A stretch of 64,000 nt of DNA. Source: an uncultured Candidatus Saccharibacteria bacterium (GTDB lineage Bacteria; Patescibacteriota; Minisyncoccia; Phycocordibacterales; SBAW01). The notes below the pieces were generated by a model. That model saw nothing but the letters and a program-made list of their open reading frames with translations. It searched no databases and was not told where the DNA came from. The DNA lies in NCBI GenBank assembly GCA_964355655.1, contig CAYHDT010000001.1, positions 21,588 through 85,587 on the forward strand, written 5' to 3'. This document shows positions 1 through 64,000 of the stretch, piece after piece (the first letter of the stretch is position 1; every line of letters starts with the position of its first letter). The position numbers and the translations under genes were made by a program.

Positions 1-705
1 GCCCTCAGTGGGCCACGAAAGCAGCAGTTCTGACAGCGGCATGCTGAAAATATTTTTTGCGTCCGCACCGTCCGCTCGGGCAGTGTAGCCGTTTGCGCCG
101 GAGGCCGTTTTAAGCAAGTATGCGGCGTTTGCTCCGTCAGGAGATATCGCAAAACTTGTAATGCCCGCGGGGAGAAACCGGATACGCACCGGGGAAGTGG
201 TCGTGGCATCCGCGGCGGGCAGGGCAAAGTGCACCGTTTTAACCGCGCCGACGTCAATATATTGCATTAAGACACCTCTTCCTTTTTCGCTCCACTGTAC
301 CCGCGCGATGCCGGGGATAGTGGTGTTAGAGATTGCTTTAGGCACCGCGCCCGGCGAGTCCAAAACAAGGTCGAACGCGTGCCCGTTTGTTGCCATCACA
401 AACCGGGCAATAGTCGATGTAGCCGGGCGGAAAATTTGTACGAATGTAGCGCCGGCGACGGGGCCGTCAGCTATTTTAAAAACCTTTTTGGAACTGAGAA
501 CGCCGTTTGCTGCCGACCCCGGACCGTTGGCATCCGGCAACACTGTTACCCCGGTAGTTGCGCGTATATTGCTTTGCCCGAACGGAGGCTGTTCCTGCGC
601 CGGCGCAAAATCGGGAGTATTGAAATAGGCGAGCCAAATAACAATCCCCGCCGCGACTATCCCGCCGCCGACTATTCCCGCTATTATTTTCCAGTTTGTG
701 TTCAT
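1..705 (-). CDS. Partial CDS; the gene runs off the window start, so its C-terminal part is missing. N-terminal TM anchor followed by PD40/TolB-like beta-propeller repeats (ISPDGAKAAYL-type). Not present in the supplied ORF track.
   Basis: Reverse-complement translation of 1..705 is open throughout (MNTNWKIIAGIVGGGIVAAGIVIWLAYFNTPDF...FAISPDGANAAYLLKTASGANGYTARADGADAKNIFSMPLSELLL). The ATG at 705-703 overlaps the TAA stop of the upstream pilin-like gene (TAATG). Confidence 0.55.
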   Translation of the reverse strand, partial: MNTNWKIIAGIVGGGIVAAGIVIWLAYFNTPDFAPAQEQPPFGQSNIRATTGVTVLPDANGPGSAANGVLSSKKVFKIADGPVAGATFVQIFRPATSTIARFVMATNGHAFDLVLDSPGAVPKAISNTTIPGIARVQWSEKGRGVLMQYIDVGAVKTVHFALPAADATTTSPVRIRFLPAGITSFAISPDGANAAYLLKTASGANGYTARADGADAKNIFSMPLSELLLSWPTEG

Positions 706-1694
706 TATTTTATGCAAAAGAAGGATGTTGCGCCTGAGCCGGCATCGACCGACTTAACAGAACCCGATAAGTTATCTTGGCAATTTTTCCAGAAATTTTC
801 TATCTGCTGCAATTTTTCAGGAGTTGAGCCGCCGGGTATGGTAAGACTAGGACCCGTAGCGCCCACCGGAGTTGGCGCCGCGTAAATGGCCGGGCCGGAA
901 TTATTTCCGGGTAACATAGTACGAAGTTCCTCGAGTGCGTTAAGGTTAAATTCCAAAAGTTTCGGATTTATAGTGTTGAGTATAAGCCAGCTTCCGGCCA
1001 AAAGCAGCAGTCCCCAGAGCGCGGCTTGGGCGCGGTGCTTCGCTTTTTCGATGTCGACCGCCGACTCAGATATCATATATCCGATGCCCGCGACCACTAT
1101 CATAACAACCGCAAAGAGTCCGCCGATGGTAATGAGCGCCCGGAAGATGGCGGAGACAAAAGCCGGAAAGTTGGTCCCTGTTTGGCCGCAATTGCCGCTC
1201 GGGTCTTGGCACGGCAGAGGTTCGAGCGGAACATAGTCGCACCTTCCATTTTGTTTACAAAAAGCGTTAGGATTTGACGTTTGTTGCGTCGGTGTTGATG
1301 GGGTGGCGGGCGGAGCCGTAAGTTGTTGTACGGAGGGACCACTTCCTGTAGAACCAGCAGTGCTGCAATTACTGAGATATTGACTCACAGCAGGCCCGTC
1401 GGCTCCCAAGGGATCATTAACTGTTAGTGGAGCGAGTGTTGTTCCGGGACAAGTGTAGGTAGCAGGAGTAGAGCCAACAGGAACTGAGCAGCTACCCCAT
1501 GTGAACCAGCCAGATGCGTTCCAATTTCCGCCTCGAACAGTGCAGGCAGTTTGATTATCTGCCAACGCAACTATTGGAACCAAGAGGAGTCCGGAAAATA
1601 ATAGTGAAACGAGGAGTTTTTTCATCCCGTTAGAAACCCAGCCTGCACGCAGGTTGGCAAAAATTTTCAATTTTTGGTTTCTAACGGGATTCAT
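705..1694 (-). CDS. Secreted Cys-containing protein with a C-proximal TM segment. Pilin-like, T4SS-associated hypothetical.
   Basis: Signal peptide MKKLLVSLLFSGLLLVPIVALA, Cys-rich ectodomain, TM AIFRALITIGGLFAVVMIVVAGIGYMI. ATGA overlap with the upstream gene. Sits in the VirB4 cluster. Confidence 0.5.
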   Translation of the reverse strand: MNPVRNQKLKIFANLRAGWVSNGMKKLLVSLLFSGLLLVPIVALADNQTACTVRGGNWNASGWFTWGSCSVPVGSTPATYTCPGTTLAPLTVNDPLGADGPAVSQYLSNCSTAGSTGSGPSVQQLTAPPATPSTPTQQTSNPNAFCKQNGRCDYVPLEPLPCQDPSGNCGQTGTNFPAFVSAIFRALITIGGLFAVVMIVVAGIGYMISESAVDIEKAKHRAQAALWGLLLLAGSWLILNTINPKLLEFNLNALEELRTMLPGNNSGPAIYAAPTPVGATGPSLTIPGGSTPEKLQQIENFWKNCQDNLSGSVKSVDAGSGATSFFCIK

Positions 1695-3355
1695 AGGCCG
1701 ATGAAGTTAAACAATGAGTTGCTTTGCTCTGCGCCGAATACAAGTTGGAGCGATGTTTGCGCGGATTGTACGAGCTGGTTGGGGTTGTTGTTCTGCATCG
1801 AGACCCCTATATCGGCGCTCCCGCTGCCCGATCCTGTCTGCCGCAGTGTCAATATCCCCCGGGCGCTATCGGGGCCGGTCGTCTCAGTGCCGCTGAGCGT
1901 CCACACAAACGGAATAAGCCCGGATTTTGCCGTCGCCGTCGAAAAATAAAAGGCTTCCGCTTTGATGGTTATCTCTTTAGCGGCAAGCGATATAGCCGCG
2001 GGCAGAGCCGCCTCGTACAAAATGCCCCGCAGAGCATCGTACTGGTAGAGCAGGATAAAGGGCGCCGTCGCGGGGAGAAATAGTTCGGCATGGCCGACTT
2101 TATTGACACCATAATAAACATCGACGGCAACATCTTCTCCGGGCTGCAACTGATCGCCTGTGCGGGTAAAGATATTGCGTCCAAGGCCCGACACCTCGGG
2201 GACAGGATCGCCGCGATATATCCATTGATAAGACAACGCACTGTGGGCAACACGCGCTGAGCCTGAGTACACCGTGGGAAGCGCCACTACTTTGTAGTTA
2301 GAGCCCGCGCTGTAAAGGGCTTTCCCTTGGTAGAGCAGCGGGACGGTAGTGTCCGCTTCCCAAATAAGGTTTACGCGCGAAGGGTTAAAGGTAAAAGTCC
2401 TGGTAAAGACTCCCTGGCTTGAGTCTATTGTCGCGCGCACGGTCGTTTTTTCGCCCAATGCTCCGGTGACAAAAGTGTAAGAGCGCTCCCCAATGCCTTC
2501 TTTGACCACCTTGCCGTCCTTGCTCCAGGTAATGTTGGCGCTGCCGAGGAAGGAACCAACCCCTTGTATTTCGATCGCGACGTTTTCGCGCGCGCCCGGA
2601 GCCTCGGGCGCCACGATATATTGCACCGGCGCCGGGACGGTTTGCGCATGTACTTGCTTTGCCGGCAGGCAGGCCTGGATTCCGAACATCAGCAACAACG
2701 CCAATGCGGCGCCTCTTGCCGCGGGGCGGATATCATTAAAGCGACCGGCCAGGAGCGGCGCGCGTGAACGCTCTTTAGTTTGGATTTCTTTTTCCAACGC
2801 GACGGCGGGGGCAAAGCGGCGCTGTGCGGAGACTCCGGCAATATGTTTCAGCCCCCCCGGCCCTTTCCCGCGCGCGGTTACGAACGAAAGCGCTTGGCCG
2901 AACGTCCCCGCCGGAGCACTTTCCTCTTTTTGCTTTTCCCGGATGCACTTCCATACCATGTTGGTCCATATCGGGAGAAAGCCGAAGAAAGGCATTATCT
3001 CGCCGAGCATTCTTGGAATGATAACGCGCGGGTAGAACATGCCGTTCATGGCGAGCATCATAATAATGACGGCGCCGATGGTAATGCTGAGCGCCGTATC
3101 AACCGCGGCCCCCAGCGGTATGGCAAAGGCGCTCATGCCGGCGCCTATCAAAGCTCCTCCAATCGCGCATTTTGCGCCGGCAACAAGAGCGGCTATAGTG
3201 CCGGTCGTAGCGTTATAGCAATATGTTGCGCCGAGCGCGGCTCCCGAAAGACCTCCGCCTACCGGTGTTGCAAATTGAAGCGCGATAAAAGCCATGCCGA
3301 TAAAGAACTGGATGAAGTCGAGTATGGCCGCGGGGATAAGGTAGAAGTACCGCAT
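1691..3355 (-). CDS. Polytopic membrane protein with a large extracytoplasmic C-terminal domain (T4SS cluster member).
   Basis: Start reassigned to MRYFYLIPAAILDF (ATG at 3355) with a GGAGG RBS, 1 nt after the VirB4 stop. Three to four N-terminal TM helices are followed by an internal signal-peptide-like segment (ALALLLMFGIQACLPAKQVHAQ) and then about 320 aa of soluble domain. Confidence 0.55.
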   Translation of the reverse strand: MRYFYLIPAAILDFIQFFIGMAFIALQFATPVGGGLSGAALGATYCYNATTGTIAALVAGAKCAIGGALIGAGMSAFAIPLGAAVDTALSITIGAVIIMMLAMNGMFYPRVIIPRMLGEIMPFFGFLPIWTNMVWKCIREKQKEESAPAGTFGQALSFVTARGKGPGGLKHIAGVSAQRRFAPAVALEKEIQTKERSRAPLLAGRFNDIRPAARGAALALLLMFGIQACLPAKQVHAQTVPAPVQYIVAPEAPGARENVAIEIQGVGSFLGSANITWSKDGKVVKEGIGERSYTFVTGALGEKTTVRATIDSSQGVFTRTFTFNPSRVNLIWEADTTVPLLYQGKALYSAGSNYKVVALPTVYSGSARVAHSALSYQWIYRGDPVPEVSGLGRNIFTRTGDQLQPGEDVAVDVYYGVNKVGHAELFLPATAPFILLYQYDALRGILYEAALPAAISLAAKEITIKAEAFYFSTATAKSGLIPFVWTLSGTETTGPDSARGILTLRQTGSGSGSADIGVSMQNNNPNQLVQSAQTSLQLVFGAEQSNSLFNFIGL

Positions 3356-3356
3356 A

Positions 3357-5165
3357 TTATTGGGCCGCCTCCGCCTTTTTTTGGCGCAGGGCAAGGACTT
3401 GGGACGGGTCGGAAGTGATTATTTGGTCTTCGGTGTAGGAGGCTATTACTTTTATGGCAACATGCTTAAGGCCTGCGAAGAAGATTCCCTCCCCCACATC
3501 GGACTCAAGGAGCAAAAACTTCTCTTCGTCCGATAAGTTAAAAGTTTTCTGCAGATTGTCTATGGTAGTCGGCGACTGTTTAAGGAGTATCTGGATACTG
3601 GAGTTGGTAATCATCGGCAATCCGTACGGTGACTTCAAAAAGTCATCTACGTCTTGCGTGATGGTGGCAAGTCCTAAGTAGTATTTGCGGCCGCGCTTGG
3701 CCATCGAGTACAGGAAGCTCGCGGTGTCGTCCGACTTCATCATCCACCACGCCTCATCGATGACGAGTAGGCGTTTTTTAAGATTTTTGCGCACCGCGTT
3801 CCAGATGTAGTGCGTAATAAGGTACATTGCCACCGGCTTCAGGTCGTCTTCCATGTCGCGGACGGAAAAGACGACAAATTTTTTGTTTATATCGACGTTG
3901 GTCGGTTGGTTGATAAAGCCCGACCATGTGCCCTTGGTGTACTTGCTGAGGCGCTGCACCAGGGACTCCGAGCCCTGCAAGCCCGCGAGCACCAGCTCGA
4001 AGTCGGAAAGGAGCGGCGGCTCCACCTCGGCAAAGTTGCTGTCGATGGTAATGTCTTTAAGCGCGTATGTTTCGGTAATGGCGCGGTCAATAATGGCATC
4101 TTCTTCGGGTGTGAGCCCCCCGAGCATAATGCGGAACATTCCTACCAGCGCCACGATATTGGAGCGCAGAATATCGGCCGGCGACTCGTCTTCGCGCGGG
4201 ACAGCCAAGTCAAACGGGTTGATATGATTTTCCGAGTTGAGAGAAATGTTGAAGTATCGCCCGCCGACCGTTTGCGCCAAAAACTCGTACTCGCGCTCCG
4301 GGTCGATGACGATAACCTCGGTATCAAACATCAATGTGCGCAAGATTTCCAGCTTGGTGGCGTATGACTTGCCGGAACCGGACTTGGCAAAGATGACGGA
4401 GTTATAGTTCTCGAGACTGAAGCGGTCAAACAGCACCAGAGAAGCGTTGTGTCGGTTGACGCCGTAGAGTATGCCTTTGTCTGAAGTAAGGTCAAAAGAC
4501 ACGAACGGGAAGATGCTTGAAAGCGGGCTTGAGTTGAGTTTGGAGTTAACCTTCAACTCGTCGTGGCCGAGCGGGAGCACAGACTTAAAGCCCTGCTCCT
4601 GTTGGAAGAGCGCGGGTTTGACGTATACGAGGCGCGACTCCAGCATGGACTTTATTTCGCTCTCGGCTTTGTCCAACTCTTCGACCGAGGCGCCGTAGAT
4701 AGTAATGTAGACGCCGACGTCAAAAAGCTTTTCCTGCGCCTGCTGGAGCTGGTCGCGCAATGACTCCAGGTCTTGGTAGGCGGTGTCGAGTATCGGGTCG
4801 CGCACGAGGCCCTTCTCCTCCCGGGACATTATCTGGCTCTGCACCTCGGCCACCTTTTTTTGGAACTTTTTAAGTATCTCGGCGGAGTCTATCGGGTGGA
4901 TAAAGATAGAAATATCGAGCACGCGGTCGAGGTTGATGATGGGAGAGAACCACGAGTCGGTCAGGACTCTCGGGTAGGACATCACAAAAAACGTGCGCGC
5001 TATCTTGTCGCCGAGGTTTATCTCGCGGGGAGTTATTTTAAGCGCCGACGGGGCGATGACGTCCTGCAGCTCGAGTACCCCCTCTTTATATATTTGTTCG
5101 GGGAGTATAGACGCCATCGGCGCTAAGGTCTCTTTTTTTGGTTTTAGAAAATCTAAGAGTGCCAT
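3357..5165 (-). CDS. virB4: VirB4/TrbE/CagE-family type IV secretion ATPase.
   Basis: Walker A FAKSGSGKSY, Walker B LLVIDEAWWMM, 602 aa, typical VirB4 C-terminal ATPase architecture. Confidence 0.9.
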   Translation of the reverse strand: MALLDFLKPKKETLAPMASILPEQIYKEGVLELQDVIAPSALKITPREINLGDKIARTFFVMSYPRVLTDSWFSPIINLDRVLDISIFIHPIDSAEILKKFQKKVAEVQSQIMSREEKGLVRDPILDTAYQDLESLRDQLQQAQEKLFDVGVYITIYGASVEELDKAESEIKSMLESRLVYVKPALFQQEQGFKSVLPLGHDELKVNSKLNSSPLSSIFPFVSFDLTSDKGILYGVNRHNASLVLFDRFSLENYNSVIFAKSGSGKSYATKLEILRTLMFDTEVIVIDPEREYEFLAQTVGGRYFNISLNSENHINPFDLAVPREDESPADILRSNIVALVGMFRIMLGGLTPEEDAIIDRAITETYALKDITIDSNFAEVEPPLLSDFELVLAGLQGSESLVQRLSKYTKGTWSGFINQPTNVDINKKFVVFSVRDMEDDLKPVAMYLITHYIWNAVRKNLKKRLLVIDEAWWMMKSDDTASFLYSMAKRGRKYYLGLATITQDVDDFLKSPYGLPMITNSSIQILLKQSPTTIDNLQKTFNLSDEEKFLLLESDVGEGIFFAGLKHVAIKVIASYTEDQIITSDPSQVLALRQKKAEAAQ

Positions 5166-5271
5166 ATATATAGTTTAAGCTCCAAATCTCAAGCTCCAAA
5201 TCTCAAACAAGCTCCAATGTTTAAACTTTAGAAATTTAGGATTTTTCATTTTGTTTGTAATTTGAGGTTTG
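5166..5271. repeat. Intergenic AT-rich inverted-repeat element between virB4 and the upstream gene.
   Basis: AAGCTCCAAATCTCAAACAAGCTCC paired with its imperfect reverse complement AAGCTCCAAATAACAAACCTCAAATTA. There are also direct AAGCTCCAA(A)T repeats. Confidence 0.6.
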
Positions 5272-5931
5272 TTATTTGGAGCTTAGTTGTTCTACCTGCA
5301 GCGGCTTCTCCAGCTCGCCGGGGTTAAACAATTTGTAGAACAGCTCTATCACTTCTTCGGTGCCGAGCTTGACCACGCGCACCCCCGTGCGCACGAGCCC
5401 CTGCTCTATAACACTGACGCGCTGTTCGAGCTGAGTACGGTACTGCTCAAATTGCTCGTCATTTAAAGCGCCGGCGCCCTTGCCACTGCCGGGCAGCAGC
5501 GAGCCGAACATTCCTCCGCTGCGGTTAGCCAGCGCCGGGTCGTACGGCACGACAATAAAAAAGTTTTTTGTCATGATATTGGCGCGTTCGGTAAAATCTT
5601 TAATAAACGCCATGTACTCGCGTATCTGTATCTTCATCAACTCGTCGAGCTCCTTGGAGTATCGGTCCTGCAGGAGCGCGATGTAGGGGCGGATGTCGAG
5701 GTCGCGGCTTTGGATAAAAAATTCCACGGTAAACTCCAGTGAGTTAAGGAAGTTTTGGAACTGCCCGATGATGGCCTGCTGTTCGTCCTGGGACTTCAGC
5801 GCCAAGTTGATGCTCGAGGCCATTAGCAATACGCGCAACGAGCCGTCTTTAAGTATGATAACGCCGTCGCGCACTTCTTTAATAGGCACGAACTCCTGCG
5901 TCGCTTTAGATTTAATTTTTTGCTGGGGCAT
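5272..5931 (-). CDS. Hypothetical T4SS-associated protein, possibly a split VirB4 N-terminal domain.
   Basis: 219 aa soluble protein encoded between the PrgI/VirB3-like gene and virB4. The gene order VirB3-like, this ORF, VirB4 is an inference from synteny. Confidence 0.55.
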   Translation of the reverse strand: MPQQKIKSKATQEFVPIKEVRDGVIILKDGSLRVLLMASSINLALKSQDEQQAIIGQFQNFLNSLEFTVEFFIQSRDLDIRPYIALLQDRYSKELDELMKIQIREYMAFIKDFTERANIMTKNFFIVVPYDPALANRSGGMFGSLLPGSGKGAGALNDEQFEQYRTQLEQRVSVIEQGLVRTGVRVVKLGTEEVIELFYKLFNPGELEKPLQVEQLSSK

Positions 5932-6015
5932 AAAATTAACAAGTACAATACATACAACCAGAACAACAAGTACGATATTTTTTTATTGTATTTATTGTTT
6001 TCATTGTACTCGTTG
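5932..6015. repeat. Intergenic AT-rich inverted-repeat element. Paralog of 6466..6563.
   Basis: ACAACCAGAACAACAAGTACGATAT ... GTACTCGTTGTT, shared with the next spacer. Confidence 0.6.
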
Positions 6016-6465
6016 TTATATCTCGAATCCGCTGCGCTCGGCCGCAGTGACGCCCATTTGTGTACGGTCTTTTATGTTGAGCGACCAGGACAGGTCGCGG
6101 AGCTTGCTTTCGGACAGCTTTGGCACCGGCAGGTTTGATGGTTTTGCGGCCGGTACCGCCTTGCCTGCGGCGGGCACCCCTTCTTTATGGACTTTCCACA
6201 AGTAGAGTTTGCTCCCGAAAAAGTAGCCGGTCGCGTGCTCGACCGCGTGTATGAGCGGGCGGCCGTTTATCTCAAAAAAAGCGAGTCCGGCCGAAAAGGC
6301 CAGGACCGGGATGCCGAGGAGCACCGTTAGATACAGCGGCAGGAGCGTAAACATCAGCAGGCACAGGCCTCCCCCGCCGGCCAGCCAGATAAACTGCTTG
6401 AGCGTCAGCGGCCCGAAGATTTTATCCTCCACCTCGATAAATTGAGGAACCTGATACTGAGCCAT
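6016..6465 (-). CDS. PrgI/VirB3-like small membrane protein.
   Basis: N-terminus MAQYQVPQFIEVEDKIFGPLTLKQFIWL followed by two TM helices, located upstream of VirB4, as is typical of Gram-positive-type T4SS. Confidence 0.6.
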   Translation of the reverse strand: MAQYQVPQFIEVEDKIFGPLTLKQFIWLAGGGGLCLLMFTLLPLYLTVLLGIPVLAFSAGLAFFEINGRPLIHAVEHATGYFFGSKLYLWKVHKEGVPAAGKAVPAAKPSNLPVPKLSESKLRDLSWSLNIKDRTQMGVTAAERSGFEI

Positions 6466-6563
6466 CGCTATTAAGTATACAACCAGTACGACAAGTACGA
6501 TAAATACAATATAGGACAGCCTGAACTTCTTTGTACCTGTTGTTTATTGTACTTGTTGTTCTG
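6466..6563. repeat. Intergenic AT-rich inverted-repeat element. Paralog of 5932..6015.
   Basis: ACAACCAGTACGACAAGTACGATAAAT ... ATTGTACTTGTTGT. Confidence 0.6.
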
Positions 6564-7196
6564 TTACTCTGCTGGTTCGCGGTACGGGTCTGCGGTGTAA
6601 GGTTTTGGCGCAATTGGCGCAGCCGGAGAAGGGTTTGTTATTTGTGCCGGCGCCGTGCTGACAGTCTTTTGGGTCAGTATCATATCCGCAGGGTGGGGTG
6701 TGATGATTTTGGGGGCAGGAACCATAGGTTTTGGCGGTAAAGGCGCAGGGACAGGCGGCAATTTAGGTTGTGCCGGAGGAACTATCGGAGGTACAGGTGT
6801 GGAAATTTTGACGGACGCAGGGGCGATCGCCGGTCTGGTCACTTGAGCCGGGCTTGGCACAACTTTCTGTTTCTGGTAAGTTTTTTTCATCACCTCGCGT
6901 ATTTTTATAAACAAAAGATCATTTAAATCTCGAGCTATTGCATCCGCCTTGGTTGAATCGATACCCATGGTTTCTGCCAATACTGCTTGGAAGTCAGCGG
7001 TGTCGGTAAAACCAAGCATAACTGCGCTTGTTTCGTCCTCGAGCACCCCCGTTTGATCTAAATGGAGTTGGTATTTTTGAGCTATTTGTCGGATGGTCAT
7101 GAGCATCTCCGAGCTATATAACAGATATTTTATTTCCGGCGGCAAGGAATCATAGCGGGCTTTTGCTTCTTGAGGTGTGTAAGTTTTTTTTGTCAT
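6564..7196 (-). CDS. Hypothetical protein with a Pro-rich C-terminal half.
   Basis: 210 aa. N-terminal globular region, then a PxxP-rich tail (PVPPIVPPAQPKLPPVPAPLPPKPMVPAP). Confidence 0.55.
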   Translation of the reverse strand: MTKKTYTPQEAKARYDSLPPEIKYLLYSSEMLMTIRQIAQKYQLHLDQTGVLEDETSAVMLGFTDTADFQAVLAETMGIDSTKADAIARDLNDLLFIKIREVMKKTYQKQKVVPSPAQVTRPAIAPASVKISTPVPPIVPPAQPKLPPVPAPLPPKPMVPAPKIITPHPADMILTQKTVSTAPAQITNPSPAAPIAPKPYTADPYREPAE

Positions 7197-7202
7197 ACTT
7201 AC

Positions 7203-9395
7203 TTATACTTTTGGACTAATAATCTCTGCTTTATTTGTTTTTTCGATTTTCTTTTCAAGCTCTTTCACATGAGTGAGTCCATCATTTACTGTTTGTCTGG
7301 TTGCAGACAAAGTCGCCATGGTGGACGTGTCTCGGGCAAGTCGTGCGTCCTCAAATTGTTTGGTGACTTCTTTCAGTTTTGTTCCGAGTCCATCCTTTAG
7401 GTCTTTAATATTGGCATCCTTTATTGTAATGCCTGCCGCTAGCGTAGAGGTAAGAGTTGGAATTCCTCCCAGTTTTGTATTGATGTCTCGCAAAAGTTCA
7501 ATTTCTTTTTGCGCTTGGCGTACCATAGCGTGAGGAGAGTGGTTTTCATAATTGGCGTGCGCTTCATCTTTTTGTTGCTCATTCATTTTTTCGAGATCGC
7601 TCATTATCTTGCTCTGGCTTTCGGTAAAGATATGAGATAGGGTTTTTATGTGGTCGGCATCCAAGGTTCCCATTTGACGTTTATCCAGCGCTTGTAAACG
7701 CCCAAGGTCTGTTGCGTCAATACCTTTTTCAGCTTTATCGCCTGCGGCGATATTCCTTTCAATAATAGGCTTTATTTTTGAAGATAACTCACGATTCTCG
7801 ACGTCTCGTAGGTTGTTGCCCATCTCTTTGTTGCGGGTATCAAGGAACTCTTTTCGCACTTTGTAAGACGAAGCAACGGTTCCCAAAGACGTTTCAGTCA
7901 TGGGTTTAAGCACATTTTTGTTGAGCCGGTATCCTACCGTGCCCAGAGCTTTGCCCCATAGAGTTGAGCGATCGTTTGCCCATCTGCTGCCGGCTACACC
8001 CTTGCTGGCCGCATTTGCAAGTCGGCCACCCGTCTGACGGTATGCAGCGCCGGCAGCCCAGCCAGGGCCCCATTTGGCAGCAGATTTGCCGGCATTAAAT
8101 ACTCCACCACTGACAGTAGAGGCGATACTGCTTCCCTCTTTGACCACCCAGTCCGAAACCTTAAGCGCCACGTACATAAGCGCGATGATGAACCCCATGC
8201 GGATAAACACCGCCGCTATCGTACCCATCGAGGCTATTTCAGAGCCTCCGGCTGTGGCATTCCCCGCAGTGTTGGCGATGGCGTTCATAAGGCTGGTGCT
8301 GGCGCCGCCGGTGGTTCCTCCGGAGAGTATATCTCCCGAAAACCGGGTGAGAATAAGGAACATAAAGAGGAATATCGCCGGGTAGGCCGAAAATTCGATT
8401 AGCTTCCTCAACCATTGATGAAAAAAGTGCGCGGTCTGTGGCATCGTGCGTGCCACAAAAGCCAACGGCGAGGCTATAAGCAAAAACCACAGTCCCACGA
8501 TACGGAGCAAAAATTTGATTCCCACCTGTACAAAAATGAAGAAGAGCATCCACAACATGACCGCAACCGACAGATAAATGACGGTAAAGGTCCCCAGCGC
8601 TGCCCATGCTCCGCTGGAGAAGACAGATTGGTTTCCGCCTATTTGGTCGAACATTTGCTTGCTAAGCAACACCTGCGGGCCTACGGCCCCCATGATAGAG
8701 GTGCTTAGGTCTTTGACGCCGTTTATCTGCACTATTTTCCCGTCCGTCCCCGTCCCGGCGGGTATCGCATTATAAAATTGGAGAGCCAGGATGTTGCCGG
8801 TGTCTATCGCCACCCGGGTAAAAAAGAAGCTAAAGTTGACCAGGAGCGCGACAAGGACCACGACCGCAAGCGTTTTTATTGTCCCCGCGGTTTCCGCCTC
8901 TAGCATGACCATTACGGCGATGTAGATAAGGATAAAAATGAACGTCATGTTGGCGATATCGCGCACGGTCTCCCACCCTTTTGACAGGAAGTCCAGCGCG
9001 TAGGCGGTGCTGTTGAGCGACAGTTGTATGACGATGCTGAAAAAGTAGGCACCAATGTAGGCGACTTTGGTGGCCAGCATGGGCCCGACGTAGTACATAA
9101 GCACCGTAAGGCATTGCGTAATGCCGTTGCACTCAATTTGGGTAGAAGGTTCTTTGAAAGAGTTTTTAATAGCCTCTCCGGCTATATAACCAGTCGCCGA
9201 CCCGAGTAGTGGTACTGCATGAGCTTTTGGCGCACCAATAGGTGCCATGCTCGCTAAAAGCATCGCGAGCACAATACCGGGGATTATTTTTTTACTTAAA
9301 CGCATTGCATTGTTGGAGCTCGTCGGCGGTTTGTTGGTTGCGCGAGGCAAGCGCGCTTTGGAGCGTTGTCCGGTCTTGTGTCGCGTTGGTAACAT
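7203..9395 (-). CDS. VirB6/TrbL-like polytopic membrane protein with a long C-terminal coiled-coil/charged domain.
   Basis: At least 6 TM helices over about 400 aa, then a Lys/Glu-rich helical tail. An alternative start at 9305 (MRLSKKIIPGIV) is possible. Confidence 0.6.
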   Translation of the reverse strand: MLPTRHKTGQRSKARLPRATNKPPTSSNNAMRLSKKIIPGIVLAMLLASMAPIGAPKAHAVPLLGSATGYIAGEAIKNSFKEPSTQIECNGITQCLTVLMYYVGPMLATKVAYIGAYFFSIVIQLSLNSTAYALDFLSKGWETVRDIANMTFIFILIYIAVMVMLEAETAGTIKTLAVVVLVALLVNFSFFFTRVAIDTGNILALQFYNAIPAGTGTDGKIVQINGVKDLSTSIMGAVGPQVLLSKQMFDQIGGNQSVFSSGAWAALGTFTVIYLSVAVMLWMLFFIFVQVGIKFLLRIVGLWFLLIASPLAFVARTMPQTAHFFHQWLRKLIEFSAYPAIFLFMFLILTRFSGDILSGGTTGGASTSLMNAIANTAGNATAGGSEIASMGTIAAVFIRMGFIIALMYVALKVSDWVVKEGSSIASTVSGGVFNAGKSAAKWGPGWAAGAAYRQTGGRLANAASKGVAGSRWANDRSTLWGKALGTVGYRLNKNVLKPMTETSLGTVASSYKVRKEFLDTRNKEMGNNLRDVENRELSSKIKPIIERNIAAGDKAEKGIDATDLGRLQALDKRQMGTLDADHIKTLSHIFTESQSKIMSDLEKMNEQQKDEAHANYENHSPHAMVRQAQKEIELLRDINTKLGGIPTLTSTLAAGITIKDANIKDLKDGLGTKLKEVTKQFEDARLARDTSTMATLSATRQTVNDGLTHVKELEKKIEKTNKAEIISPKV

Positions 9396-11277
9396 CCGCT
9401 TCGGTAATAATAGTCCCCGAGGCGAGCGCGCTCTTGTAGGCGGCGGTCACCGCCGCGACATCCGCCGCCGAGGCCACGCTTAAAGCTTTTGTTTGCAGGT
9501 CTTGCAGGACTGCAATGCCCGTGTTGGCGCGCGTGATATTGGCGTTATACGCGTCTATCTTCGGGTCGTACTGGTGGAGCGCAAACACCGCGTTAAAGGC
9601 GTGCGTCTGCGCTATTTTTTGTTTGTCCTCGCTTAAGCTCGGGCTCGACGAAGCCGCTTCCCAGCAGTTGGCCAGCGACTGTAGCTGCGACTGTGCGCTT
9701 TGGATGTCCGCGATAGACCCCTGCTGTGTCGAGCCGTATTGCTGGGCTATTTGCACCTTGCCTTGCATGTCGGTCAAAAGAGCCTGCGCGTCGGCCTGCG
9801 CCTGCTGCTGCGCCGGGGTCAAAAAGTTGGACGCGTAGCCGCTCTGGCCGCTGAGTTCGGAAAGTCCGCCCTGCAAGGTCCTAGTCATAAGCTGGGTAAT
9901 AAGCGCGCTGATGATTTCGTCAAAGCTTTTGGCCAAGTTGAGCGAGTCTTGGCTCACGCCGAGCGTCTTGTTGAGCGACTCAGCAATGGTCGAGCCCGGG
10001 GTTGTCACAACGGTATTGCAGGTGCGATACTGGCCCCCTTCTATGGCGGTTGTCTTTTGGCCCGGTCTTGTACCGCCGGCCGGCGGCCCGCTGGTAACCG
10101 TGCAGTTGACCTCCTTGGTCGAAGAGATAAATCCTCTGCCCAGAATATAATCCTGCTGTCTCTGGCCTACCGCTTGGTTTTGCGCGTTTGTAAGCCCTAC
10201 CTGCGCGTAGGCAAATGCGCCGAAGGGGTTGTTGGTTGGTATGGAGGTAAATTGCAACAGGCCGCCCCACCCTCCTTGGGAGAAGTTGCCGTTCATAAAG
10301 CCGGTAACATTTTTTATGATGCTGGTAAGACTGCAGGACATCGCTCCTTGGCGCGCGTAGCTTTGCGCTATGGCGACGCGTATTTGCAACTGAAACGGCG
10401 AGCAGAGGAACGAGAGCGACGAGCCGCGGATAAACTCCCCCGCCGCTTGGTCGGCCACATTGGTAAAGAATTGCTGGTAGTTGCGCACGAACGACGGCTG
10501 GCCGTTAAAACCGGAGTTTATCCAGTTGACGACGCTCGCCGTTATTTGCTGTATGGCGGCGCGCGCAATGCCGCGCGCGATGCAGTTTAAAAAGTTGTCG
10601 CGCACCGTGTCGTTAGTTTTGAGCGTGTTGCCGTAGGCGGTTTGAGCGTTAAGCGCAATATCGTTGACCGGCACTGCCACGAGCGTGTTGCCAACGATCA
10701 GCGTTCCTCCTATGCCGCCGCCAAGAAGGGCGCTTCCAAATAAACTTGCCGTGCACGATACTGCGCCGGCAATACCGGCCCCCAAGAGCGCGGTGCCAAG
10801 CCCGAGCCCGCCGCCATTGTCGTCGCCGGGCCCTCCGCCGCCGGAGAATATATAAGGGGTGCCCGAAACATTGTTGTTGTTAAGGTCATTTATTGTTTTC
10901 GGGACAAAGTTTGTAGTCGGCCCTCCGCCTCCGCCGCCCGTCCCTCCGCCCCCTCCCCCGAGCCAGTCCACTCCGGGGATGTTTGCTATACCCCCGGCTC
11001 CGCCGGCTGCTCCACCCGCGCCGCCGGTACCACCCCCGCTGCTCTGTATCCCGGTTCCGACGTTAGTATTCGAGCCTGTCGGCAGGGTCCCGGAGGAGGA
11101 ATTGTTGGCGTTTGTACCGGTACCGGTCGAACTTCCCGGTTTTAGCTGCCCGGTGCCGAAGGTGCCGGTGGTTGCGGCGGGCTTTACCGTCGCGCGGAAG
11201 AAGAAAAACCAGACGAGCCCGACCACCAGCGCAAATAGTGCCGCGGCAATGATGATAATAAGAGTGCGCCTGTTCAT
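9292..11277 (-). CDS. Membrane-anchored protein with Gly/Thr/Asn-rich low-complexity regions (T4SS cluster).
   Basis: N-terminal TM IIIIAAALFALVVGLVWFFFF. Long GGGTGG/NNNN tracts, then a Cys-containing globular domain and a Q/A-rich C-terminus. ATGA overlap with the upstream gene. Confidence 0.6.
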   Translation of the reverse strand: MNRRTLIIIIAAALFALVVGLVWFFFFRATVKPAATTGTFGTGQLKPGSSTGTGTNANNSSSGTLPTGSNTNVGTGIQSSGGGTGGAGGAAGGAGGIANIPGVDWLGGGGGGTGGGGGGPTTNFVPKTINDLNNNNVSGTPYIFSGGGGPGDDNGGGLGLGTALLGAGIAGAVSCTASLFGSALLGGGIGGTLIVGNTLVAVPVNDIALNAQTAYGNTLKTNDTVRDNFLNCIARGIARAAIQQITASVVNWINSGFNGQPSFVRNYQQFFTNVADQAAGEFIRGSSLSFLCSPFQLQIRVAIAQSYARQGAMSCSLTSIIKNVTGFMNGNFSQGGWGGLLQFTSIPTNNPFGAFAYAQVGLTNAQNQAVGQRQQDYILGRGFISSTKEVNCTVTSGPPAGGTRPGQKTTAIEGGQYRTCNTVVTTPGSTIAESLNKTLGVSQDSLNLAKSFDEIISALITQLMTRTLQGGLSELSGQSGYASNFLTPAQQQAQADAQALLTDMQGKVQIAQQYGSTQQGSIADIQSAQSQLQSLANCWEAASSSPSLSEDKQKIAQTHAFNAVFALHQYDPKIDAYNANITRANTGIAVLQDLQTKALSVASAADVAAVTAAYKSALASGTIITEADVTNATQDRTTLQSALASRNQQTADELQQCNAFK

Positions 11278-12191
11278 TGTGGTGAGTATGAAGGAAGAAA
11301 AACGTCCCAGGCTGCTCCCGGCTCGTCTTTACTGAAAAGTATACCGCTCTTACGCAGTTGTTCGGCCAGCGTTGTCAACAAACGAGAGGCTTCGGTTCCG
11401 GAAGTTTGAAATAGCTGCAGGCCGGCAAGCCCCCGCATCGGGTCGTCTATAACAGTCTTCATTTCGCCCGCGGCAACCGACATTTTGGAAAGGTTATTAA
11501 GCAGCTGCAGATACAAAGGAGCAACGGTCGATGGAACCGGCATGCTTGCAAGGTCGTCGGCAAGCGCGGCATACGCCGCGCCTATGGCGGTAAGCGGGGC
11601 AAGCGCCGAAGCATCACCGTAATCGATCGCTTTTCCTATAGCCAGAAGAGCCTCGTCATTGTTGGCGCGCGGGTGGCCAAGAAAAGTTTTCATAACCCCG
11701 TTTCCCCACTCGTGCAGGCTGGTTGGTGTTTGGCTTATCATCGTGAGGTTGCTCGCCGTATATGCCGCCGACACGTTTTTCTCTACCTGCGCGGCGGCGT
11801 CGGCTATAAGCTTTTCTTGCGTCGGTAAATCACTCCCCAGTCCTTGCGCCCCCGCATCGCCGAGGTTAACAAACAGCGATCGGGCAATCGAGTTAGTGAC
11901 ATTGGAGCTTTGTGCCGCTGTAAGCATCGCCCGGACGGCCGTTTGGTCCGGCGCCGCGGGGAGCCCCGGCGCCTGCGCCTGTATTGCGTCTAGGGATGCC
12001 TGCCAATTTTCTGTTTGTGGAGCGCCGCTCGCGGTCAAAAGTACGGAGGTGGAGGCAGATTTGGGACTGGTCAGGTACTGCGCGCCGATAATAAGGCCCC
12101 CAGCAAGCGCTACCGATAAGACAATGCCTGAAAATCGCGAACTGGGGAGATAAGCACGAACGTCCATGCATCCAGTATATAATGGAAACAT
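11274..12191 (-). CDS. Hypothetical membrane-anchored protein (first gene of the minus-strand T4SS block).
   Basis: TM GIVLSVALAGGLIIGAQ near the N-terminus, then an Ala-rich soluble domain. An alternative start is possible at 12167. Confidence 0.5.
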   Translation of the reverse strand: MFPLYTGCMDVRAYLPSSRFSGIVLSVALAGGLIIGAQYLTSPKSASTSVLLTASGAPQTENWQASLDAIQAQAPGLPAAPDQTAVRAMLTAAQSSNVTNSIARSLFVNLGDAGAQGLGSDLPTQEKLIADAAAQVEKNVSAAYTASNLTMISQTPTSLHEWGNGVMKTFLGHPRANNDEALLAIGKAIDYGDASALAPLTAIGAAYAALADDLASMPVPSTVAPLYLQLLNNLSKMSVAAGEMKTVIDDPMRGLAGLQLFQTSGTEASRLLTTLAEQLRKSGILFSKDEPGAAWDVFLPSYSPQ

Positions 12192-12579
12192 GCTTCACTT
12201 CGCCCGTCTTTATACGATAGCTGCATTGCTGGTAGTTTTACTTATCCCGTCGCTCAGTTCGGCGAGCCTCGGCTCCAGTGTTACTCCCTGGCTCCCCGAC
12301 CCTTTTGGAGGTACTGTGATCTCTGTCCTCCCGTGTCTCACTGCCCCAGGCTTTTTTGCAGTCAACATGATAGAGCGCCTCTCCATACCGCCCTATTTTA
12401 CCTACAGCACTTACATACTGAGTCCACTTTCCCCGTTCCTCTCACATGTACCTCCACATCCAGGCCAGAACGTCATTGGTAAGTCTTTTGGTATGTACTC
12501 CTGTATTATCGACCTCAATCCGAAACATTACGTGGTCTGGTTTGAGCCGTTCTCAGTCTTTTATGGCAGCAGCCTCTAG
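12166..12579 (+). CDS. Possible small secreted protein, antisense to and flanking the T4SS block (speculative).
   Basis: ORF with a signal-peptide-like N-terminus (TIAALLVVLLIPSLSSASLG). No clear RBS. Lies in an AT-richer gap between minus-strand genes. Confidence 0.25.
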   Translation: MHPVYNGNMLHFARLYTIAALLVVLLIPSLSSASLGSSVTPWLPDPFGGTVISVLPCLTAPGFFAVNMIERLSIPPYFTYSTYILSPLSPFLSHVPPHPGQNVIGKSFGMYSCIIDLNPKHYVVWFEPFSVFYGSSL

Positions 12580-13346
12580 CCTTCGGCGAGTTTGAGCCAT
12601 TGCTCTAAAGGCACATCCTCCGCGCGCGCCTTGTCGTCTATTGCAGTCTTTTGCAAAACACTAGCATAGCCGGGGCCGAGGTTGTTCTTGAGAAATTTTC
12701 TTTTTTGAGCGAAACCTTTCTTCACCGTTTCAAAAAATCTTTTCTCGTGCGCGGCGTTGGTAAAGTTTTTCCGTGAAATATTTTCCACCGCGAGTATGGC
12801 GGAGTCGACTTTCGGCGGCGGGGAAAACGCGCCCGCCGGCACGGTCTTAATATATTTTGGCGTACCGTATGCCTTAATCGAAAGCGAGAGTATCGATTCT
12901 TTTTTTGAGCGCGCGATACGCTCCCCCACCTCTTTTTGGATTAAGAACACCAGCGTCGTAGGCTGATTGGTTCCGGATAGAAATTTTTTAAACAGCGCGC
13001 CCGTAATGTAGTACGGAATATTGCCGACTACTTTGTAGCCCCGACGCAAGGTCGGGACCCCGACCAAGGCGTCGGGGCTGCTGAGGTCAAACTCCAGCGC
13101 GTCGCCTTCTATCACTTCGAAATCTTTACCTGCAAACTTATCCCGCAAAAAAGAAATCAATCTTGAATCTTTTTCTATCGCGACGACCTTTGCGCCGCGC
13201 TCTAAAATGACGGAAGTCAGACTTCCGTCACCGGGGCCTATTTCCAATACCGTCTCCCCTTCCTTTATATGTGCGGCGTCGACAACCGCCGCAAGGTAAG
13301 CGTCCGAGTTCAAAAAATGCTGCCCGAGGGATTTTTTCTTAAACAT
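12576..13346 (-). CDS. rsmA: 16S rRNA (adenine1518/1519-N6)-dimethyltransferase.
   Basis: LGQHFL motif, SAM-binding VLEIGPGDGSLT, about 256 aa. Confidence 0.9.
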   Translation of the reverse strand: MFKKKSLGQHFLNSDAYLAAVVDAAHIKEGETVLEIGPGDGSLTSVILERGAKVVAIEKDSRLISFLRDKFAGKDFEVIEGDALEFDLSSPDALVGVPTLRRGYKVVGNIPYYITGALFKKFLSGTNQPTTLVFLIQKEVGERIARSKKESILSLSIKAYGTPKYIKTVPAGAFSPPPKVDSAILAVENISRKNFTNAAHEKRFFETVKKGFAQKRKFLKNNLGPGYASVLQKTAIDDKARAEDVPLEQWLKLAEG

Positions 13347-14214
13347 GAGTTAAGGTTTTAAGCGGAAACTGGCTGCTGTAGAGCTCTCCAAATTCCAATG
13401 GGATCACAGCGAGCAGAATATTTTTTTGAGCTAATAATGCGCGAGTTTTTTCAACATAGGCCAAAGGAACTTCAACATGAGTAAAACAATGCAGTGGAAT
13501 CCGCTTCGCCACGCGCACCTCAAATTGCCGCAAGAATGGGACAACCCCGTCTCCGGATACCGCATCTTTAGTGAGTCCTATTAAAACAGGGTGATTCCCC
13601 TCGATGTCAGAACGCAAATCATACGCCCGCCACCAAGGGATTACTTTGTAGGCGTCCATGTTACAGATGGCATTCGCCCAAATTCGCGCACGTTTAAGAA
13701 AGTTTCTATTAAGCACCGTCTGTTTTAGAAACTCACGCCCGCCTGGCCCCGGCTGTACGAGTAATGCTCGGGTAGCAAGAAAAAAGAAGAATCCCATCCA
13801 AAACCGAGTTCCTCCAAACACATAGTCGAGCCACACTCCTTTGTAAAGATGTATATGCGCGTAGAGGCGCGCGTGCATGCGCGATGGGGCAACCGACACG
13901 GTTTTTTTGAAATGGCTGTTGATTTGAACCCATAAGTCCTGATGACCGTTGAGGCCGCGGTTCGAAAGAATAGATTCGAGCACGTTGACGATATCGATGT
14001 GTTCCACAGCGCCATACCGGGTGTCATTAGGATGACGGTAATGGTAATGCCCGGTGCCGTGCCAATATACAGCCTGTTCGTAACATTTTTCTAGGAGCGG
14101 TAGATACTGGCTGTAGTCGCGCCAGCGCTCGTTTCGCACCCCCTCTGCCTGTTGGCGGTATTTGAGGAGGTGTTTTTCGCTATGATTTAAAAAAAGTCGA
14201 TACAACATCGTCAA
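13339..14214 (-). CDS. Hypothetical protein.
   Basis: 291 aa ORF, co-directional and overlapping with its neighbours (rsmA and the helicase). No motif recognised. Confidence 0.55.
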   Translation of the reverse strand: MTMLYRLFLNHSEKHLLKYRQQAEGVRNERWRDYSQYLPLLEKCYEQAVYWHGTGHYHYRHPNDTRYGAVEHIDIVNVLESILSNRGLNGHQDLWVQINSHFKKTVSVAPSRMHARLYAHIHLYKGVWLDYVFGGTRFWMGFFFFLATRALLVQPGPGGREFLKQTVLNRNFLKRARIWANAICNMDAYKVIPWWRAYDLRSDIEGNHPVLIGLTKDAVSGDGVVPFLRQFEVRVAKRIPLHCFTHVEVPLAYVEKTRALLAQKNILLAVIPLEFGELYSSQFPLKTLTHV

Positions 14215-16115
14215 TCCAAGTATATCGTCTTACCCAAGCGCTCGGGGCTTTCGGCCAGCAGGAGCTCTCTGGGCAGTTCGCTTAAAAACAGCGAGTTTTT
14301 CCGGATGTCGGTGTTGCCGAATACGGTGCGCATCATCGCGTAAGAGAGGAATACTTTCTTTTGCGCCCTCGTCAGCGCCACGTACATGAGCCGCCGCTCT
14401 TCTTCGAGACTGTCTTTGGTATCGTCTTCCCTTTCGTAGGGGAAGAGTCCTTCCTCCAGCCCGATAATAAACACGTAGGGGAACTCCAGTCCTTTGGCCG
14501 CGTGCACGGTCATAAGCCGCACTTGGTTTTTAGTTTCCTTCAGCTCGTCCTGGTCGGAGGCGAGTGCCGCCGACTCCAGAAATTTTTCCAGCCCTTCGGG
14601 CGGCGGGTACGCGTCGTACCGCGCCGCAAGCGACACCAGCTCCGCGAGGTTCTCCAGTCTTTCCGCGCCCTCGAGCTTATCTTCTTTGAGTGTTTTTTCT
14701 ATACCGCTCTCCGCTATTGTCTCGCGTATAAGCTTAGACGGCTGCACCGCCGCCGCGCCGGCGCCGATTTTTGCCAGCAGCCGGCGCATGCCCGCTACCC
14801 GCTCGCGCGTTTTGCCGGTAAGCGCGTGTTCTTGGCCGGACAGGATTTTTAGTTTAGTTACTTTGCCGATGCCCGGCAGGGTGTCTATGACGCGGCCGAT
14901 ATCGGCGGCATTTTCGCTCACGGCAGCACGGACAAATGACAGTACATCTTTGACTTCTTTGCGCTCAAAAAATCGCGTGCCCAGTACTTGGTACGGCACT
15001 CGCGCGTCAAGAAGCTTTTCCTCAACCGCGCGCGATTGGAAGTTGGCGCGGTACAGCACGGCAAAGTCTTGCGGTTTGCGTCCGGAGTCCAACAGCTCTT
15101 GGATTTTACGCGCGACAAACAGCGCCTCGTCGCCCCCGTCGCCGGCGATGTACAGTGACAGTGCTTCGCCGTCGGGGTTGCGCGTAAAAAGATTTTTATC
15201 CGGCCGGTTGGTATTGTTGCCTATCAGTTGGTTTGCCGCCGCGAGTATCGCTTTGGTTGAACGGTAGTTTTCTTCTAGCGTCACCACCGCGCCTCCGTAC
15301 TTTTTTTCAAACAAAAGCATGTTGGTAATCTGTGCTCCCCGCCATCCGTAGATAGTCTGGTCAATATCGCCGACCACGCAGATATTTTTTTCCGGCCCTA
15401 TGAGCAACTCCGTCAGGCGCGCTTGGATAACATTGGTATCCTGATACTCATCTACGTGTATGTAATTCCAGCGCTGATGGCAGCGTTCGCGGACTTCCGG
15501 ATACTTTTCCAACAGCTGTACGGCCCGCAGAAGCAGGTCGTCAAAGTCGAGCGCACCGTCCTGGTGCAGCGCGGACTCATACTTTAACCATGCTTGCGCT
15601 ATTTGTTTGTCGCGCCAAGAGACGGCCGCTTCCGCGTACATGCCGGCGGTTATTCCCTCGCCTTTGTTGCGCGAGGCAACTCCAAGCGCCGCTCTTGGCT
15701 CAATTTCATCGCCACTAGTGCTCTGCAGCGCCTGTTTCATTGTCCGCAAAGAATCCGCGCGGTCGTATATCGCCGGGGTGCGCTTAAATCCAAGCAACGT
15801 AGCATTCTCCTTTATAAGGGTCAGCCCAAGCGAATGAAAGGTCGAAATGAAAGGAGTATTTACAAGGCGAAACCTTGGAGAGTCCTGGTTTAAGGTTTCG
15901 CCTTGGATACGACTGCGCATCTCTCCGGCCGCTTTGTTGGTAAAAGTGATGGCGAGGATGCTCTCCGGCGCGGCGCCATGGCGGATAATATTGCGTATCC
16001 GTTCGGCAATGACCCTGGTTTTCCCCGCCCCGGCGCCCGCCAGTACCAACAAGGGGCCGGCTATTGACTCAACACAGGTTCGTTGTTGTGGGTTCAGTTG
16101 AGCAAGGCTGTCCAT
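14211..16115 (-). CDS. UvrD/PcrA/Rep-family ATP-dependent DNA helicase.
   Basis: Walker A GAGAGKT and superfamily-1 helicase motifs (e.g. TFHSLG). Confidence 0.9.
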   Translation of the reverse strand: MDSLAQLNPQQRTCVESIAGPLLVLAGAGAGKTRVIAERIRNIIRHGAAPESILAITFTNKAAGEMRSRIQGETLNQDSPRFRLVNTPFISTFHSLGLTLIKENATLLGFKRTPAIYDRADSLRTMKQALQSTSGDEIEPRAALGVASRNKGEGITAGMYAEAAVSWRDKQIAQAWLKYESALHQDGALDFDDLLLRAVQLLEKYPEVRERCHQRWNYIHVDEYQDTNVIQARLTELLIGPEKNICVVGDIDQTIYGWRGAQITNMLLFEKKYGGAVVTLEENYRSTKAILAAANQLIGNNTNRPDKNLFTRNPDGEALSLYIAGDGGDEALFVARKIQELLDSGRKPQDFAVLYRANFQSRAVEEKLLDARVPYQVLGTRFFERKEVKDVLSFVRAAVSENAADIGRVIDTLPGIGKVTKLKILSGQEHALTGKTRERVAGMRRLLAKIGAGAAAVQPSKLIRETIAESGIEKTLKEDKLEGAERLENLAELVSLAARYDAYPPPEGLEKFLESAALASDQDELKETKNQVRLMTVHAAKGLEFPYVFIIGLEEGLFPYEREDDTKDSLEEERRLMYVALTRAQKKVFLSYAMMRTVFGNTDIRKNSLFLSELPRELLLAESPERLGKTIYLD

Positions 16116-16291
16116 GGGACCACTATAACCTTTAAACCCTTATTTTCCAACGCTTTTTCATAGAATTTTCATGTTTTGTCCACAGGTGTGCTTTCAGGCG
16201 GTTGACGGCCGGAGAGTGACCTGCGTATAGTAAAAAAGTACAGGGATGGGAGCTAAAAAATGGCTCAATAGAGCCAATTTTTGGCGGAATC

Positions 16292-17410
16292 ATGCAGAAT
16301 ACAGCTTACTTTACCGCTTTGAAGTCTAAAAATTCAGTTCCTTCTCCGGCTAGGCCCTTCGCCACGGAGAAGCTCAAAAGGTCTCTTTGGTTCACGCTTG
16401 CATCATCAAGTGTTTCTTTGGCAATCTTCGCTCCTGCGCTCGTCTCGGCAAGCGTTTTTTCTATACCGGCGCTCCTAGCTACTTTTACAAAAGAGACCGC
16501 GGCCTATGGTACGCAACAAAATTCCCAAACAATAGCCCTACTCTCCCCTGCTACTAATTTAAATCCTAAACCTTCGGTCGGTGGAGGCGACATTACCTTA
16601 GTGGGCGGCAGCGCGCTCTTGTCTGAAGACGGACCGTCAGGCACCGCGGCCGATGTCGAGGTTGCCCCGCCCGAGGCGACCGCTATTTCCGTGTACACCG
16701 TGCACAAAAACGACACGCTTGCAGGCATAGCCAAAATGTTCAACGTAAGCATCAATACTATTAAAGGAGTCAATGACCTCAAAAACGGCACTATCCGCGA
16801 AGGCGATGTTCTTATTATTTTACCGATTACCGGTCTGCGGCATACTGTCGTCAAGGGAGACACGCTTGCTTCAATAGCCAAAAAATATAAAGCGGACGCC
16901 GTCGAAATCGCCCAGTACAATGATCTCGATAGCGATGCCGCGCTCGCGGCCGGCACTATTCTTGTGGTACCGGACGGCGAACTGGCGGTAAGCACCCCGG
17001 TACGCTCGACCGTATTCTCGAAGAATCCTCTCCGCGGCGCGGGCGGCCCGAGCCTCTCGGGCTACTATCAGTGGCCGGTCAACGGCGGCATCCTTACGCA
17101 GGGATTGCATGGCTATAACAGCATAGACATAGGGGCCTCTTCCGGCGTCGGCATATTGTCCGCCGCCGCCGGCACAGTCATTATCGCCAAGGGCGGCGGT
17201 GGCTGGAACGGCGGTTATGGAAACTACGTGGTTATCCAGCACGATAACGGCACGCAGACTTTGTACGCGCATGCGAGCAAAATATATGTAGTAAGCGGCC
17301 AGCGGGTGGCGCAGGGCGCTACTATCGGCACGATCGGCCGCACCGGCAAAGCAACCGGCAACCACCTCCATTTTGAAGTCCGCGGAGCGGTAAACCCGTT
17401 CGGGAAGTAA
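16292..17410 (+). CDS. Peptidoglycan DD-metalloendopeptidase with LysM domains plus an M23 peptidase domain.
   Basis: Two LysM-like repeats (YTVHKNDTLAGIAKMFNVSINTI, HTVVKGDTLASIAKKY). M23 signature HLHFEVR at the C-terminus. Confidence 0.85.
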   Translation: MQNTAYFTALKSKNSVPSPARPFATEKLKRSLWFTLASSSVSLAIFAPALVSASVFSIPALLATFTKETAAYGTQQNSQTIALLSPATNLNPKPSVGGGDITLVGGSALLSEDGPSGTAADVEVAPPEATAISVYTVHKNDTLAGIAKMFNVSINTIKGVNDLKNGTIREGDVLIILPITGLRHTVVKGDTLASIAKKYKADAVEIAQYNDLDSDAALAAGTILVVPDGELAVSTPVRSTVFSKNPLRGAGGPSLSGYYQWPVNGGILTQGLHGYNSIDIGASSGVGILSAAAGTVIIAKGGGGWNGGYGNYVVIQHDNGTQTLYAHASKIYVVSGQRVAQGATIGTIGRTGKATGNHLHFEVRGAVNPFGK

Positions 17411-17456
17411 AAATCTCCTCACCAAGGCTTCATGGCGGACCCGGTAGAGTGGTCCC

Positions 17457-17915
17457 ATGAATCGGTTTGGTCCTTTTGTCGCCGCCGTCGGGTCAGCTTT
17501 TTTTGCCTTTTCTCTCTTTGCTTTTCTCTTTTCATTTCCGCCGCAGAGCGCCGCCGCGCAGGAGAGCGTAGAATCCGCGAACACCGCGGCGGCGAGCAAG
17601 CACCTGCGCCCGCTGGAGATGCATATCGCCAACAACGGCCTTATATTGCTGCGCAGCGCCCGGGTTGTGGCGGTGGACGGAAAAACTATTACCGTCAGCA
17701 CCACGTGGGGCTCGGCGGAGTTTGTCTGGCTTATACGCACGAATGCTACCCGTTTTGAGTCCCGCGATTTCGGGACGCGCTTTATCGGCCGCGACAATCA
17801 AAAAAGCGCGCTTGGGGAGGTGCGCGTAGGAACCCTTGTCACCATCAACGGCACCCTTGATTCAACGGCAAAGGAGCCTACCATAGACGCTGACGCTTTC
17901 CGACTCTTGGAATAA
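17457..17915 (+). CDS. Secreted hypothetical protein.
   Basis: Signal peptide/TM FVAAVGSAFFAFSLFAFLF. 152 aa. Confidence 0.5.
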   Translation: MNRFGPFVAAVGSAFFAFSLFAFLFSFPPQSAAAQESVESANTAAASKHLRPLEMHIANNGLILLRSARVVAVDGKTITVSTTWGSAEFVWLIRTNATRFESRDFGTRFIGRDNQKSALGEVRVGTLVTINGTLDSTAKEPTIDADAFRLLE

Positions 17916-17977
17916 GGATTGCCGGAGGCGGAATTCATTAAACGTTCATGAAAGATTAAGTACAGTACTATATATCT

Positions 17978-18652
17978 ATGAGATTACTTATTGTCGAAGA
18001 TGAAGAGGGTCTCGCCAAAAATCTCAAAAAAATCCTTGAGTTGAAGGGTTTTGCGGTCGACTGGCTCTCCGACGGCGAAAAGGCGCATACCCGCATTCTC
18101 ATGTACCGCAATGAGTACGACGCCATTGTTCTCGATCTGGCGTTGCCGGGTATGGATGGAGCTACTCTGACCAAATTGCTCCGGACCGAGGGCATCACTA
18201 CCCCCATCATTATCCTTACCGGCCGGAGTGAGACGGAAAATAAAATAGCCTTGCTTAACGCCGGTGCGGACGATTATGTGGTTAAACCCTTTTCTTCCGC
18301 GGAGCTTATAGCCCGTATTATGTCCGTGGCGCGTCGGCCGGTCGCCGCGCAAAAGGTCGTGCATACCGTGGGCGATATTACTGTAGACACCGCTTCCCAT
18401 CGCGTGAGCATCAAAGACACCGATGTTCCGCTGACACTCAAAGAGTATGCTTTGCTTGAGTGCTTTATCCGCCGGCCGGGCGAGGTTTTTACCCGGGAGG
18501 AACTTTCCTCAAAAGTGTGGGACTTTAACGCCATGACGCTCAGCAACGTCCTCGATGTTCATATGAAGAACTTGCGCAAAAAACTCCAAGCAAGCGGAAA
18601 TAGCGCCCGTTTCGAAACGGTACGCGGCGTCGGATACCGCTTCGTGGCATGA
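17978..18652 (+). CDS. OmpR-family two-component response regulator.
   Basis: Receiver domain (LLIVEDEE...DAIVLDLALPGMDG) plus a winged-helix C-terminus (RGVGYRF). Confidence 0.9.
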   Translation: MRLLIVEDEEGLAKNLKKILELKGFAVDWLSDGEKAHTRILMYRNEYDAIVLDLALPGMDGATLTKLLRTEGITTPIIILTGRSETENKIALLNAGADDYVVKPFSSAELIARIMSVARRPVAAQKVVHTVGDITVDTASHRVSIKDTDVPLTLKEYALLECFIRRPGEVFTREELSSKVWDFNAMTLSNVLDVHMKNLRKKLQASGNSARFETVRGVGYRFVA

Positions 18653-20685
18653 CCCGCCTCAACTTTTTTAACTACATAAATCGGTTCGGTCTGGAGGCGG
18701 GGCTCTTCGCGGCGTATGTCCTCATCGGATATACCGAGCTCCATATTCATCCGGTTGAGACGTTCGCAACCCTTCTTTGGTTGCCGGCGGGCATCGCGCT
18801 CGCGGCTGTCATCCTGCGCGGATATCGTTTGTGGCCTGTTATTATGCTCGCCGCGTTTACGGTAAATATTTCCATAGGCGCCGGAGTAATTGTTTCTTTC
18901 GGCATAGCTCTCGGAGAAACGCTCCAAGTTCTTGCCGGCGCCTATTTTTTAAAGCAGTATGTCGGTTTTGACCTCGCGCTGGCGCGGTTGCGCGACAATC
19001 TCGGACTCATTGTGGTGGCATGCGCGGGCGCCTTTATAAGCGCCACTGCAGGAGCGGCAAGCGTGTGGTTTGGCGGGACAGTCTCTTCTTTCGAATCAAT
19101 CCGTACCCTATGGAGCGTTTGGTGGATTGGGAACGCGCTCGGCGTTCTTATAGTGGCGCCTCTTATTTTAAAATGGTTTTCCGGCCTGCCTTTCCGGAGA
19201 ACGCCGCTGCAATATATTGAAATGTCATTCATTAGCGCCGCGGTCTTCTTTACTTCCGTGTTTATTTTTTGGATGCCGCAAACGCATTTTATCTACTATC
19301 TTTTTATTCCGCTCACGTGGGCGGCGATGCGCGTCGGTCCCCGCGGTATAGCGCTCGCGCTCTTTATCGCGGCGGGAGTTGCTCTGTCGAGCGTGTTTGC
19401 CGGCAAAGGTCCCTATGTTGAGCAAGCGCTTTACCTTCAAATATTTATAGGCACCATGAGTGCCCTGTTTCTTATCCTCACCGCTATCATTGAGGAGCGT
19501 AAAAAAGCGCAGATATTCCTCGGGCATCATGTCGATGAGCTGGAGGAAGCTTTGCATAAAGTCAGCATCGAGGATCAGGCAAAAAAAGATTTTCTCGCCA
19601 TTCTTGCGCACGAGCTGCGTAATCCGCTGGCGGCGGTATTCAGCTCCGTGGAGCTCCTAAAATTGCAGGAGGTGCACGCGCCGGACACCATGGAGCTGCT
19701 TCAAACCATCGATGACCACGTCCATTCCATGGCGACTATGTTGGATGACCTGCTGGACGTCTCGCGCATTTCAAAAAATAAATTAAGCCTGCAAAAGGAG
19801 ACCGTTTCCCTGGACTCCGTGATAGACCGCTCCGTACGCTCCGCCCAGGCGCTTATACGGAGCCGCGGCCACACGTTTTCGGTCATAAAACCGGAGCATG
19901 AGTTATATCTCGACGCGGACCCGATACGGCTTGAGCAAATATTGGTAAATATTCTTAACAACGCGGCAAAGTACACGAAGCCAAACGGGACTATAGAGTT
20001 GGTCGCAAAGCGCGAGGAGAGTATGGCGGTCATCCGTGTACGCGATAATGGCATCGGTATTCCCAGAAACATGCTCAAGCTTATTTTTGAGCCGTTTTTT
20101 CAAGTGAAGCGCGGGAAATTGGCCACCGATGGGCTCGGCATCGGCTTGCCGCTGACGCGCCAGCTGGTCAGTATGCACGGCGGCACCGTCGAAGTAGTAA
20201 GCCAAGGCGAAGGAAAAGGCTCTGAGTTTATAGTCCGCCTTCCTCTGCCGGTACAGACACAGACACTGCCGACCGTTAAGCCCGGACTTCGCGGCGGGCC
20301 GTTGCGCCACGCCAAACACTCCCGCACTATTTTGGTTGTAGACGACAATGAGGTGGCCGCCGAGGCGCTCGGCCGGCTCCTGCAGCTGCGCGGTCATACA
20401 GTGGCTGTCGCTCACAACGGCTCCGAGGCGATAGAAAAGGCCAAGCATGTCAGCCCGGATATTATTATTCTCGACATTGGACTGCCCGACATGGACGGCT
20501 ATGAGGTCGCCCGCGTATTGAAGACACAAAAAAACTTTTCGTCTGCGCTTATTGCTCTTACCGGCTACGGCCAGCCGGGAGACAAAGAAAAAGCCCGCGC
20601 GGCGGGCTTTCAGGTGCACCTGACAAAACCGGTCAGTCTTAAGGAAGTCGAGGCGGCGTTCCGGAAACTGCCGCATGTTCTATAG
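18649..20685 (+). CDS. Hybrid sensor histidine kinase: membrane sensor domain, HisKA, HATPase_c, then a C-terminal receiver.
   Basis: Multiple TM helices, H-box HELRNPL, N/G boxes, and a receiver ILVVDDNEVAAE...ILDIGLPDMDG. ATGA overlap with the regulator gene. Confidence 0.85.
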   Translation: MTRLNFFNYINRFGLEAGLFAAYVLIGYTELHIHPVETFATLLWLPAGIALAAVILRGYRLWPVIMLAAFTVNISIGAGVIVSFGIALGETLQVLAGAYFLKQYVGFDLALARLRDNLGLIVVACAGAFISATAGAASVWFGGTVSSFESIRTLWSVWWIGNALGVLIVAPLILKWFSGLPFRRTPLQYIEMSFISAAVFFTSVFIFWMPQTHFIYYLFIPLTWAAMRVGPRGIALALFIAAGVALSSVFAGKGPYVEQALYLQIFIGTMSALFLILTAIIEERKKAQIFLGHHVDELEEALHKVSIEDQAKKDFLAILAHELRNPLAAVFSSVELLKLQEVHAPDTMELLQTIDDHVHSMATMLDDLLDVSRISKNKLSLQKETVSLDSVIDRSVRSAQALIRSRGHTFSVIKPEHELYLDADPIRLEQILVNILNNAAKYTKPNGTIELVAKREESMAVIRVRDNGIGIPRNMLKLIFEPFFQVKRGKLATDGLGIGLPLTRQLVSMHGGTVEVVSQGEGKGSEFIVRLPLPVQTQTLPTVKPGLRGGPLRHAKHSRTILVVDDNEVAAEALGRLLQLRGHTVAVAHNGSEAIEKAKHVSPDIIILDIGLPDMDGYEVARVLKTQKNFSSALIALTGYGQPGDKEKARAAGFQVHLTKPVSLKEVEAAFRKLPHVL

Positions 20686-21730
20686 ACACAGCGGTGCCTT
20701 TAGGGCTTGTTTTTGTTTCTACTGTCGCGCCCAATTGCCGAGCGAGTGAGCGCACAATTGTGGTCCCAAGCCCTCCCTTGTGCTCGGGATTGATAGTGAC
20801 TCCCACTCCGTCATCCGACACGGCCAGCCGCCACCCTCCTTTGGCGTTGTCATAGGATACGACAATAGCGCCCTGTTTCCCTTCGGGAAACGCGTGCTTG
20901 AGCGCATTGATAATTAATTCTGTCGTAATGAGTCCCAAACTTATCCCTTCGGCCGACGTAGTCGTTCCGTCCGCCGCTTTTACGCTGATGATGACCGGTT
21001 TATTGCTCCCTATCATGCTTTGCGACAGGCTCGCGCAGAGCCGGGTGAGGTAGGGGCCGACTTCAACCGCGCCGTCGAGGCTTGTAGTATAGAGATCCTG
21101 TTCTATCGTCGCTATCGATAAAATACGCTCATGGGCATCATGCAGATGCTTGCGGACCTCCACGCTTTCTGAAGCCTCCGACTTGAGTATCAATATGCTG
21201 GCGATGAGCTGCAGGCTGTTAGCCATGCGGTGTTTCATCTCCTGCATCATCAGGTCTTTTTGCTTCGACAATTTTTCCTTTTCGATATCCAACAGCTCCC
21301 GCTCCGATATATCGACGATGGTAAGCAGCAAGTGTTTGCGTTTATTTCCTTCGTGCATGACTTCGCGCGCGCTCAACATCATAGTGCGCCATCCGATGGT
21401 CAAAAAATTATGCGCAATCTTGTACTCGGTCATCACTTCGTGTCCGGAAATGATATGTTGGAGAAAGTGCCTCAATGCGGAAATGTTCCATTGTCCGTTG
21501 CCGATATCGTACAGCAACCTGCCCTGCGTCTCATTTTGACTGACCTGGAACTTCTCATAAAAAGACCGGCTGGCGACAACGACCCGCAGGTCCTCATCGA
21601 GCACTAAAAAAGGTTCGTGGATAGTGTCCACAATCGCCCGGGCGAGAGCGTTGCCAAGCTTAGTATCGGCAAAAGGGTCATCGCCGGCAGAATACGGAGT
21701 TAGTGCGTTCACGTGGTTTAAGTAGAACAC
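20639..21730 (-). CDS. PAS domain plus HisKA_2/HWE-type histidine kinase.
   Basis: HRMANSLQLIASIL H-box typical of the HisKA_2 family. C-terminal ATPase G-boxes. Convergent 47-nt overlap with the hybrid kinase gene. Confidence 0.75.
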   Translation of the reverse strand: MFYLNHVNALTPYSAGDDPFADTKLGNALARAIVDTIHEPFLVLDEDLRVVVASRSFYEKFQVSQNETQGRLLYDIGNGQWNISALRHFLQHIISGHEVMTEYKIAHNFLTIGWRTMMLSAREVMHEGNKRKHLLLTIVDISERELLDIEKEKLSKQKDLMMQEMKHRMANSLQLIASILILKSEASESVEVRKHLHDAHERILSIATIEQDLYTTSLDGAVEVGPYLTRLCASLSQSMIGSNKPVIISVKAADGTTTSAEGISLGLITTELIINALKHAFPEGKQGAIVVSYDNAKGGWRLAVSDDGVGVTINPEHKGGLGTTIVRSLARQLGATVETKTSPKGTAVSIEHAAVSGTPPRLP

Positions 21731-21738
21731 GTAGATGT

Positions 21739-22797
21739 TTATAAGTACAGAGAAAGCGCCGCGCGCGTAATAGGCCCTACATAACCCACCGCCGGTGTTA
21801 TGGTGCGCGCTATTTGGAATTTGATGACCGCCGCGCGCGTGGCCGGACCGAAGTAAGCGGTCTCGTTGCCGGGAGAACCCGCGCCGCTTGCCGCGATTAT
21901 AAATCCGTAAGCATTCAGGAGCTTTTGGAGCGCAAGCACATCCTGTCCGCTGATGCCGTAATAAAGGTTGCGGGCGATTATCGCCGTTCCACCGCCGGCA
22001 GGCGGCGAAGATGCAAACGCGAGAGCATTAATGACAGGCAAAGGCACAGTGATATTAGCGGCGAGCGCGTTGAGGAAGGTGCCGCGGAAGTTTGCCACCA
22101 AAAGCTTCGCGAGAGCAGCGCTATCGGAGTTCTGCAGAAGAATTGTGGAAAGAGATGCTATCTTTTCTGAAAGAGAGAACTGTGCCGTCAAACGCGGGAA
22201 GGGGTCGACCGGAGTTCCGGAGCTGCCGTGTATCTCGAAGTGGAGATGCGCGGCTCCGCCGGAGGCGTTTCCGGTATTTCCCACATAGCCGATGAGCGAG
22301 CCTTGCGCGAGTACCGCGCCCGACACCACTCCCTCGCCGATGCGGTCCAGATGCATATAGACAAAAGTTTCGCCGCCGGGGTTGGCGGTGTAGACGTAAT
22401 TGCCTTCGCCCGACCCGACCCCGGTGCGTAAAACGACTGCGGGCGTCGGGGACACAATCGGCGTGCCTTTAACCGCCATGATGTCCTCGCCTTCGTGCGT
22501 GCGTGCGCCGCCGTCGCGCGGGTCGCCGAAGTTCGGCGAAATGTCTTTGACCTCGATCCCAAAAAGCACCGGCATCAAGACCGCAAGCACGGCCGCCGCG
22601 GGGAGCGCGCTGATTTTTTGCTGCAAGTCACCCGATTGCCGCCATCCCCGGGACATGTACCGCTGCTCGGGCGTCGTCCCCGTAGTATCTGCCTGCGTTA
22701 CGGCGGATGTCGTTTGTGCAAAAGAGATAAACGGCAATGCCGATACAAGCAACACGGCTCCCACAAGAGCTCCGGCGTATCGGGGAAAATATTTCAT
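21739..22797 (-). CDS. M23 family peptidase with a C-terminal peptidoglycan-binding domain.
   Basis: HLHFEIH M23 motif. C-terminal PG_binding_1-like YFGPATRAAVIKFQ...GYVGPITRAAL. Confidence 0.8.
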   Translation of the reverse strand: MKYFPRYAGALVGAVLLVSALPFISFAQTTSAVTQADTTGTTPEQRYMSRGWRQSGDLQQKISALPAAAVLAVLMPVLFGIEVKDISPNFGDPRDGGARTHEGEDIMAVKGTPIVSPTPAVVLRTGVGSGEGNYVYTANPGGETFVYMHLDRIGEGVVSGAVLAQGSLIGYVGNTGNASGGAAHLHFEIHGSSGTPVDPFPRLTAQFSLSEKIASLSTILLQNSDSAALAKLLVANFRGTFLNALAANITVPLPVINALAFASSPPAGGGTAIIARNLYYGISGQDVLALQKLLNAYGFIIAASGAGSPGNETAYFGPATRAAVIKFQIARTITPAVGYVGPITRAALSLYL

Positions 22798-22836
22798 GAT
22801 GCCTCTTGTGCAGACGGAATAAAAGCACGCTGCTTA

Positions 22837-23088
22837 CTAGGCTTTTGGTTGGCGCAGGGCCCGCACGATGGCAATAAGAATGCACGCGCCAAGCACAGCT
22901 ACGAGGAAGCTGTAGAGGTTAAAACCTCCCACCCCGCTTTGTCCAAGCAGATTCATGATAAAACCGCCGATGACCGCTCCGACGATACCGACTCCGATAT
23001 CCCACAGCAGACCACCGCCGGTCCCCATCACCATCGACGCCACCCATCCGACCAATCCGCCAAATACAATCCACAATACAAGGTCCAT
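22837..23088 (-). CDS. GlsB/YeaQ/YmgE-family transglycosylase-associated small membrane protein.
   Basis: 83 aa, Gly-rich TM helices (IVFGGLVGWVASMVMG...GIVGAVIGGFI). Confidence 0.8.
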   Translation of the reverse strand: MDLVLWIVFGGLVGWVASMVMGTGGGLLWDIGVGIVGAVIGGFIMNLLGQSGVGGFNLYSFLVAVLGACILIAIVRALRQPKA

Positions 23089-23102
23089 ATATTTTATTTT
23101 TC

Positions 23103-23768
23103 TTAGGCGTTTAAATCACTCTTGTCTACAAGTTCGGCAGTAACAACGATTCTTTTCTCGTATACTTTATGTTCTCTGTTCCAGTCTCCGGTGCACGTAA
23201 TGAGATTGAGCCGGATTTTTGCCGAGTCGCCGAAAAATATATCATCCGTAGGCGCGTCATAATCGTACGTTTTGCTCCCGATGACCCGGAACTGTAATAT
23301 GTTTCCCTTATTGTCCGCTATTTCTACAAGGTCGCCGGTTTTAAGTTTGTCGAGGTTGTAGAAGACGGCCTGCGGGACGTCCTTCCCGTCGAGATGGCCG
23401 TTAATTACGGCAATGCCCGGCATGCCGGGCCTCGGACCTTGGTTGTACCAAGCTACGTCGGTGAAGTTACTGGGGATGCCCATGGTGCCGTCTCCTTTCC
23501 ACGAGAGCCCGACGCTTTGGACAACGGCATTCACGCTGATTGCGGGGATGATAAGTCTCGCGGGAAGACTCGGCGGCGCAAAGGAAGTGCCGCTGCCAAC
23601 GGGAGCAGGCATTGCGGAGAGCGCGGCTTCCTCCAAAGCCTGCACGGGTATGGCCCGAGTCTGCAGAAACAGCGAAAGGCCTGCGGCAAGCAGGCCTACG
23701 CTGAGAGATAGAAGAACCGCTTTTTTCCACGAAAATATTTTTGTAGAATTAACGTTCATCATACTCAA
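23103..23768 (-). CDS. Sortase family transpeptidase.
   Basis: N-terminal TM anchor. Catalytic LITCTG (TLXTC) motif and a conserved His (VINGHLD). Confidence 0.8.
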   Translation of the reverse strand: MSMMNVNSTKIFSWKKAVLLSLSVGLLAAGLSLFLQTRAIPVQALEEAALSAMPAPVGSGTSFAPPSLPARLIIPAISVNAVVQSVGLSWKGDGTMGIPSNFTDVAWYNQGPRPGMPGIAVINGHLDGKDVPQAVFYNLDKLKTGDLVEIADNKGNILQFRVIGSKTYDYDAPTDDIFFGDSAKIRLNLITCTGDWNREHKVYEKRIVVTAELVDKSDLNA

Positions 23769-23780
23769 GCACCTTAGTTT

Positions 23781-24413
23781 TTATTTTCCGTATCCGCCTC
23801 CCGTATCCGGCAAGCCCGGGATGACCGGAGGAATAACCGGAGGGACTGCGGCGCCGGTGAGCACATTGACCGCGCAGGTGTCGGTTATGCCTCCGCTGGT
23901 GACCGACATGGTCTTAAGTCCCGTTGACGCGTAGTTCGCGCTGAAGCCGACCCCGTTGGGGTTGGAGATAATCAGATCCGGGGACGACCAGACGTATGTG
24001 CCGGTGCCTCCCGTTGCTGCGAAGGTGGCGTTTTGCCCTAGCGTGACGTTTTGCGTTGCCGGAGAGCAGGTCAGTGCCCCGGCCGGCTGCGTTCCCGCGA
24101 CCGTCATGGTGCAGCTGGCCGACTGGCCCGCGCTCGTTACGGTGATAATGTAGGTTCCCGCGTTCGGGTAGCTGACCGCAAACTGGTTGCCCGACACGTT
24201 CGTTATATTAAGATTCGTGCCGGACCAAGTATAGATGCCGTTGCCGCCCGAGGCGTTAAAGATTGCCGCCTGATTCGGGAGCACGGACGACACGTTGACG
24301 CTGCAGGTTACCGGCGTGACCGCTTGCGCAAAACTCAGCGAGCCGGTGCTCATTGCCATGACCGCAACCGCGGTGATGAACGAAAGGAGCGCGTATTTTT
24401 GATTCATTTTCAT
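23781..24413 (-). CDS. Secreted tandem-domain protein ending in LPDTGGGYGK, a putative sortase substrate without a hydrophobic tail.
   Basis: Signal peptide. Two Cys-containing repeats of about 80 aa (CSVNVSS..., CSPATQNV...). The LPDTG motif lies 7 aa from the stop. The stop was verified in the DNA, and the sortase gene starts 12 nt downstream. Confidence 0.65.
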   Translation of the reverse strand: MKMNQKYALLSFITAVAVMAMSTGSLSFAQAVTPVTCSVNVSSVLPNQAAIFNASGGNGIYTWSGTNLNITNVSGNQFAVSYPNAGTYIITVTSAGQSASCTMTVAGTQPAGALTCSPATQNVTLGQNATFAATGGTGTYVWSSPDLIISNPNGVGFSANYASTGLKTMSVTSGGITDTCAVNVLTGAAVPPVIPPVIPGLPDTGGGYGK

Positions 24414-24530
24414 ACTGTTTCTATTTCTATTATTAATTTTTACTAATTATTTCGACCTTTATTCAACTTCACAATCCCATACACCCTGTGTGATTTTCAT
24501 GAAGATTGATCCCCATATTTTTGTTGTGAA

Positions 24531-25808
24531 TTAGTGCGTACTTAGGTAGCTCCTGGTTATCGGTCCAAAATTCCCCAGAGCAGGGCTAATCCCTACCTGT
24601 GTTTGGAATTCAGCCAGTGCCGCACGAGTGAGAGGGCCAAAGTAGCCGGTTGGGCCAACCGTGGCCAGAGTGCGGGCAGGTGAGCCTTTGTTTTGAGAGA
24701 TTAAGAATTGTTGGAGAATCGTCACGTTGTTGCTCCGGATTCCTTCTCCCAAGTTGACCGCTATCGCTTTGACCTGCTGTCCAAAAGCAGAAGCGGAAGG
24801 CGTGTATGCGGGAGTTTGATTCTCGGTTTGCATCTGCTGTATAGCATTGAGTGCGGCAGATTGGCCGGCCCCGGCGGAAATAAGCTGGTTGTACTGTTGC
24901 TGTTGCTGAGCAGTAAGCGTCGGAGTCGCGGTAGGCCCGGAGCTTCCTTGTGACCCTGTTTGTGTCGGGTTTGTTGAAGGAGTTTGTGCAGGTGTTGGAG
25001 TCGGAATAGGCGAAGGTGTAGGAGCGGGGGTTGGAGTTGGGGTTGGGGTTGCCGACTGGGCGTAAACAATAGTGACCGCATTTGAATCTAAAGTAACCGC
25101 AGTCTGTGCCAAGGCCCTGCCTTGCAGGCGCGCGCCGGTGTTTAGTACGATTGCTGTTTGGTCCAATATATTTCCGCTGAAGTCGGCGGTCGTACCGATG
25201 GTCGTCTGCCCGGCGACGACCCAGAATATGTTCCCTGCTTGCGCGCCGCCACTAAGGACTATGCGCACACCCGAGCTCACGGTAAGCGTCTGCGCTATCT
25301 GGAATATCCAGACATCGTTTGCGTTGCCGGAGAGTGTTACGTCCGTCGGTATGGTGACACCCGTACCCCATTTGTAGACACCGGGAGCCAGTGTCAGTCC
25401 GCCGATGTTTCCGGCGCCCAGTTCGGTAATTCCGGCGGCTCTTCCCGCGGCGTCGGTATAAGAGGTCTGCATGTCGAGCACTGCCGTGGTTAGGTTGGCA
25501 GGAGTCGGATTGGCGTAGTCAGACGCGTATACCTTTCCTGTTACTAGTGCCGAGGTTGAAAACGCGCTTGCCGCAGGAAGTATCAGCGCGAATCCGGTGA
25601 TATAGCTTGCGGCAGAGGGGCTTACGCCGATGTCGCCGACCACAGAAGTGGCTCCGGTGGTTGAGATTCCAGTTTTTGCAAGAATTACGAAGGCGCTGGC
25701 AGACCCAAGGTTGACAGTTGCAGGCGAGGCCGCGAGCGTAACCACCGGCAACAATCCCACAATGAGCGCAAGCGCGAGCGATCCAAGCGTGTAAGTGTAT
25801 TTTTTCAT
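24531..25808 (-). CDS. Secreted DUF3494 (ice-binding-like) domain protein with a Pro/Thr linker and a C-terminal PG-binding domain.
   Basis: N-terminal LGSASAFVILAKTGISTTGATSVVGDIGVSP matches the ice-binding-like family signature by eye. PTPTPTPAPTPSP linker. C-terminal GYFGPLTRAALAEFQ. Confidence 0.6.
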   Translation of the reverse strand: MKKYTYTLGSLALALIVGLLPVVTLAASPATVNLGSASAFVILAKTGISTTGATSVVGDIGVSPSAASYITGFALILPAASAFSTSALVTGKVYASDYANPTPANLTTAVLDMQTSYTDAAGRAAGITELGAGNIGGLTLAPGVYKWGTGVTIPTDVTLSGNANDVWIFQIAQTLTVSSGVRIVLSGGAQAGNIFWVVAGQTTIGTTADFSGNILDQTAIVLNTGARLQGRALAQTAVTLDSNAVTIVYAQSATPTPTPTPAPTPSPIPTPTPAQTPSTNPTQTGSQGSSGPTATPTLTAQQQQQYNQLISAGAGQSAALNAIQQMQTENQTPAYTPSASAFGQQVKAIAVNLGEGIRSNNVTILQQFLISQNKGSPARTLATVGPTGYFGPLTRAALAEFQTQVGISPALGNFGPITRSYLSTH

Positions 25809-25810
25809 TA

Positions 25811-26899
25811 CTACTTTGTTTTGAAGTTTATGACCTCGCCGCGGACAGTCCCGGCGGAGTTTTGCGCCACGGTGCGATAGTAGTAATTGGTGTTTGAGCG
25901 CAGAGCGGTGACATTCGCCTCAATCGAAACGGTAGTCGCGACTTTACCGGCCGAGCGGTGCGTGGTCGTCTTGAGCGCGCTGGCGAAAGAGGAGTCAGTA
26001 CTGTATTCGAACCAGTATGTTGTCTGGATGCTGGACGGGTTGACTGTGCCGCGCAAGGTGGCGGTGGTTGTGGCGACCGGTCCCGCGACCAGGGTTGTAA
26101 CCACCGGTACCGCGGTCAGCGGCGGACCCGCTGTCGTAAAGGTGAGTATGGTGCCGTTGGCGGTACCGAATTGATTTTGCGCGTTAAGGCGGAAGTAGTA
26201 GGTTGTCGCGGGAGCAAGACCGGAGAGCGACACTGACTCGGAAATTTTGGCGCTGCCGTCGCCGGCCGACCGGACCGTGCTGACTTCGCCCAGGTTGGCG
26301 GAAGTTCCGTACTCAAACCAATAGTTTGTCGCTACTTTATTCGGAGTTACTTCTCCGTTAATTTGAGCGGTCGTGCGAGACAGATTGGTTGCGGCTATTG
26401 TCTTGGCTACGGGCGCGCTGCCTACCGGAGCCGGAGTGCTTGCGTCGGTGCGGAAGGTGTAGGTCGTGCCGACAGATTTGCCGACCGAGTTTTGCGCAAC
26501 CAGACGGAAATAGTAGTTTGTACTTTTAGTAAGTCCCGCAATGTAGGCCGGTGCCGCAAGATTGGCGTATCCGGAGCCGATAGTCTGGGCGGTAGAGGTA
26601 AGCCCGAGGTTGGCCGATGTGCCGTATTCATACCAATAAGTCGTCAGTGCTCCGTTTGGCACTACTCCCCCGACAACGACAGCGCTGGTGGCGGTCGGGT
26701 TAACGGTTGCATTGGTCGTGGCGACCGGAGCGCCCGGCGTCTTAACCTGCGGTGTCGGCACGACCCCTCCTCCGGTAGTAGTGCCTACCGGCGTCGAGGT
26801 GGCGGTCGGAGACGGATTATTCTGCGTGTACCAAAAAACTCCCCCGATCAATATAAGCACCACTACAATTCCTCCTACGATAGCCGCGGTATTATTCAT
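25811..26899 (-). CDS. Membrane-anchored protein with 3-4 fibronectin-type-III-like repeats.
   Basis: N-terminal TM. A repeated unit of about 90 aa containing TTYW(F/Y)EYGTSANLG and ATTYYFRL. Confidence 0.6.
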   Translation of the reverse strand: MNNTAAIVGGIVVVLILIGGVFWYTQNNPSPTATSTPVGTTTGGGVVPTPQVKTPGAPVATTNATVNPTATSAVVVGGVVPNGALTTYWYEYGTSANLGLTSTAQTIGSGYANLAAPAYIAGLTKSTNYYFRLVAQNSVGKSVGTTYTFRTDASTPAPVGSAPVAKTIAATNLSRTTAQINGEVTPNKVATNYWFEYGTSANLGEVSTVRSAGDGSAKISESVSLSGLAPATTYYFRLNAQNQFGTANGTILTFTTAGPPLTAVPVVTTLVAGPVATTTATLRGTVNPSSIQTTYWFEYSTDSSFASALKTTTHRSAGKVATTVSIEANVTALRSNTNYYYRTVAQNSAGTVRGEVINFKTK

Positions 26900-27009
26900 A
26901 CAAAATACTTCCAGTTACTATTACGTTGTTTATAAACTCCTTACGAGTAACGCCATAGTGTGCCACCGGTGCTGAAGACCTCATGAAGTTTCGCGCCTTG
27001 GCGCAGCGA

Positions 27010-27306
27010 CTATAAAGAGAAGAAAAGCGTGCCGAGGAACACGACGACTATGCCCGCAAAGGCCGCCACGCTTTTGGTAAACAGGCTTACCGCCTCTTTC
27101 TTTTGCCCATCGAGATACATTTGGACCGGAGAGAAGAAGAAGCAGTAGCTCATCATAAGGACCGACAGCACCAGGAGCGAAATCATAGTGAGAGGAATCA
27201 GGAGTGTCTCCGGGCCGTCAAATCCGTCTAGTGAACTCATAAAAAGCACCACTGCGCCGATATAAACAGCCGCCGCCCCGGCATTAATTAAAGGGTTCTT
27301 TGTCAT
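27010..27306 (-). CDS. Small integral membrane protein.
   Basis: 98 aa, three predicted TM helices. Confidence 0.5.
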   Translation of the reverse strand: MTKNPLINAGAAAVYIGAVVLFMSSLDGFDGPETLLIPLTMISLLVLSVLMMSYCFFFSPVQMYLDGQKKEAVSLFTKSVAAFAGIVVVFLGTLFFSL

Positions 27307-27443
27307 ACTCTAGTGTAACCCCGCTGGGGTACAAAGGTGTCCTTGTTTAAATCTATTGACCCTACGCTCTACACCATAATAATGTTCGGGTTTTACTTTT
27401 TATCCCTTGGTAAGAAGCCTTGCGTTCACACGTCCTATAGGAT

Positions 27444-27459
27444 ATAACAGATATGTTAT
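27444..27459. promoter_or_regulatory. Palindrome ATAACAGATATGTTAT upstream of the HigBA-like pair, a candidate autoregulatory operator.
   Basis: Near-perfect inverted repeat about 20 nt upstream of the toxin ATG. Confidence 0.4.
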
Positions 27460-27479
27460 GCTCATAGCACATCACTGTT

Positions 27480-27854
27480 ATGGATTATAAATATTGGGAG
27501 GATAACCAAGGTCGATCTCCTGTGCTGGTGATGGTGCGTGAAATGGAGCAAACCGATGCTAGATCAGCAAAGTCCGTGACGAAGCACCTTCAAAAACTTC
27601 AAAAATATCCCTACGAACAGCTAACCAGACACAAGCTTGTGAAAAAACTGAAAGGAAAAAATCCTTTTAAAATTCATGAGTTGCGTCTAACTCTACCAAA
27701 TAAGTTCGCGCGGATATTTTTTATAGTAGCCCGAGACACAAAAGCATGGCTTCTGCACCTTATTGTCAAAAAAAGCGATAGCACTCCCCCGAAGGACATC
27801 CAAGTGGCGGAGGATCGAGCGGGAGATCTTGATCGTAGAATTAGATATTTGTAG
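27480..27854 (+). CDS. RelE/ParE-superfamily (HigB-like) toxin.
   Basis: Small basic protein with KIHELRL and ARIFFIV motifs. It is encoded upstream of an XRE-HTH antitoxin, the HigBA order. AT-rich islet. Confidence 0.6.
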   Translation: MDYKYWEDNQGRSPVLVMVREMEQTDARSAKSVTKHLQKLQKYPYEQLTRHKLVKKLKGKNPFKIHELRLTLPNKFARIFFIVARDTKAWLLHLIVKKSDSTPPKDIQVAEDRAGDLDRRIRYL

Positions 27855-27905
27855 CTGAGCTCAAATGCTGAAAAGATAGAATCTTAAGATAATAAAGATA
27901 AAAAC

Positions 27906-28340
27906 ATGAAAGCTAGTAAGATAGGTAAGAATAGAATTTTAAAGGAAAAACTGGATGACCTAAAAATAGATGTAGGGCTCCAGATTCTTGAGCTGCGTCT
28001 TATAAAAAATAAGACGCAAGATGCTTTGGCAAAAATGATTGGTACACAACAACCTAGCATTGCACGAGCTGAGAGAGGAGCCACTATTCCCAGTCTAGAT
28101 TTCTTGAACAAAATTGCTGTTGCACTAGGGACGGAACTTATAGCTCCAAAATTCTCTCTCGTCGAAGAAAACGAAAGACGTTTTCGGTCGGAAATGGCTG
28201 CTGTAAAAATCCAAACTAGGGGAGATGCTCATGCAAGCATTATGAAATTCGCACTTCCTAACGCAATACATCCGACTGTGTCTTTAGATTATGCCTCGAC
28301 TAGTCCGGGAGCAAATATATCGCACTCACTTGGTAACTAA
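27906..28340 (+). CDS. XRE-family HTH antitoxin (HigA-like).
   Basis: HTH LRLIKNKTQDALAKMIGTQQPSIARAERG. Confidence 0.7.
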   Translation: MKASKIGKNRILKEKLDDLKIDVGLQILELRLIKNKTQDALAKMIGTQQPSIARAERGATIPSLDFLNKIAVALGTELIAPKFSLVEENERRFRSEMAAVKIQTRGDAHASIMKFALPNAIHPTVSLDYASTSPGANISHSLGN

Positions 28341-28351
28341 CGAAAATTATT

Positions 28352-28825
28352 ATGAAAAAAAATAACATTCGCTACATGGGTGGTATAATCTCGAACTCAT
28401 CTACTGTAGACCAGATGTCTCAAGCTCTTTCGGTCTTTAACGTTATTGATCAAATTGACGTTGACCTAAAAGCTAAAGAGTTAAATAAAGTAAATCTAGA
28501 TTCTGTAGAAAAAATACCTGTCCCGATTAACTTTCAAGTCATTTCTATGTGGAAAAGAAATAACTTGTCTGATGAAAATAAATCTGTTAATTCTAAGCTC
28601 CATATAGAATTTGTGGACCCTATTGGAGAAAAACTTAATGAAACAACTTTTGATCTTCCTATAGCAGAAGGAAAAAAAAGAACGCGCTATATACTCAATG
28701 TTAATGGGATGTTTGTAACCAGAACTGGCGAATATCTTGTTCAGTTTAGAGAAATGTTCTCTAAGGATGAGAAGTCGGAAGTACTGGGTACCTTGATTCT
28801 TGACGTGGTGGTTAACAAGAGTTAA
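28352..28825 (+). CDS. Hypothetical protein in the AT-rich islet.
   Basis: 157 aa, low-GC codon usage like the adjacent TA genes. No motif recognised. Confidence 0.45.
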   Translation: MKKNNIRYMGGIISNSSTVDQMSQALSVFNVIDQIDVDLKAKELNKVNLDSVEKIPVPINFQVISMWKRNNLSDENKSVNSKLHIEFVDPIGEKLNETTFDLPIAEGKKRTRYILNVNGMFVTRTGEYLVQFREMFSKDEKSEVLGTLILDVVVNKS

Positions 28826-28863
28826 GCCAAAGATTTGCCATAGCCTTCCGCTTCCCAGAGTGT

Positions 28864-29508
28864 TTAATTGCTGTCTAAGGTGCGCCAGAGGTAGAAGCAG
28901 GCTACCGTTCGGTGGCCTGACCAGCACCTTGCCAGCTTCTCCATTTTCTTTGGAGTGGGTTTGTGCCGGAGATGAAACACTTTTTGGAATGCTTTTTGAA
29001 TACCAAGGTCGCCTGTGGGCAGCACGTCGGGTCGCGCGAGCGTAAACATGAGGAACATCTGCGCTGTCCACTCCCCTATGCCCTTAACCGCGACGACATG
29101 CTCGATAATCTCGGTATCGGACATCGCGTGGAACAGAAGCGGGTTGATAGTGCCGTCTTTAAACTTTGCCGCAAGGTCTTTCAAGTAGCTCGCCTTTTGT
29201 CCCGACAGTCCGGCGGCGCGCAACTTCTCGGTTTTTATTTCGAGGACATTTTCCGGAGTAGGAAAATTCCTCGCCCTACGAAGCCTTGGCGAAGTAGGGT
29301 TGAATAGGTCCACAAATCTTTTTAAAATGGTCGCCGCTGCCTTGCCCGACAACTGCTGGTAGACAATAGCTTCGGCCAGCGATTGAAACGCGTCCATCGA
29401 GTGCTCGCGCCGGAAGGTAATAGGCCCGTGTTTTTTAACAAATGCCCCGAGGTGTTTGTCTTTGGATAAGTATTTTATCGAAACAGCATGAGGGTTGCCT
29501 TTAGTCAT
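28864..29508 (-). CDS. DNA-3-methyladenine glycosylase II-like (HhH-GPD family, AlkA).
   Basis: HhH motif VKGIGEWTAQMF followed by a catalytic Asp (PTGDLGIQK). Start reassigned to MTKGNPH (29508). The 5' extension in the ORF track is Cys-rich and not protein-like. Confidence 0.8.
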   Translation of the reverse strand: MTKGNPHAVSIKYLSKDKHLGAFVKKHGPITFRREHSMDAFQSLAEAIVYQQLSGKAAATILKRFVDLFNPTSPRLRRARNFPTPENVLEIKTEKLRAAGLSGQKASYLKDLAAKFKDGTINPLLFHAMSDTEIIEHVVAVKGIGEWTAQMFLMFTLARPDVLPTGDLGIQKAFQKVFHLRHKPTPKKMEKLARCWSGHRTVACFYLWRTLDSN

Positions 29509-29575
29509 GGGTGCATAATACACGCCTGGCAAAAAATACGGTACACAAATAAAAAAACCGCGGCACCCGCCGCAG

Positions 29576-30103
29576 TTAAAAGTATTGCAGTTTGAGGATG
29601 CACGATACGGTGGGCTTTTCCGTCCACCGGTTGAAGAGCCACATTTCAACATCGCGCTCAATCACGGTGCCTTTGCCGCTTGGTGCGGCGTATACATCTC
29701 GTATTTTTGCGCGCACCCAAGGCTGGTCCCCCACATACGCTGGCGATGGGAGTCGGAGCCGATCCATCCCTCTAACAATTCGGACCGAGTGGCCGGTCAG
29801 TACAAAGAAGTCGTCGGGTAACAAGCCAGGAATGAGCGAGACCAGCAATAGTCCGTGGGCGATGCGTGCGCCGTACGGACTCTGAGTCTGTGCGACGAGA
29901 TCGAGTTCTTCGTGGATCCACTGATGATTGCAGGTAAGCGCCCCGAACTGGTCGATCATTGGGCCGCTTATCCAGGAGACCTTCCCGAAGTCGTGTTTGA
30001 GTGCGCTCCAGTCTTCGGTAATGAATGTTTTGAGCGCCTCAATATCGCGGTAGTCTGCTCTCGGTTTTTCGAACATGGGTGTTTGCAGCATGTCATCCTC
30101 CAT
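29576..30103 (-). CDS. MaoC-like (hotdog-fold) dehydratase.
   Basis: RIAHGLL and hotdog-fold motifs, 175 aa. Confidence 0.7.
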   Translation of the reverse strand: MEDDMLQTPMFEKPRADYRDIEALKTFITEDWSALKHDFGKVSWISGPMIDQFGALTCNHQWIHEELDLVAQTQSPYGARIAHGLLLVSLIPGLLPDDFFVLTGHSVRIVRGMDRLRLPSPAYVGDQPWVRAKIRDVYAAPSGKGTVIERDVEMWLFNRWTEKPTVSCILKLQYF

Positions 30104-30144
30104 GGTTGAAAAAAGGCCGCGGCGGATGCCGCGGCCTGTAGTTG

Positions 30145-31392
30145 TTAGGCGACCGCATAGCCGCCCGTCTTGGTGTCGAGGTCGAAGTTGGCCTCGATGA
30201 AGTTGATGACTTCCTGCGGGTCGATGTCCTTGTTAAAGACAAGGTTCGGCCCATGGTGTTCAAGATACACCGCGAGCAAGTTGCCGAAGCACCGCAGCCC
30301 GCGGCTGGTGTTGCGACCGCACTCGTGGCTGCCGCACTCGTACTCGCGCTGCGAGATAGTCGGCACGCGCGAGCCCGGCTTCTTTTCGCAGTGGAAGTGG
30401 ACGATGCAGTCCGCCTCCGAATGCTCGGTAAACACAATCCGCTGTGACTGCCCGCCGACCGACGGCTTGCTGCCGTACGCGATGACCGAATCCGGCCCGT
30501 CCGTCCGCACCTTTACCAGCCCGACGTTCCTCATATCGTTGAAGTCCGTCTTGCGTCGCGAGGTAAGAAAGGTCTTCTCATCGAGCTTGGCCGCAAAGTG
30601 TCCGGCCGTGACGCCACGCACTTTTTTGTAGGCGCCCCTGCCGATGCAGTAGTCGACGACCGCCCGCAGACTTGCCGGCACTTCAGCCGACTCCCACGCC
30701 ACGGGCTCGCCGGCAACGACCGTCGAGCGGGTAAATGTGAGATGCGAGCGCAAGTACGCCATCTCGACCAGCTCCTGCAGAGCAGCGTCGCGGTCGGTGG
30801 TGACCGCATACGTTGCCTCTTCCGGCACGATGATCATGTTGGCCTTCGACTTGCCGTCGTTTGCGAGCACCAGGTTGGCGCTCGCGCGCTTGAGCATGTT
30901 GAGTCCTTGGCGGTATTGCTCTTCCTGCGAAGCGCCGTAGGTCTGCTTGAATGCGACGAGGAAGATATCCTTGCGCTCTTTGCGGATCATTTGCACGATC
31001 TTTTCGCTCGGAGTAAGCATCAGGCGGTATGTCTGCGGAGTGCCCGCGTCGTCCGACGTACGGAGCCTGCCCGCACTCTTGCCGCTCTCCAGCTCGTCCG
31101 CACTGCCGTCGAAATCCACGATTGCCGGATTAAAGAAGACAATCTTGGTTGTTGGATTGCCGACGAGCCCTGAAACAAACCTCTTCATGTCCTCGTTGGT
31201 GTCGACGAGGCTTGCGGAGTCGGCCATGTTCGTGAGCGTCAGCCGCACGTCCATGGTTTGGTCGTGCGCCTGGTACAGCTCGGCAATCTGCCTTGCCGTG
31301 TTGCCCATGGCTTTGGAGCCCAAGTACAGATGCGAGTCGATATGGAAGCGGGTGCCTCCGCCGATGACATGCACAACCTTGTTGGTAGCCAT
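30145..31392 (-). CDS. Two-domain protein: an N-terminal DFP/CoaB-like Rossmann domain fused to a C-terminal class II aldolase/adducin-like domain. The function is uncertain.
   Basis: N-terminal VVHVIGGGTRFHIDS..LGSKAMG and NPAIVDF resemble the CoaB motifs ITAGPTxExIDPVR..SSGKMG and AAVADY. The C-terminal part has KPSVGG and HSEAD..IVHFHCE, like class II aldolase metal ligands. Start at MATNK (31392) with a GGAGA RBS. Confidence 0.6.
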   Translation of the reverse strand: MATNKVVHVIGGGTRFHIDSHLYLGSKAMGNTARQIAELYQAHDQTMDVRLTLTNMADSASLVDTNEDMKRFVSGLVGNPTTKIVFFNPAIVDFDGSADELESGKSAGRLRTSDDAGTPQTYRLMLTPSEKIVQMIRKERKDIFLVAFKQTYGASQEEQYRQGLNMLKRASANLVLANDGKSKANMIIVPEEATYAVTTDRDAALQELVEMAYLRSHLTFTRSTVVAGEPVAWESAEVPASLRAVVDYCIGRGAYKKVRGVTAGHFAAKLDEKTFLTSRRKTDFNDMRNVGLVKVRTDGPDSVIAYGSKPSVGGQSQRIVFTEHSEADCIVHFHCEKKPGSRVPTISQREYECGSHECGRNTSRGLRCFGNLLAVYLEHHGPNLVFNKDIDPQEVINFIEANFDLDTKTGGYAVA

Positions 31393-31394
31393 GA

Positions 31395-31787
31395 TTAGTC
31401 TCCTTTGGTTTGAGTTCTTCGCATCAGAATCTGTTCTTTCCAGAGCTGTTCGAACGCCTCCCTGTCGATGGGGTGCACATTCGAGCCCTCTTTGCATTGA
31501 AAGAAGACTCTTCCCCAGTCCAGCACCGCGAGTCCTTTGTTCATCAGAGTGCTGTAATTGCAGTCGATCCCCAGGATTCGAACGCCTTCTGCTTTGGAGT
31601 TGAAGATTGACCCCAAAACGTCGAATCCGAATGCGTAAGGTAGCTCGCCGCCCTTCAGTTTGATGAGATTGGCCCATCCGGGCTTCTTCTTGTCGAGCAA
31701 GGCTGCTCCCTTCAGGACATAGGAGCGTTGGTCGTCCTTTTGTTCCTCCAAAGCACTTTGTTGGCTCATCGTGGCCTCCTGTTTCAA
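31395..31787 (-). CDS. Hypothetical protein.
   Basis: 130 aa ORF immediately upstream of the fusion gene. Confidence 0.5.
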   Translation of the reverse strand: MKQEATMSQQSALEEQKDDQRSYVLKGAALLDKKKPGWANLIKLKGGELPYAFGFDVLGSIFNSKAEGVRILGIDCNYSTLMNKGLAVLDWGRVFFQCKEGSNVHPIDREAFEQLWKEQILMRRTQTKGD

Positions 31788-31916
31788 TGAACTGTCTTCT
31801 GAACGAAGAATAGGCCTCTCAGTATAGGATTACAATAGTTGTTTATAATCCAGCTGAACACTTGCCAAAATACGTTGTATTATATAGGATAAGAGTTATA
31901 ATTCTATATTGACACT

Positions 31917-32684
31917 ATGCAAGAAACTGCCTCATCCCTTATAGCCTTGGGCCTCACTCCTACCGAAGCGGCCGTCTACCTTGCGGGCCTCTCCTACGAG
32001 TCGGTCACGGTCCAGGACCTGGTTCGGTCGACCAAGGTCAAGCGGCCCACTATTTACCACGCGCTCTCGCGATTGCAGGAGCGCGGGCTCGCCGCAGAAA
32101 AGCGCGTGGGCGAGCGGCTGCGCTTTTATATGTCGCCGCCCCAGAACCTCCATGTATTAGTAGAGGCGCAAAAGCAGCGGGTTGTCGCGCAGGAGAAGCT
32201 GCTCCAGGAGCTCCTGCCCTCTTTGTCCGCCCGGCAAAAGCGGGTCAAGCAAGACGGCGTAGGTGTTGTGCACTACAGTGGCATCGAGGGGATGAAGATG
32301 GTGATGGACATGGCTTTTTACTGCAAGACCAAGCGCTGGGATGTTATCGCCCCCTTTAACAACTTCCTTCGCGAGTACGACTCGGAGTATGCCAAGCAGT
32401 ACTTGCAGTCGCGCAAGTATCACGGCATCATCTCGCGCACTCTGTGGGAGAACACCAAAGATGGGAAACCCCTTTCTGAAGAAGAGAGGAGCGAGCGCAA
32501 TCCGCGGCTCATGCCCTGGGTCATGCACGGCAAGTTTAAGTCGATGATGGTACTTTTTGACGATAAGGTCGCTGTCTTTTCCCCGTATGACAAACTTTCC
32601 GCGGTGCTCATCACCAGCACAGAACTGCACGCGCTCTTCGCGTCGATGTTCGAAGGACTGTGGGAATTTTCGGAGCGATATTAA
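31917..32684 (+). CDS. TrmB-family transcriptional regulator (paralog 1 of 4).
   Basis: N-terminal wHTH LGLTPTEAAVYLAGL..VQDLVRSTKVKRPTIYHALSRLQERGL, and a C-terminal effector-binding domain. Confidence 0.75.
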   Translation: MQETASSLIALGLTPTEAAVYLAGLSYESVTVQDLVRSTKVKRPTIYHALSRLQERGLAAEKRVGERLRFYMSPPQNLHVLVEAQKQRVVAQEKLLQELLPSLSARQKRVKQDGVGVVHYSGIEGMKMVMDMAFYCKTKRWDVIAPFNNFLREYDSEYAKQYLQSRKYHGIISRTLWENTKDGKPLSEEERSERNPRLMPWVMHGKFKSMMVLFDDKVAVFSPYDKLSAVLITSTELHALFASMFEGLWEFSERY

Positions 32685-32757
32685 AAGATATTGTATAAAA
32701 TACACCACCGTGCTACATTGTGGTGGAACTAGTTCTCCAACAGGAAAGGATTCTGCT

Positions 32758-33294
32758 GTGGACCTCAAACGGTTTATCCGCAATATCCCCGACTTCCCCA
32801 ACCCGGAGATTATGTTCCGGGATGTGTCTACTCTGCTTCAAAATCCTGCGGCTCGCCGCCAAGTAATTAAGGATTTTGTCGCAGCGTGGGAGGGACATGT
32901 TGACGTCATCGTGGGCCTCGAATCGCGGGGGTTTATTTTCGGCAGCATTCTTGCCGACAGGCTAGACCTCCCCTTTGTCATGATCCGCAAGAAGGGCAAG
33001 CTCCCGGGCGAGGTCATTAGTCAAGCCTACGGGCTCGAGTACGGCAGCGATATCTTCGAGATCCAGGTCGACGCTTTTGCTCCCGGTGCGCGCGTGCTGA
33101 TTGTCGACGATCTGCTCGCCACCGGCGGCAGTGCGGCTGCGGCTGCGGCTCTCATTAAAAAGGCCCGCGGCACGGTTGCCGGCTGCGCCTTTGTGATTGA
33201 GCTGCGCGAGCTCAATGGAGCGGCCAACCTCCCTGGGCTCAGCATCCAAACCCTCGCCGTCTATAAGAAGGAAGACGCTCTCACGGCGGCGTAA
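32758..33294 (+). CDS. apt: Adenine phosphoribosyltransferase.
   Basis: PRPP-binding motif VLIVDDLLATGGSA. GTG start at 32758 preceded by an AGGAAAGGA RBS. Confidence 0.85.
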   Translation: MDLKRFIRNIPDFPNPEIMFRDVSTLLQNPAARRQVIKDFVAAWEGHVDVIVGLESRGFIFGSILADRLDLPFVMIRKKGKLPGEVISQAYGLEYGSDIFEIQVDAFAPGARVLIVDDLLATGGSAAAAAALIKKARGTVAGCAFVIELRELNGAANLPGLSIQTLAVYKKEDALTAA

Positions 33295-33336
33295 GTCGTT
33301 GCCCAAGGCTCCGGAATTTCCGGAGCCTTTTTCTTT

Positions 33337-34926
33337 TTATTGTTTCTTCTCGCGGTACTGCAAGGCCTCCAGCACATGGCTTTCGTTTATATCTTCGGTG
33401 TAGTCGAGGTCGGCGATGGTGCGCGCGACTTTTATGACTCGGTGGAATGCGCGCGGACTAAGCGCCATGCGGGTTCCCGCCTTTTCCAGCAGCTCGCGCA
33501 CTTTTGTTGAAAGCGGTATGAGGTCATCCAGCTCACGCGGAGAGAGGTCGCTGTTGGTCTTGCCAGGATGCTTGGTTTTTGAAAATCTTTTTTTCTGCGC
33601 TTCGCGCGCTTTGAGCACGCGCGCTCGTGCCGCGCGTGTTTGCGCACCTTCGGTATCGCGTTTGCCCAACTCGCCAAGCTCTACCGGCCCCATCACGCTC
33701 CACAGGTCGATACGGTCGGCAATCGGGCCGGAGATTTTGCGCCGATATCGCTCTAGGCTCATAGGCGTGCAGGTGCAGGCAACTTCCGGATGCCCGTAGT
33801 TGCCGCAGGGGCATGGGTTCATTGCCGCCACCAGCGTAAACCGCGCGGGAAATTGCGCCGTGCCTTTGGCGCGCGACACTGAGATGACGCGGTCCTCCAT
33901 CGGCTGGCGCAGAGCCTCGATCACGCGCCTCTCAAACTCGGGGAACTCGTCTAAAAACAATACGCCGCGGTGCGCGAGCGTCGCTTCGCCGGGGCGCGGG
34001 TTGGCGCCCCCGCCGACTATCGATACGTACGAGCTGGTGTGGTGCGGGCTGCGGAACGGCGGCATGGTCAAAAGTTCTCCGCGCAAAACTCCCGCAACCG
34101 AGTGTATCGAGTTTACCTCCAATACGTCGTCGAAAGACAGTGGCGGGAGTATTGAAGCGAGTGCCCGTGCCAGCATGGTCTTGCCTGTGCCGGGTGGCCC
34201 CGACAGTCCTAAATTGTGCCCGCCGGCCGCCGCGATAATCGCGGCGCGTTTTGCCGACTCTTGTCCGCGGATATCCTCAAAGGCAAACTGCGACTCGCCG
34301 AAGTCGTAAGAGAGCTGGGTAGGCGCAGCGGGTTTGAGCCGGCTGCCTAAGGACCGTCCTTTGGAGCCCTGGTTTAAGGACGGTCCTTTTCCGGCCGGAC
34401 CTTTCTTGGTATTCAAATGCTCTATCACTTGCCCGAGGGTCTCCGCGCCGTACACCACTATCCCCTGTACCAGCGCCGCCTCGGCGACATTTTCCATCGG
34501 GACAAAGACCGCCTTTTTCTTTTTGCGCTTGGCCTCGGCCACCAGCGGCAAAATTCCGCGCACTGGCTGGAGCGCACCGTCGAGCGACAGCTCGCCTACA
34601 AATAAATATGGGTCGGGGTCAAACTTGATGTCGCCCGCGGCTAAAAGGTATGACAAAGCGATAGGCAGGTCGAACATCGGTCCCTCTTTTTTTAAATCTG
34701 CAGGCGCGAGCGATATGACAGTCTTCTCGTTCTTTTGTTTTGGCGACTTAAAACCCGCGTGTTTAATGGCGGAGGCTACCCTATCCCAAGCCTCTTCTAC
34801 CGCTTTGTCGGGCAACCCGATGATATCGAATTTATGTAATTGTCCCGCTGAAATATCCGTCTCGACTGATACTATATACGGCGTCAAAACGCTCGTTTGC
34901 GCCCCAAACACCTTGGCGTAATGCAT
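33337..34926 (-). CDS. comM: YifB/ComM-family Mg-chelatase-like AAA+ ATPase.
   Basis: Lon-like N-terminal domain, AAA+ Walker A GPPGTGKT, and a C-terminal ChlI-like domain. Confidence 0.9.
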   Translation of the reverse strand: MHYAKVFGAQTSVLTPYIVSVETDISAGQLHKFDIIGLPDKAVEEAWDRVASAIKHAGFKSPKQKNEKTVISLAPADLKKEGPMFDLPIALSYLLAAGDIKFDPDPYLFVGELSLDGALQPVRGILPLVAEAKRKKKKAVFVPMENVAEAALVQGIVVYGAETLGQVIEHLNTKKGPAGKGPSLNQGSKGRSLGSRLKPAAPTQLSYDFGESQFAFEDIRGQESAKRAAIIAAAGGHNLGLSGPPGTGKTMLARALASILPPLSFDDVLEVNSIHSVAGVLRGELLTMPPFRSPHHTSSYVSIVGGGANPRPGEATLAHRGVLFLDEFPEFERRVIEALRQPMEDRVISVSRAKGTAQFPARFTLVAAMNPCPCGNYGHPEVACTCTPMSLERYRRKISGPIADRIDLWSVMGPVELGELGKRDTEGAQTRAARARVLKAREAQKKRFSKTKHPGKTNSDLSPRELDDLIPLSTKVRELLEKAGTRMALSPRAFHRVIKVARTIADLDYTEDINESHVLEALQYREKKQ

Positions 34927-34945
34927 CCCCAGATTCTACTATGAG

Positions 34946-35200
34946 TTATTCATACAGCTCCGCGTGGGTACCTATGGCAATAAAATTGAGTGAGCCGTCG
35001 GGATACTTCTCGTAGATAAGGCGGAAGTCGCCCGTGATGTTTATGCTCCGGCAGCCTGCATAGACACCGTGTAAGAGATGATTGTTCAATGCAGGGTCGA
35101 ATTCATTTTGCAGAAAAAGCGCCACTCGTGCCTTTGTTTTGAGATGCAACGATTTAGACAATTTTTTGTACTGTCTGCGAAAGCGGCTCGAATAATGCAT
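34946..35200 (-). CDS. RelE/ParE-family type II toxin.
   Basis: 84 aa, with FDPALNNHLL...GDFRLIYE motifs. The antitoxin gene is immediately upstream. Confidence 0.7.
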   Translation of the reverse strand: MHYSSRFRRQYKKLSKSLHLKTKARVALFLQNEFDPALNNHLLHGVYAGCRSINITGDFRLIYEKYPDGSLNFIAIGTHAELYE

Positions 35201-35206
35201 GGAGGG

Positions 35207-35476
35207 CTATTTATTGAGCGACTTAAACATCTCTTCTACATTTCGGTACGGTCCGTGCGCTTTTCCTGCCGCAAATTCCCTGCGCGCTTCGTCTATTATT
35301 TTGCGGGTGCGGGCATTGGGCACCAAGGGTACCGTGAGCTCAAGTCGCTGGTCCTCGGCGAACTTACGAAGTCCCGCGTTGACTACGAGCGAGAGCGGCA
35401 CCCCCATCTTTTTGGCGGTCTTGCGGGCACGGTCGCGCACATCCTTATCCACTTTGATACTGATAACAGTTTTCAT
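35207..35476 (-). CDS. RelB/DinJ- or ParD-like antitoxin.
   Basis: 89 aa, RHH-like N-terminus (KTVISIKVDKDVRDRARKTAKKMGV). There is a 6-nt gap to the toxin gene. Confidence 0.65.
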   Translation of the reverse strand: MKTVISIKVDKDVRDRARKTAKKMGVPLSLVVNAGLRKFAEDQRLELTVPLVPNARTRKIIDEARREFAAGKAHGPYRNVEEMFKSLNK

Positions 35477-35604
35477 ATAACCAAAGTATATACTATGGTA
35501 GCATTAAATCAAGGAGACCCGAAATCTGATGTTGTAGCAAAAATAGAACCGGCGGCCCGCCCGGAAATTTTCTGCGTTCCTGGAAACTTCGTTTTACGGA
35601 GCCT

Positions 35605-35919
35605 CTACTCCATGTGGAGCCGGCACGTAGCGGCCGCGGGGTTTGCTTCAAGGCGGTCGTTCTCTATTTTTTCTCCGCATTCCTCGCAAAAGCCGTAGGT
35701 GCCGGCGGCCATGCGTGCCATAGCGGCGGTTATTTCTTTTTTGCGCGCCAATAGAGTCGCGGTCTCGGACGCGTGCTCCTCGCTCTCCTCCATCCGGTCG
35801 GCCAACTCGTCGGGCTCGGTCGCGGTCGGATCAATATCTTCGTGTCCAAGGTCGGCAAGCTCCTGCACCACGGTATCCAGCTCCTCCTCCAGCTTCATTT
35901 TTAATTCGTCGTTTGTCAT
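35605..35919 (-). CDS. DksA/TraR-family C4 zinc-finger protein.
   Basis: C-terminal CEECGEKIENDRLEANPAAATCRLHME four-Cys motif after an acidic coiled-coil. Confidence 0.75.
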   Translation of the reverse strand: MTNDELKMKLEEELDTVVQELADLGHEDIDPTATEPDELADRMEESEEHASETATLLARKKEITAAMARMAAGTYGFCEECGEKIENDRLEANPAAATCRLHME

Positions 35920-36037
35920 CCCGTTAGAAGTTTAAATATATAAAATTACTAAATAAAATTAAATCCCATTATTTTGTTTACCTGACTTCTAACGGGATCA
36001 TATTTAAAAGAGTATACACTACCTATCCTGGCCGGGG

Positions 36038-37219
36038 CTATTGTCCCGGGATAGGAACCAGCGGGGTGGTGTCGAGCCGCGAGAGGACCTCGCGGAGCGT
36101 GTATTCGTTGGTGGTAATAAGTATGGTATTGCGCCCGAGGAACGTCCACAACAGGAGTATGTCCCCCTCCGCGTTTAAGTAAGCGCGCGTGTCGCGGTTT
36201 TCGACTATCTTGTCCACAAAACCGGTATTGATAAGCTGTGGAGTCGTACTTGCGGGAGCCGGCGTACCGGTTTGTTTTGGGCTGGGGGTGCGGCCAAAAA
36301 GCGGCAACAGCTCCCCGCGGAGCGTGTACTCCCACTGAAGCATCGCCCGATAAGCGGTTTCATACGACTCTATCTGCAACAGGAGAAAAGCCTGATTTTC
36401 CTCGAATGAGTGCAGGCCTAAAAGATAGACAGGGGCAAGCGTGCGCAGGAGTTCAGGGGGAGTTTGAGGAGCAATAAGCTGCAACAGTTCGGCTGCGCTC
36501 AATTGCCGCGGCGCTCCATTGTCTTGTATCGCCGGCTCGGCTATATATACCCACTCAATAAGTCCCACCGAGAGCTTCATGCTCCGGCGCGCGGCCTCCA
36601 AGCTTGCCATCACGGTGTCACGGGTACTTACCGCGGCCGGCACCTCAACGGATACGCTTTCGTCTACGGTCAAAAACGGAGCGTTGGGCGCCTGCGATGC
36701 CGGTACGGTTGTGTTCCGCAAAATAACAAAACCCGCCGCACAAAGCGCGATAATAACCAGTACTATGCCGCCGGCAATCATAGTCCAACTCAACCGGCGG
36801 GAGCTTTTTTCTTCCGCGGTTTGAGGGTCGAGCGGCTTAGTTCCCCTGCGGGTAGCTTCGGCGGACGCGATAGACACGACCGAGGCACCATGTCCGCTGC
36901 TTACCACTTTTTCTATATCCCCCTGATAAGTTTGTAACGGCCTTATCGCGGACTCTGCGGGAGCGGAGGCAAAGACGGGTGTTTTTGTCGGCGCAGGCGC
37001 CGCGGCGTCGGGCTTCAACAAGGTAGCCTCTTCTTCCTGGCGAAGAAGCGCCCCCGCGTTTATCCTGCTCGCGCTCGTGACCAGCCCGCCGGCCGGCGGA
37101 TCTTTTTTAGGGAGCAATATGCTCTGTATATCAACGGGGTCCGGTTTCTTTTCGGGGGAAGGAGGCATGAGGTTGTGTAGAAGGCTGGATGCCTTTGCGA
37201 GACGCAAACTCCGGGTCAA
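36038..37219 (-). CDS. Hypothetical membrane-anchored protein. The true start may be downstream of 37219.
   Basis: One TM (WTMIAGGIVLVIIALCAAGFVIL) between a Pro/Ala-rich N-terminal region and a C-terminal domain. The 5' end overlaps the pnp 3' end by up to 89 nt. Confidence 0.5.
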   Translation of the reverse strand: MTRSLRLAKASSLLHNLMPPSPEKKPDPVDIQSILLPKKDPPAGGLVTSASRINAGALLRQEEEATLLKPDAAAPAPTKTPVFASAPAESAIRPLQTYQGDIEKVVSSGHGASVVSIASAEATRRGTKPLDPQTAEEKSSRRLSWTMIAGGIVLVIIALCAAGFVILRNTTVPASQAPNAPFLTVDESVSVEVPAAVSTRDTVMASLEAARRSMKLSVGLIEWVYIAEPAIQDNGAPRQLSAAELLQLIAPQTPPELLRTLAPVYLLGLHSFEENQAFLLLQIESYETAYRAMLQWEYTLRGELLPLFGRTPSPKQTGTPAPASTTPQLINTGFVDKIVENRDTRAYLNAEGDILLLWTFLGRNTILITTNEYTLREVLSRLDTTPLVPIPGQ

Positions 37220-39323
37220 CCGCCTTAATGGAGAGATTGATGCGGCCTTTGTCGTCTATCTCCTTTATCATAACCCGAACCTTCTCCCCTACCGACACCG
37301 CGTCGGATGCTTTGTTAATTCTGAATGGCGCAATTTCAGAAACATGCACCAAGCCCTCGGCGTCTTTGCCGGGTCCGACACGCACAAATGCCCCAAAGTC
37401 CATCAGCCGCGTGACCTCGCCGTCATATATTTCACCCGCTTTGTATTCTTTAACTATAGCCTCTATCATCTCTTTTGCTTTTTGCGCGGAACCGTTTTTG
37501 CCGGTAATAAATATCGAACCATCGTCCTCTATCGATATTTCATCGACCTTGCACACGTCTTTAATGCCGTTGATTGTTTTGCCGCCGCCGCCGATAACCA
37601 TGCCTATCTGGTCGGGCTTTACCTTCATCGAAATAATTTCAGGCGCGCGCGGCGAGAGTTGCGCCCGCGGCGCGGCGAGCTCCGCGGCTATCACGCCGAG
37701 TATTTGCAGACGGGCTTTCTTTGCCTGGGCAAATGCTTCCGACAAAACCGCAAGCGGCACGCCCTCTACTTTGACGTCCATTTGCACGGCCGTCACTCCG
37801 CTGTCGGTGCCGGCAACTTTAAAGTCCATGTCGCCGTGATGGTCTTCGGGTCCTTGGATATCGGTCAATACTTTATACGCGCCCGCTTTAGCGTCCGACA
37901 TCATGCCCATGGCAATGCCCGCGACCGGTTTGGTAATAGGGACCCCGGCGTCCATAAGCGCGAGCGTGCCGGCGCAGACCGAGGCCATCGAGGTGGAACC
38001 GTTGCTGGCCAAGCTCTCGCAGACGATGCGGATGGTGTAGGGGAAGTTATCTTTCTGGGGGATAACCGCGCGCAGCGCTTTTTCGGCGAGCGCGCCGTGT
38101 CCTATCATGCGGCGGTTCATGCCGCCAACGCGGCCGGTTTCGCCCACGGAAAAGGGCGGGAAGTTGTAGTGGAGCATAAAGCGTTTTTTGCCGTCTTGCA
38201 CTTCGATGCTGTCGATTATCTGCGCGGCTTCGGGCCCGCCGAGCGTCAATGCGCCCAGCACGTGTGTCGCGCCGCGGTAAAACAATCCGGTGCCATGTAT
38301 CATCGGCGAGATACCGCCGGCTTTGGCATACAGCGGACGGATTTCATCGAGCGCGCGGCCGTCCACGCGCTTGCCCTCCTTGATAGCGAGGTCGTGCACG
38401 TAAGCGTCCAGACGGTGCTCAAAATAGGTGTCGAGCTTGGCCGGTTCGATGTCGGGAAATTGCGCGGCCGCGTGCGCCGCCCACTCCTTTTTAAACATTC
38501 CGAGGTCTTCTTTTTCGAACATGCCGTTTTTAGTTTTGATAAGCGACATGACGACCTCTTCAAACACCGGAGCAAGACGGCCGTCGTCCTCAAACGGCGG
38601 CACAAACTTAGACTTCTCGACGCCGCGGTCTTTAATTATTTCTTTTTGCCAAGCTTGGATTTTTTCTATCTCCTCGGAGGCGCGCATGAGCGCTTTTTCC
38701 AGTACGTCCTCGCCCACTTCCCGGGCGCCGACCTCTATCATGTTTATGAGTCCGTCTTTGCCGCAGGCGGTTAAGTCCATTTTTGCTTTTGGCGGCAACT
38801 CCTCATCGCGCTGACGGTAGGTCGGATAGACGATATAATCCGGCGTCCCCTCTTCGAGCCCCAAGCGCACCGCCGATACAGGGCCGTTAAACGGGATGTT
38901 GGAAGTTGAAAGCGCCAATGATGCGGCAGTGACCGCCAATACGTCGGTGTCGTAGTCTTCTATCGCGAGCACGGACAATATTACTTGCACATCGCGCTTA
39001 AGCCCTTTGGGGAACAGCGGGCGGATGGTGCGGTCGACAATGCGGCCGGAAAACACAGCCTCGTCGGACGGCCGGCCCTCGCGGCGCATAAAGCGGGAGC
39101 CCAGTATCGCGCCGGCGGCGTAAAACTTTTCTTCGTACTCGACCGACAATGGGAAGTAGTCGAGGTTCGACTCTTTGCTCCCCATGACCGCGGTCGCCAG
39201 TACTGCGGAGTTGCCGTAGCGCACCAAAACCGAGCCGTTGGCTTGGTCGGCCCAGTCGTTAAACTCGGCGCTCAATGTCTTGCCGCCGATGTCGACGGAA
39301 TATGTCTTACTTTGCATCGCCAA
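37131..39323 (-). CDS. pnp: Polyribonucleotide nucleotidyltransferase (PNPase).
   Basis: Two RNase PH domains plus KH and S1 domains. 730 aa. Confidence 0.95.
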   Translation of the reverse strand: MAMQSKTYSVDIGGKTLSAEFNDWADQANGSVLVRYGNSAVLATAVMGSKESNLDYFPLSVEYEEKFYAAGAILGSRFMRREGRPSDEAVFSGRIVDRTIRPLFPKGLKRDVQVILSVLAIEDYDTDVLAVTAASLALSTSNIPFNGPVSAVRLGLEEGTPDYIVYPTYRQRDEELPPKAKMDLTACGKDGLINMIEVGAREVGEDVLEKALMRASEEIEKIQAWQKEIIKDRGVEKSKFVPPFEDDGRLAPVFEEVVMSLIKTKNGMFEKEDLGMFKKEWAAHAAAQFPDIEPAKLDTYFEHRLDAYVHDLAIKEGKRVDGRALDEIRPLYAKAGGISPMIHGTGLFYRGATHVLGALTLGGPEAAQIIDSIEVQDGKKRFMLHYNFPPFSVGETGRVGGMNRRMIGHGALAEKALRAVIPQKDNFPYTIRIVCESLASNGSTSMASVCAGTLALMDAGVPITKPVAGIAMGMMSDAKAGAYKVLTDIQGPEDHHGDMDFKVAGTDSGVTAVQMDVKVEGVPLAVLSEAFAQAKKARLQILGVIAAELAAPRAQLSPRAPEIISMKVKPDQIGMVIGGGGKTINGIKDVCKVDEISIEDDGSIFITGKNGSAQKAKEMIEAIVKEYKAGEIYDGEVTRLMDFGAFVRVGPGKDAEGLVHVSEIAPFRINKASDAVSVGEKVRVMIKEIDDKGRINLSIKAVDPEFASRKGIQPSTQPHASFPRKETGPR

Positions 39324-39337
39324 ACTTTAGCAAGAAA

Positions 39338-39366
39338 GCCCTGTCTCCGCTAGGGAGACCAGGGCT
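39338..39366 (-). promoter_or_regulatory. Stem-loop in the pnp leader / NYN-gene terminator region.
   Basis: GCCCUGGUCUCC...GGAGACAGGGC hairpin between the NYN gene stop and the pnp start. An RNase III-processed leader hairpin occupies the analogous position in E. coli (established knowledge, used here as analogy). Confidence 0.4.
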
Positions 39367-39398
39367 TTCACTTGTATAAAACTTATTTTACGGAGCCT

Positions 39399-40064
39399 TT
39401 ACTCCCCGCTCATCTTTATCGCCGGGTCTTCGCCTTCGCCGTCCCAATCGGGAGCCTCAGTGGTCTCCATGCTGGTGTCGGCATTGACGCGGCCGGCGTT
39501 GCTGTCGGCTCCGGACTTTCCGCCGAAGCCCGGGATGTACCCTCGGACTCCCCCGCGGTAGCCGATAAGGAAGTTGCGCGGGTCCTCGCAGATGTCTATA
39601 AAGTCGTCCACTGCCTCGCGCAGTTGGCCGGAAGATGATTTGCCGAAGGCGATAACCTCGACCTGCACGCCATAAGTGTACTTAAGGTACTCGACCAGCG
39701 GCACAAAGTCGCCGTCGCCGGTGGCGAGAATAATTGTGTCGAGCTTCTGGCCCATGGCCACGGCGTCTATCGCCATGCCGATGTCCCAGTCGGCCTTTTT
39801 GGCCCCGCCGGCAAAGACGCGGATGTCTTTAACCTTCGTTTCGATGCCGAGCTTGTTGAGCGCTTCGAAGAAGCCTTTTTCGTCTTCACTTTCGGTGCGG
39901 ATAACATAGGCTATCGCGCGGATAAGTTGGCGTCCCGCGACCGCTTCTTTGACTATCTGCCCGAAGTTTACCTTTGCCTTATAAAGATTCTTGGCGCTGT
40001 GATAAAGGTTTTGCGTGTCTATAAAAATGCCGACACGCTGGCTTTTGTGTTTGATGATTGCCAT
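39399..40064 (-). CDS. NYN (LabA-like) domain protein.
   Basis: VGIFIDTQNLY...ILATGDGDF motifs of LabA/NYN. Acidic C-terminal tail. Confidence 0.75.
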   Translation of the reverse strand: MAIIKHKSQRVGIFIDTQNLYHSAKNLYKAKVNFGQIVKEAVAGRQLIRAIAYVIRTESEDEKGFFEALNKLGIETKVKDIRVFAGGAKKADWDIGMAIDAVAMGQKLDTIILATGDGDFVPLVEYLKYTYGVQVEVIAFGKSSSGQLREAVDDFIDICEDPRNFLIGYRGGVRGYIPGFGGKSGADSNAGRVNADTSMETTEAPDWDGEGEDPAIKMSGE

Positions 40065-40156
40065 ATATAAATAACTAACTTAATAACGATGAAAACAACT
40101 GGAACGGCGCAAAACAAAAAATGCCTCCCCTATAATACACCCGAAGGCGCAAAAGA

Positions 40157-40432
40157 TTACTTCTTCAAATTGAGCTTCTTAACGAGCGCATTGTAGCGGC
40201 GCTTATCCTTGCCCTCCAAGTATTTCAAATGAGTCCGGCGGTCAGCCACCATCTGCAAAAGTCCGCGGCGGCTGTGCTTATCTTTAAGATGTTTCTTCAA
40301 ATGAGAGGCAAGCTCGTCTATTTGTTTAGACAATAACGCAACTTGGACCTCCGGCGAGCCGGTGTCCTTGTCGTGAACCGCTACTTCCTTAACGGCCTTA
40401 GCCTTTTTCTGCTTGGTAAGCATGTACCGCAT
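40157..40432 (-). CDS. rpsO: 30S ribosomal protein S15.
   Basis: MRYMLTKQKKAKAVKEVAVHDKDTGSPEVQVALLSKQIDELASHLKKHLKDKHSRRGLL. The upstream part of the tracked ORF is spurious. Confidence 0.9.
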   Translation of the reverse strand: MRYMLTKQKKAKAVKEVAVHDKDTGSPEVQVALLSKQIDELASHLKKHLKDKHSRRGLLQMVADRRTHLKYLEGKDKRRYNALVKKLNLKK

Positions 40433-40506
40433 AGTATCACACCCGCATAAATTGCGCAAGGGGTATGGGTGTGGTGTAACCAAGATGAAGAAAAACGACC
40501 CGGGTA

Positions 40507-41151
40507 TTACCGGGCCGTTGTAGTCGTCTTTTTCTTCGGTTTTTCTGGTCCACACTCCTCCACGTCCTTTTTTTTGGGGAGAGCATTACGTTCCCGCTCG
40601 TTCTTTGGTTCGCGGTAGAAGACATGCTGGCTCTCATTTTCAGCCTTGCCGAGTTCGACAAGGCTAGTTTTAAACCAGCAGATATTCTTACGTATCCCGC
40701 GCACGGGGGCATCGGGATTAAGATAGTTCGTCGCCCCCACCAAGTGCGCGGGCGGAACGAACTTGCCCTTGAGCTCTTCTTTCGCGATGCGCAAGGACAG
40801 ATTCCAAAAGCCCGGTATCGCCGGCTCCCGCTTGGCGGCATCTAAGCACGTCCAGGAAAATTGGCAGACGATGGCACCACTTGCCTTTGACTTGCGGGCA
40901 TAGACCACTGCGTGGATGTCCGCGCCGCCCCACACCTTACGCTTGGTTTGTGCGCGCACGCTTGTCACGTGCGCCACCATCCGAGCGCTCAGCTCCGGTT
41001 CGCGAGCCACTACTGCTTCCCAGTAGACATTCTTCGCGAGCGCGTTGAGCGCGCGCGTGTTCGAAGACCACCAGTCCGCCACCATTGCAATACTTATCGC
41101 AATAAGAGCGGCGCCGATGGCCAGCTTCAGAGCATTCTTTCGAAGCCACAT
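40507..41151 (-). CDS. Cell wall hydrolase (SleB/CwlJ Hydrolase_2 family)-like protein.
   Basis: N-terminal TM. NVYWEAVVAREPELSARMVAHVTSVRA...IHAVVYARKS..QFSWTC matches the family pattern (EARGE...QFS). Confidence 0.6.
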   Translation of the reverse strand: MWLRKNALKLAIGAALIAISIAMVADWWSSNTRALNALAKNVYWEAVVAREPELSARMVAHVTSVRAQTKRKVWGGADIHAVVYARKSKASGAIVCQFSWTCLDAAKREPAIPGFWNLSLRIAKEELKGKFVPPAHLVGATNYLNPDAPVRGIRKNICWFKTSLVELGKAENESQHVFYREPKNERERNALPKKKDVEECGPEKPKKKTTTTAR

Positions 41152-41242
41152 GGCCCGCTCCTTTCTGTTGATTGGTTATATGAAGAACGTAACCTTTATA
41201 TCATATACTAAAATACAACTTCTGTCAACCCCCTGCGTCAGG

Positions 41243-41285
41243 CAAAGAAAAAGCCCCGCATCCGTCGGCTGACGGAGCGGGGGCT
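41243..41285 (-). terminator. Rho-independent terminator after the small membrane protein gene.
   Basis: GC-rich hairpin (GCCCCGC..GCGGGGC) followed on the minus strand by UUUUUCUUU. Confidence 0.6.
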
Positions 41286-41295
41286 TGGCCGGAGT

Positions 41296-41580
41296 TCAGC
41301 GGTGTCTGAGGCGGCTTGTCATCCCGATGGCTTGGATGACCTTTTTATGCTTTGAGGCGGCGGTCGGCTTTCCGGGCTCGGCTGGCGCGGCTTCGGCGGC
41401 AATTACCTCGGCCACCTCTGCGGCCTTGCCGGCGCCGGCAAGGCCGCCAGTCGCGCCCAGCATCGCAATTTCCGTATCGCTAGCATTTTGCTTGCTTGGC
41501 CAGGCAAAAGCCCGGATCAGGATCAGCAAAACGATGAAAATAACTCCCCCTAAAATATATGGTGCCCACTCTTCCGACAT
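41296..41580 (-). CDS. Small membrane protein.
   Basis: 94 aa, N-terminal TM, Ala-rich tail. Confidence 0.45.
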   Translation of the reverse strand: MSEEWAPYILGGVIFIVLLILIRAFAWPSKQNASDTEIAMLGATGGLAGAGKAAEVAEVIAAEAAPAEPGKPTAASKHKKVIQAIGMTSRLRHR

Positions 41581-41684
41581 CGGTTTGTTCCCTTCGGTTA
41601 GGACTAAGCTGATTACTTTATATCTTAAAGTAAAAATATGTCAATCCTGACACGTCGCACAATATTTAGCGGTACAATAGCCAA

Positions 41685-42605
41685 ATGGCGGAGCTTAAAA
41701 ACCTCAAGACCCAGTTTTTGGAATATTTAGAGATAGAGAAGGGGCGCTCTGTTAAGACGGTCGAAAATTATGACCGCTATCTGACGCGCTACCTTGCTCA
41801 CTCCAAGGTTACCTCCCCCCAGAAAATCACCGAGCAGTCGGTGCGCGAGTTCCGCATACATTTAAACCGGCAAGCCGGTACGAGCGGGACGATGAAGCAC
41901 AAAACGCAGAACTATTACATGATTTCACTCCGCGCGTTTCTTAAGTTCCTCCGCAAGCGCGATATAGAAAGCTTAAACCCCGAACGCATCGAGCTGGCCA
42001 AGGTCGGCCAGCGCGACCTCGACCTTATAACCTCCGATGAGCTTAACCGCCTTATCAACGGGCCCAAAGGCGACCCATCTTTGGCGGGCCTGCGCGACCG
42101 CGCCATACTGGAGCTTTTTTTTAGCACCGGTCTGCGCGTCTCGGAGCTATGCGCTCTTAACCGCGACATCGACCTGACACGCGACGAGTTTAGCGTGCGC
42201 GGCAAGGGCGAGAAAGTCCGCGTCGTTTTCCTATCCCCCGCGGCCAAGCAAGCTATTAAGGACTACGAGCAGAAGCGCGGCGACGTGGATGAGGCGCTGT
42301 TTATACAGATGGGCCCCTCCTCCGCCAAGGCTTCGGAGGGCGGGCGCGACTTGCGCTTAACGCCTCGGTCAATTGAGCGGATTGTAAAAGGCTACGCAAT
42401 CAAAGCCGGCATCACGCGCAAAGTAACCCCGCACGTCATAAGACATTCTTTCGCGACTGATTTATTGGAAAACGGCGCCGACCTGCGCGCAGTCCAGGCA
42501 CTCTTAGGCCACGCCAACATAGCAACCACACAGGTTTACACCCACATAACCGACAAGCACCTGCGCGAAGTCCACAAAAAGTTCCACGGCCAGCGGAGGA
42601 AATAA
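41685..42605 (+). CDS. Tyrosine recombinase XerC/XerD family.
   Basis: Catalytic residues R..HxxR..Y (HVIRHSFAT...LLGHANIATTQVYTHI). Confidence 0.85.
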   Translation: MAELKNLKTQFLEYLEIEKGRSVKTVENYDRYLTRYLAHSKVTSPQKITEQSVREFRIHLNRQAGTSGTMKHKTQNYYMISLRAFLKFLRKRDIESLNPERIELAKVGQRDLDLITSDELNRLINGPKGDPSLAGLRDRAILELFFSTGLRVSELCALNRDIDLTRDEFSVRGKGEKVRVVFLSPAAKQAIKDYEQKRGDVDEALFIQMGPSSAKASEGGRDLRLTPRSIERIVKGYAIKAGITRKVTPHVIRHSFATDLLENGADLRAVQALLGHANIATTQVYTHITDKHLREVHKKFHGQRRK

Positions 42606-42613
42606 AAACCCGC

Positions 42614-42925
42614 CTAGGTGGCGGGGGCAGATGCAGATAGGCGGAGCTTGTTGATCTCGCGGTAGTAGCGGGCGATACAGAATTTCCGGACCCCGCCTTC
42701 TTCTTTTGGGTAAAGACGGTATTTTTTATGAGCCCGTAGCCCGGTGCCCTCGTCGCCGTAAGTGGCGGCAAATACGGCCTCTTCGGATTGGTTGTCGGCG
42801 AAGTTCGGATCGTGCTCCAGCACCAAAGCAACGAGTTCTGAAAGAGACATTGTCGAAGGGTCCCGGGGGCTCTTTGCCACTTCAGCCTCTGACTCAGCGA
42901 TCGTATTGAAAGGCTCTACTTTCAT
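42614..42925 (-). CDS. Hypothetical protein.
   Basis: 103 aa ORF convergent with xer. Confidence 0.4.
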   Translation of the reverse strand: MKVEPFNTIAESEAEVAKSPRDPSTMSLSELVALVLEHDPNFADNQSEEAVFAATYGDEGTGLRAHKKYRLYPKEEGGVRKFCIARYYREINKLRLSASAPAT

Positions 42926-43020
42926 ATACCAACTCCCCCTAAAGTTACGTGCAGTCTGGATACAGTAGTACCACAGATTTCTAAAGTTCTTATGAAGCCA
43001 GGCTATGTTATCCTGCCGAT

Positions 43021-43824
43021 ATGAAGCTCGTCAGCTGGAACGTCAACGGCATCCGCGCGGTGGTTAAAAAGGGTACTTTTCAGTCTTTTATAAAAGACCA
43101 CAAGCCCGATGTCCTGTGCCTGCAGGAAACCAAGGCCGAGCGCGGGCAGGCCGAGATAGATTTGCCGGAGTACGAGGAGTATTGGAACAGCGCTACAAAA
43201 AAGGGCTACAGCGGCACGGCCATTTTTGTTAAAAAAGATATTACGGTGCACGAAGTGTTGATGGGCCTGCCGGAAGATCTGTGCAAAAAATACAAGCTCC
43301 ACGAAGACGGCTACGGCGACCCGAACAAAGAGGGCCGCGTGGTTGCGGTGGAACTGGACGATATATATGTAGTAACCGCTTACACACCCAATTCTAAAAA
43401 CGATCTTTCACGCCTCAAGCTCCGCCACAAACAGTGGGACCCGGCGTTTTTGGAGTATATGTTTCAGCTCGAGGAGACGAAGCCGGTGGTCTTTAGCGGC
43501 GATCTCAACGTGGCGCATACTGCCGACGACTTGGCCAACCCTAAGGCAAACGAGGGCGAGCACGGCTTTACCGCCGAGGAGCGCGAGGGTATCGACAATA
43601 TTCTAGAGGCCGGGTTTGTAGATTCCTTCCGCCGTTTTATCCCCAAGGGCAACGGCCATTACACTTACTGGACGCCGTGGCGCATGGCGCGCGAGCGCAA
43701 CGTCGGCTGGCGCATAGACTACTGGTTTGTTTCCAAAAAACTCCTCCCCCGCCTTAGGTCAGCCAAAATCCTGGCCGAAGTAATGGGCTCCGACCACTGC
43801 CCGGTGATTATTGAGTTTAAATAG
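43021..43824 (+). CDS. xth: Exodeoxyribonuclease III (Xth/APE1 family).
   Basis: MKLVSWNVNGIRA...LCLQETK...SDHCPV motifs. Confidence 0.9.
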   Translation: MKLVSWNVNGIRAVVKKGTFQSFIKDHKPDVLCLQETKAERGQAEIDLPEYEEYWNSATKKGYSGTAIFVKKDITVHEVLMGLPEDLCKKYKLHEDGYGDPNKEGRVVAVELDDIYVVTAYTPNSKNDLSRLKLRHKQWDPAFLEYMFQLEETKPVVFSGDLNVAHTADDLANPKANEGEHGFTAEEREGIDNILEAGFVDSFRRFIPKGNGHYTYWTPWRMARERNVGWRIDYWFVSKKLLPRLRSAKILAEVMGSDHCPVIIEFK

Positions 43825-43856
43825 AAATTCACGATGCCCTGTGGTATAGTCGGCAC

Positions 43857-44144
43857 ATGAAACATGCATTTAATGCTCAGTTGCAGGTGCAATTTCTCAA
43901 GCAGGGAAAGTACACTGTTGCCTACTCACCTGCCCTAGATATTTCAACTTCCGGTAAAAACCAAACGCAGGCGCGCAAGCGTTTTGCCGAGCTCGCGAAC
44001 ATCTTTATACGCGAAATAATGGAGAGGGGTACGGCACACCAGATACTCACAGAGCTGGGCTGGACTCATCGTGCCCATGCCGGTTGGGCGCCACCTAAAA
44101 TGACTAAAAGCCCCGTGTCTGTACGCATCCCTGTCGCCGCGTAA
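43857..44144 (+). CDS. HicB-like antitoxin.
   Basis: 95 aa, YTVAYSPALDISTSGKNQTQARKRFAE matches the HicB N-terminal fold pattern. Immediately upstream of hicA. Confidence 0.55.
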   Translation: MKHAFNAQLQVQFLKQGKYTVAYSPALDISTSGKNQTQARKRFAELANIFIREIMERGTAHQILTELGWTHRAHAGWAPPKMTKSPVSVRIPVAA

Positions 44145-44150
44145 TCTTTC

Positions 44151-44378
44151 ATGGCCCGTATTGGGACTATTCATTGGAAGAAGTTCGAAAAGTTTCTTCT
44201 TGCCGTGGGTTGCTCTTTTGAACGCGAGGAAGGAGACCATCGCATTTATTGGAAAGAAGGATTAAAAAGACCGATAGTGGTGCCCCGCGACACCCTCCCG
44301 CCTTTTATTGTGTTGAACAATCTGCGAACTTTGGGCGTATCGCGTGACGAGTATTTAAAAATCATCGGCAGAAAATGA
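44151..44378 (+). CDS. hicA: HicA-family mRNA interferase toxin.
   Basis: 75 aa, GDHRIY...PIVVP...IVLNNLRTLGVSRDEY motifs. Confidence 0.7.
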   Translation: MARIGTIHWKKFEKFLLAVGCSFEREEGDHRIYWKEGLKRPIVVPRDTLPPFIVLNNLRTLGVSRDEYLKIIGRK

Positions 44379-44415
44379 ACTATAGGCTCCGGCCGCTGTT
44401 TGAGTTAAAAGATTA

Positions 44416-44448
44416 AAGCCGCGCTTGGGAGCGCGGCTTGGTGTTGTC
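44416..44448 (+). terminator. Candidate terminator after hicA.
   Basis: AAGCCGCGC-UUGGGA-GCGCGGCUU hairpin, followed by a weak U-tract. Confidence 0.45.
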
Positions 44449-44696
44449 TACAGGTCTACCTCAACTATCTGCAGGTGGTCGTGCTCTCCTCTTGGCAGGC
44501 TCATTGCATCTTGAGCTTCTTTGTAAGAGTCGCCTGACCTCACCACAAACAGGTGTAGATTTTGCAGCTCGGGGACTGCCTCCGATTCTTCATCCCACGC
44601 GCCCCGAGATTGGTGGGTAATCGTCAGTTTGAGAGTAGCGGCGACGATGAGGTATTTCGTAGTCATAGTGTCCTCCCTGGTTGCGATATTCATCAC
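44448..44696 (-). CDS. Hypothetical protein.
   Basis: 82 aa ORF. Confidence 0.35.
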   Translation of the reverse strand: MMNIATREDTMTTKYLIVAATLKLTITHQSRGAWDEESEAVPELQNLHLFVVRSGDSYKEAQDAMSLPRGEHDHLQIVEVDL

Positions 44697-44792
44697 GAAC
44701 CCGAAGAATCATCATGCCGCGGCCTCTCGATGAGAATTCGAACGAATCAAATTCTCAATAGAGGGGAGAAATTTCTTTCTCCCAGTTCCCGA

Positions 44793-44987
44793 TCAGTCCA
44801 GGTCATCCTCCCAGAACTGTTCGTCGTCCCAGCGGTCCTTCTTGTCGTAAAATTCTTGGCGCTGCTCCCGAGTGTAGGCGTTGTCCTCAACGGGGACGTC
44901 GAGGTCGGTCGAGTAGTAGTACTCCGGTGTCATGTTGGCCTCCAGTTGGTTTCGATGAACTTTGACTCTCTGCGATAAGTGTAGCAC
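44793..44987 (-). CDS. Small acidic hypothetical protein.
   Basis: 64 aa, D/E/W-rich. Confidence 0.35.
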   Translation of the reverse strand: MLHLSQRVKVHRNQLEANMTPEYYYSTDLDVPVEDNAYTREQRQEFYDKKDRWDDEQFWEDDLD

Positions 44988-45000
44988 AATGAGTGAATAA

Positions 45001-45019
45001 TGTCAAGTTATATTGATGA
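45001..45019. promoter_or_regulatory. TGTCAAGTTATATTGATGA imperfect inverted repeat upstream of TrmB paralog 2, with a TATAAT box at 45031-45036.
   Basis: Shares the TGTCA-N-TGAYR pattern with the sites at 48310, 48355 and 62300. Confidence 0.4.
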
Positions 45020-45066
45020 TAAAAATTTGATATAATTGCTTTGTAAAATAAGCTTTAAATACATGT

Positions 45067-45840
45067 ATGTCAAAAATTATTGATGAAATAGGAAACAAAG
45101 CTTTGTCAGATAAGCTCCAAGAACTCGGTTTGAGCGAAAAGGAGGCTGCTGTGTACTTGGCCCTTTTGCCTCGGCAAGATACGGGTACGAGTGTACTAAT
45201 TAAGACGACGGGTCTACATGGGCAGTTTGTATATGATGCTTTGGCTAAACTGGAGGTCCTAGGTCTTGCCAAACATGTAGTCCAGGCAGGCCGGAAGAAG
45301 TTTTCGGCCAACCCACCCCAGCGCTTACTCTCGCTAATAGAAGAAAAGCGCCTTTCGGCGCAGTCGGTGGCCAAAGAGCTCCAAGCTCGCTTTGCGGGTA
45401 AGCACGAACAGAGCTTCGAAGTCCATCAGGGAGACTCGGCTTTTATTGCACATCAAATGGATCTACTGCGTCGGGCACCGCAGGGCGGCACGTTGGACGC
45501 CATTGCAACCGAGACAGAGCGGTTTCAAAAAACGTTTGAAGAGTATGGCATGTGGGACGAATACTTGCGATTGCAGGTGGAAAAGGAGATAAAGATCCGT
45601 TACTTAGGATCGGAGGCACAGCGGGGCCGTCTGCAAAAGCGTGAGCAAAGCGAACTATCCTGGACCTATAAAATCCTGCCGGGGCAGTCGACCGGCAACA
45701 TCAGTATCGAAGTGCATGCCGAGACGGTCACCTTTGTTACCTACGGCGAGCCGGTACTCTGTTTTACTCTCTCCAGCAAAGAAGTTGCACGAGGCTACCG
45801 TGAGTTTTTCAATTCTGTTTGGGCGTTGGCTAAGAAATAA
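45067..45840 (+). CDS. TrmB-family transcriptional regulator (paralog 2).
   Basis: N-terminal LGLSEKEAAVYLALL wHTH. Confidence 0.7.
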   Translation: MSKIIDEIGNKALSDKLQELGLSEKEAAVYLALLPRQDTGTSVLIKTTGLHGQFVYDALAKLEVLGLAKHVVQAGRKKFSANPPQRLLSLIEEKRLSAQSVAKELQARFAGKHEQSFEVHQGDSAFIAHQMDLLRRAPQGGTLDAIATETERFQKTFEEYGMWDEYLRLQVEKEIKIRYLGSEAQRGRLQKREQSELSWTYKILPGQSTGNISIEVHAETVTFVTYGEPVLCFTLSSKEVARGYREFFNSVWALAKK

Positions 45841-45857
45841 AAATAGAGCTGCAGTAG

Positions 45858-46160
45858 CTAATGCAGGTTCTCCGGAGATTTTTTGTAGCTCCGTATTTTG
45901 TTAAGGAGTTCTTTTGCCGCAGCCAGATTTTTTGCATCAAAAAGCGCTAGCTCATGGGAATGCGCGCTATCTTCAAAATAGTCGCTAAAATGGGTCGAGA
46001 GTCCGTCTTCATTCCACTGTTTCATCAGAGCATTGCCGGCAAGGTCCGGGTATGCTGCTTGGGCGAGCGCAATCTGCGCTCTATTTCTTATGAGCATCAT
46101 GTCCGGAGGCGGAGGCTGCCCCTGCGACTGTTCCTGCTGTACCCTCTCCATACCTGTCAT
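45858..46160 (-). CDS. Hypothetical protein.
   Basis: 100 aa. Confidence 0.4.
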   Translation of the reverse strand: MTGMERVQQEQSQGQPPPPDMMLIRNRAQIALAQAAYPDLAGNALMKQWNEDGLSTHFSDYFEDSAHSHELALFDAKNLAAAKELLNKIRSYKKSPENLH

Positions 46161-46374
46161 ATCCTAAGCATATCAAATTCCTGTGTTGCGCAAACTCGAT
46201 AAGCCAACCAGTAATGACAAGCTTAATAGAGTCCTCGAATTTACGCGTCGAGGAGCCGCGCCCTTTGCGGGAGTACTTCTTTTTGTCGCAGACCACGCGG
46301 TTTTTGTACCGAGGGTCGGCGAGCACGCGTGCCGCATCACTGCGGCGCTTCGGGGCTTGGATGGTGATTTGCAT
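46081..46374 (-). CDS. Small basic protein (MQITIQAPKRRSDAARVLADPRYKNRVVCDKKKYSRKGRG...). Weak resemblance to ArfA-type ribosome rescue factors.
   Basis: Strong RBS AGAGGAAAG 6 nt before the ATG at 46374. Overlaps a neighbouring ORF by 38 nt. Confidence 0.3.
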   Translation of the reverse strand: MQITIQAPKRRSDAARVLADPRYKNRVVCDKKKYSRKGRGSSTRKFEDSIKLVITGWLIEFAQHRNLICLGYDRYGEGTAGTVAGAASASGHDAHKK

Positions 46375-46795
46375 AATTTCTTTCCTCTGCATCGGCACAC
46401 CACGATTGATGTGTCGAAAAAAGGAGGCGACACTGGGTCGCCTCGACGAATCCTGCATGGCGGAACACCTGGGTCTTTTTGACGGACCCGTCGGGGAGTT
46501 TTTCGTCCCGCGACTCCCGAACCGAGAAGGCGTAGAGAACTTTTATTCCCCGCTCTTGCAACGCCGCCTGCAACACCGGCATAAAGAACGGGGCACCGCC
46601 GATCATTACCGAATCAAAGCCATCCTGGCGGGCCATCTGCGCGAGTGTTTGTGCATAAGCCTTGAGCCGGATTTGATCAGGCAGCTCATCGAACGTAATG
46701 AGTGCCTGTACGAGCACCTTGTCGGCAGGCTCGACGACGCCGGCAGCAATTTGGTCAGCAGTCGCTGCGTGCTGGGTCAAATTTAAAATTCGCAT
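46337..46795 (-). CDS. Hypothetical protein.
   Basis: 152 aa, no motif recognised. Confidence 0.5.
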   Translation of the reverse strand: MRILNLTQHAATADQIAAGVVEPADKVLVQALITFDELPDQIRLKAYAQTLAQMARQDGFDSVMIGGAPFFMPVLQAALQERGIKVLYAFSVRESRDEKLPDGSVKKTQVFRHAGFVEATQCRLLFSTHQSWCADAEERNYANHHPSPEAPQ

Positions 46796-46799
46796 GAAA

Positions 46800-48130
46800 G
46801 AACCCCTTGTTTCTCAATAAGCCAACGAACCATTCGCGGGCTGAGTAAAGAGGGCGAGCACGAAGGCTCGCCCGGAAGTTTGAACAATCACTGAAAGAAC
46901 AAAATTAATGGGTGGTAGCGCTAGGTCTTCGCCACCATGATGCTGTCACTCCCCGAAGCTTGTGGAGAGTCGGACCGCAGCTGTTGGGCTGCCAGCACCT
47001 TTGATCACACATCCCGATGTCGCCACCGGGTTAGAGGAATGTGTCTCCCTCTTATCCGGACTGAGCTTATTGGCTCCAGGGCTGGCCGGCCCCTTTACCA
47101 TGCGGTTGGTTGACCGCTCCCCCTTTGCACCACCAGCTTCCCAGACCGATGGATTGGGGTATGATCCGACGCTCATGTCCTTACCTCAGGTTTAACCATT
47201 CAACAGGATCTGTGCTGATCATGTGATTCTGGTTGGTACTGAGGAGGTCCCCACCACAGGCTTGCGGCCCATAGCAGTTTCCACCAACTTTCTGCCCGTA
47301 TACCGTTGGCGACGGCACACAAACTTCTGACTCCCTTTGCCCCGCCAAGGGCTCGGACCGTTGCATAGTGCAAGCCTTGCGACTCGACACCCGGGAGAAA
47401 ACCCTTTTCATCGGGCTCCGTTTAGCTTCGGTGGAGATTTGGATGCTTGCGCACCCGGCCGTAGCGGAATCAACACTACAACCTATCAACCCCTTGCGGG
47501 GGTATCTGGCTCTCCACAGCCATAACATTGGCGCCGAATGTTCGGCGGCACTGTTATGGCAATGGAGCATTTTCAAACAACTTCTCAATCAACCCACGAT
47601 CCGCCAGTAGGCAGGCTCACGAGCTGAGTAGAGGTGCGGATATAAAGGCTCCGCACTAGTGCCCTCTCACTTTGAGCGACGCCACTCGGGGCGGCGGCCG
47701 GTGGGGGTGGTAATAAGGCGCCGCTCGAAAGCGGCCTGTCCCCTATCAACACCGCACCGCTTGGGCCGTCCGTCCGCCCGGAATCCCTTTTGATGGAGGA
47801 ATTTCGTCGCGGCGTCCTCCAGGGTGTGAGACCCTGCATTCGTCCGGCTATTCATCATTTGTAACCCCCCTGGTTGTGTGATGATTGAAAGATCTAATTC
47901 TCTTTTGTTTGAAAAAGAATTGCAGGAGTGTGGGCTGCCCTGGCAACCCTTTGGAGCCCAGCTGGGGTCCGCGGCTACTCCAAGCCACACCTAGCCACGC
48001 GGCCGCGCGCTAGGATTACGATGAGGTCCTCTTTTTATGGAACCCCTCCTCCCAAGTCCTTGCGGTCTCGGGCCCCTCTCAGCCATCGTTCGTGGCTGCT
48101 TGGTACGCTTTTCTAGAGCGCCCAAGGGAG
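46800..48130. ncRNA. Long ORF-free, GC-rich region with many hairpins. Candidate structured non-coding RNA(s) or a degraded element. Its class could not be identified.
   Basis: No protein-like ORF on either strand. The tracked ORFs in this region have RNA-like R/S/P/G composition. GNRA-type hairpins are present (CCCCUUGCGGGG at 47490-47506, GCCGCUCGAAAGCGGC at 47735-47752). Confidence 0.35.
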
Positions 48131-48309
48131 GTAATGGAATCAATACGATCCCAGCCGCCCTGCCCAAATACAAACCGGCGCCCCATATGTATTGCAGGGC
48201 GGGCTGAGTAGCCTGTGGCGTATCTAGAGCAAGGCGAAGGAATCACATTCTTCGCACTTTTTCAGTATTAAACTGTCAAAGTTCGTCCCCGGGACCCCTC
48301 GCCTCCGGG

Positions 48310-48327
48310 TGTCAAACTTGATTGACA
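48310..48327. promoter_or_regulatory. TGTCAAACTTGATTGACA inverted repeat, an operator-like site.
   Basis: Perfect TGTCAA/TTGACA arms. One of three such sites in 48270-48380. Confidence 0.45.
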
Positions 48328-48354
48328 AAGCCATTATAGTCAGTTCTTTAAATT

Positions 48355-48372
48355 TGTCAAGCGGTTTTGACA
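48355..48372. promoter_or_regulatory. TGTCAAGCGGTTTTGACA inverted repeat, an operator-like site.
   Basis: TGTCA-N8-TGACA. Confidence 0.45.
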
Positions 48373-48757
48373 GATTGAAAACTTACATACAGAAAATAGC
48401 CTTAAATATAGCCATTTTTTACATATTGATATTCAATCGAGTATGACATAAAAATAGTGTTGATAGCCAGCTGCTTGACTTTATGTGCTGACTATAGTAA
48501 CCTAATTAGCGACCGGGGTGGTACTCATCCTGGCCCGGGTTTTCTGCCCAGCCCGCAGTCAATTGGGCTTGTACCTCGGCCGGCAAAGTGCCGGTTAGAC
48601 TCAGGAGCTACTTATGAAGAAGCTCAAACTGTTCGGTGACGGCTGGTAAGCCTTTAGTCGGACAATGTGGAATCGATCTCAGCGTCTGAAGTTTCGTCGC
48701 TGTAGGTTGATATCTCGAAAAGCAGAAGCGCACCGCAGTCAAAAGGTGCAAGACGTC

Positions 48758-48806
48758 GGGCGGTTGCAAGGTTCAAACCTCTGCAACCGCCCTACTTGTT
48801 TTTATG
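48758..48806. terminator. Rho-independent terminator, shared with the convergent TrmB gene.
   Basis: GGGCGGUUGCA...UGCAACCGCCC hairpin followed by UUGUUUUUA on the plus strand. The stop of the minus-strand TrmB gene abuts it. Confidence 0.6.
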
Positions 48807-49548
48807 CCTCAGCTATTTCCCAAAGCGTATTAAATATGGCTCTAAAGCTGTCTGCGATTTCTTTGCTGTCTATGATGATGCCGAATACCGGTCCTTTGAG
48901 TGCCATAACGGCGACGCAGTTTCTATAAACAAAAATGTCGGAACTCATGGGCATGCGGTCGGGTGATATATATCTGCGCTCGGTGTTTGGCGGTATCTCG
49001 GAACCCGACTTGCCTCCCTGGCGTGTATAGATGTAGCGCGAGTGGATTCCGTTCCTAACTCTTTTATCAGAAAAATCGTCCAGTTCCTTTTGTGTGTATA
49101 TGGTTGCCAAGGAGTCCCGAGAGAACAAAATAAATATTTCCTCCCCTTTTTTTAAGGTTAAAACCTCTTCGCGCATAGCGGTAATTCCTTCTTTGCCGCT
49201 AAAGAACCTCACCAGCGGTCGCTCGCCGGCGCCTTCGAACTTTTTGAGCAGCTCAGGCAGAAAGTCGTTGAGTTCAAGCTCCTTGGCCTCGAACTCTTTT
49301 TTCTTTAGTTCAAAAATACGCTTCAGATATTCAGGAGATTCTGGGGCAAAGTATGTTTTCTTACCCTCTTCGTAGGTGCTCATGAGACCCTTCTTCATCA
49401 AGCTTTCCAGTTGCACATAGGCGGTTGAGCGCACTATTTTTGCTTGCTTAGCTAGCTGGTCGGCCGTGGCGCGCCCTATTTCCAGAGCGGCAATGTAAAT
49501 TTTGGCCTCTTTTTCCGACAGCCCAACATCCTGGAGCTCTTTTAGCAT
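48802..49548 (-). CDS. TrmB-family transcriptional regulator (paralog 3).
   Basis: Start reassigned to MLKELQDVGLSEKEAKIYIAALEIG (ATG at 49548). The palindrome GTACATTGTAC lies at 49552-49562. Confidence 0.7.
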   Translation of the reverse strand: MLKELQDVGLSEKEAKIYIAALEIGRATADQLAKQAKIVRSTAYVQLESLMKKGLMSTYEEGKKTYFAPESPEYLKRIFELKKKEFEAKELELNDFLPELLKKFEGAGERPLVRFFSGKEGITAMREEVLTLKKGEEIFILFSRDSLATIYTQKELDDFSDKRVRNGIHSRYIYTRQGGKSGSEIPPNTERRYISPDRMPMSSDIFVYRNCVAVMALKGPVFGIIIDSKEIADSFRAIFNTLWEIAEA

Positions 49549-49904
49549 GAGTACATTGTACGGCACAAAACCAAATTTTGGGTACGAATAACCCCCGCAA
49601 TGGAGGTGGCGGGGGTTTGTGTGTAAGCCTTCAGAACCGGCTTTCAAGAGTTAGGATTGCCTCTTGTTTTCAATTTATTGTCGAAGTTTGTCGGTAATCC
49701 GCAATATCTCGACAGTGAGTTTAGAAGGTTACACATTGGTGCAGCTGCAATGCACAGAAAGAACATTTTTGTTATGTCGTTCGCGACAGGGTAGAACGCG
49801 CTCGCACAACATTGGTCTGAAGTAACTATACTCCCATCAAGGACAGTGTAAAGGACATAGGTGGGGATAACCTGCCTCTGCCGGCAAGGCGGGCTGTCCT
49901 TTAG

Positions 49905-51377
49905 CTAATCAACGAAGTATTTCCTATGTATGTCCTTTATTTCAGCTTCCTCCGCAACCTCCTTAGCCTCTTTGGCCTCCTCCCCTATCTTACGCAGCTC
50001 TTTGTCGGTCAAATTGAGCAGCTCCAGCGCTTTTTGCTCCAAATAGTCGGCTGTATTTTTTGCAGGGTCTTCCAATACCTCCTCTAGCAGCGCGTGGAGC
50101 GTCCAGCCTATGCGAGGGCCCGGCCGCTCCCCCAACTCAATGATTTTTCGGCCATCTATTTTGAGCATGCCGACCGATATCGGGTCGCGCATTGCCTGCT
50201 CTATCATGGCCTGGTACTTGCGCAGGCGAAAAGGTTGCTCTTTGGGGCGCCCGGTGCCTATCCGGTCGCATATGCGGAGGTTTATAAGGTCCCAAATATG
50301 TTCCCGCCCCACGTTAGCTACTATCCGGCGCACTGCGGACAAGGTTACCTTCTCCGGGTCGCTAAAAAACATATGCCAGCGAACCAGCGAGGCAGCCCGG
50401 TCTATCGTTTCACGTGGAAACTTAAGGTTTTCGAGTATCTTTTTGGTCATCCGCGCTCCAACCACGTCGTGTCCGTGGAAAGTCCAATCGCGTTTTTCAT
50501 CCGACCAGCGGCGGCTCTTTGGCTTTCCTACATCGTGAAACAAGGCGGACAAGCGGATGATGAAACTCCAGTTTTTATCGGCAGCGTGCTGGGTTGAGCG
50601 CAGGTTGTGCTCAAAAACATCAAAGCTATGGGCCTGATTTTGCTCAACCCCTATCCCCTCCTCGATTTCGGGGGCTATATAGCGTAAAATCCCTAATTTA
50701 TGGCTTAAAATAAGGGCTTTCATGGGTTCTGCAGAGTTTAATATCCGGATAAATTCATCCCGGATACGCTCTTTAGAAATCTTCTCCAACTGAGTGGCCG
50801 ACTCCCCTATGGCAGTCTGCGTTTTTGGCTCTAGCTGGAAGTCGAGCTCGGCCGAAAGTCGTACCGCGCGCATAATTCGCAAAGCATCCTCGTCAAAACG
50901 CTCCCCCGGCTCCCCCACGGCTCTTATCCAGCGACTACCCATGTCCTTTATGCCATCGTAGGGATCCAAAAGCTGTCCTTTAGATGGACTATAGGCTAAG
51001 GCATTGATTGTAAAGTCTCGGCGCTTCAAGTCGTCCTCTATCTTTTGACTAAAAACAACGCTGTCCGGGCGCCGGGCGTCACTGTACTTGCCCTCAAGCC
51101 TATAAGGCGTTACTTCTACAACCTTGAGACGCTCATCGGTAACGGTGTCATTGACTACCCCGACAGTCCCGAACTCGTTGGTGTAGTAGGTATGCTCAAA
51201 AATACCTTGAATTCGCTCGGGCGTGGCGTTAGTGGTTACATCCCAGTCTTTGGGCGTGTGGCCTAGCAAAAGGTCCCGTATGCACCCCCCTACTATCCAG
51301 GCTTCGAATCCTGCATTTTCCAGGCCTTCTGTTACCCGCGCTACCTCCGGAGGTATTTGGCTGGGACTTATTTGCAT
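49905..51377 (-). CDS. cca: CCA-adding tRNA nucleotidyltransferase with an HD domain.
   Basis: GGCIRDLLLG..DWDV nucleotidyltransferase motif plus an HD domain (HDVGK). Confidence 0.9.
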   Translation of the reverse strand: MQISPSQIPPEVARVTEGLENAGFEAWIVGGCIRDLLLGHTPKDWDVTTNATPERIQGIFEHTYYTNEFGTVGVVNDTVTDERLKVVEVTPYRLEGKYSDARRPDSVVFSQKIEDDLKRRDFTINALAYSPSKGQLLDPYDGIKDMGSRWIRAVGEPGERFDEDALRIMRAVRLSAELDFQLEPKTQTAIGESATQLEKISKERIRDEFIRILNSAEPMKALILSHKLGILRYIAPEIEEGIGVEQNQAHSFDVFEHNLRSTQHAADKNWSFIIRLSALFHDVGKPKSRRWSDEKRDWTFHGHDVVGARMTKKILENLKFPRETIDRAASLVRWHMFFSDPEKVTLSAVRRIVANVGREHIWDLINLRICDRIGTGRPKEQPFRLRKYQAMIEQAMRDPISVGMLKIDGRKIIELGERPGPRIGWTLHALLEEVLEDPAKNTADYLEQKALELLNLTDKELRKIGEEAKEAKEVAEEAEIKDIHRKYFVD

Positions 51378-51414
51378 TGGATAATTCTAACAGATAAAGC
51401 TATTATTAAGTTCT

Positions 51415-51487
51415 GCGCCCGTAGCTCAATGGATAGAGTACTTGGCTTCGAACCAAGGGGTTGGGAGTTCGAATCTCTCCGGGCGCA
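51415..51487 (+). tRNA. tRNA-Arg (anticodon TCG).
   Basis: Cloverleaf: acceptor GCGCCCG/CGGGCGC, anticodon loop CUUCGAA, T-loop GGGAGUUCGAAUCUCUC. Confidence 0.85.
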
Positions 51488-51541
51488 CAAAAGTGCTCAT
51501 TGTGGATAAATGAACTACCGTTCTGTCCTATATAGTATCAT

Positions 51542-52216
51542 GTGCTTATGAGGAAAGACAAAGAGTTGGCCATCGAATTAAGAAGAGCCGGTAAAAGCTA
51601 TCGGGAAATTAAGAAAGAGATAGGAGTCTCACTCAGTACGCTTTCTCTATGGTTTAAAGATCTCGAATGGTCTAAGGATGTTGGTAGAAAGCTTATTTTT
51701 CAACACATTTCAGATAGTACAACTAGGATATTTGAACTGAATAAAGTCAGAGGTAAGAGACTCGACACCATTTATGAATTGGGGCGCAAGGTTGCGGCTA
51801 AAGAGTTTGATAAACTAAAAACTGATCCCCTCTTTGTAGCCGGTGTGGTGGCCTATTGGGGAGAAGGAGACAAGACTACAAAACATCTATGTCGATTGGC
51901 AAACAGCGACCCGGCGATGATAAGGCTATTTTGGTTGTTTTTGACTAAGAAATGTAGAATTCCAGAGAACAAAATAGCCTGTTGGCTGATCCTTTATCCC
52001 GATTTGGACGAACAGATCGTAAAAAAACAATGGAGCCTAGAAAGCGGAATCCCCGAGAGTAACTTTAGAAAAGCGGTTTTTATAAAAGGTAGACATCCAA
52101 CCAAAAGAAACAAGTATGGTGTCTGTAGTATAGTCGTCCCCAGTCGATTTTTTAAAGAAAAAATGCTACTATGGCTTCGTTTGATAGCAGAGGAGTTCAA
52201 TGCGGATATGGTCTAA
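51542..52216 (+). CDS. HTH-containing hypothetical protein in an AT-rich insert between tRNA genes. Possibly homing-endonuclease-like (weak).
   Basis: N-terminal HTH KSYREIKKEIGVSLSTLSLWFKDL. FVAGVVAYWGEGDK weakly resembles a LAGLIDADG-type motif. The 3' end overlaps the tRNA-Gly start by 15 nt. Confidence 0.45.
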   Translation: MLMRKDKELAIELRRAGKSYREIKKEIGVSLSTLSLWFKDLEWSKDVGRKLIFQHISDSTTRIFELNKVRGKRLDTIYELGRKVAAKEFDKLKTDPLFVAGVVAYWGEGDKTTKHLCRLANSDPAMIRLFWLFLTKKCRIPENKIACWLILYPDLDEQIVKKQWSLESGIPESNFRKAVFIKGRHPTKRNKYGVCSIVVPSRFFKEKMLLWLRLIAEEFNADMV

Positions 52217-52272
52217 TGGTATGACAACTGGTTGCCAATCAGTTAGCGGGAGTTCGATTCTCCCTATCCGCA
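52202..52272 (+). tRNA. tRNA-Gly (anticodon GCC).
   Basis: Acceptor GCGGAUA/UAUCCGC, anticodon loop UUGCCAA, T-arm GGGAGUUCGAUUCUCCC. Confidence 0.8.
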
Positions 52273-52460
52273 CTAAGAAACAGATATTAAAAGACATCCA
52301 GAGTGTGGATAATCAATCCCCTATAAATAAAGGAATATTTAGCATTTCTGTGGATAAGTATGGGGATATGTGCATTAAAGGACACAAAAATACTGTCCTT
52401 CACCTGCCCGACAGGCAATGTGAGTGCCTTTTTAGTGCAAAAACACCAATTTATGTTTCA

Positions 52461-52521
52461 TATGTAACGTTTTACGTGAACCATGTGAACGCGAAATGAG
52501 TGAACGGGAACCATGTGAACG
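52461..52521 (+). repeat. Five tandem copies of (T)GTGAAC(G) immediately upstream of yraN.
   Basis: tatGTAACG, acGTGAACc, atGTGAACG, gaGTGAACG, atGTGAACG within 61 nt. The run ends 7 nt before the ATG at 52528. Confidence 0.6.
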
Positions 52522-52527
52522 AGAATC

Positions 52528-52908
52528 ATGCCTAGTCCAAAGCGCAAAATAGGAGATATCGGGGAGGAGGTTGTGTGTAAATACCTAGAAAGAAAGGGAT
52601 TTCGGGTATTGGAGCGTAATTACCTTAGAAAATGGGGCGAAATAGATATTGTTGCCGAAAAGGGCCCATTGCTTAGTTTTATCGAGGTAAAGAGCGTTAC
52701 ACGTGAAAATGGTTCACGTGCAACATATAGGCCGGAAGAGAACGTGCACCCGGCAAAGCTTAAAAGGCTGCACCGGGCTATACAGACCTACTTATTGGAC
52801 CGAAGGGTACCGGAAGACAGGCCGTGGCAGGTGGATGTGGCTTGTGTTTACTTGGATTTTTCGACCAGAAAGGCTAGAGTAGAGGTATTGGAGAATGTAA
52901 TTCTCTAA
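52528..52908 (+). CDS. yraN: YraN (UPF0102) family endonuclease.
   Basis: IGDIGEEVVCKYLERKGFRVLERNYL..GEIDIVAEKGPLLSFIEVKS signature. Confidence 0.8.
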   Translation: MPSPKRKIGDIGEEVVCKYLERKGFRVLERNYLRKWGEIDIVAEKGPLLSFIEVKSVTRENGSRATYRPEENVHPAKLKRLHRAIQTYLLDRRVPEDRPWQVDVACVYLDFSTRKARVEVLENVIL

Positions 52909-52957
52909 AAGACAAAATAAAAGACACCATTCGTCGCTAAAGCTATGAAGGGCACAG

Positions 52958-53028
52958 CGGGGCGTAGTATACCGGTAGTACAACTGCTTTGGGAGCAGTT
53001 AGACCGAGTTCAATTCTCGGCGCCCCGA
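52958..53028 (+). tRNA. tRNA-Pro (anticodon TGG).
   Basis: Acceptor CGGGGCG/CGCCCCG, anticodon loop UUUGGGA, T-arm CCGAGUUCAAUUCUCGG. It overlaps the 5' extension of the tracked methyltransferase ORF, which was therefore trimmed. Confidence 0.8.
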
Positions 53029-53036
53029 CAAAAGTT

Positions 53037-53900
53037 ATGGAAAAGATAACGCTTATAACCAAGCCTTCCGCCGGATACGAGCTGTTGGACTCAGGGTTTG
53101 AAGAGAAGCTTGAGCGTTTTGGCGAGGTTATTTTGGCGCGCCCGGACCCGCAGGCTTTATGGGAGAAGGACAGGGAAGAGAAGTGGCAAAATGCCGCCGG
53201 CCGGTTTGAGAGAGAGGGGAAGGATGGGAAATGGTCAGGAAAGTCTTTGCCAAAACAATGGGAGACAGAATTTGGTGGATTAAAGTTTTTGATTAAGCCG
53301 ACCAGTTTTAAACACACAGGCCTCTTCCCTGAGCAATTGTCCAACTGGCAGTGGGGGAGCGAGTTGATAAAAAATGCCGGAAGGGAAATCTCGATTTTAA
53401 ATATTTTTGGTTACACCGGCGGGGCGACGCTTGCTGCCGCAGCCGCCGGAGCAAAAGTTACGCATGTCGATGCAAGCAAGACAGCCGTCGCCTGGGCGCG
53501 GGAAAATGCAAAGCTGTCGGGGTTGGAGGGCGCACCCATCCGCTGGATAACCGAAGATGCAATCACTTTTTTGAAGCGCGAGGTAAGCCGCGGCAACAAG
53601 TACGACGCCGTCGTGATGGACCCGCCGGCATTCGGGCATGGGCCCGATGGGGAAGTGTGGAAGTTTGAGGAGCATTTTTTGCAGCTTCTTGAGTTGGTGC
53701 AAAAACTGCTCTCCAATAAGCCGCTGTTTGTACTGATTAACGGCTATGCTGCGGGCTACTCGCCGCTTGCCTTTGCCTACAATCTGGAGAGTTTTGTAAA
53801 AAAGTTCGGCGGTACTATTGAGTATGGGGATCTGGCGATAGCAGAAAAGGATAGCGAACGAGTTTTGCCCGCCGGTATCTTCGCCAGGTGGAAAGCATAG
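53037..53900 (+). CDS. Class I SAM-dependent rRNA methyltransferase (RlmI/RlmK-like).
   Basis: DPPAFG motif and SAM-binding GYTGGATLAAAAAGA. Start at MEKITLITK (53037), after tRNA-Pro. Confidence 0.75.
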   Translation: MEKITLITKPSAGYELLDSGFEEKLERFGEVILARPDPQALWEKDREEKWQNAAGRFEREGKDGKWSGKSLPKQWETEFGGLKFLIKPTSFKHTGLFPEQLSNWQWGSELIKNAGREISILNIFGYTGGATLAAAAAGAKVTHVDASKTAVAWARENAKLSGLEGAPIRWITEDAITFLKREVSRGNKYDAVVMDPPAFGHGPDGEVWKFEEHFLQLLELVQKLLSNKPLFVLINGYAAGYSPLAFAYNLESFVKKFGGTIEYGDLAIAEKDSERVLPAGIFARWKA

Positions 53901-53902
53901 TC

Positions 53903-55699
53903 ATGAAGTTTTTTACCGCGATAGCCCAAGAGCCGACTATCTTCCTAACAAGAAAATATTGGCAATTTTCAAAAGGTCGGCACGGCGTCTTGCTGCTGTA
54001 CGTCACGATGTTTGTCATCGCGAACCTTATCATCCTTTTGCCGCCGCTCATTTTCGGAGCATTCGTGCGCGAGATACAAAATTCGGGAATTACCTCGGAC
54101 ACTATGCCGTATCTGTTGCTGCTGCTCGGTCTGCTGTTCTTCAACGAAGTCGCCTTTTGGGCGTTCCATGGCCCGGCCCGAGTGATTGAACGGGCGGTCG
54201 CGTTTTGGGCCGATATCAATTACCGCACCCATTTGCTGAGGGGAGTGCTCGACCTCGGGCTTTCGTGGCACGGCGAACACGACTCGGGCGATACTATCGA
54301 CAAGGTCAACAAGGCGGCCGATGCGTTGGCCAACTTTGGACGCAACACCTTCCAGGTCTTGCAGCTCCTGGTCAAGCTTGTGGGTACGTCGGTCGTGCTC
54401 TACATATTTTCGCCGGCAGTGGGCCTCTCGGTGCTTGCGCTCATGCTACTCTCGTTTGTTGCGATATTCCAGTTCGACCGCTACCTGATGCCGCAATATC
54501 GAAAGATCAACGAGTTTAGCAACAAATCCATGGGGCGTGTGTTCGATGCGCTCTCCAATATTACAAGCGTCAAGATACTCCACATTGAGAGGCCGGTACT
54601 CGACGGCATCGTCGCACGGCTCAGGGCGCCACACGCGGTCTCGTACGCCAACTGGAAGCTTAATGAGGAGAAGTGGTTTACCGGAGCGATGTTCTACCAA
54701 GTGATAGCAGTCATACCCATTGCATTCTACTTGTTTACGGGGGTTCGCTCTGGCAAACCGGTAGATGCGGGGACTATCTCGACGCTGTACCTGTATCTCT
54801 CGAGCCTTATATACGTCTACTTCGGATTTACGGACTACTACCAAAAGTTAGCTACGTTCAAAAGCGGCGTGCAAAATGCCAAGCCGATAGAGGACGCATT
54901 TATATCTAAAAGCAATGTGCACCGGCACGCGGCTGCGGAGTGGCAGACTCTTGCCATAGAAGACCTCTCTTTTGCCTACGAGGGTGTCGGCGAGGTACCC
55001 AACCTAAATAAGGTCGCCTTGCAAGTGCACAAAGGCGAGCGCATTGCGCTTATCGGCGAGTCGGGGTCGGGTAAAACGACCTTTTTAAAGGTGCTGCATG
55101 GTCTGTATCCTACAGCGCGCGCCACATTGGTGCTTGGTGATATGCCCCCGACAGCAACGTCATTCGCGGACCTCGACCTCAAGACCATGTTGGTGCCGCA
55201 AGAGCCGGAAATATTTTCCTCAACGATACGGGAGAACATTACACTCGGTGTTGAGTACTCACAGGAGGATGTCGAGGAGGCGGTACGCATTGCGCGCTTC
55301 GACATGGTAGTCAGGGACCTGCCGCGCGGGTTCGACTCGGTCATCAACGAAAAGGGCGTCAACCTTTCAGGCGGCCAAAAGCAGCGGCTCGCGCTGTCGC
55401 GTGCACTCCTGTTCTCCAAGGAGAAGGACATCATCCTGCTAGACGAGTCCACCAGCTCGGTCGATTCTGAAAACGAGACCCGTATCTACTCCAACATCTG
55501 GAAGGCCTTCGAAGGAAAAACGGTCATCGCCTCGATACATAAAATGAACCTGCTCAAGCTCTTTGATCGCATCTACGTATTCGACAAGGGCCGCATAACC
55601 GACGAGGGCTCCTTCGACGACCTTTTGCAGCGCAACGCGTCCTTCAAAAAATCCTGGGAACAATTTGTCGCAACACAGCCGGAGCATGTCTCAGAGTAG
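53903..55699 (+). CDS. ABC exporter, fused permease and ATPase (MsbA-like).
   Basis: Six-TM N-terminal domain. Walker A GESGSGKTT, signature LSGGQKQR, Walker B ILLDEST. Confidence 0.9.
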   Translation: MKFFTAIAQEPTIFLTRKYWQFSKGRHGVLLLYVTMFVIANLIILLPPLIFGAFVREIQNSGITSDTMPYLLLLLGLLFFNEVAFWAFHGPARVIERAVAFWADINYRTHLLRGVLDLGLSWHGEHDSGDTIDKVNKAADALANFGRNTFQVLQLLVKLVGTSVVLYIFSPAVGLSVLALMLLSFVAIFQFDRYLMPQYRKINEFSNKSMGRVFDALSNITSVKILHIERPVLDGIVARLRAPHAVSYANWKLNEEKWFTGAMFYQVIAVIPIAFYLFTGVRSGKPVDAGTISTLYLYLSSLIYVYFGFTDYYQKLATFKSGVQNAKPIEDAFISKSNVHRHAAAEWQTLAIEDLSFAYEGVGEVPNLNKVALQVHKGERIALIGESGSGKTTFLKVLHGLYPTARATLVLGDMPPTATSFADLDLKTMLVPQEPEIFSSTIRENITLGVEYSQEDVEEAVRIARFDMVVRDLPRGFDSVINEKGVNLSGGQKQRLALSRALLFSKEKDIILLDESTSSVDSENETRIYSNIWKAFEGKTVIASIHKMNLLKLFDRIYVFDKGRITDEGSFDDLLQRNASFKKSWEQFVATQPEHVSE

Positions 55700-55700
55700 T

Positions 55701-56333
55701 ATGATAAAAGCGATTATTTTTGATTTGGACCGGTGTATCCTAAACCCGAAATCGCTCGATGTTGATATTCTCGACCCTGTTTTGGCGCCTTTATATGCGT
55801 CGAATGTATCAGCTGAACTAAAACAGAAAATGAGCGAGGTGTTGTGGCACACTGCGTTTGAGGACGCAGTTGTGCTATATGGAGTACCGGCAGATATTGC
55901 GCAGCGCATGCGTGTTGAGTGCCGCCGGCTCGAGATACCTGCGGGAAAGGAAATATATTCTTATGGTGACGAATCGTACATACCGGCCTTGCCGGTCAAG
56001 AAATTTTTAGTGACCAGCGGTTTTAGGAACTTTCAAACTTCAAAAATCACTAAGTTGGGTATTGCAGGTATGTTTGATGGAATTTTTATTGACGAAAGTG
56101 ATGATTTGACTATCCGAAAGAAAAAGAAAAAGATTTTTGAGGAAATATTAGGAGCTAATGATTTGCAAAAGGAAGAGGTTTTGGTAGTGGGTGACAATCC
56201 TATTTCTGAATTGAAAGCGGCTAAGGAGCTTGGCATTGTCGCTATACAGACCCTCCGTCCGGGCGTGCAAAAATGGGACCAGGCCGACTACCATGTTACT
56301 TCGTTGTCCGAATTAGCTGAGCTTATTAAATAA
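55701..56333 (+). CDS. HAD-superfamily hydrolase.
   Basis: Motif I IIFDLD, C-terminal VGDNPISE..A. Start at MIKAII (55701). Confidence 0.75.
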   Translation: MIKAIIFDLDRCILNPKSLDVDILDPVLAPLYASNVSAELKQKMSEVLWHTAFEDAVVLYGVPADIAQRMRVECRRLEIPAGKEIYSYGDESYIPALPVKKFLVTSGFRNFQTSKITKLGIAGMFDGIFIDESDDLTIRKKKKKIFEEILGANDLQKEEVLVVGDNPISELKAAKELGIVAIQTLRPGVQKWDQADYHVTSLSELAELIK

Positions 56334-56367
56334 AAACCCCGAGCCGAAATTTGGGCTCGGGGTTATG

Positions 56368-56895
56368 CTAGGCGGCGCGTACCGGCATGACAACAGGCAA
56401 GCGGACCCGCAGCATGACCTCGGCGCGTTGACCGAATTGCGTGCGCATGCCGCACACCCCGTCGGTAAAGTCTTTGGCATAAACGCTGATCGCGTTGAAA
56501 TTCAGCACGTATGCCCAGACGATGAAGGCGATGTGGCTTTCGATGCGATTGTCTTTCTTTTTGAGCCATTCGGCAAGCTCCCGCATGCCGTAGCGGGTAA
56601 GCTGCGGTGCGAGTTGGTTTCCTTGATACGCGGGGTCGATGCCGATTTGATCGAGTTCGACAACCGGCTCCGCTCGGTGGAATCCGCCGTGCATCTGCCA
56701 GCCGGCATATCCCGCTACAGCGCCGTCGATTTCGACGATGAAGTATTGGTAGACTGGGTAAGACTTGTAGAGCGCCTCCACCCATTCGCGCGCTCCCTCG
56801 GCGCGGTCGCGGTCGCCCAAAAATACCGTCGAGTTGATATGCGCGATAACGGCCAAGTCGCGCTCTTCGGCACGGCGTAGTAATACTTCACCCAT
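56368..56895 (-). CDS. GNAT-family N-acetyltransferase.
   Basis: 175 aa. Acetyl-CoA-binding-like Q/R-x-x-G-x-G/A region (IDPAYQGNQLAPQL). Confidence 0.7.
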   Translation of the reverse strand: MGEVLLRRAEERDLAVIAHINSTVFLGDRDRAEGAREWVEALYKSYPVYQYFIVEIDGAVAGYAGWQMHGGFHRAEPVVELDQIGIDPAYQGNQLAPQLTRYGMRELAEWLKKKDNRIESHIAFIVWAYVLNFNAISVYAKDFTDGVCGMRTQFGQRAEVMLRVRLPVVMPVRAA

Positions 56896-57337
56896 GGTTG
56901 CACCCTTTTGTTACTTCCAAGGAATACAACGTCCGATGATTACCGGTAGTTTCTAGTTACTCTTTAACATCGCTTTAAGCGGGACGGCGGGGGACTGTTT
57001 GACAAGAATACGCGTCATGCTAAGCTCTAAGTATGCAACTTGCGCAGGCAATTAATCGTCGTCACTGGCTTATCTTTTCGAAAGCCGGTGTTTGTCGCGC
57101 GTAAATTTTTAAAATAAAGTTTAAGAGACAGGAACCGGCTTTTGAAGAAGCCGGTTTTGCGTTACTACGCAAAAAACAAACAGAGGAGGGCTTGATGCAC
57201 CGTCACTGGCGTTAATTGCCCGGCCGTAATGCCGACAGGCTGCTACGGTATTCCTGAATAAGATTCGGAGAGGGCTGACATCCCGCTCGGCAACAGAAAA
57301 AAACTGTCACCCGTTCTTTCAACCTGCGGAGTGAAAC

Positions 57338-57535
57338 ATGCGCAAGCAAGAGTTTCCAGAAGACTCCACTGGCGAAGTGTATGGTCCCGACGGTCCGGTA
57401 CGACGCACGCGTGCTCACACAATCGCGGGCTATACTGAGCCGGTTTTGTCCCACGCGGGCCGGCACCAAGCCATGATGGACGAAGAGGGCGCCTGGCTCA
57501 ACGCGGCCTTTATGGAGCCCGATGAGCCATTGTAG
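57338..57535 (+). CDS. Small hypothetical protein (65 aa).
   Basis: RBS GGAGTGAAAC before the ATG. Immediately followed by a strong terminator. Confidence 0.4.
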   Translation: MRKQEFPEDSTGEVYGPDGPVRRTRAHTIAGYTEPVLSHAGRHQAMMDEEGAWLNAAFMEPDEPL

Positions 57536-57541
57536 AAAAGT

Positions 57542-57570
57542 AACCGCCGCAACACTGCGGCGGTTTTTTT
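57542..57570. terminator. Bidirectional rho-independent terminator.
   Basis: CCGCCGC-AACACU-GCGGCGG flanked by AA and UUUUUUU. It serves both the plus-strand small ORF and the minus-strand protease gene. Confidence 0.75.
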
Positions 57571-58693
57571 AATTCCCGCTCAACACCGCTTCAAGTTGCG
57601 CGGTGAGGCCCGGAGCTATTTTTGTATTAAAATCGGCCGCTTTTGCGGCAAGGTCGCCGGAGAGCAAACCGACAATGCCTCCTTTGCCGGCAGCTATCAG
57701 CGTGTCGTCTATGTGGGCGAGCGAAACTGCACGCAGGTCGCGCGCATCCGTCGTTGCTCCTGCGGTAGATGTGGTGATAATCCCCGCCAGTTTGCCGTCG
57801 GACAGTCGCACGGCTGCTCCGCCGGAGGAGCCGCCTTGAGAAAGGATGGTACCGCCTATCGAAAAGAGCTCTACGTTGTTGTTGCCGCCGAACGAAAAAA
57901 GCTGTGTTACATACGTGACGGCCGAACTCGCATAGAGATTTTTTTGAACGGTCTGGCTGCCCAAAAACCCCGCTGGGTACGAGGCAAGCAGCATCTCCTC
58001 GCCGAGGCCAACCAGCCCGCGGTTCATCTCCATCCGGGAGAATGTCGCCGGCAACGAGGCGGCGGGGTCTGTCCTGCCGGTAATAAACAGGAAGGCATAG
58101 TCATTTTCTCCCGTGCCGGTTGCCTGGACAGCTTTCAATTGCGCGGCGTTTGCGGCGACCCATGCCGGCGGCGTGTATAAAAGAGTTGCGGTGTAGCGCT
58201 CTTGTGCGGGCGAGCCGACGCGTACAGTGCAGGTAATGTTGTCCGGAGTAAGGTAGTTGCGCAATAGGAAATACTGCGCGATGTGCGCGTTAGTAAGTAT
58301 GACGCCGCGATTGTCGATTATGATGCCGCTGCCGCTTATCCCGTTGATGCCTGTTCGCGGCAGACACAAAATATTTACCAGCGCCGAGCGGGTTTCTTCA
58401 TTTATTTGTTCCTGAGACTTCAGAGGCTGTGCTACAGGAGGAGTTGTCACAGGCGCTGGAACAGGAGGTGCTACCGGTTTTTGAGCAATGGGTGCCGGAG
58501 AGGACTTTATCGTGCTCGTTGTGGCTACGGGCGCGGTGGGGAATTGTGCGGTAGTGGTAGCGGCCGGTTGCGCGGGCAGGGGCGTGTTTGATATTTCTTC
58601 CGACAACAGCCCCGAAAATATTGATCCAAAAAACAGCAACAATGAGGCAATGATGCCAAAAGTCATAGTGAGGATGCCTTGTAGAACTTCCAT
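57569..58693 (-). CDS. Trypsin-like serine protease (S1C/HtrA-like catalytic domain without an evident PDZ domain), membrane-anchored.
   Basis: N-terminal TM, Pro-rich linker, GSGIIIDNRGVILTNAHI (His), and GGSSGGAA (Ser) motifs. Confidence 0.75.
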   Translation of the reverse strand: MEVLQGILTMTFGIIASLLLFFGSIFSGLLSEEISNTPLPAQPAATTTAQFPTAPVATTSTIKSSPAPIAQKPVAPPVPAPVTTPPVAQPLKSQEQINEETRSALVNILCLPRTGINGISGSGIIIDNRGVILTNAHIAQYFLLRNYLTPDNITCTVRVGSPAQERYTATLLYTPPAWVAANAAQLKAVQATGTGENDYAFLFITGRTDPAASLPATFSRMEMNRGLVGLGEEMLLASYPAGFLGSQTVQKNLYASSAVTYVTQLFSFGGNNNVELFSIGGTILSQGGSSGGAAVRLSDGKLAGIITTSTAGATTDARDLRAVSLAHIDDTLIAAGKGGIVGLLSGDLAAKAADFNTKIAPGLTAQLEAVLSGN

Positions 58694-58764
58694 GTGCGGG
58701 ATGGGAGAATCGAACTCCCAACTACAGTTTGGAAAACTGTCGTTTTGCCACTAAACTAATCCCG
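58694..58764 (-). tRNA. tRNA-Gly (anticodon TCC).
   Basis: The reverse complement gives GCGGGAU...UUUCCAA...GGGAGUUCGAUUCUCCCAUCCCGCA. Confidence 0.8.
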
Positions 58765-58824
58765 CTTGCCCTTTCGAAACTTTAGCGAAGTAGGGCGTAC
58801 CCCGTTATACTAAACCATATCAAC

Positions 58825-58851
58825 GAAAAAATCCCCTGATGGGGATTTTTT
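58825..58851. terminator. Bidirectional terminator downstream of hup.
   Basis: AAAAAAUCCCC-UGAU-GGGGAUUUUUU. Confidence 0.7.
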
Positions 58852-58868
58852 CGTCTCGAGAGGATATT

Positions 58869-59144
58869 TTACTGCTTGACGGCCTCCTTCAGTGCCTTAG
58901 CGGCCTGGAACTTAGGCACGCGCATGGTGGGGACCTGTACCGTGGCGCCGGTGCGGGGGTTGCGCGCGGTGCGGGCGGCCCTCATTTTGGTCTTAAAGAT
59001 GCCAAGGCCTGCGATGGAGACATCGTTGCCTTTCTTAAGTTCGCTAACGATAGAGTCGATCATCGACTCCACGGCGCGCTCCGCATCCGCCTTGGTGGTG
59101 CCAAGTACCGTGTGCACCTTTTCCGCAATATCCTGTTTATTCAT
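58869..59144 (-). CDS. hup: DNA-binding protein HU.
   Basis: MNKQDIAEKV...GFGxF...RNPRTG signature. Confidence 0.9.
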   Translation of the reverse strand: MNKQDIAEKVHTVLGTTKADAERAVESMIDSIVSELKKGNDVSIAGLGIFKTKMRAARTARNPRTGATVQVPTMRVPKFQAAKALKEAVKQ

Positions 59145-59309
59145 AGCGTTAATTAATAGCTTGTAATGGGAAGCCCCTGTAGGGGGAAGTATACCCCTCT
59201 CAAAAAACCTTGCAATAGAGCCATTGCGGATAGATAAGCGGTAAAAATGGCTCTATTGTAGGGGCCAAAGGAGTACAAATAAAAACTCCCCGGGAGGGGA
59301 GTGGTGGGT

Positions 59310-59729
59310 TTATGGAATCAGTTGACCCCGAAATGCGTTGTCCAGTAGTCTTTCGATTTCTTTCATTGGCAGGATTTCACCGGCGGCAAAACTTGAACCG
59401 CTCGCCGAAAACAAATGTTCGCTTGCGGTCGCAGCCTCGATCCAGCCATCGTTTTGAAGGAGCAGGCCGGTTCTGCTTTGGTAAAATCCCACTCCGACGA
59501 ACGCCTGCGTTACTTTTTTCGTGGAGAGAGCTTTTTGGGCAAAATAGTGAGCCGTCTGCCCGATCGCCAGCTCAGTTCGCGGTTTAAAGAATTGTGTCCG
59601 TACCACCCTGCATTCGATAAGGGCGAAAGTCCCCTCGGACAGATACTTCAACACCGCTTTTTGCACGGTCTGCAGCCCGCCTGGAATAAGAGCCGGATTG
59701 GCGACGACGACGACTTTCTTTGCTTCCAC
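59310..59729 (-). CDS. Hypothetical protein.
   Basis: 139 aa. Confidence 0.5.
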   Translation of the reverse strand: MEAKKVVVVANPALIPGGLQTVQKAVLKYLSEGTFALIECRVVRTQFFKPRTELAIGQTAHYFAQKALSTKKVTQAFVGVGFYQSRTGLLLQNDGWIEAATASEHLFSASGSSFAAGEILPMKEIERLLDNAFRGQLIP

Positions 59730-59777
59730 TAATGCCTCCTATGTGGCAAGTCTTTGCAGACAGTAACAAGAACGCTC

Positions 59778-61307
59778 TTACCGCGCAAATTCGATCGCGC
59801 GGGTTTCGCGGAAGACGATAACCTTTATTTCGCCGGGATATTTAAGCTCATTTTCTATGCGCAGCGCTATTTCGCGCGCTACTTCGCGGGCCTGGAAGTC
59901 GGTCATCTTGTCGGGTCTGACAAAGACCCGCACCTCGCGGCCGGCGCTTATGGCGTAGGACTTTTCGACGCCCTCAAACGAGTTGGCGATAGCCTCGATG
60001 TCAGAGAGGCGTTTGATGTACTGCTCGACAGAGTCGCGCCGCGCGCCTGGGCGGCCACCCGAAATAGCGTCGGCCACTTGGACAATGTAGGACTCCGGTG
60101 TTTCATACGGGTATTCTTCGTGGTGGGCCTGCATGGCTTTTATTACCTCCTCTTGTACTCCGAATTTTTGGAGGATGCGGCGGCCTATCTCGACATGCGT
60201 CCCTTGTACCTCGTGGTCGAGCGCCTTGCCGATGTCATGCAGGAGCGCGCCGGCGCGTGCAACAGCCGGGTTGGCGCCGACCTCCTCGGCTATCATGCCC
60301 GCGATGTGCGCCATCTCCACCGAGTGCTGCAGCACGGACTGCCCGTAGCTGGTGCGGAAGTGGAGTCTGCCGAGTATCATAAGCAGTCGCGGGTCGAGGT
60401 TAAGCACGCCCACCTCAAAAGCCGCGGCCTCGGCCTTTTCTTTAATAATTTTGTTTACGTCCGCTTTGGCCTTCTCCACCGTTTCTTCAATTTTTGCCGG
60501 CTGGATGCGTCCGTCGATAATCAGGTTTTCAAGAGCGACGCGGGCAATGGCGCGGCGCAGCGGGTCGTATGAAGAAAAGAGTATAGAGCCCAGCGTGTCG
60601 TCGATAATAACCTCTACCCCCGTTTCACGCTCAAACGCTTTGATGTTGCGGCCCTCTTTGCCGATAATCTTACCCTTAAGGTCATCGTTGGGGATAGTAA
60701 TAGCGGTCGCCATGGTGTCGGAGGCTACCGAGTTGCCGAGGCGGTGTATGGCGGTAACGAGGATATCTTTAGCTTTGCGGTCGAGTCGGTCCATGCCATC
60801 GCGCTCGAGCTTGGTGACACGCATCATCATATCTTCGCTGTTTTCGCGCTCGAGCTCCGCATAAAGTTGCTCCTTGGCCTGCTCTTTAGAGAGCCCGGCG
60901 ACTTTTGCCAGCTCGGTGGCGCGCTCCTCTAGCAATGCTTCGGCGCGCTCTTTTATTTGGCGGACTTCCTCTATTTTTCCTTTGACCGCCTGGACTTCCG
61001 AGTCGAGTTCTCCCTGCTTTTTGTCCAGCGACTCCTCACGCTTAAAGACGCGCTCTTCCTGGCGCGTTACTTTCTCTTCTTTTTCGGCAATCGTGGTCTC
61101 GAGCGCGGAAAGGACCTCGGCGGCCTTGTTCTGCGCCTCTCCGGTTATTTTTTTAGCTTCTTCTCTGGCGTCAAGCAAGATGTGCTTGACTTCGACTTCT
61201 ATCGAACCTTTACGCGATAAAACGAGCAGCCATCGGAATACAAATCCTATTACCGCACCCCCGAGCGCGGAGAGCGCCAGCAGGGCAAACACTATTTTTA
61301 ATGACAT
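59778..61307 (-). CDS. rny: Ribonuclease Y.
   Basis: N-terminal TM, coiled-coil, KH domain, HD domain (HDIGK). Confidence 0.9.
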   Translation of the reverse strand: MSLKIVFALLALSALGGAVIGFVFRWLLVLSRKGSIEVEVKHILLDAREEAKKITGEAQNKAAEVLSALETTIAEKEEKVTRQEERVFKREESLDKKQGELDSEVQAVKGKIEEVRQIKERAEALLEERATELAKVAGLSKEQAKEQLYAELERENSEDMMMRVTKLERDGMDRLDRKAKDILVTAIHRLGNSVASDTMATAITIPNDDLKGKIIGKEGRNIKAFERETGVEVIIDDTLGSILFSSYDPLRRAIARVALENLIIDGRIQPAKIEETVEKAKADVNKIIKEKAEAAAFEVGVLNLDPRLLMILGRLHFRTSYGQSVLQHSVEMAHIAGMIAEEVGANPAVARAGALLHDIGKALDHEVQGTHVEIGRRILQKFGVQEEVIKAMQAHHEEYPYETPESYIVQVADAISGGRPGARRDSVEQYIKRLSDIEAIANSFEGVEKSYAISAGREVRVFVRPDKMTDFQAREVAREIALRIENELKYPGEIKVIVFRETRAIEFAR

Positions 61308-61492
61308 ATTGGGATTTCATGAAATATATATTGAGAACGCCCTTACAATACCAGACAAATTACTTAACCGCAAATTGGCTCGTACGGAGAAAAAGTAGGT
61401 TTTCGGGAGTGTTTCGCAGGCTGACGAGCCGAGAATCAGCAAATTTCCAGCAGGAAATTATGCGACTCCCGAAGGCCTAGCTTTTTCGGAGA

Positions 61493-61560
61493 TTTATTTC
61501 TTAGCCGGGACGGCTTGGTGGGTCAAAATGTCGTCCACAATGCCGTACTTTTTAGCCTAT
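61493..61560. repeat. Direct repeat copy A: a duplicated clpP 3' end (last about 20 codons plus stop).
   Basis: 66 of 68 nt identical to 63692..63759. Copy A still encodes ...[20 protein letters not shown] on the minus strand. Confidence 0.8.
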
Positions 61561-62295
61561 TTCCGGCCCCAACCTTTCCCAAAGTTGTTGCCACACCACG
61601 CGCATAGTGTCGGCCAGATGCCGGTTTTCTACCAAGACGGCAAAAGGGGACGGACCCTCCAGGTCAATAAGGGCAACCTTGTCACCATAGATATTTATAT
61701 CGGTTTTGAACTTGGGCGCGGTAATAAACTTGGTTTTACGCAAAAATTTTAGATTGTCTTTTGAAAAGTTGCGCGCAAAGGGTACATCTCGAGAGATGGA
61801 GCGGATAAGTATGTCGCGCCGCGCGCGCTCCTTTGGGAACCAATCAAAAATCCTAGGCGGCAACTCCGCCCGCAGGTCTTCCAAATCTTCATACGCCAGT
61901 ATCTCCTTTTTTTCTCGCAACATGTCCGCGTACACCTCCTCGACCCCCTGCATTCCGTCATAAAAAGTGACGCGAGGTTTTTTTGCGGATTTGTTATTGA
62001 TTGCGAGCAAGTCCGGCAGTATGCGCTCAAGCCCGCTGAGGCGGACTTTTTGCATCTCAACCAACCGCTCTGGATTGACCGCGCTGTAGACGTGCCGCTT
62101 GCCGCGCTTGGTTTCGTTGATATATCCGCGCTCGCGTAGCTCATCAATGAAAGTATAGATAGTGGAGCGGTTAACCCCGGACTTGCCGGCAAGAGCAAGC
62201 ATGGTCGCCTCGCCGAGCTCTAATGCCGCCAAATAAACTTTGGCCTGCATCGAGGTCATGCCGAGCAAAGGGAGCAAATTCTCGTCTATTTCCAC
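61552..62295 (-). CDS. TrmB-family transcriptional regulator (paralog 4).
   Basis: N-terminal LPLLGMTSMQAKVYLAALELG wHTH. GTG start at 62295. Confidence 0.7.
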   Translation of the reverse strand: MEIDENLLPLLGMTSMQAKVYLAALELGEATMLALAGKSGVNRSTIYTFIDELRERGYINETKRGKRHVYSAVNPERLVEMQKVRLSGLERILPDLLAINNKSAKKPRVTFYDGMQGVEEVYADMLREKKEILAYEDLEDLRAELPPRIFDWFPKERARRDILIRSISRDVPFARNFSKDNLKFLRKTKFITAPKFKTDINIYGDKVALIDLEGPSPFAVLVENRHLADTMRVVWQQLWERLGPEIG

Positions 62296-62299
62296 AATA

Positions 62300-62315
62300 T
62301 GTCAATTTTATGACA
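62300..62315. promoter_or_regulatory. TGTCAATTTTATGACA perfect inverted repeat immediately upstream of TrmB paralog 4.
   Basis: TGTCA-N6-TGACA, 5 nt upstream of the start codon. Confidence 0.5.
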
Positions 62316-63262
62316 CTTATTATATCTTTGCAATAGGCCAGTTTTTCCCACTTCCATAAGCTTTTACAGAGATTATGTTTGACTTTTACTCTTATAATGT
62401 TATAATCATGACAGTTAAAAGTTCATCAAAAACAGATTGGGTACTGGCGGCTCCCTTTGTTTTGCCGAACATCGGCAGAAGAGAGGGGGTCGTCATAACA
62501 CGAGCATATACCGATCGGGCAACCGATGTGCTTATCGAGCGTAGGTAGTTCCTGCGTACGACTCCATGGGCCCCTTGAAAAACGGGGGATGAGCCAGCTT
62601 GGTTGGCTACCGCGCTGAAAGAGGCGGTTAAGTAGAAACACGGAAGTGTGTAATAGATAGGAAGAGTGGAAGGTTGTGAGAGAAGACCCAGCAGGGAAGC
62701 CTGCTGGCAATTAGCAACCGAACTCGGGTAAGTTGTACCACGTCTAGCTTCTGTGTGACGAAAAGGAGGCACACTCTCTCGGTGAGCGTGACCTCTAACT
62801 AGAAAGTTTTCCGGTCGTCAGAGGGTCCTAAATCGAACGCATCGAAACTCTTCTAGGTTTTGATGTAGTAGGGAATCCCGAGTACTTCGCAATTTCATCC
62901 CAAGTCAGTTGAAGCTGATGTTGTGGTGCGATGGAGCAAACTGCGCGAAGCAAACGACGTACTAGCCAATACCCTGGAGTGGGCCCAGGTGGCCATAATT
63001 GGTTGGCCAAGGCAATCCGACGACAGCGGTACCAGCCGTCTATCGGATGACGATGCGACCAAAAGGCTTTAGGGCTTGTTTGGTTGAAATACATAAGGGA
63101 GAAGTGACGTGTCGATCGCTGCTTCTCCCAACCAATATTGTTCTTTTTAGTTAGCTATAGATTTATAGGCGGAAACGAAAGCTTCCGCCCTCTACTGAGA
63201 ACCCGATTCATTCGGATTCTCATCGAGAAAGTTCGTTGATACAAATGAGGAGAGGGTAAGCC
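62316..63262. ncRNA. ORF-free region of about 950 nt with extensive potential secondary structure. Candidate structured ncRNA or intron-like element. Its class could not be identified.
   Basis: No ORF of 60 aa or more on the plus strand. The minus-strand ORFs are not protein-like. Hairpins are present, e.g. GGCGGAAACGAAAGCUUCCGCC at 63169-63190. Confidence 0.3.
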
Positions 63263-63655
63263 ATGCCGCCTGAATCGAAGCAAATACTCTGCCTCCTCAT
63301 ATTCGGTCCCATTCTCGCATTTGGGATTGCATACGGTAGCGAACGCTACAACGAGTCGAGATGGAGCGAACAAGACTTGGTGTATATCCAAAAAATGCGC
63401 CAGGAGTATGCCTACGGAGATATTCCTGACGGGACTCTGCTTGTCCGCCGGGATGGAAGCATCTTTATGGTGCCGCACGGTCCGTATCATCGCTACATCG
63501 TTCTTGTGGCACCTGGCCAGACTCGTCGCATGGCATACCTGTTCGGTGGCGGTGGTCAGGACGACAATATGTACAACATCCTGCGACTCATCCGACCAGG
63601 CGAACTAGACTATAACGAGTACGCCGCCAAGTTTCTGCAACAGACGCTAGATTAG
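63263..63655 (+). CDS. Hypothetical protein.
   Basis: 130 aa, RBS GAGGAGAGGG before the ATG, followed by a terminator. Confidence 0.5.
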   Translation: MPPESKQILCLLIFGPILAFGIAYGSERYNESRWSEQDLVYIQKMRQEYAYGDIPDGTLLVRRDGSIFMVPHGPYHRYIVLVAPGQTRRMAYLFGGGGQDDNMYNILRLIRPGELDYNEYAAKFLQQTLD

Positions 63656-63660
63656 CCAAG

Positions 63661-63697
63661 GAAGCCCCGGATTTTTCCGGGGCTTCTCTTTTATTTC
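63661..63697. terminator. Rho-independent terminator, bidirectional (clpP and the small gene).
   Basis: GAAGCCCCGG-AUUUUU-CCGGGGCUUC followed by UCUUUUAUUU. Confidence 0.75.
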
Positions 63698-64000
63698 TTA
63701 GCCGGGACGGCTTGGTGGGTCAAAATGTCGTCGACAATGCCGTACTTCTTAGCCTCGTCCGCCATCATAAAGTAGTCGCGGTCAACGTCCTTCTCTATCT
63801 TCTCGAGCGGTTGGCCCGTGGCTTTGGAGAGTATTTTGTTAAGCCGCTCGCGGGTGGCGACGATATGCTTGGCCGTAATTTCGATGTCGGTGGCCTGACC
63901 CTGCGCCCCGCCCCATGGCTGATGGATCATCACCTCGGCGTTCGGCAGAGCAAAGCGCTTGCCCTTTTGGCCCGCCGCCAAAATAACCGCCGCCGCGGAG
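63691..64000 (-). CDS. clpP: ATP-dependent Clp protease proteolytic subunit. C-terminal part only, as the gene continues beyond the window end.
   Basis: ...[23 protein letters not shown]...[21 protein letters not shown], a ClpP signature around the catalytic His. Confidence 0.85.

Follow-up and report, generated by a model that had tools for sequence, protein, structure and literature searches.

Evolutionary evidence for a translated micro-gene convergent to a TrmBL2-like regulator gene in Patescibacteria

Patescibacteria are uncultivated, ultrasmall bacteria that are abundant in groundwater. To our knowledge, hardly anything has been learned about how these bacteria, also referred to as CPR, regulate their genes. 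The window, i.e., the whole 64,000-nt stretch of DNA analyzed here, contains a gene-free gap of about 2 kb (46796–48801), which is flanked on one side by a 152-aa MJ1673/Csx20-like ORF (46337–46795) and on the other by a TrmB-family HTH gene, both on the minus strand. At the right end of this gap lies a small transcription unit on the plus strand that was overlooked by gene callers. The original prediction regarded it as a small RNA or micropeptide unit, or else as a leader-peptide attenuator. The question is which product this unit makes: a regulatory RNA, a leader peptide serving another gene, or a peptide in its own right. Homologs of the window proteins were from Patescibacteria/Paceibacteria-type bacteria, near Adler- and Kaiserbacteria. 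Identical copies of window genes were present in Hainich groundwater assemblies. A literature search on CPR small ORFs, CPR integrons, and TrmB in CPR returned nothing on the locus, and neither literature nor database entries were found for the micro-gene, the operator, or the cassette hairpin described below.

Homologous loci were gathered with both flanking proteins as anchors, giving 14 lineages with the window included. The sampled loci were L191, L200–207 (Adlerbacteria), L208/209, L210/211, L212/213, L199 (Kaiserbacteria), L192, L193, L006, L012/13, L003, L007, and L214–219. Their TrmB orthologs were 51–100% identical to the window protein, and L191 shared 96% nucleotide identity with the window. 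The layout of the unit (promoter, leader, short ORF, and terminator) was kept in all 14 lineages, and the unit was convergent to the TrmB ortholog in 14/14. In L007, the unit adjoined the TrmB ortholog and the MJ1673 gene was located elsewhere, indicating that the unit is linked with the regulator gene. The features of the unit in the window are as follows.

48475..48503, plus strand: micro-ORF promoter, with -35 TTGACT (48475–48480), a 17-nt spacer, and -10 TAACCT (48498–48503).
48509..48613, plus strand: structured 5'UTR, a leader of about 105 nt with the Shine–Dalgarno (SD) sequence AGGAGC at 48603–48608.
48513–48533, 48537–48569, and 48575–48598, plus strand: 5'UTR hairpins, namely the 5'-terminal hairpin, small CGGG/CCCG hairpins, and a further hairpin.
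48614..48649, plus strand: micro-ORF from ATG to TAA, 11 sense codons, encoding MKKLKLFGDGW.
48630..48664, plus strand: ORF-end hairpin with the apical stem GGCU/AGCC (48641–48644/48649–48652).
48665..48757, plus strand: variable 3'UTR with hairpins at 48669–48714 and 48730–48749.
48758..48803, plus strand: intrinsic terminator, a GC-rich 15-bp stem (48758–48792, -28.5 kcal/mol) followed by a U tract to 48803.

The promoter had been predicted as TTGACT paired with TATAGT. TTGACT was retained as the -35 element, but TATAGT (48493–48498) was not the -10 element; the two hexamers are 12 nt apart and therefore do not make a promoter pair. With TAACCT as the -10 element, the same pattern, TTGACW-17 nt-TAnnnT, was present across the 14 lineages. 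TTGAC in the -35 element was invariant, and TGn preceded the -10 element in most lineages. Judged by this pattern, the predicted promoter is a conserved sigma-70-type promoter, mostly with an extended -10 element. Its position would place the transcription start at about 48509, and the predicted transcript would be about 295 nt long, running from 48509 to 48803.

A structured leader had also been predicted. The plus strand of 48500–48806 folded better than shuffled sequences (z = -5.3 vs -2.3 for the minus strand). The leader was 58–121 nt long across lineages. A 5'-terminal hairpin was present in every lineage, built from unrelated sequences. The inner leader contained CGGG/CCCG-type hairpins, which were weakly supported. 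Covariation analysis of the leader with MAFFT and RNAalifold returned one 5-bp helix with zero compensatory changes. A hand-derived H-type pseudoknot (CGGGU/GCCC/RCCYG/GGGC), consistent in 11 lineages, was rejected, as a generic pseudoknot search performed no better on the real sequences than on shuffles. Accessibility calculations over the lineages revealed no consistent sequestration of the SD sequence.

The region was also compared with known RNA families. At the gathering threshold, Rfam gave no match within 48270–48806. At E ≤ 10, the only matches in the gap were chance-level miRNA and CRISPR-DR matches on the terminator hairpin, and at E ≤ 1 nothing was found in the homologous RNA of nine relatives. 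An ARAGORN scan detected no tRNA or tmRNA in the region. Outside the unit, a weak Rfam match to Transposase-2 RNA was observed at 48048–48113 on the minus strand (E = 0.13).

The tiny ORF was examined across the lineages. The predicted peptide MKKLKLFGDGW and the predicted ribosome-binding site AGGAGC were both found, the latter at 48603–48608; the ATG, however, is at 48614 instead of 48624, and the ORF has 11 sense codons plus TAA instead of 10 codons. Each of the 14 lineages contained a short ORF of 8–22 codons at this site, ending in G-D-G-(G)n-x-stop. The encoded peptides are as follows.

Window and L191: MKKLKLFGDGW
L200: MCRLGDGW
L208: MRRSPGDGGGW
L210: MRLQANPGDGGGW
L212: (GTG)SPKHRRLNGDGHGGGW
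L199: MSSTLFHREIVKLSTPGGGW
L214: (GTG)FLRKRVAALTEGGDGGGGW
L192: MLKLLGDGQ
L006: MRRLLKGDGC
L193: (GTG)RRLKMGTRLVRHAKQMLGDGC
L012: (TTG)TYLNRGGDGN
L003: (GTG)ILTRGDGGGA
L007: MSRKVGDGE

Wherever G-D-G was present (12 lineages), its codons were invariant at positions 1 and 2. Changes were confined to the third positions (GGT/C/A/G, GAC/T, and GGC/T/A) and were all synonymous. Insertions and deletions in the ORF were in frame and comprised whole codons (GGC GGC; CAC GGC GGC GGC). An SD sequence was located 4–10 nt before an ATG, GTG, or TTG start codon in 13/14 lineages. A regular expression for an SD sequence, a start codon, and at most 25 codons ending in G[DG]G.. was run over 2.87 Mb; it matched the micro-ORF site in 13 lineages and, beyond that, a single unrelated place. 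Between the window and L191, seven differences were counted by hand in the UTRs and zero in the ORF, a contrast that is non-significant alone. The synonymous-only variation, the in-frame indels, and the SD sequences in 13/14 lineages together indicated a translated micro-gene and not a chance ORF. The evolutionary evidence that the micro-ORF is translated is strong.

Conservation was restricted to the last few codons. The N-terminus evolved fast, the ORF length varied freely, and the last residue was variable (W, C, Q, N, A, or E). These comparative data show purifying selection at the protein level on the C-terminal G-D-G-(G)n-W motif. The peptide is basic and Gly-rich and lacks a hydrophobic stretch. 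A type I toxin–antitoxin system was considered and rejected: besides the absence of a hydrophobic stretch from the peptide, no minus-strand promoter-like site facing the micro-ORF was found.

The C-terminus raised the question of whether the peptide is the precursor of a ribosomally synthesized and modified product (RiPP). Its GDGW tetrapeptide is shared with streptide precursors and resembles the streptide core KGDGW, which carries a Lys–Trp crosslink (PMC5491770), and tiny precursor genes with a trailing hairpin exist, such as the 7-codon mccA of microcin C (PMC4231749). Unlike streptide precursors, the peptides have no leader peptide, and the shortest one, of 8 aa, has no space for the leader required by the KW cyclase (PMC5491770). 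Lys was mostly absent, occurring before GDG only in L006 (1/13), and Trp was present in 7/13 peptide variants and absent in 6/13. Among the called neighbors of any locus there was no radical-SAM/SPASM protein, protease, MccB-like protein, or dedicated transporter. A streptide-type RiPP was rejected on the same ground, since a search of called genes and Pfam matches found no SPASM radical-SAM cyclase, protease, or ABC exporter within 2.5–5 kb at any locus. A microcin C-type precursor was likewise rejected: the peptides have 8–22 aa instead of the seven of the heptapeptide, a C-terminal Asn occurs only once (L012), and no ThiF/MccB-like neighbor was found. A precursor of either kind is thus very improbable.

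The end of the ORF was conserved in a second respect. The last codons and the bases directly past the stop codon form a hairpin, and in the window its loop GGUA covers the 3' part of the Trp codon and the leading UA of the stop codon. When tested against shuffled downstream flanks in 13 lineages, the stop codon was within or beside the hairpin loop in 11/13 (combined Fisher p = 3.6e-6). Four examples are given below.

Window: GGCU-GGUA-AGCC.
L212: GCGGC-UGGUA-GCCGC.
L007: GACGGC-GAGUGA-GCCGUC.
L214: GGCGGCUGG-UAG-CCAGCCGCC, in which the stop codon itself makes up the triloop above a stem of 9 bp.

This conserved hairpin hints at a regulatory event at termination. Stop-codon read-through into the in-frame 87-aa ORF at 48665–48928 was considered and rejected; this ORF is not conserved, and by eye the L200 frame stops after 29 codons.

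Downstream of the hairpin, the 3'UTR was conserved in neither sequence nor length; its extremes were 9 nt in L214 and about 190 nt in L193. In the window, the distance from the stop codon to the terminator stem is 108 nt, shorter than the 120 nt given originally. The strong terminator was confirmed by its 15-bp stem, its predicted energy of -28.5 kcal/mol, and its U tract to 48803, and all relatives had an equivalent terminator hairpin after the unit. The window terminator abuts the stop codon of the regulator gene (48802–48804) and is therefore common to both convergent genes.

These data allowed the leader-peptide attenuator to be weighed. The repeated Gly codons of the short ORF and the terminator behind it recall trpL-type leaders, in which ribosome movement would control a downstream structural gene. 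However, as originally stated for the window, no same-strand gene lies downstream of the plus-strand unit: the gene that follows is convergently oriented in all 14 lineages, the window included, and it shares the terminator. The lack of a same-strand gene downstream argues that the unit is not a classical attenuator. In addition, the spacing between ORF and terminator (9–190 nt) was highly variable, no alternative 2:3 pairing was seen on reading the sequences, and no antiterminator was found in minimum-free-energy folds or by inspection. The attenuator claim was therefore dropped, and we give a classical attenuator hardly any credence.

A trans-acting, base-pairing sRNA, possibly a dual-function one in which the ORF is secondary, would account for several features. 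The transcript is independent, having a promoter and a terminator to itself; its folding beats that of shuffles, and every lineage has a 5'-terminal hairpin. However, there was little sequence conservation outside the ORF. The conserved transcribed sequence comprises only the ORF end and the terminator, which makes a seed-pairing sRNA unlikely, and the unconserved, unalignable 3'UTR argues against a base-pairing sRNA as well. In the window, no extended complementarity to the leftward leader was found, nor were convincing direct repeats linking that leader to the micro-ORF RNA, and no Rfam family matched. Variation confined to third positions is a signature of protein and not of RNA. We consider this explanation improbable. 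Of the original alternatives of sRNA or micropeptide, the independent unit with its own promoter and terminator and without a downstream gene held, and the micropeptide was strengthened by the coding frame in 14 lineages, whereas the base-pairing sRNA lost ground.

A further possibility is that the act of translation is the function, so that the micro-ORF works as a sensor. The nascent G-D-G-(G)n-W peptide and/or the stop hairpin would then slow termination. The input could be a metabolite or the supply of Gly-, Asp-, or Trp-tRNA. As output, ribosome occupancy could set RNA stability or folding, or it could set read-through of the shared terminator, which would be antisense to the regulator gene. 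Several observations are consistent with such a sensor. The hairpin has the stop codon in or beside its loop in 11/13 lineages, and the conserved part lies solely next to the stop codon, with a free N-terminus and length. L167, a more distant locus of similar layout, has mini-ORFs of 5–6 codons (MGDSD and MGDMGD); these keep M-G-D and would suit translation sensing better than a stable peptide. Short peptides that cause arrest at stop codons are known, i.e., PepNL (PMC11890864) and TnaC (PMC8450073). The terminator abuts the stop codon of the regulator gene, so any read-through would be antisense to that gene. However, the terminators are strong, and the residue beside the stop codon is not conserved. 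The absence of a same-strand gene downstream, together with a stop-to-terminator distance of 9 to about 190 nt, leaves the sensor without an obvious output, and no antiterminator pairing was recognized by eye. We regard this explanation as rather unlikely, although it is the main rival to the peptide as product.

The surroundings of the unit were analyzed for its regulatory context. The relevant features are as follows.

48274..48281: lone half-site TGTCAAAG in the 5' leader of the leftward transcript; AAACTGTCAAAGTTCG in relatives L200, L208, L210, and L212.
48310..48327: O1, perfect palindrome TGTCAAACTTGATTGACA, at about +1 to +20 of the leftward transcript; conserved in relatives.
48333..48360, minus strand: leftward promoter, TTGACA-16 nt-TATAAT, 12/12 matches to consensus, driving the cassette operon toward 46337.
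48355..48372: O2, perfect palindrome TGTCAAGCGGTTTTGACA, whose left half is the -35 element of the leftward promoter.
48394..48416: conserved block AAAATAGCCTTAAATATAGCCAT, halfway between the two promoters and forming an imperfect GCCTTA/TAAGGC palindrome; aligned in relatives.
48433..48449: O3, degenerate operator TCAATCGAGTATGACAT, about 25–45 nt upstream of the micro-ORF -35 element.
48802..49548 (or 49647), minus strand: TrmBL2-like regulator gene, 248 aa, convergent to the micro-gene.

Three palindromes (48274–48372) had been proposed; we found two perfect palindromes and one half-site, TGTCAAAG. Perfect 18-bp sites of the form TGTCAA-N6-TTGACA occur in the 64-kb window only at 48310–48327 and 48355–48372. 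This corresponds to 4 strand-hits vs 0.7 expected, a count that was reached by 1/100 shuffles. The O2 pattern was TTGTCAANNNNTTNTGACA in L003, L006, and L012/13, and the palindrome was likewise present in L082 and L167. The hexamers and spacing of the leftward promoter recurred unchanged in L200, L208, L210, L212, L214, L007, L082, and L167. The palindrome and the pair of promoters both persisted beside TrmB-like proteins of only 31–40% identity (L167, L082).

The operator array was thus real and conserved, but its placement had to be revised: it lies on and around the divergent leftward promoter. The palindromes cover the -35 element and the start region of this promoter. Because the perfect sites overlap the minus-strand promoter, we assign them mainly to the leftward unit. 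From its position near the leftward start, O1 could be either an operator or a 5' RNA hairpin. The palindromes are about 100–200 nt upstream of the micro-ORF promoter, so their control of that promoter is uncertain, and O3 alone is close to it. The counterpart of O3 in relatives was ATCAR-N7-8-ATGACAAAA. A second DNA-binding protein may recognize the block at 48394..48416.

A metagenome scan with the operator pattern returned 120 loci, nearly all of them chance matches. Only L082, L147, L151, L155, L143, and L167 had the control region in common with the window, and among these six no close RNA homologs of the unit were found.

The regulator protein matched Pfam TrmB and had 334 orthologs at E < 1e-30. 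Its AlphaFold model (pLDDT 88) matched full-length TrmBL2 (E = 1e-13), and the modeled protein combines a winged HTH with a long helix and, at its C-terminus, a PLD-like domain. No TPR domain was matched in the fold search. The regulator presumably binds the TGTCAA-N6-TTGACA operators. A second copy of the control region upstream of trmB was present only in L200, and autoregulation through such a copy was accordingly rejected as a general feature.

The leftward transcript was conserved in relatives over its first ~200 nt, followed by cassettes that differed between close relatives. For example, L191 lacked 46783–47298, and L192, L193, and L199 had unrelated small proteins at the cassette position. 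Between the cassettes stands a conserved element, in which a GC hairpin precedes CUUUAUUCAGCYCGCGAA-UGG-UUCGYGGGUUGAUAGAG, an SD sequence, and ATG. In 26 copies, this separator element formed 13 base pairs, which were 95.6% paired. Compensatory double changes occurred in six pairs, a number reached by 0/500 shuffles. Many of the pairs are G-U, indicating an RNA-level structure on the sense strand. The two window segments between junctions had neither protein homologs nor SD sequences. Their minus strand folded with z = -4.9 (46880–47582) and z = -3.4 (47650–48150), and many GNRA loops were present.

Taking the micro-gene and its surroundings together, we hold with moderate confidence, on the comparative sequence evidence, that the short peptide is what the unit produces and that it acts within a regulatory switch. 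The shortness of the peptide, its fast-evolving N-terminus, and its variable last residue speak against this. The autonomous, strongly promoted micro-gene sits inside a divergent regulatory hub. A dimer of the TrmBL2-like protein would bind the palindromes and repress the leftward operon, and it may also modulate the micro-gene via the weaker O3. The peptide would be made in high amounts, serving neither as a leader for a downstream gene nor as part of a base-pairing RNA, and it might feed back on the switch, e.g., by antagonizing the regulator or serving it as a co-factor. Termination may be tuned, or the tiny mRNA stabilized, by the stop-codon hairpin. More tentatively, and with clearly less confidence, the locus might represent an undescribed Paceibacteria-type control module that combines a TrmBL2-like repressor, a highly expressed micro-gene with its peptide (or its translation up to the stop-codon hairpin) as signal or sensor, and a divergent promoter for a hypervariable array of cassettes, which encode small proteins or structured RNAs and have the covarying RNA hairpin between them.

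If this holds, the unit would belong to a switch, gated by a peptide or by translation, that controls an integron-like array of accessory genes in these ultrasmall symbionts. Should the peptide or its translation gate the cassette operon, it would be the first described CPR switch of this type and would provide a handle on accessory-gene control. If the product is merely a small protein, the micro-gene would still define a well-supported new micropeptide family and offer usable promoter and terminator parts for Patescibacteria genetics. The analysis thus yielded three linked results: a micro-gene of 8–22 codons, the promoter architecture TTGACW-17-(TGn)TAnnnT, and an operator motif beside a TrmBL2-like regulator.

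Transcripts carrying small ORFs and dual-function sRNAs are known, such as SgrS/SgrT, RNAIII/delta-hemolysin, and SR1/SR1P. Similar to these RNAs, the unit is short, is transcribed independently from its own promoter to its own terminator, and has a micro-ORF, predicted to be translated, behind a structured leader. It differs from them in having no sequence or Rfam relationship, a shorter peptide (8–22 aa), no conserved base-pairing region that could be found, and a host among Patescibacteria.

The Sinorhizobium rnTrpL/peTrpL pair consists of an attenuator RNA and a 14-aa leader peptide, which are both trans-acting (PMC7298713, PMC7968998). The unit resembles it in having a tiny ORF on a short terminated RNA, from which peptide and RNA may each be functional. 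In contrast to trpL, which lies upstream of trpE(G) and has Trp codons and alternative hairpins, the micro-gene has no downstream gene, and no antiterminator was found. As with TnaC and PepNL (PMC8450073, PMC11890864), a short ORF has a conserved C-terminal end next to the stop codon. There is, however, no sequence similarity to either and no regulated downstream gene, and arrest is only a candidate mechanism here. The stop-codon hairpin of the micro-ORF is a feature that we did not note for TnaC or PepNL.

The mccA gene, a 7-codon gene for the microcin C precursor with a ribosome-controlled terminator, yields an abundant short transcript (PMC4231749). Both genes are extremely small and are followed by a hairpin or terminator. 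The organisms are unrelated, however, the C-terminal Asn is not conserved in the micro-gene, and mccB–E-like genes are lacking.

The peptide–regulator pairs SHP/Rgg, ComS/ComR, and PapR/PlcR of Gram-positive bacteria (PMC7564271, PMC12445099) offer another parallel, in that a tiny peptide gene lies beside a transcription factor and its target operon and the peptide has a conserved C-terminus. The regulator here is TrmBL2-like (wHTH and PLD-like) and not of the HTH and TPR type, and the micro-ORF peptide lacks hydrophobic character and leaves no room for an export or processing segment. RRNPP/Rgg-type signaling was therefore rejected on the regulator fold, which lacks TPR, although an adjacent peptide gene with a conserved C-terminus is present in 14 lineages. 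A small-ORF transcript beside a regulator is thus of a known kind; the micro-gene family and its stop-codon hairpin are new.

In the leftward operon, which carries variable cassettes on the minus strand, an intercistronic repeat element was found ahead of every small ORF. The copies in the window were:

46797-46880, minus strand, intercistronic repeat element
47582-47650, minus strand, intercistronic repeat element
48150-48230, minus strand, intercistronic repeat element

Among the loci from relatives, the element was also found in L003, L004, L005, L006, L012, L017, L019, L192-L199, L208, and L212. A GC hairpin and an ~18-bp hairpin (CUUUAUUCAGCYCGCGAA-UGG-UUCGYGGGUUGAUAGAG) were followed by the SD and then the ATG. 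When 26 copies of the latter hairpin were compared, pairing was 95.6% over 13 pairs, with compensatory double changes at six of the 13; many of the pairs were G-U. The element matched no Rfam family. It may be a processing/RNase III site or a cassette boundary.

Two GC-rich segments were located between these junctions:

46880-47582, minus strand, GC-rich inter-junction segment
47650-48150, minus strand, GC-rich inter-junction segment

Neither had protein homologs in relatives or an SD. Both contained numerous GNRA (GCAA) tetraloop hairpins, and their folding z-scores on the minus strand were -4.9 and -3.4, respectively. The stretch 47914-48152 within the inter-junction region was common to the window and L003. 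The two segments may be structured non-coding RNA cassettes, not genes. The Rfam search gave a weak Transposase-2 RNA match at 48048-48113 (minus strand), which scored 22.4 bits (E = 0.13) where the gathering score is 42.7; this match is probably due to chance.

The first ~200 nt of the leftward transcript (48135-48330, minus strand) were kept in L200, L208, L210, and L212. Among the kept parts were two hairpins, that of GCGAAGGAAUCACAUUCUUCGC and a long one around CCCCAUAUGUAUUGCAGGGCGGGC, and the start of the transcript looks like a conserved leader RNA.

In L200, the control region (operators and divergent promoter pair) was present as a second copy at ~2240-2500, upstream of trmB, the TrmBL2-like regulator gene. 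This copy was flanked by trmB on one side and by a divergent Ro60/TROVE-vWA gene on the other. Besides the operator TTTGTCAAGCGTTTTTGACG, it contained the leftward promoter and the ATGACA box, indicating that the control region is modular and able to drive other cargo. In L167 (reverse strand of 1590-2300) and L082 (5930-6760), the TrmB-like proteins were just 31-40% identical, but the operator was retained together with the divergent promoter pair. Candidate counterparts of the window's micro-ORF unit were two mini-ORFs in L167 (MGDSD* and MGDMGD*), a 66-aa ORF and MGLD* in L082, and MGG* after GGAGGAGG within GC-rich RNA in L010 and L067.

One further ORF shared its reading frame with the stop codon of the micro-ORF:

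48665-48928, plus strand, 87-aa ORF

It crosses the terminator and is antisense to trmB. Its frame ended after 29 codons in L200, as read by eye from the sequence, so it is most likely an accident of frame.

At or just beyond the far end of the cassette operon, the following features were found:

46204-46377, minus strand, small basic ORF (MQITIQAPKRRSDAARVLADPRYKNRVV...), sharing 57% identity with a 58-aa gene called in L193
45067-45840, plus strand, second TrmB-family gene, ~24% identical to the first and distantly related
43857-44378, plus strand, candidate toxin-antitoxin locus in which a HicA toxin domain (Pfam) is encoded at 44151-44378

The small basic ORF and the 152-aa MJ1673-like ORF overlap at the 3' end of the latter, whose conserved portion is only ~120 aa and whose annotated end is probably overlong. 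The second TrmB-family gene bounds the opposite end of the operon and is convergent with its last ORF (45858-46160). The HicA-domain gene is preceded by a 95-aa ORF without a Pfam match, which could be its HicB partner. The two may form a toxin-antitoxin pair directly outside the cassette region.

L191 is a relative with 96-97% identity to the window. It lacked 46783-47298 (515 nt) and diverged from the window at 47892-48135. These differences indicated that cassette content is variable among near-identical strains. No integrase was found beside the window's cassette region; a XerC/D-type recombinase gene is located in the window at 41685-42605. The strain-to-strain variation of the cassettes is integron-like behaviour.

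Follow-up and report, generated by a model that had tools for sequence, protein, structure and literature searches.

A sporadic HTH gene with a modelled LAGLIDADG-type domain lies directly 5' of tRNA-Gly(GCC) in Patescibacteria

Organization of the tRNA locus

The window, by which we mean the whole 64-kb stretch of DNA analyzed, holds a group of three tRNA genes next to cca. The genome it belongs to is present in groundwater samples from Hainich (ERZ1292616-18). The tRNAs were called with ARAGORN and with Infernal/Rfam, and both methods agreed on the Arg(TCG), Gly(GCC) and Pro(TGG) genes of the original prediction (60-71 bits by Infernal/Rfam). The gene between the first two tRNAs is referred to here as X. 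The features of the locus are as follows.

49905-51377, minus strand: cca, CCA-adding tRNA nucleotidyltransferase (Pfam PolyA_pol, PolyA_pol_RNAbd and HD; NCBIfam CCA tRNA nucleotidyltransferase)
51381-52278, plus strand: variable block of tRNA-Arg allele, X and tRNA-Gly allele (blastn of the window against L091-L094)
51415-51488, plus strand: tRNA-Arg(TCG), upstream neighbor of the X cassette (ARAGORN, Infernal/Rfam)
51501-51509, plus strand: TGTGGATAA, a perfect DnaA-box 9-mer (TTATCCACA on the minus strand), repeated at 52304-52312 and 52349-52357
51512-51520, plus strand: GAACTACCG, conserved upstream of X and resembling the reverse complement of the tRNA T-arm (GGGAGTTCG)
51536-51541, plus strand: -10-like hexamer TATCAT, 6 nt upstream of the X start codon
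51548-52216, plus strand: X, 222-aa protein with HTH and modelled LAGLIDADG-fold domain, start ATG at 51548
51554-51655: HTH of X, aa 3-36
51665-51817: long helix of X, aa 40-90
51827-52198: modelled LAGLIDADG-fold domain of X, aa 94-217
aa 218-222 of X: disordered tail, encoded by tRNA sequence
52202-52273, plus strand: tRNA-Gly(GCC), the partner of X (ARAGORN, Infernal/Rfam)
52274-52527, plus strand: AT-rich spacer, resident, homologous to the spacer of X-less relatives, with two DnaA-box 9-mers
52528-52908, plus strand: yraN (UPF0102, PD-(D/E)XK-like; PF02021, E = 3.5e-21, 75.8 bits against a cut-off of 23.6)
52958-53029, plus strand: tRNA-Pro(TGG), resident (ARAGORN, Infernal/Rfam)

The tRNA-Arg gene had been described as directly abutting cca; the two are close, but 37 nt separate them and they are divergently oriented. 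Neither introns nor RNA families other than tRNA were detected by Infernal/Rfam in 51200-53200, and a group I intron or other RNA at the locus was rejected because the Rfam matches were tRNAs only. A terminator-like hairpin (52413-52429) lies inside the spacer before yraN.

The longest reading of the X ORF begins at a GTG and encodes 224 aa (51542-52216), and the start was set at the ATG at 51548 (222 aa) from an alignment of the family and from gene calls in public assemblies. The ORF ends with a TAA at 52214-52216, within the D-loop of tRNA-Gly, so that nucleotides 52202-52216 of the tRNA double as the last four codons and stop of X. Because the stop codon sits in the D-loop, the 15-nt overlap noticed earlier is real.

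Both inserted genes had been called AT-rich, which is correct for X, with a GC content of 0.402 compared to 0.528 for the window (bottom 2% of 669-nt windows), and only mildly so for yraN (0.459). Third-position GC is 0.40 in X but reaches 0.59-0.60 in cca and the methyltransferase gene, and X falls below the GC content of its own locus in 80 of 85 loci (by 5.6 points; p = 5e-15). All copies of X are intact and dN is 0.14; a dN/dS ratio was not computable because dS was saturated. X is kept under purifying selection.

The gene in the second tRNA gap was recognized as yraN from the outset, and the YraN/UPF0102 match is clear. It occupies the same place between tRNA-Gly(GCC) and tRNA-Pro(TGG) in 41 of 45 relatives anchored on cca, and its identity declines in step with that of cca. 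The gene is a resident of housekeeping type outside the element, and its interpretation as a selfish insert was not borne out.

Distribution of X and its linkage to tRNA genes

Relatives were compared using cca, a resident flanking gene, as the marker of the host. X was present in 6 of 56 cca-anchored relatives (~11%) and the other 50 sites were empty, with no remnant of X in any of them by tblastn (E <= 1e-2). Such an absence of decayed copies is unusual for homing endonuclease genes. At the empty sites, the spacer from tRNA-Arg to tRNA-Gly measures 1-80 nt and includes an ordinary -10 box. Paralogues of X were comparably scattered, occupying 6 of 68 Arg-TCG, 5 of 24 Gly-TCC and 0 of 45 Pro-TGG sites. 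The HTH gene therefore behaves as a presence/absence insert at a tRNA locus, as had been proposed. It is neither present in all relatives nor ordinary in composition, nor does it lack a nuclease-like fold (see below), the three findings named beforehand as speaking against the original prediction.

The nearest relatives, L091-L094 (cca 82-89% identical), do not carry X. Homology to these genomes ends at about 51380 (cca side 51378-51380) and restarts at about 52279; about 250 nt with other tRNA-Gly and tRNA-Arg alleles stand in place of 51381-52278. No conservation was observed among the sequences upstream of empty sites. The tRNA-Gly sequences did not differ systematically between loci with and without X, and L063, which has X, shares an identical tRNA-Gly with L128 and L135, which lack it. 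This tRNA comparison led us to reject immunity conferred by a variant tRNA sequence.

Pairwise identities of X and cca were poorly correlated (Spearman coefficient 0.37), with strong outliers in both directions and non-independent pairs. For example, the window and L010 share 73% identity in cca and 80% in X, while L026 and L039 share 89% and 60%, respectively. Judged from these identities, the history of X is incongruent with that of the host marker. Among genome pairs with cca identity of at least 75%, again non-independent, tRNA-Gly identity followed X (rho 0.64) more than cca (0.41); this signal is confined to close genomes, as tRNA identity is saturated over all pairs and its comparison with X there uninformative (rho 0.15). 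The tRNA-Arg allele at the locus is not conserved between close relatives, that of the window being 65.8% identical to the tRNA-Arg of L095 even though the cca genes are 90% identical.

We then examined the position of X relative to tRNA genes. A tRNA-Gly(GCC) gene lies directly 3' of X on the same strand in all 84 evaluable loci (78/78 species genomes and 6/6 cca-anchored), at a distance of -21 to +68 nt, and this linkage is complete across deep divergence (41-50% protein identity). Of 27 paralogues of X, 26 lie immediately 5' of a tRNA, whereas the baseline for other ORFs of the same loci was 7.6%. These paralogues cluster by cognate tRNA, namely Arg(TCG), Gly(TCC), Ile(TAT), Val(GAC) and Lys(CTT); tRNA-Gln is the neighbor of fused relatives from Actinomycetota, and a phage tRNA cluster contains another relative. 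Each clade of the family is tied to a different tRNA, and X is fixed to the 5' end of a single one. The family comprises 5552 clusters at 50% identity from Patescibacteria, Actinomycetota and phages, all members of which are annotated as 'hypothetical', and our literature searches found no description of it.

Domain structure of X and upstream sequence elements

In the structure model, the C-terminal domain of X is arranged as alpha-beta-beta-alpha-beta-beta-alpha with an N-terminal interface helix and has a LAGLIDADG-type fold. The nuclease-like fold sought in the 224-aa HTH protein was thus recovered at the level of the model. The weak LAGLIDADG-like motif first seen by eye corresponds to aa 94-109 (PLFVAGVVAYWGEGDK, nt 51827-51874, plus strand), which proved to be the most conserved stretch of the family. 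In 120 sequences its consensus is hhxGhhhYWGEG[DE]K, with Y103, W104 and G107 invariant and G105, E106 and K109 at least 90% conserved. The first LAGLIDADG helix (aa 94-106) terminates at E106, so that the motif's last acidic residue closes that helix C-terminally, as the superfamily requires. E106 is a putative metal-binding acid and the presumed equivalent of D20 of I-CreI. 'EG.K' is kept in every paralogous clade, save in three of four tandem copies.

Sequence-based searches returned the HTH only. Pfam detected a weak N-terminal HTH alone in X (HTH_23, E = 1.3e-3), and no Pfam LAGLIDADG family appeared for the 120 members at E <= 1 among the matches listed (complete for member 1; the 25 most-matched of 93 families). 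NCBIfam and PHROGs searches with X yielded HTH matches and no LAGLIDADG model, and phmmer and profile searches of PDB sequences gave HTH matches only. Alignment of the family profile to I-CreI by hhalign, for which the I-CreI sequence was checked against PDB 1n3e, had a probability of 0.1, and Foldseek comparison of the full X model with the PDB produced weak OmpA-like and YjgF-like matches only.

As X carries a single LAGLIDADG domain, we assumed that it forms a homodimer. Four loci have tandem X'-X gene pairs, and two-domain fusions are found in the relatives P0234, P0244, P0253 and P0268; tandem pairs and two-domain fusions are typical of the evolution of LAGLIDADG enzymes. Other identities were considered and rejected. 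The HTH_23 and HTH_SB matches suggested an IS630/Tc1-mariner transposase, but NF033545 covers only residues 10-41 (E = 0.051, 13 bits against a cut-off of 100), and the HTH is followed by the LAGLIDADG-fold domain of the model, with no DDE/DDD domain. An intron- or intein-encoded homing endonuclease does not apply either, X being a stand-alone ORF between tRNAs at a locus with no Rfam intron and three intact tRNAs.

The perfect DnaA-box 9-mer TGTGGATAA occurs three times only in the 64 kb. Its first two copies are 803 nt apart and bracket X and tRNA-Gly, and the motif is enriched around X at other loci. The downstream boxes are resident, as they were also found in X-less loci. A replication origin at this cluster was unsupported, since no large-scale switch in GC skew was seen, as was a strict target-site duplication, because L095, the closest relative with X, has only TGGATAA upstream. 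A 29-nt repeat of the T-arm and 3' end (76% identical) also brackets the X cassette; integration at this repeat through a hybrid tRNA was rejected, since tRNA-Arg and tRNA-Gly, read from sequence, have acceptor stems that are not interchangeable. For the T-arm-like element upstream of X, the pattern GAACN(1-2)CCG was present in 18 of 77 upstream regions, compared to 0.008 expected per 60 nt. GAACNCCG and TTATCCACA are candidate motifs for binding by the HTH of X.

TAnnnT hexamers ending 6-8 nt before the ATG were counted 55 times in 80 upstream regions (79 loci and the window), compared to 3-7 at most other distances of 4-11 nt and 14 at 12 nt. No Shine-Dalgarno motif was visible upstream of X. 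When the window was scanned for consensus promoters, the proposed -10/-35 elements of X were not called, and no full sigma-70 promoter was identified there. From the positional bias we predict that TATCAT marks a promoter of X, whose mRNA would have no leader or a very short one. Co-transcription is not universal, since one clade has a canonical promoter between X and the tRNA.

Proposed explanation, alternatives and related systems

Previously, AT-rich nuclease or HTH genes between tRNAs were taken as signs of homing or selfish elements. This does not hold for the resident yraN, but X conforms to it in its modelled fold, sporadic occurrence, foreign composition and incongruent history. We consider it reasonably probable that X is a free-standing selfish gene of homing-endonuclease type, belonging to a family specialized on the 5' side of tRNA genes and moving with the tRNA. 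The protein, an N-terminal HTH joined to a single LAGLIDADG-fold domain and presumably acting as a homodimer, would cut alleles that lack X, at the tRNA gene or close to it, and repair from an X-bearing copy would bring in X with the linked tRNA-Gly, much as happens with T4 SegB and its tRNA region. Insertion at this site may be harmless to the host, because the tRNA tolerates any 5' extension and RNase P trims it. If the -10 box of X drives a leaderless transcript that continues through X into the tRNA, RNase P would take the role that splicing has for endonucleases encoded in introns. In loci such as the present one, with an ORF that extends into the tRNA, the cut would also take off the stop codon of X. 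A more tentative extension, possible but far from established in our judgment, is that the family forms a large superfamily of HTH-LAGLIDADG homing endonucleases with 5' tRNA leaders as its niche, one tRNA gene per clade, leaderless mRNAs fused to the tRNA precursor, release by RNase P, and the tRNA allele carried along. Elements spreading in this way would cause the tRNA genes of minimal genomes to be replaced and shuffled.

Other explanations account for part of these observations. That unrelated small genes came to lie within an ordinary tRNA cluster by chance is an adequate description of cca, yraN and the methyltransferase gene, all conserved syntenic residents; for X it is refuted by the positions of orthologues and paralogues relative to the 7.6% baseline, and we give it almost no credence. 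An ancestral host gene of tRNA-Gly biology, for instance an RNA-binding, maturase-like helper inherited vertically with many losses, would agree with the unbroken association of X with a single tRNA across deep divergence, and some LAGLIDADG proteins, the intron-encoded maturases, do act on RNA. However, 50 of 56 relatives have an ordinary promoter and no trace of X, so a vertical history would require very many precise deletions; neither the low, uniform GC content nor the incongruence with cca fits, and the paralogues for other tRNAs are just as sporadic. We regard such an origin as very improbable.

Mobility of X and its tRNA as a cassette, by recombination at the T-arm repeats or TGTGGATAA or by phage transfer, with X as a passenger or a binding or nicking helper, is suggested by the two flanking repeats and by the replacement of tRNA-Arg, X and tRNA-Gly as one block in the closest relatives. 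The turnover of tRNA alleles at the locus, the inversion of the module in many genomes and the family member in a phage tRNA cluster point the same way. The 9-nt repeat pair, however, is not kept in L095 and its downstream boxes belong to X-less loci as well, while the match of clades to tRNAs and the conserved catalytic-type motif suggest that specificity comes from the protein itself; we judge this explanation improbable. X could also be a domesticated LAGLIDADG/HTH DNA-binding protein that no longer cuts and regulates the tRNA behind it or promoters bearing DnaA boxes, which we consider unlikely. The model for such a protein is WhiA, a transcription factor with two degenerate LAGLIDADG domains and a C-terminal HTH, whose catalytic acids are lost and whose gene is universal and vertically inherited in its phyla. 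X, in contrast, has one domain, an N-terminal HTH, the conserved acid E106 and ~11% occupancy, and differs from a WhiA-type factor on each of these counts. Furthermore, the same tRNA stands on a plain promoter in the remaining genomes, low GC content and incongruent phylogeny point to a mobile gene, and a tiny genome has no obvious need of several paralogous single-tRNA regulators.

The selfish, homing-type gene that we favor has its nearest counterpart in SegB of phage T4, a GIY-YIG homing endonuclease encoded by a free-standing gene within the cluster of T4 tRNA genes, whose recognition site includes the conserved T-psi-C motif (PMC2330249). Both are endonuclease-type genes among tRNA genes and absent from related genomes; SegB is inherited with adjacent tRNAs, as X may be, and the T-arm-like element conserved upstream of X recalls the T-psi-C motif of the SegB site. 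They differ in that SegB is a GIY-YIG protein of a phage, whereas X has the modelled LAGLIDADG fold, resides on Patescibacteria chromosomes (with relatives in Actinomycetota), has a predicted activity, is fixed at the 5' edge of one tRNA with an ORF often ending inside it, and belongs to a family of many clades each tied to another tRNA.

LAGLIDADG enzymes of rRNA introns occur in CPR bacteria (PMC11270868). With I-CreI, I-DmoI, I-CeuI and PI-PfuI/TliVMA, the X model shares the alpha-beta-beta-alpha-beta-beta-alpha domain and an interface helix ending G-E/D-G, and the X family, like the classical enzymes, includes single-domain (dimeric) and tandem or fused two-domain forms. Unlike them, X lies outside any intron or intein, lacks a Pfam LAGLIDADG match, and has an added N-terminal HTH and 50-residue helix as well as an extra helix between strands 3 and 4. 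Free-standing LAGLIDADG ORFs are also present in fungal and algal organelle genomes, often intergenic near tRNA genes and variable among strains. X resembles these in its position outside introns and near tRNAs and in its variable presence, but they are organellar and detectable by Pfam models, whereas X is bacterial and has no Pfam LAGLIDADG match; to our knowledge, no organellar ORF of this kind has been described as tied to the 5' end of one given tRNA. The yeast Ty3 and Dictyostelium TRE5 retrotransposons integrate just upstream of tRNA genes and likewise exploit this region as a place where a selfish element can safely insert, although they do so by retrotransposition guided by Pol III factors and with unrelated proteins.

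Introns, inteins and intergenic regions of phages are the known locations of homing endonuclease genes. If the explanation is correct, X would represent a bacterial chromosomal family invisible to current annotation, with the 5' side of tRNA genes as a new safe harbor, and a concrete, testable case of tRNA processing neutralizing a selfish insertion. It would account for the fast change of tRNA alleles and cluster order between closely related Patescibacteria. It would also provide dozens of natural LAGLIDADG scaffolds of differing specificity, each presumably for a conserved tRNA-gene sequence, which could interest meganuclease engineers.

The analysis also corrects gene calls at the locus. 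A 99-aa ORF called in public assemblies (52200-52499) overlies tRNA-Gly, has no Pfam or PHROG match and is probably spurious, whereas the overlap of the X ORF with the tRNA reflects biology and not faulty annotation.

Layout of the cca-tRNA locus

The original prediction described an island of three tRNA genes interrupted by two AT-rich inserts, one of them a helix-turn-helix (HTH) gene (here X) whose ORF reaches 15 nt into tRNA-Gly, and the other yraN. ARAGORN and Infernal both recovered the three tRNAs (Infernal scores 60-71 bits), and Infernal found no intron or further RNA family in 51200-53200. The features are as follows.

49905-51377, minus strand, cca, 37 nt from tRNA-Arg and divergent from it
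51415-51488, plus strand, tRNA-Arg(TCG)
51501-51509, 52304-52312 and 52349-52357, DnaA-box 9-mer TTATCCACA
51536-51541, plus strand, -10-like TATCAT of X (TAnnnT scan)
51548-52216, plus strand, X, 222 aa from ATG 51548 (ORF 51542-52216; start from family alignment and public gene calls)
52202-52273, plus strand, tRNA-Gly(GCC)
52528-52908, yraN (YraN/UPF0102; PF02021, 75.8 bits), between tRNA-Gly and tRNA-Pro
52958-53029, plus strand, tRNA-Pro(TGG)
58694-58765, minus strand, tRNA-Gly(TCC), the fourth tRNA of the window

The 15-nt overlap is real, as the TAA stop codon of X (52214-52216) lies inside the D-loop of tRNA-Gly. AT-richness was strong for X: its GC of 0.402 falls in the lowest 2% of same-size windows (whole window 0.528), and its GC3 is 0.40, compared with 0.59-0.60 in cca and the methyltransferase. 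It was only mild for yraN (0.459). Over 85 loci the GC of X was near-constant at about 0.40, below its surroundings in 80. The second proposed insert proved to be wrongly identified: yraN lies between tRNA-Gly(GCC) and tRNA-Pro(TGG) in 41/45 relatives and its identity falls in step with that of cca, so it is a resident gene.

Several smaller features were noted nearby. Public assemblies (L001-L003) annotate as a gene a 99-aa ORF (52200-52499) whose start lies within tRNA-Gly; the call is probably spurious, given the location of the ORF in the resident spacer and the absence of Pfam and PHROG matches. Just 5' of the yraN start, 52479-52521 holds three copies of (A/G)(T/G)GTGAACG ('catgtgaacg', 'gagtgaacg', 'catgtgaacg'), which may be a regulatory repeat. 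In one relative (L010/L004, 4992-6289) yraN stops after 72 codons and tRNA-Pro follows about 1 kb later; this stretch contained no good ORF and no Rfam match, and may be a further insertion or a decayed gene.

Predicted fold and family of X

Sequence libraries gave X a weak N-terminal HTH match alone, of homeodomain or transposase type. AlphaFold modelled the protein confidently, with a pLDDT of 92 over its full length (92.9 for residues 90-222; pTM 0.87), as follows.

aa 3-36, three-helix HTH
aa 40-90, 50-residue helix
aa 94-217, alpha-beta-beta-alpha-beta-(alpha)-beta-alpha domain

The motif PLFVAGVVAYWGEGDK lies on the first helix of the aa 94-217 domain, which ends at E106. Across the family Y103, W104 and G107 do not vary, and G105, E106 and K109 are each kept by at least 90% of members. 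LAGLIDADG enzymes carry a metal-binding acid at the end of the domain's first helix, the position matching E106. Judged by the model, X belongs structurally with LAGLIDADG proteins, and we place it as a new, divergent branch outside the curated families because every test against LAGLIDADG sequence models failed. The C-terminal tail is disordered in the model; in many members it reads A-D/G-M/I-V, the translated tRNA 5' end.

Homologues at E<=0.01 numbered 564, all of them Patescibacteria 'hypothetical proteins' of about 220-230 aa with 45-85% identity. When 1.84 billion cluster representatives were searched with the family profile, 5552 matched at E<=1e-3 and 3300 at E<=1e-10. The family was unannotated in all databases searched.

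Position and inheritance of X

Docking was assessed in 80 X loci from different species genomes, gathered with the family profile. A same-strand tRNA-Gly(GCC) followed X in 78 of them, at a gap of -21 to +68 nt (17 loci overlap by 15 nt and 4 by 10 nt), and the two exceptions were contigs ending less than 100 nt past the stop codon. By comparison, among the remaining ORFs of 150 aa or more in those loci, only 7.6% have a same-strand tRNA equally close downstream. The upstream neighbour was variable (tRNA-Arg or tRNA-Phe in either orientation, tRNA-Pro, or none), and the pair formed by X and tRNA-Gly was frequently inverted with respect to cca and yraN.

Scanning every fetched locus with the profile revealed more distant paralogues with the same habit. 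Among 27 complete, non-tandem copies, 26 lay directly 5' of a same-strand tRNA (gap -21 to +50 nt): tRNA-Arg(TCG) in 11, tRNA-Gly(TCC) in 9, tRNA-Ile(TAT) in 3, tRNA-Val(GAC) in 2 and tRNA-Lys(CTT) in 1. In a neighbour-joining tree they grouped by cognate tRNA rather than by genome, and all clades retained the '...Y-x-[GA]-E-G-x-K' motif. Four loci (L029, L056, L069 and L085, about 3225-3970 in each) carry a tandem family copy directly before X with no tRNA between; these form a clade sister to X, have lost the motif E in 3/4, and may be heterodimer partners or decaying duplicates. Several relatives have a paralogue in front of tRNA-Gly(TCC), where the window has none.

Fused relatives of 396-576 aa were found in high-GC Actinomycetota. 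P0234 (396 aa) joins an HTH to two LAGLIDADG-like domains, and P0244, P0253 and P0268 (504-576 aa) contain the complete unit in duplicate. P0253 (WP_106238207.1, annotated 'hypothetical'; L173 3001-4631) ends 39 nt before a same-strand tRNA-Gln(TTG) in the actinomycete Allonocardiopsis opalescens, and 8 nt separate the end of P0268 from a convergent tRNA-Gln(TTG). The fused relatives adjacent to tRNA-Gln(TTG) map to L173 3001-4631 and L172 1115-2791. Both the family and its association with tRNAs thus extend past Patescibacteria. A phage contig (IMG/VR UViG_3300025316_000027; L170, about 4001-4648) carries a 29%-identical member with the motif IYWGEGDK within a 10-tRNA cluster, on the opposite strand between tRNA-Gln(CTG) and tRNA-Cys(GCA).

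Presence was assessed in a sample blind to X, consisting of 80 loci fetched via cca, of which 56 had tRNA-Gly(GCC) and at least 700 nt upstream. X was present in 6 and absent from 50, in which no remnants were detectable. Many X-less loci have a tRNA-Arg to tRNA-Gly spacing of 1-80 nt and an ordinary -10 box that precedes the tRNA by 7-20 nt; no systematic tRNA sequence difference was found between occupied and empty loci. Paralogue occupancy was equally sporadic (Arg(TCG) 6/68, Gly(TCC) 5/24, Pro(TGG) 0/45). The relative L095, with cca 90% identical to that of the window, carries X at 85% identity and shares the tRNA-Gly sequence of the window exactly. L091-L094 (cca 82-89%) are without X; homology with the window ends at about 51380 and restarts at about 52279, and tRNA-Arg, X and tRNA-Gly are replaced by about 250 nt with other tRNA-Arg and tRNA-Gly alleles, the latter inverted.

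Identities of X and cca correlated poorly, with a Spearman coefficient of 0.37 over 1176 pairs and outliers both ways (window-L010, cca 73% and X 80%; window-L005, 77% and 66%; L026-L039, 89% and 60%). Despite its sporadic presence the gene is maintained: all copies are intact (217-236 aa, none seen decayed) and the window-L010 comparison gave a dN of 0.14 with dS saturated. When the comparison was limited to genome pairs whose cca genes share at least 75% identity, tRNA-Gly identity tracked X (rho 0.64) more than cca (0.41), which is indicative only as the pairs are non-independent, and tRNA-Arg identity followed neither. X and its tRNA thus seem to move as a unit, and tRNA alleles seem to turn over at the locus.

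The tRNA-Arg(TCG) genes of the window and L095 are 65.8% identical although their cca genes are 90% identical, and around cca (L010-L169) the order and orientation of tRNA-Arg, tRNA-Gly and tRNA-Pro change often. The tRNA genes of this locus seem to be replaced and shuffled.

Expression and identity of X

Among 80 upstream regions, a TAnnnT hexamer ended 6-8 nt before the ATG 55 times; most other distances gave 3-7, and 12 nt gave 14. No SD sequence was visible before X, and other genes here also lack one. The gap to the tRNA is 7 nt or less in 45/78 loci, and the tRNA there is therefore transcribed through X or from a promoter inside its 3' end. Co-transcription is not universal, as a canonical TTGAAA-17-TATAAT promoter intervenes in a Yanofskybacteria-type clade. 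The 5' side of a tRNA would be a harmless insertion site, since RNase P would remove everything before the mature 5' end. X would be transcribed from its own promoter as a leaderless mRNA and, given read-through, the RNase P cut at 52202 would remove its last four codons and stop codon. We put forward this leaderless-mRNA and RNase P model tentatively, as one that may well prove incorrect.

Taken together, the findings on X describe a protein-coding element that is site-specific, spreads horizontally and has the motif and fold typical of LAGLIDADG enzymes. We are highly confident that it is a sporadic, tRNA-docked mobile gene of this fold, and the original reading of the HTH gene as a selfish or homing-type insert was right, given its presence in 6/56 loci, its fold and its low GC. 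X is most simply read as a free-standing homing endonuclease gene, and we somewhat favour the prediction that the enzyme is active. Three other identities were rejected: a WhiA-like protein, whose architecture and distribution differ; an intron- or intein-borne gene, with no intron detected by Infernal in 51200-53200; and a transposase, as the C-terminal domain has the LAGLIDADG fold.

By analogy, the genes that X would most resemble in the way it works are the free-standing homing endonuclease genes found in T-even phages and the free-standing LAGLIDADG ORFs of organelles. In function, the nearest precedent is T4 SegB, which is located in a phage tRNA cluster. Its recognition site includes the T-psi-C motif, and it drives its own inheritance along with that of the tRNA genes around it (PMC2330249). 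Group I introns occur in Patescibacteria tRNA genes (PMC13011429), and the passages of that paper reached by term searches contain nothing on genes docked upstream of tRNAs. Full-text literature searches found no description of such genes. One study reportedly deals with LAGLIDADG enzymes in CPR rRNA insertions. What is new is that a gene family of the homing-endonuclease type occupies a fixed niche at the 5' edge of particular tRNA genes.

The three perfect TTATCCACA boxes are all that occur in the 64 kb; they flank the X and tRNA-Gly cassette, two of them 803 nt apart. Other X-containing loci (L010-L089) hold 73 perfect boxes against 4 expected; 29 of these lie no more than 200 nt upstream of X, and one clade has its boxes at fixed positions -88, -75 and -10. 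Boxes downstream of tRNA-Gly are present in X-less loci too.

Two other low-GC stretches were observed. One (6564-8000) spans a 210-aa ORF that matched nothing in Pfam and the final part of a 730-aa ORF whose VKOR match is weak. The other (27100-28900), where GC drops to 0.355, is the island of lowest GC in the window; it also holds a DUF6941-like ORF and looks like a small toxin-antitoxin island, with the following genes.

27480-27854, Gp49-like (HigB-type) toxin gene
27906-28340, HTH_3 antitoxin-like gene

Follow-up and report, generated by a model that had tools for sequence, protein, structure and literature searches.

Evidence for insertion of a TrmB-family regulator and its divergent transcription unit at the 3′ end of clpP in a Patescibacteria genome

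Several described systems resemble the locus analyzed here in part. The att pairs of phages, ICEs, and IMEs, together with those of integrase-less CIME-type derivatives, are repeats from the 3′ end of a target gene that remains intact, with an empty site for comparison, and cis-mobilisable CIME-type derivatives contain no integrase inside; the locus described below shares all these features. TrmB-family regulators with divergent target operons combine the PF01978 domain, a palindrome by their own start codon, and a divergent unit, and the same arrangement is found here. The large structured bacterial noncoding RNAs OLE, GOLLD, ROOL, and HEARO, all of which are in Rfam, exceed 500 nt, have strong predicted structures and a G-rich transcribed strand, and lie in accessory or variable regions, as does an ORF-free part of this locus. 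Homology-facilitated illegitimate recombination occurs in transformable bacteria. The MMBIR model describes microhomology-mediated template switching (PMC2621351). As in that model, the block described below is flanked by a short target duplication with a 7-nt junction microhomology, lacks a gene for a dedicated enzyme, and stems from a unique event. The difference is that the mechanism here is read from the scar alone and that the microhomology at the second junction is uncertain.

The window, that is, the whole 64-kb stretch of DNA that was analyzed, contains a direct repeat of 66 nt at 61493–61558 (copy A) and 63690–63755 (copy B). Alignment of the copies gives 64 identical positions out of 66 with a mismatch-free core of 43 nt, and none of 100 dinucleotide shuffles gave such a pair. 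On the minus strand, the repeat consists of two bases of the preceding codon, the last 20 complete codons of clpP, the stop codon, and one further base. Copy B is the functional 3′ end of clpP (two bases of Glu, Ala, 19 further residues, and the stop), where the Pfam CLP_protease match runs to the end of the model. The clpP gene itself (63691–64000, minus strand, assigned by Pfam) is cut by the end of the window; the full-length protein in L001 has 210 residues, and its gene is preceded there by Fic, a gene for an 82-residue protein, and tig, the neighbors beyond clpP being Fic, tig, and NusA. Copy A, also on the minus strand, is a displaced and nonfunctional clpP end, matching ClpP residues 83–102 with 100% identity in tblastn. 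Its inner 7 nt (61552–61558, AGGCTAA on the minus strand) double as the last Gly codon and the stop codon of the TrmB gene described below. The mismatches, 61536/63733 (AAA/AAG, Lys) and 61551/63748 (GTG/GTC, Val), are both synonymous in clpP, as the original prediction from this DNA had stated. The states of copy A at both positions are found in L044 and L113, and the functional copy B is the deviant one. The prediction had given the repeat as 68 nt with 66 identities and the second copy as 63692–63759; the repeat is real, while its length is 66 nt and that coordinate is 2 nt too high. No further copy of the 66-mer, for which a search had been proposed, was found in the 64-kb window or in 113 loci. 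A larger repeat formed by the flanking 139-residue genes was rejected, the two proteins being unrelated.

The segment between the copies, at the clpP end, is 2.13 kb long. Among 80 related Paceibacteria species, about 70 have clpP 48–440 nt upstream of rny on the same strand, with neither insert nor repeat. The gap is 76 nt in the closest genome, L044, whose rny is 90% identical. In L020 and L025, unrelated genes separate clpP from rny and no repeats accompany them, indicating that the spacer tolerates insertions. The contig with the closest ClpP, L113, stops 61 nt past the clpP stop codon and is too short to show the occupancy of the site. The native left flank in the window is rny (RNase Y, 509 residues; 59778–61307, minus strand), with Pfam RNase_Y_N, KH, and HD domains; it is directly downstream of clpP in relatives, and 80 related loci were found with it. 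The native clpP–rny spacer (61308–61492, minus strand) aligns in its rny-proximal half with L044, L008, and L010, and holds the old clpP-proximal hairpin (61469–61489) and a conserved rny promoter-proximal block.

Both repeat copies and the whole insert are found in three independently assembled replicate metagenomes of one Hainich groundwater population and in two Logan assemblies, and every assembly found carries the insert. All five agree base for base over the junctions and thus do not reflect an assembly artefact. Judging from sequence comparison with the insert-free and repeat-free region in about 70 related species, the 2.13-kb segment is a genuine insertion into the clpP end in this lineage, and clpP was ancestrally followed directly by rny. 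The content that the original prediction had assigned to this segment is borne out: a TrmB-family gene, an ORF-free region (967 nt; about 950 nt had been given), a small gene, and a terminator are all present, and no integrase is found inside by Pfam searches of all ORFs and of the ORF-free part in six frames. The comparison of clpP–rny with relatives that it proposed yields the empty site. It had named the same gene order without a repeat in relatives, or an artefact, as grounds against integration; the relatives are without the insert, and the assemblies agree.

Overlapping the inner end of copy A is a full-length gene with a GTG start (61552–62295, minus strand) for a winged-helix regulator of the TrmB family with 247 residues. 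The N-terminal TrmB-type winged helix-turn-helix matches PF01978 (E = 5.2e-14, residues 11–76) and is conserved among 213 homologues, the best of which have 72–75% identity and equal length. The C-terminal 170 residues match no Pfam family. Hence, unlike in known TrmB regulators, the DNA-binding domain alone matches. With four members in the 64-kb window, the family is also expanded. A defense-system protein was rejected as the identity of this regulator, PADLOC giving generic HTH similarity only. In L100 only, an Xer-like gene adjoins a TrmB paralogue on the side away from the divergent unit. A palindrome, TGTCA-N6-TGACA (62300–62315), lies just upstream of the TrmB start and is kept upstream of the orthologues in the aligned upstream regions of the window, L088, L092, and L093; it is a candidate autoregulatory operator. 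From the gene arrangement, TrmB is probably a repressor of its own promoter and of the divergent unit.

The position of the orthologues should be noted, since it reveals the usual home of the regulator. TrmB orthologues with 57–75% identity are found in relatives in the conserved order ruvC-slot-TrmB-yebC-ruvB, where the slot between ruvC and TrmB is variable and holds one or two small genes. The protein of the insert ends with LGPEIG and those of the orthologues with LGPVVG, at the same end residue, the orthologous DNA ending GGC TGA or GGA TAA. Since TrmB ends where its orthologues end, the 7 nt that it has in common with the clpP repeat belong to TrmB's own end and constitute microhomology. 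Among the 113 loci, no TrmB orthologue other than that of the window has a clpP fragment behind it. The insert is a complete regulatory module such as these bacteria natively possess, consisting of the repressor-type TrmB gene with its operator-like palindrome and a divergent transcription unit. In the latter, a promoter is followed by about 750 nt of predicted structured RNA, a hairpin motif, the gene of a small membrane protein, and a terminator.

The promoter, divergent from TrmB, is of near-consensus sigma-70 type (62379–62406, plus strand; TTGACT, a 16-nt spacer, and TG-TATAAT, 11 of 12 positions), and transcription would start at about 62413. Behind it lies a leader, AAAGTTCATCAAAA, which resembles the leader of a paralogous unit at 44.9–45.0 kb. 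Then follows an orphan region of about 750 nt (62413–63167, plus strand), which folding statistics suggest to be a structured untranslated RNA. In the ORF-free stretch, the longest plus-strand ORF has at most 57 codons, each plus-strand frame has 16–18 stops, and reading TGA, TAG, or TAA as sense gives no long plus-strand ORF. Minimum-free-energy z scores lie between −6.6 and −6.9 for the plus strand and between −3.2 and −4.4 for the minus strand, against a mean of −0.30 (standard deviation 1.52, minimum −3.7) in 28 control windows from this genome. These values are thermodynamic predictions for a single sequence. Based on them, the region may be an RNA, either a long regulatory leader of the downstream gene, orf130, or a separate RNA that takes the place of the slot's "first gene".

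Similarity searches place this RNA in no described family. An Rfam scan of 975 nt (62296–63270) at E ≤ 10 gave two chance snoRNA matches only, and a 6-kb scan at E ≤ 1 gave tRNA only. OLE, GOLLD, ROOL, and HEARO differ in that no covariance model matches here at E ≤ 10, that a single sequence is at hand and gives no covariation support, and that the RNA here has no known associated protein partner. A group I or II intron or another Rfam RNA is rejected at the same threshold. The region has no homologue in the 113 loci, and none of 50,697 phage records and 72,556 plasmid records matched it in blastn with a word size of 11; IMG/VR gave 0 matches for three 20–22-mers of the RNA and for the motif pattern, and a phage or plasmid origin was therefore rejected. 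A literature search on large RNAs of Patescibacteria returned nothing specific. Seeming strain polymorphism of the RNA in L005 turned out to be a run of N.

The original prediction had offered two explanations for the ORF-free region. The first, a degraded integrase, is not supported: the six-frame Pfam search is empty, stop density is at random level, and tblastn with the slot proteins of relatives is empty, which also speaks against a pseudogene. The second, an RNA component, gains from the folding z scores, its support stopping at these statistics. It is possible, though rather unlikely in our view, that the region is instead decayed coding DNA left from dead slot genes, or a functionless spacer whose predicted structure is incidental. 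Comparable units of relatives all have protein genes at this position, and a region without a homologue anywhere searched can show neither conservation nor covariation, both of which suit that explanation. However, the z score of −6.9 lies about 4 standard deviations beyond the control windows and is strand-specific, stops on the transcribed strand are at random level, with neither ORF fragments nor a trace of similarity to slot proteins or Pfam families, a promoter with 11 of 12 consensus positions stands in front, and 750 nt of junk would be unusual in a small, gene-dense genome.

A conserved two-hairpin motif (63168–63228, plus strand), supported by recurrence and covariation, precedes the start codon of orf130 by 35 nt. 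Its layout comprises a variable GC hairpin and, after it, CTCTAYTGAG-stem-GA-loop-TCG-stem′-CTCATCGAGA. It recurs in the window at 44725–44790 (minus strand) and in L021, L043 (3 copies), L049, L099–L101, L103, L110, and L112, and in several relatives it stands in front of small ORFs of TrmB-linked units. In hairpin 2, 95.6% of positions are paired and 4 pairs have compensatory changes, a score reached by none of 500 shuffles. The orf130 gene (63263–63655, plus strand; RBS GGAGAGGG at 63248–63255) encodes a protein of 130 residues with an N-terminal hydrophobic helix, and its in-frame codon score is better than the off-frame ones. Its family is very rare: a word search returned orf130 alone, and 1.84 billion representatives contain two remote homologues, one sharing the C-terminal YNEYAAKFLQQ. 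In L112, the homologue P0123 occupies the slot that separates ruvC from a TrmB orthologue and is preceded by a diverged motif copy. The small proteins divergent from TrmB in L088, L092, and L093 show no similarity to orf130. The AlphaFold2 model was uninformative and was set aside because of its pLDDT of 38. The plus-strand unit ends in an intrinsic terminator recognized from sequence (63660–63699; also given as 63660–63687), a 12-bp stem with a T tract that extends into copy B.

How the block reached clpP can be considered from its junctions. We lean, with moderate confidence, toward a one-off relocation or acquisition of the block from the ruvC locus of the same genome or of a very close relative by host recombination or repair, rather than by an element-encoded integrase. 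The first junction would have formed at the 7-nt microhomology between the TrmB stop (GGC TAA) and clpP codons −21/−20 (GAG GCT AA). The second may have formed at a T tract common to the terminator of the unit and the clpP stop region, by analogy with L112. With the two joints 59–66 nt apart in the target, the clpP end would have been duplicated, which would explain how this essential protease gene stayed functional. Template switching, illegitimate recombination facilitated by homology, or a single crossover of the Campbell type with subsequent loss of the redundant part of clpP could each account for the event. After insertion, transcription of TrmB would run into the terminator that formerly served clpP, and the intact clpP would share one with the plus-strand unit. 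The composition of the block is host-like, with a tetranucleotide distance ranking 41 of 61 and a TrmB codon score of 0.077 versus 0.084 ± 0.055 for the host. No donor copy or donor genome was seen.

The main rival to host recombination is integration by a recombinase acting in trans. The block would be a nonautonomous, re-excisable, site-specific integrative element with the 66-nt repeats as attL and attR, an attP containing a clpP 3′ end, and a recombinase of the tyrosine or serine type that is encoded elsewhere or was lost. Indeed, a target duplication of 59–66 nt that is derived from the 3′ end and terminates 1 nt past the stop codon, leaving the gene intact, also resembles an attL/attR pair, and relatives show the empty site. 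Both differences are synonymous, and the functional copy is unlike the allele of the closest relatives, as if the element had brought a clpP-like end; such deviant mismatches fit an incoming clpP end (attP-like or a donor allele) somewhat better than decay after duplication. An XerC/D-like tyrosine recombinase lies 20 kb away in the window and could in principle act in trans. However, this gene is the only recombinase seen, is housekeeping-like, and keeps its synteny in relatives (L100). Neither inside the block nor adjacent to it is there an integrase, an excisionase, a transposase, or a detectable remnant of a recombination module. A second element, a second RNA, or a second TrmB/clpP′ junction was not found in 80 related genomes, JGI metagenome matches, and viral contigs, and the search for orf130 in a collection of 15 billion proteins gave no second instance at close range. 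Unlike known integrative elements, the block occurs once, its cargo corresponds to a conserved chromosomal locus and is a host module with its home next to ruvC, its composition is that of the host, and its supposed att boundary is the natural stop of TrmB through microhomology. We thus regard such an element as unlikely, and the original prediction, which took the repeats to be left by a mobile element that had integrated site-specifically, is not upheld on this point: the cargo is host-type, a second copy is lacking, and the microhomology lies at the TrmB stop. A transposon, IS, or MITE is rejected, as there are no terminal inverted repeats, the duplication is 59–66 bp versus 2–15 bp, and no transposase domain is present.

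Much more speculative is the notion that the TrmB-linked units of Paceibacteria are hypervariable cassette arrays, in which the hairpin would serve as an attC-like recombination site without IntI and exchange the slot cargo, here the 750-nt RNA in place of a protein gene, the clpP insertion being a by-product of a hitherto undescribed integrase-independent or Xer-dependent cassette mobility in Patescibacteria. Like attC of integron cassettes, the motif is a conserved imperfect palindrome with a covarying variable center, it forms an island of homology between nonhomologous small ORFs, and L043 has one copy per ORF. Contrarily, no IntI-type integrase lies by the arrays and the adjoining genes are TrmB-family regulators; the motif stands on the transcribed strand upstream of the RBS of each ORF, a placement also compatible with a role at the RNA level alone; and the boundaries of the clpP insertion are not at the motif. 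We consider this very improbable. An ancestral gene order with a repeat produced by local slippage or duplication, or a repeat that is an assembly artefact, is hardly credible: nothing speaks for either except that a repeat exists at all and that coverage is low (about 4–5×), whereas about 70 related species have clpP next to rny without intervening genes, the TrmB orthologue is normally elsewhere, and the three replicate and two Logan assemblies are identical across both junctions.

If host recombination is the origin, the locus is a clean and datable case in which a tiny, gene-dense Patescibacteria genome has re-sited a regulator-plus-target module inside an essential gene that survives. It also warns that a duplicated 3′ end alone does not prove an integrase-driven element. 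The by-products may matter more, that is, the orphan RNA of about 750 nt with its unusually strong predicted structure, and the covarying hairpin motif, which marks the boundaries of hypervariable small-gene slots in several Paceibacteria beside TrmB-family regulators. Both are absent from Rfam, and if the RNA or the motif is functional, it would be an addition to the very short list of noncoding RNAs known from the phylum Patescibacteria.

A 66-nt direct repeat is found at 61493-61558 (copy A) and 63690-63755 (copy B), with 64 of 66 positions identical. Its 43-nt core is the same in both copies, and none of 100 dinucleotide-preserving shuffles gave a comparable repeat. On the minus strand, it comprises (E) and the last 20 residues of ClpP, followed by the stop codon and one extra base of clpP. 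The clpP fragment in the window matches the Pfam CLP_protease model through its last position. Copy B is the functional clpP 3′ end, and copy A is displaced from it. The duplication of the original prediction is present, but its length is 66 nt, not 68 nt, and the second coordinate had been placed 2 nt too high; both mismatches are synonymous, as claimed (AAA/AAG for Lys and GTG/GTC for Val). A 23-nt inverted match, 83% complementary, between 56219-56241 in a HAD-hydrolase gene and 63732-63754 in copy B is probably due to chance.

With RNase Y as the query and each GTDB species represented by a single genome, 80 Paceibacteria loci (labeled Kaiser-, Adler-, Nomura-, Taylorbacteria, and others) were recovered, with RNase Y identities of 61–90%. 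In approximately 70 of the 80, the clpP stop lies 48–440 nt upstream of rny, the RNase Y gene, on the same strand. Between clpP and rny in these loci, the TrmB gene, homologs of the ORF-free region, and orf130, all found between copies A and B in the window, are absent, and none of the loci has a second copy of its own clpP 3′ end. Among these genomes, L044 is the nearest (90% identity for RNase Y and 96% for the ClpP C terminus); its spacer is 76 nt, and the rny-proximal part of this spacer aligns with the window spacer left of copy A. The empty site sought in relatives is found, and the comparison shows that the adjacency of clpP and rny is ancestral and that the window gained 2,131–2,138 bp together with a target duplication of 59–66 bp. 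Unrelated genes lie between clpP and rny in two relatives, namely, hypothetical-protein genes in L020 (6399-7947) and genes for a lyase-like protein and a HAD-like hydrolase in L025 (1945-4314), both without clpP 3′ duplication; the spacer is thus a recurrent insertion point. One replicate assembly (L001, 5569-7098) splits rny into two gene calls (212 and 233 aa), with seven substitutions against the window sequence concentrated in rny at a coverage of ~4×; these most likely reflect errors in sequencing or assembly rather than a pseudogene.

The inserted block has the predicted contents: a TrmB-family gene (247 aa, 61552-62295, minus strand; PF01978, E = 5e-14), a 967-nt region with no credible ORF, a small gene with a good ribosome-binding site (orf130, 130 aa, 63263-63655, plus strand), and a strong terminator (63660-63687). 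More than 200 homologs of the TrmB protein were found, the top ones being 72–75% identical and of equal length. Wherever a longer contig existed, the conserved context of the orthologs is ruvC, one or two small variable genes divergent from TrmB, TrmB, (HTH_20) yebC, and ruvB; in the one exception, L093, the ortholog lies elsewhere, near rny. The 40 nt upstream of the TrmB start, with a TGTCA-N6/7-TGACA palindrome, is conserved between the window copy and these orthologs. The tetranucleotide composition of the insert is ordinary for the genome (rank 41 of 61 windows), and TrmB scores 0.077 for codon usage, where the host averages 0.084 ± 0.055. Four TrmB-family genes are located within 64 kb (31917-32684, plus; 45067-45840, plus; 48802-49647, minus; 61552-62295, minus), meaning that this small genome has a strong expansion of the family.

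The orf130 protein seemed to be an orphan in a word-seeded search. Two remote relatives, P0122 and P0123, were recovered when 1.84 billion cluster representatives were scanned exhaustively with HMMER, making three clusters of an extremely rare family. P0123 is 42% identical to orf130 over the matched stretch, with the C-terminal ..YNEYAAKFLQQ in common, and its gene (L112, 2673-2969) occupies the slot between ruvC and a TrmB ortholog (68% identical), after a cupin gene. P0122 (L111, 4849-6441) comes from another type of genome, where it shares an island with DNA methylases and an rve-family integrase; the contig also carries GcrA and Crp genes (alphaproteobacterial-like). This patchy distribution, between a Paceibacteria TrmB-ruvC slot and an integrase island, suggests that the orf130 gene moved horizontally. 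As shown by the ortholog context, the orf130 homolog in the slot, and the host-like composition, the block thus reproduces the "TrmB plus divergent slot" unit normally beside ruvC, and its cargo is not foreign-looking.

The ORF-free region begins with a TrmB operator-like palindrome and a promoter directed away from TrmB (62296-62412; 11/12 consensus with an extended −10 element), continues as unique sequence with a strong predicted fold (~62413-63167, plus strand), and ends with a conserved hairpin motif (63168-63228, plus strand). The folding z of the middle part is −6.6 to −6.9 on the plus strand and −3.2 to −4.4 on the minus strand, compared with a mean of −0.30 (sd 1.52, minimum −3.7) over 28 same-genome controls, each 750 nt long. 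The local signal peaks at 62300-62800 and 63000-63200. Judging from these z values, the middle part is most likely a structured untranslated RNA, predicted from a single sequence, which would be a long orf130 leader or a separate RNA. The original prediction had proposed an RNA component or a degraded integrase; the former is the most likely reading, whereas the latter lacks any recombinase match to Pfam in six frames. Decayed DNA is a somewhat unlikely explanation of the region. The middle part has 16–18 stops per plus-strand frame, equal to random expectation, is not opened by alternative genetic codes, and has no homolog in any collection searched. The region has no match in Pfam, or in Rfam even at E ≤ 10, and the counterpart position in comparable units of relatives is occupied by protein genes.

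The motif was matched by short blastn (63188-63228 to 44725-44765) to a second module with the same architecture as the insert (44448-45840), containing a TrmB-family paralog (45067-45840, plus strand). The divergent unit of the paralog, on the minus strand, has a promoter, an insert-like leader, a 46-aa acidic ORF, the motif, a 72–82-aa ORF, and a terminator. Between this module and xth, two small overlapping-context ORFs of 95 and 75 aa (43857-44378, plus strand) look like a candidate toxin-antitoxin pair, judged by size and arrangement alone. The motif is a variable GC-rich hairpin directly followed by CTCTAYTGAG-stem-GA-loop-TCG-stem′-CTCATCGAGA, 25–40 nt before the next start codon. Copies are at 63168-63228 (plus) and 44725-44790 (minus) in the window, and in related loci at L043 (~9820-9865, 10250-10300, and 10775-10820, one upstream of each small ORF), L021 (~9650-9720), L049 (~2720-2760), L110 (~4320-4360), L100 (3605-3692), L101 (135-222), L103 (2192-2278), L112 (2570-2640), and L099. 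The motif stands in front of small ORFs whose transcription units run divergently from TrmB-family genes, and in every locus with readable neighboring genes its unit is next to a TrmB-family gene. Across 13 copies, hairpin 2 is 95.6% paired, with compensatory changes at four pairs (22 cells); the covariation score was reached by 0 of 500 shuffles, and all slid registers were far worse. L100 and L103, orthologous to the 44448-45840 module, differ in cargo genes, and the motif is an island of homology amid non-homologous genes. It is absent from Rfam and has no match in IMG/VR viral contigs. The motif could act in RNA processing, attenuation, or the control of translation or, more speculatively, could be a site of recombination through which cassettes are exchanged. 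The clpP insertion is not explained by the motif, since the boundaries of the insertion lie away from it.

The junctions should be noted. TrmB ends with the same residue as all orthologs (..LGPEIG* versus ..LGPVVG*), whose genes end in GGC TGA or GGA TAA. The last 7 nt of TrmB (A GGC TAA) are also the first 7 nt of copy A (clpP GAG GCT AA). As they belong to both the natural TrmB end and clpP, this joint is, as read from the sequence, a microhomology junction. At the opposite end of the insert, the repeat starts within the T tract 3′ of the terminator hairpin of the plus-strand unit; the counterpart terminator in L112 also has TTTTTCTTT after it, making a few-base overlap plausible there. The insert has no terminal inverted repeats, and no clpP fragment lies 3′ of any other TrmB ortholog. 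No recombinase or transposase domain was detected by Pfam in any ORF or six-frame translation, in agreement with the prediction that the segment lacks an integrase. Across the 64 kb of the window, a single recombinase was found, an XerC/D-like tyrosine recombinase (41685-42605, plus strand; Phage_integrase and SAM-like N domains), which looks housekeeping because it is syntenic with L100. Its counterpart in L100 directly adjoins the TrmB paralog module, indicating that the two genomes differ by an inversion of xth-TA-module-TrmB.

A single host recombination or repair event fits these facts better than integration by an element-encoded enzyme. It may have been a template switch or illegitimate joining at two short homologies 59–66 nt apart in the target, following MMBIR-type logic (PMC2621351). 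It could also have been homology-facilitated illegitimate recombination with DNA of a sibling lineage, or a Campbell-type crossover after which the redundant part of clpP was lost by microhomology deletion. The two closest relatives (L044 and L113) have, at both mismatch positions, the states of displaced copy A, not those of functional copy B. Simple divergence after duplication would need both changes in the constrained copy (rough chance, ~0.06), and hence the pattern tilts towards the arrival of a clpP end that was slightly different. Since the same pattern is equally expected for an attP with a clpP-like end, site-specific integration by a recombinase acting in trans keeps a share of probability, as an unlikely alternative. 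The original prediction had taken the duplication as a footprint of site-specific integration, and the scar looks like the attL/attR of an element sitting in the 3′ end of a gene; however, of the five defining features of such an element, neither a recombinase nor recurrence was found, and the segment is therefore not classed as an integrative element. We regard it as a regulatory module of the host that was relocated or acquired, with target-end duplication. An assembly artifact is ruled out as the source of the repeat, since the same structure, with both copies, is in contigs of three independently assembled replicates (0.1-μm filter samples of groundwater, Hainich well H52) and part of the structure is in two Logan assemblies.

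Elsewhere, the window encodes a protein with ice-binding-like and peptidoglycan-binding domains (24531-25808, minus strand; PF11999, E = 7e-77) and a T4SS-pilin domain protein (705-1694, minus strand). Surface or secreted proteins such as these are typical of episymbiotic Patescibacteria. The clpP insertion is an unusual but explainable rearrangement, and what merits follow-up is the covarying motif and the structured orphan RNA.
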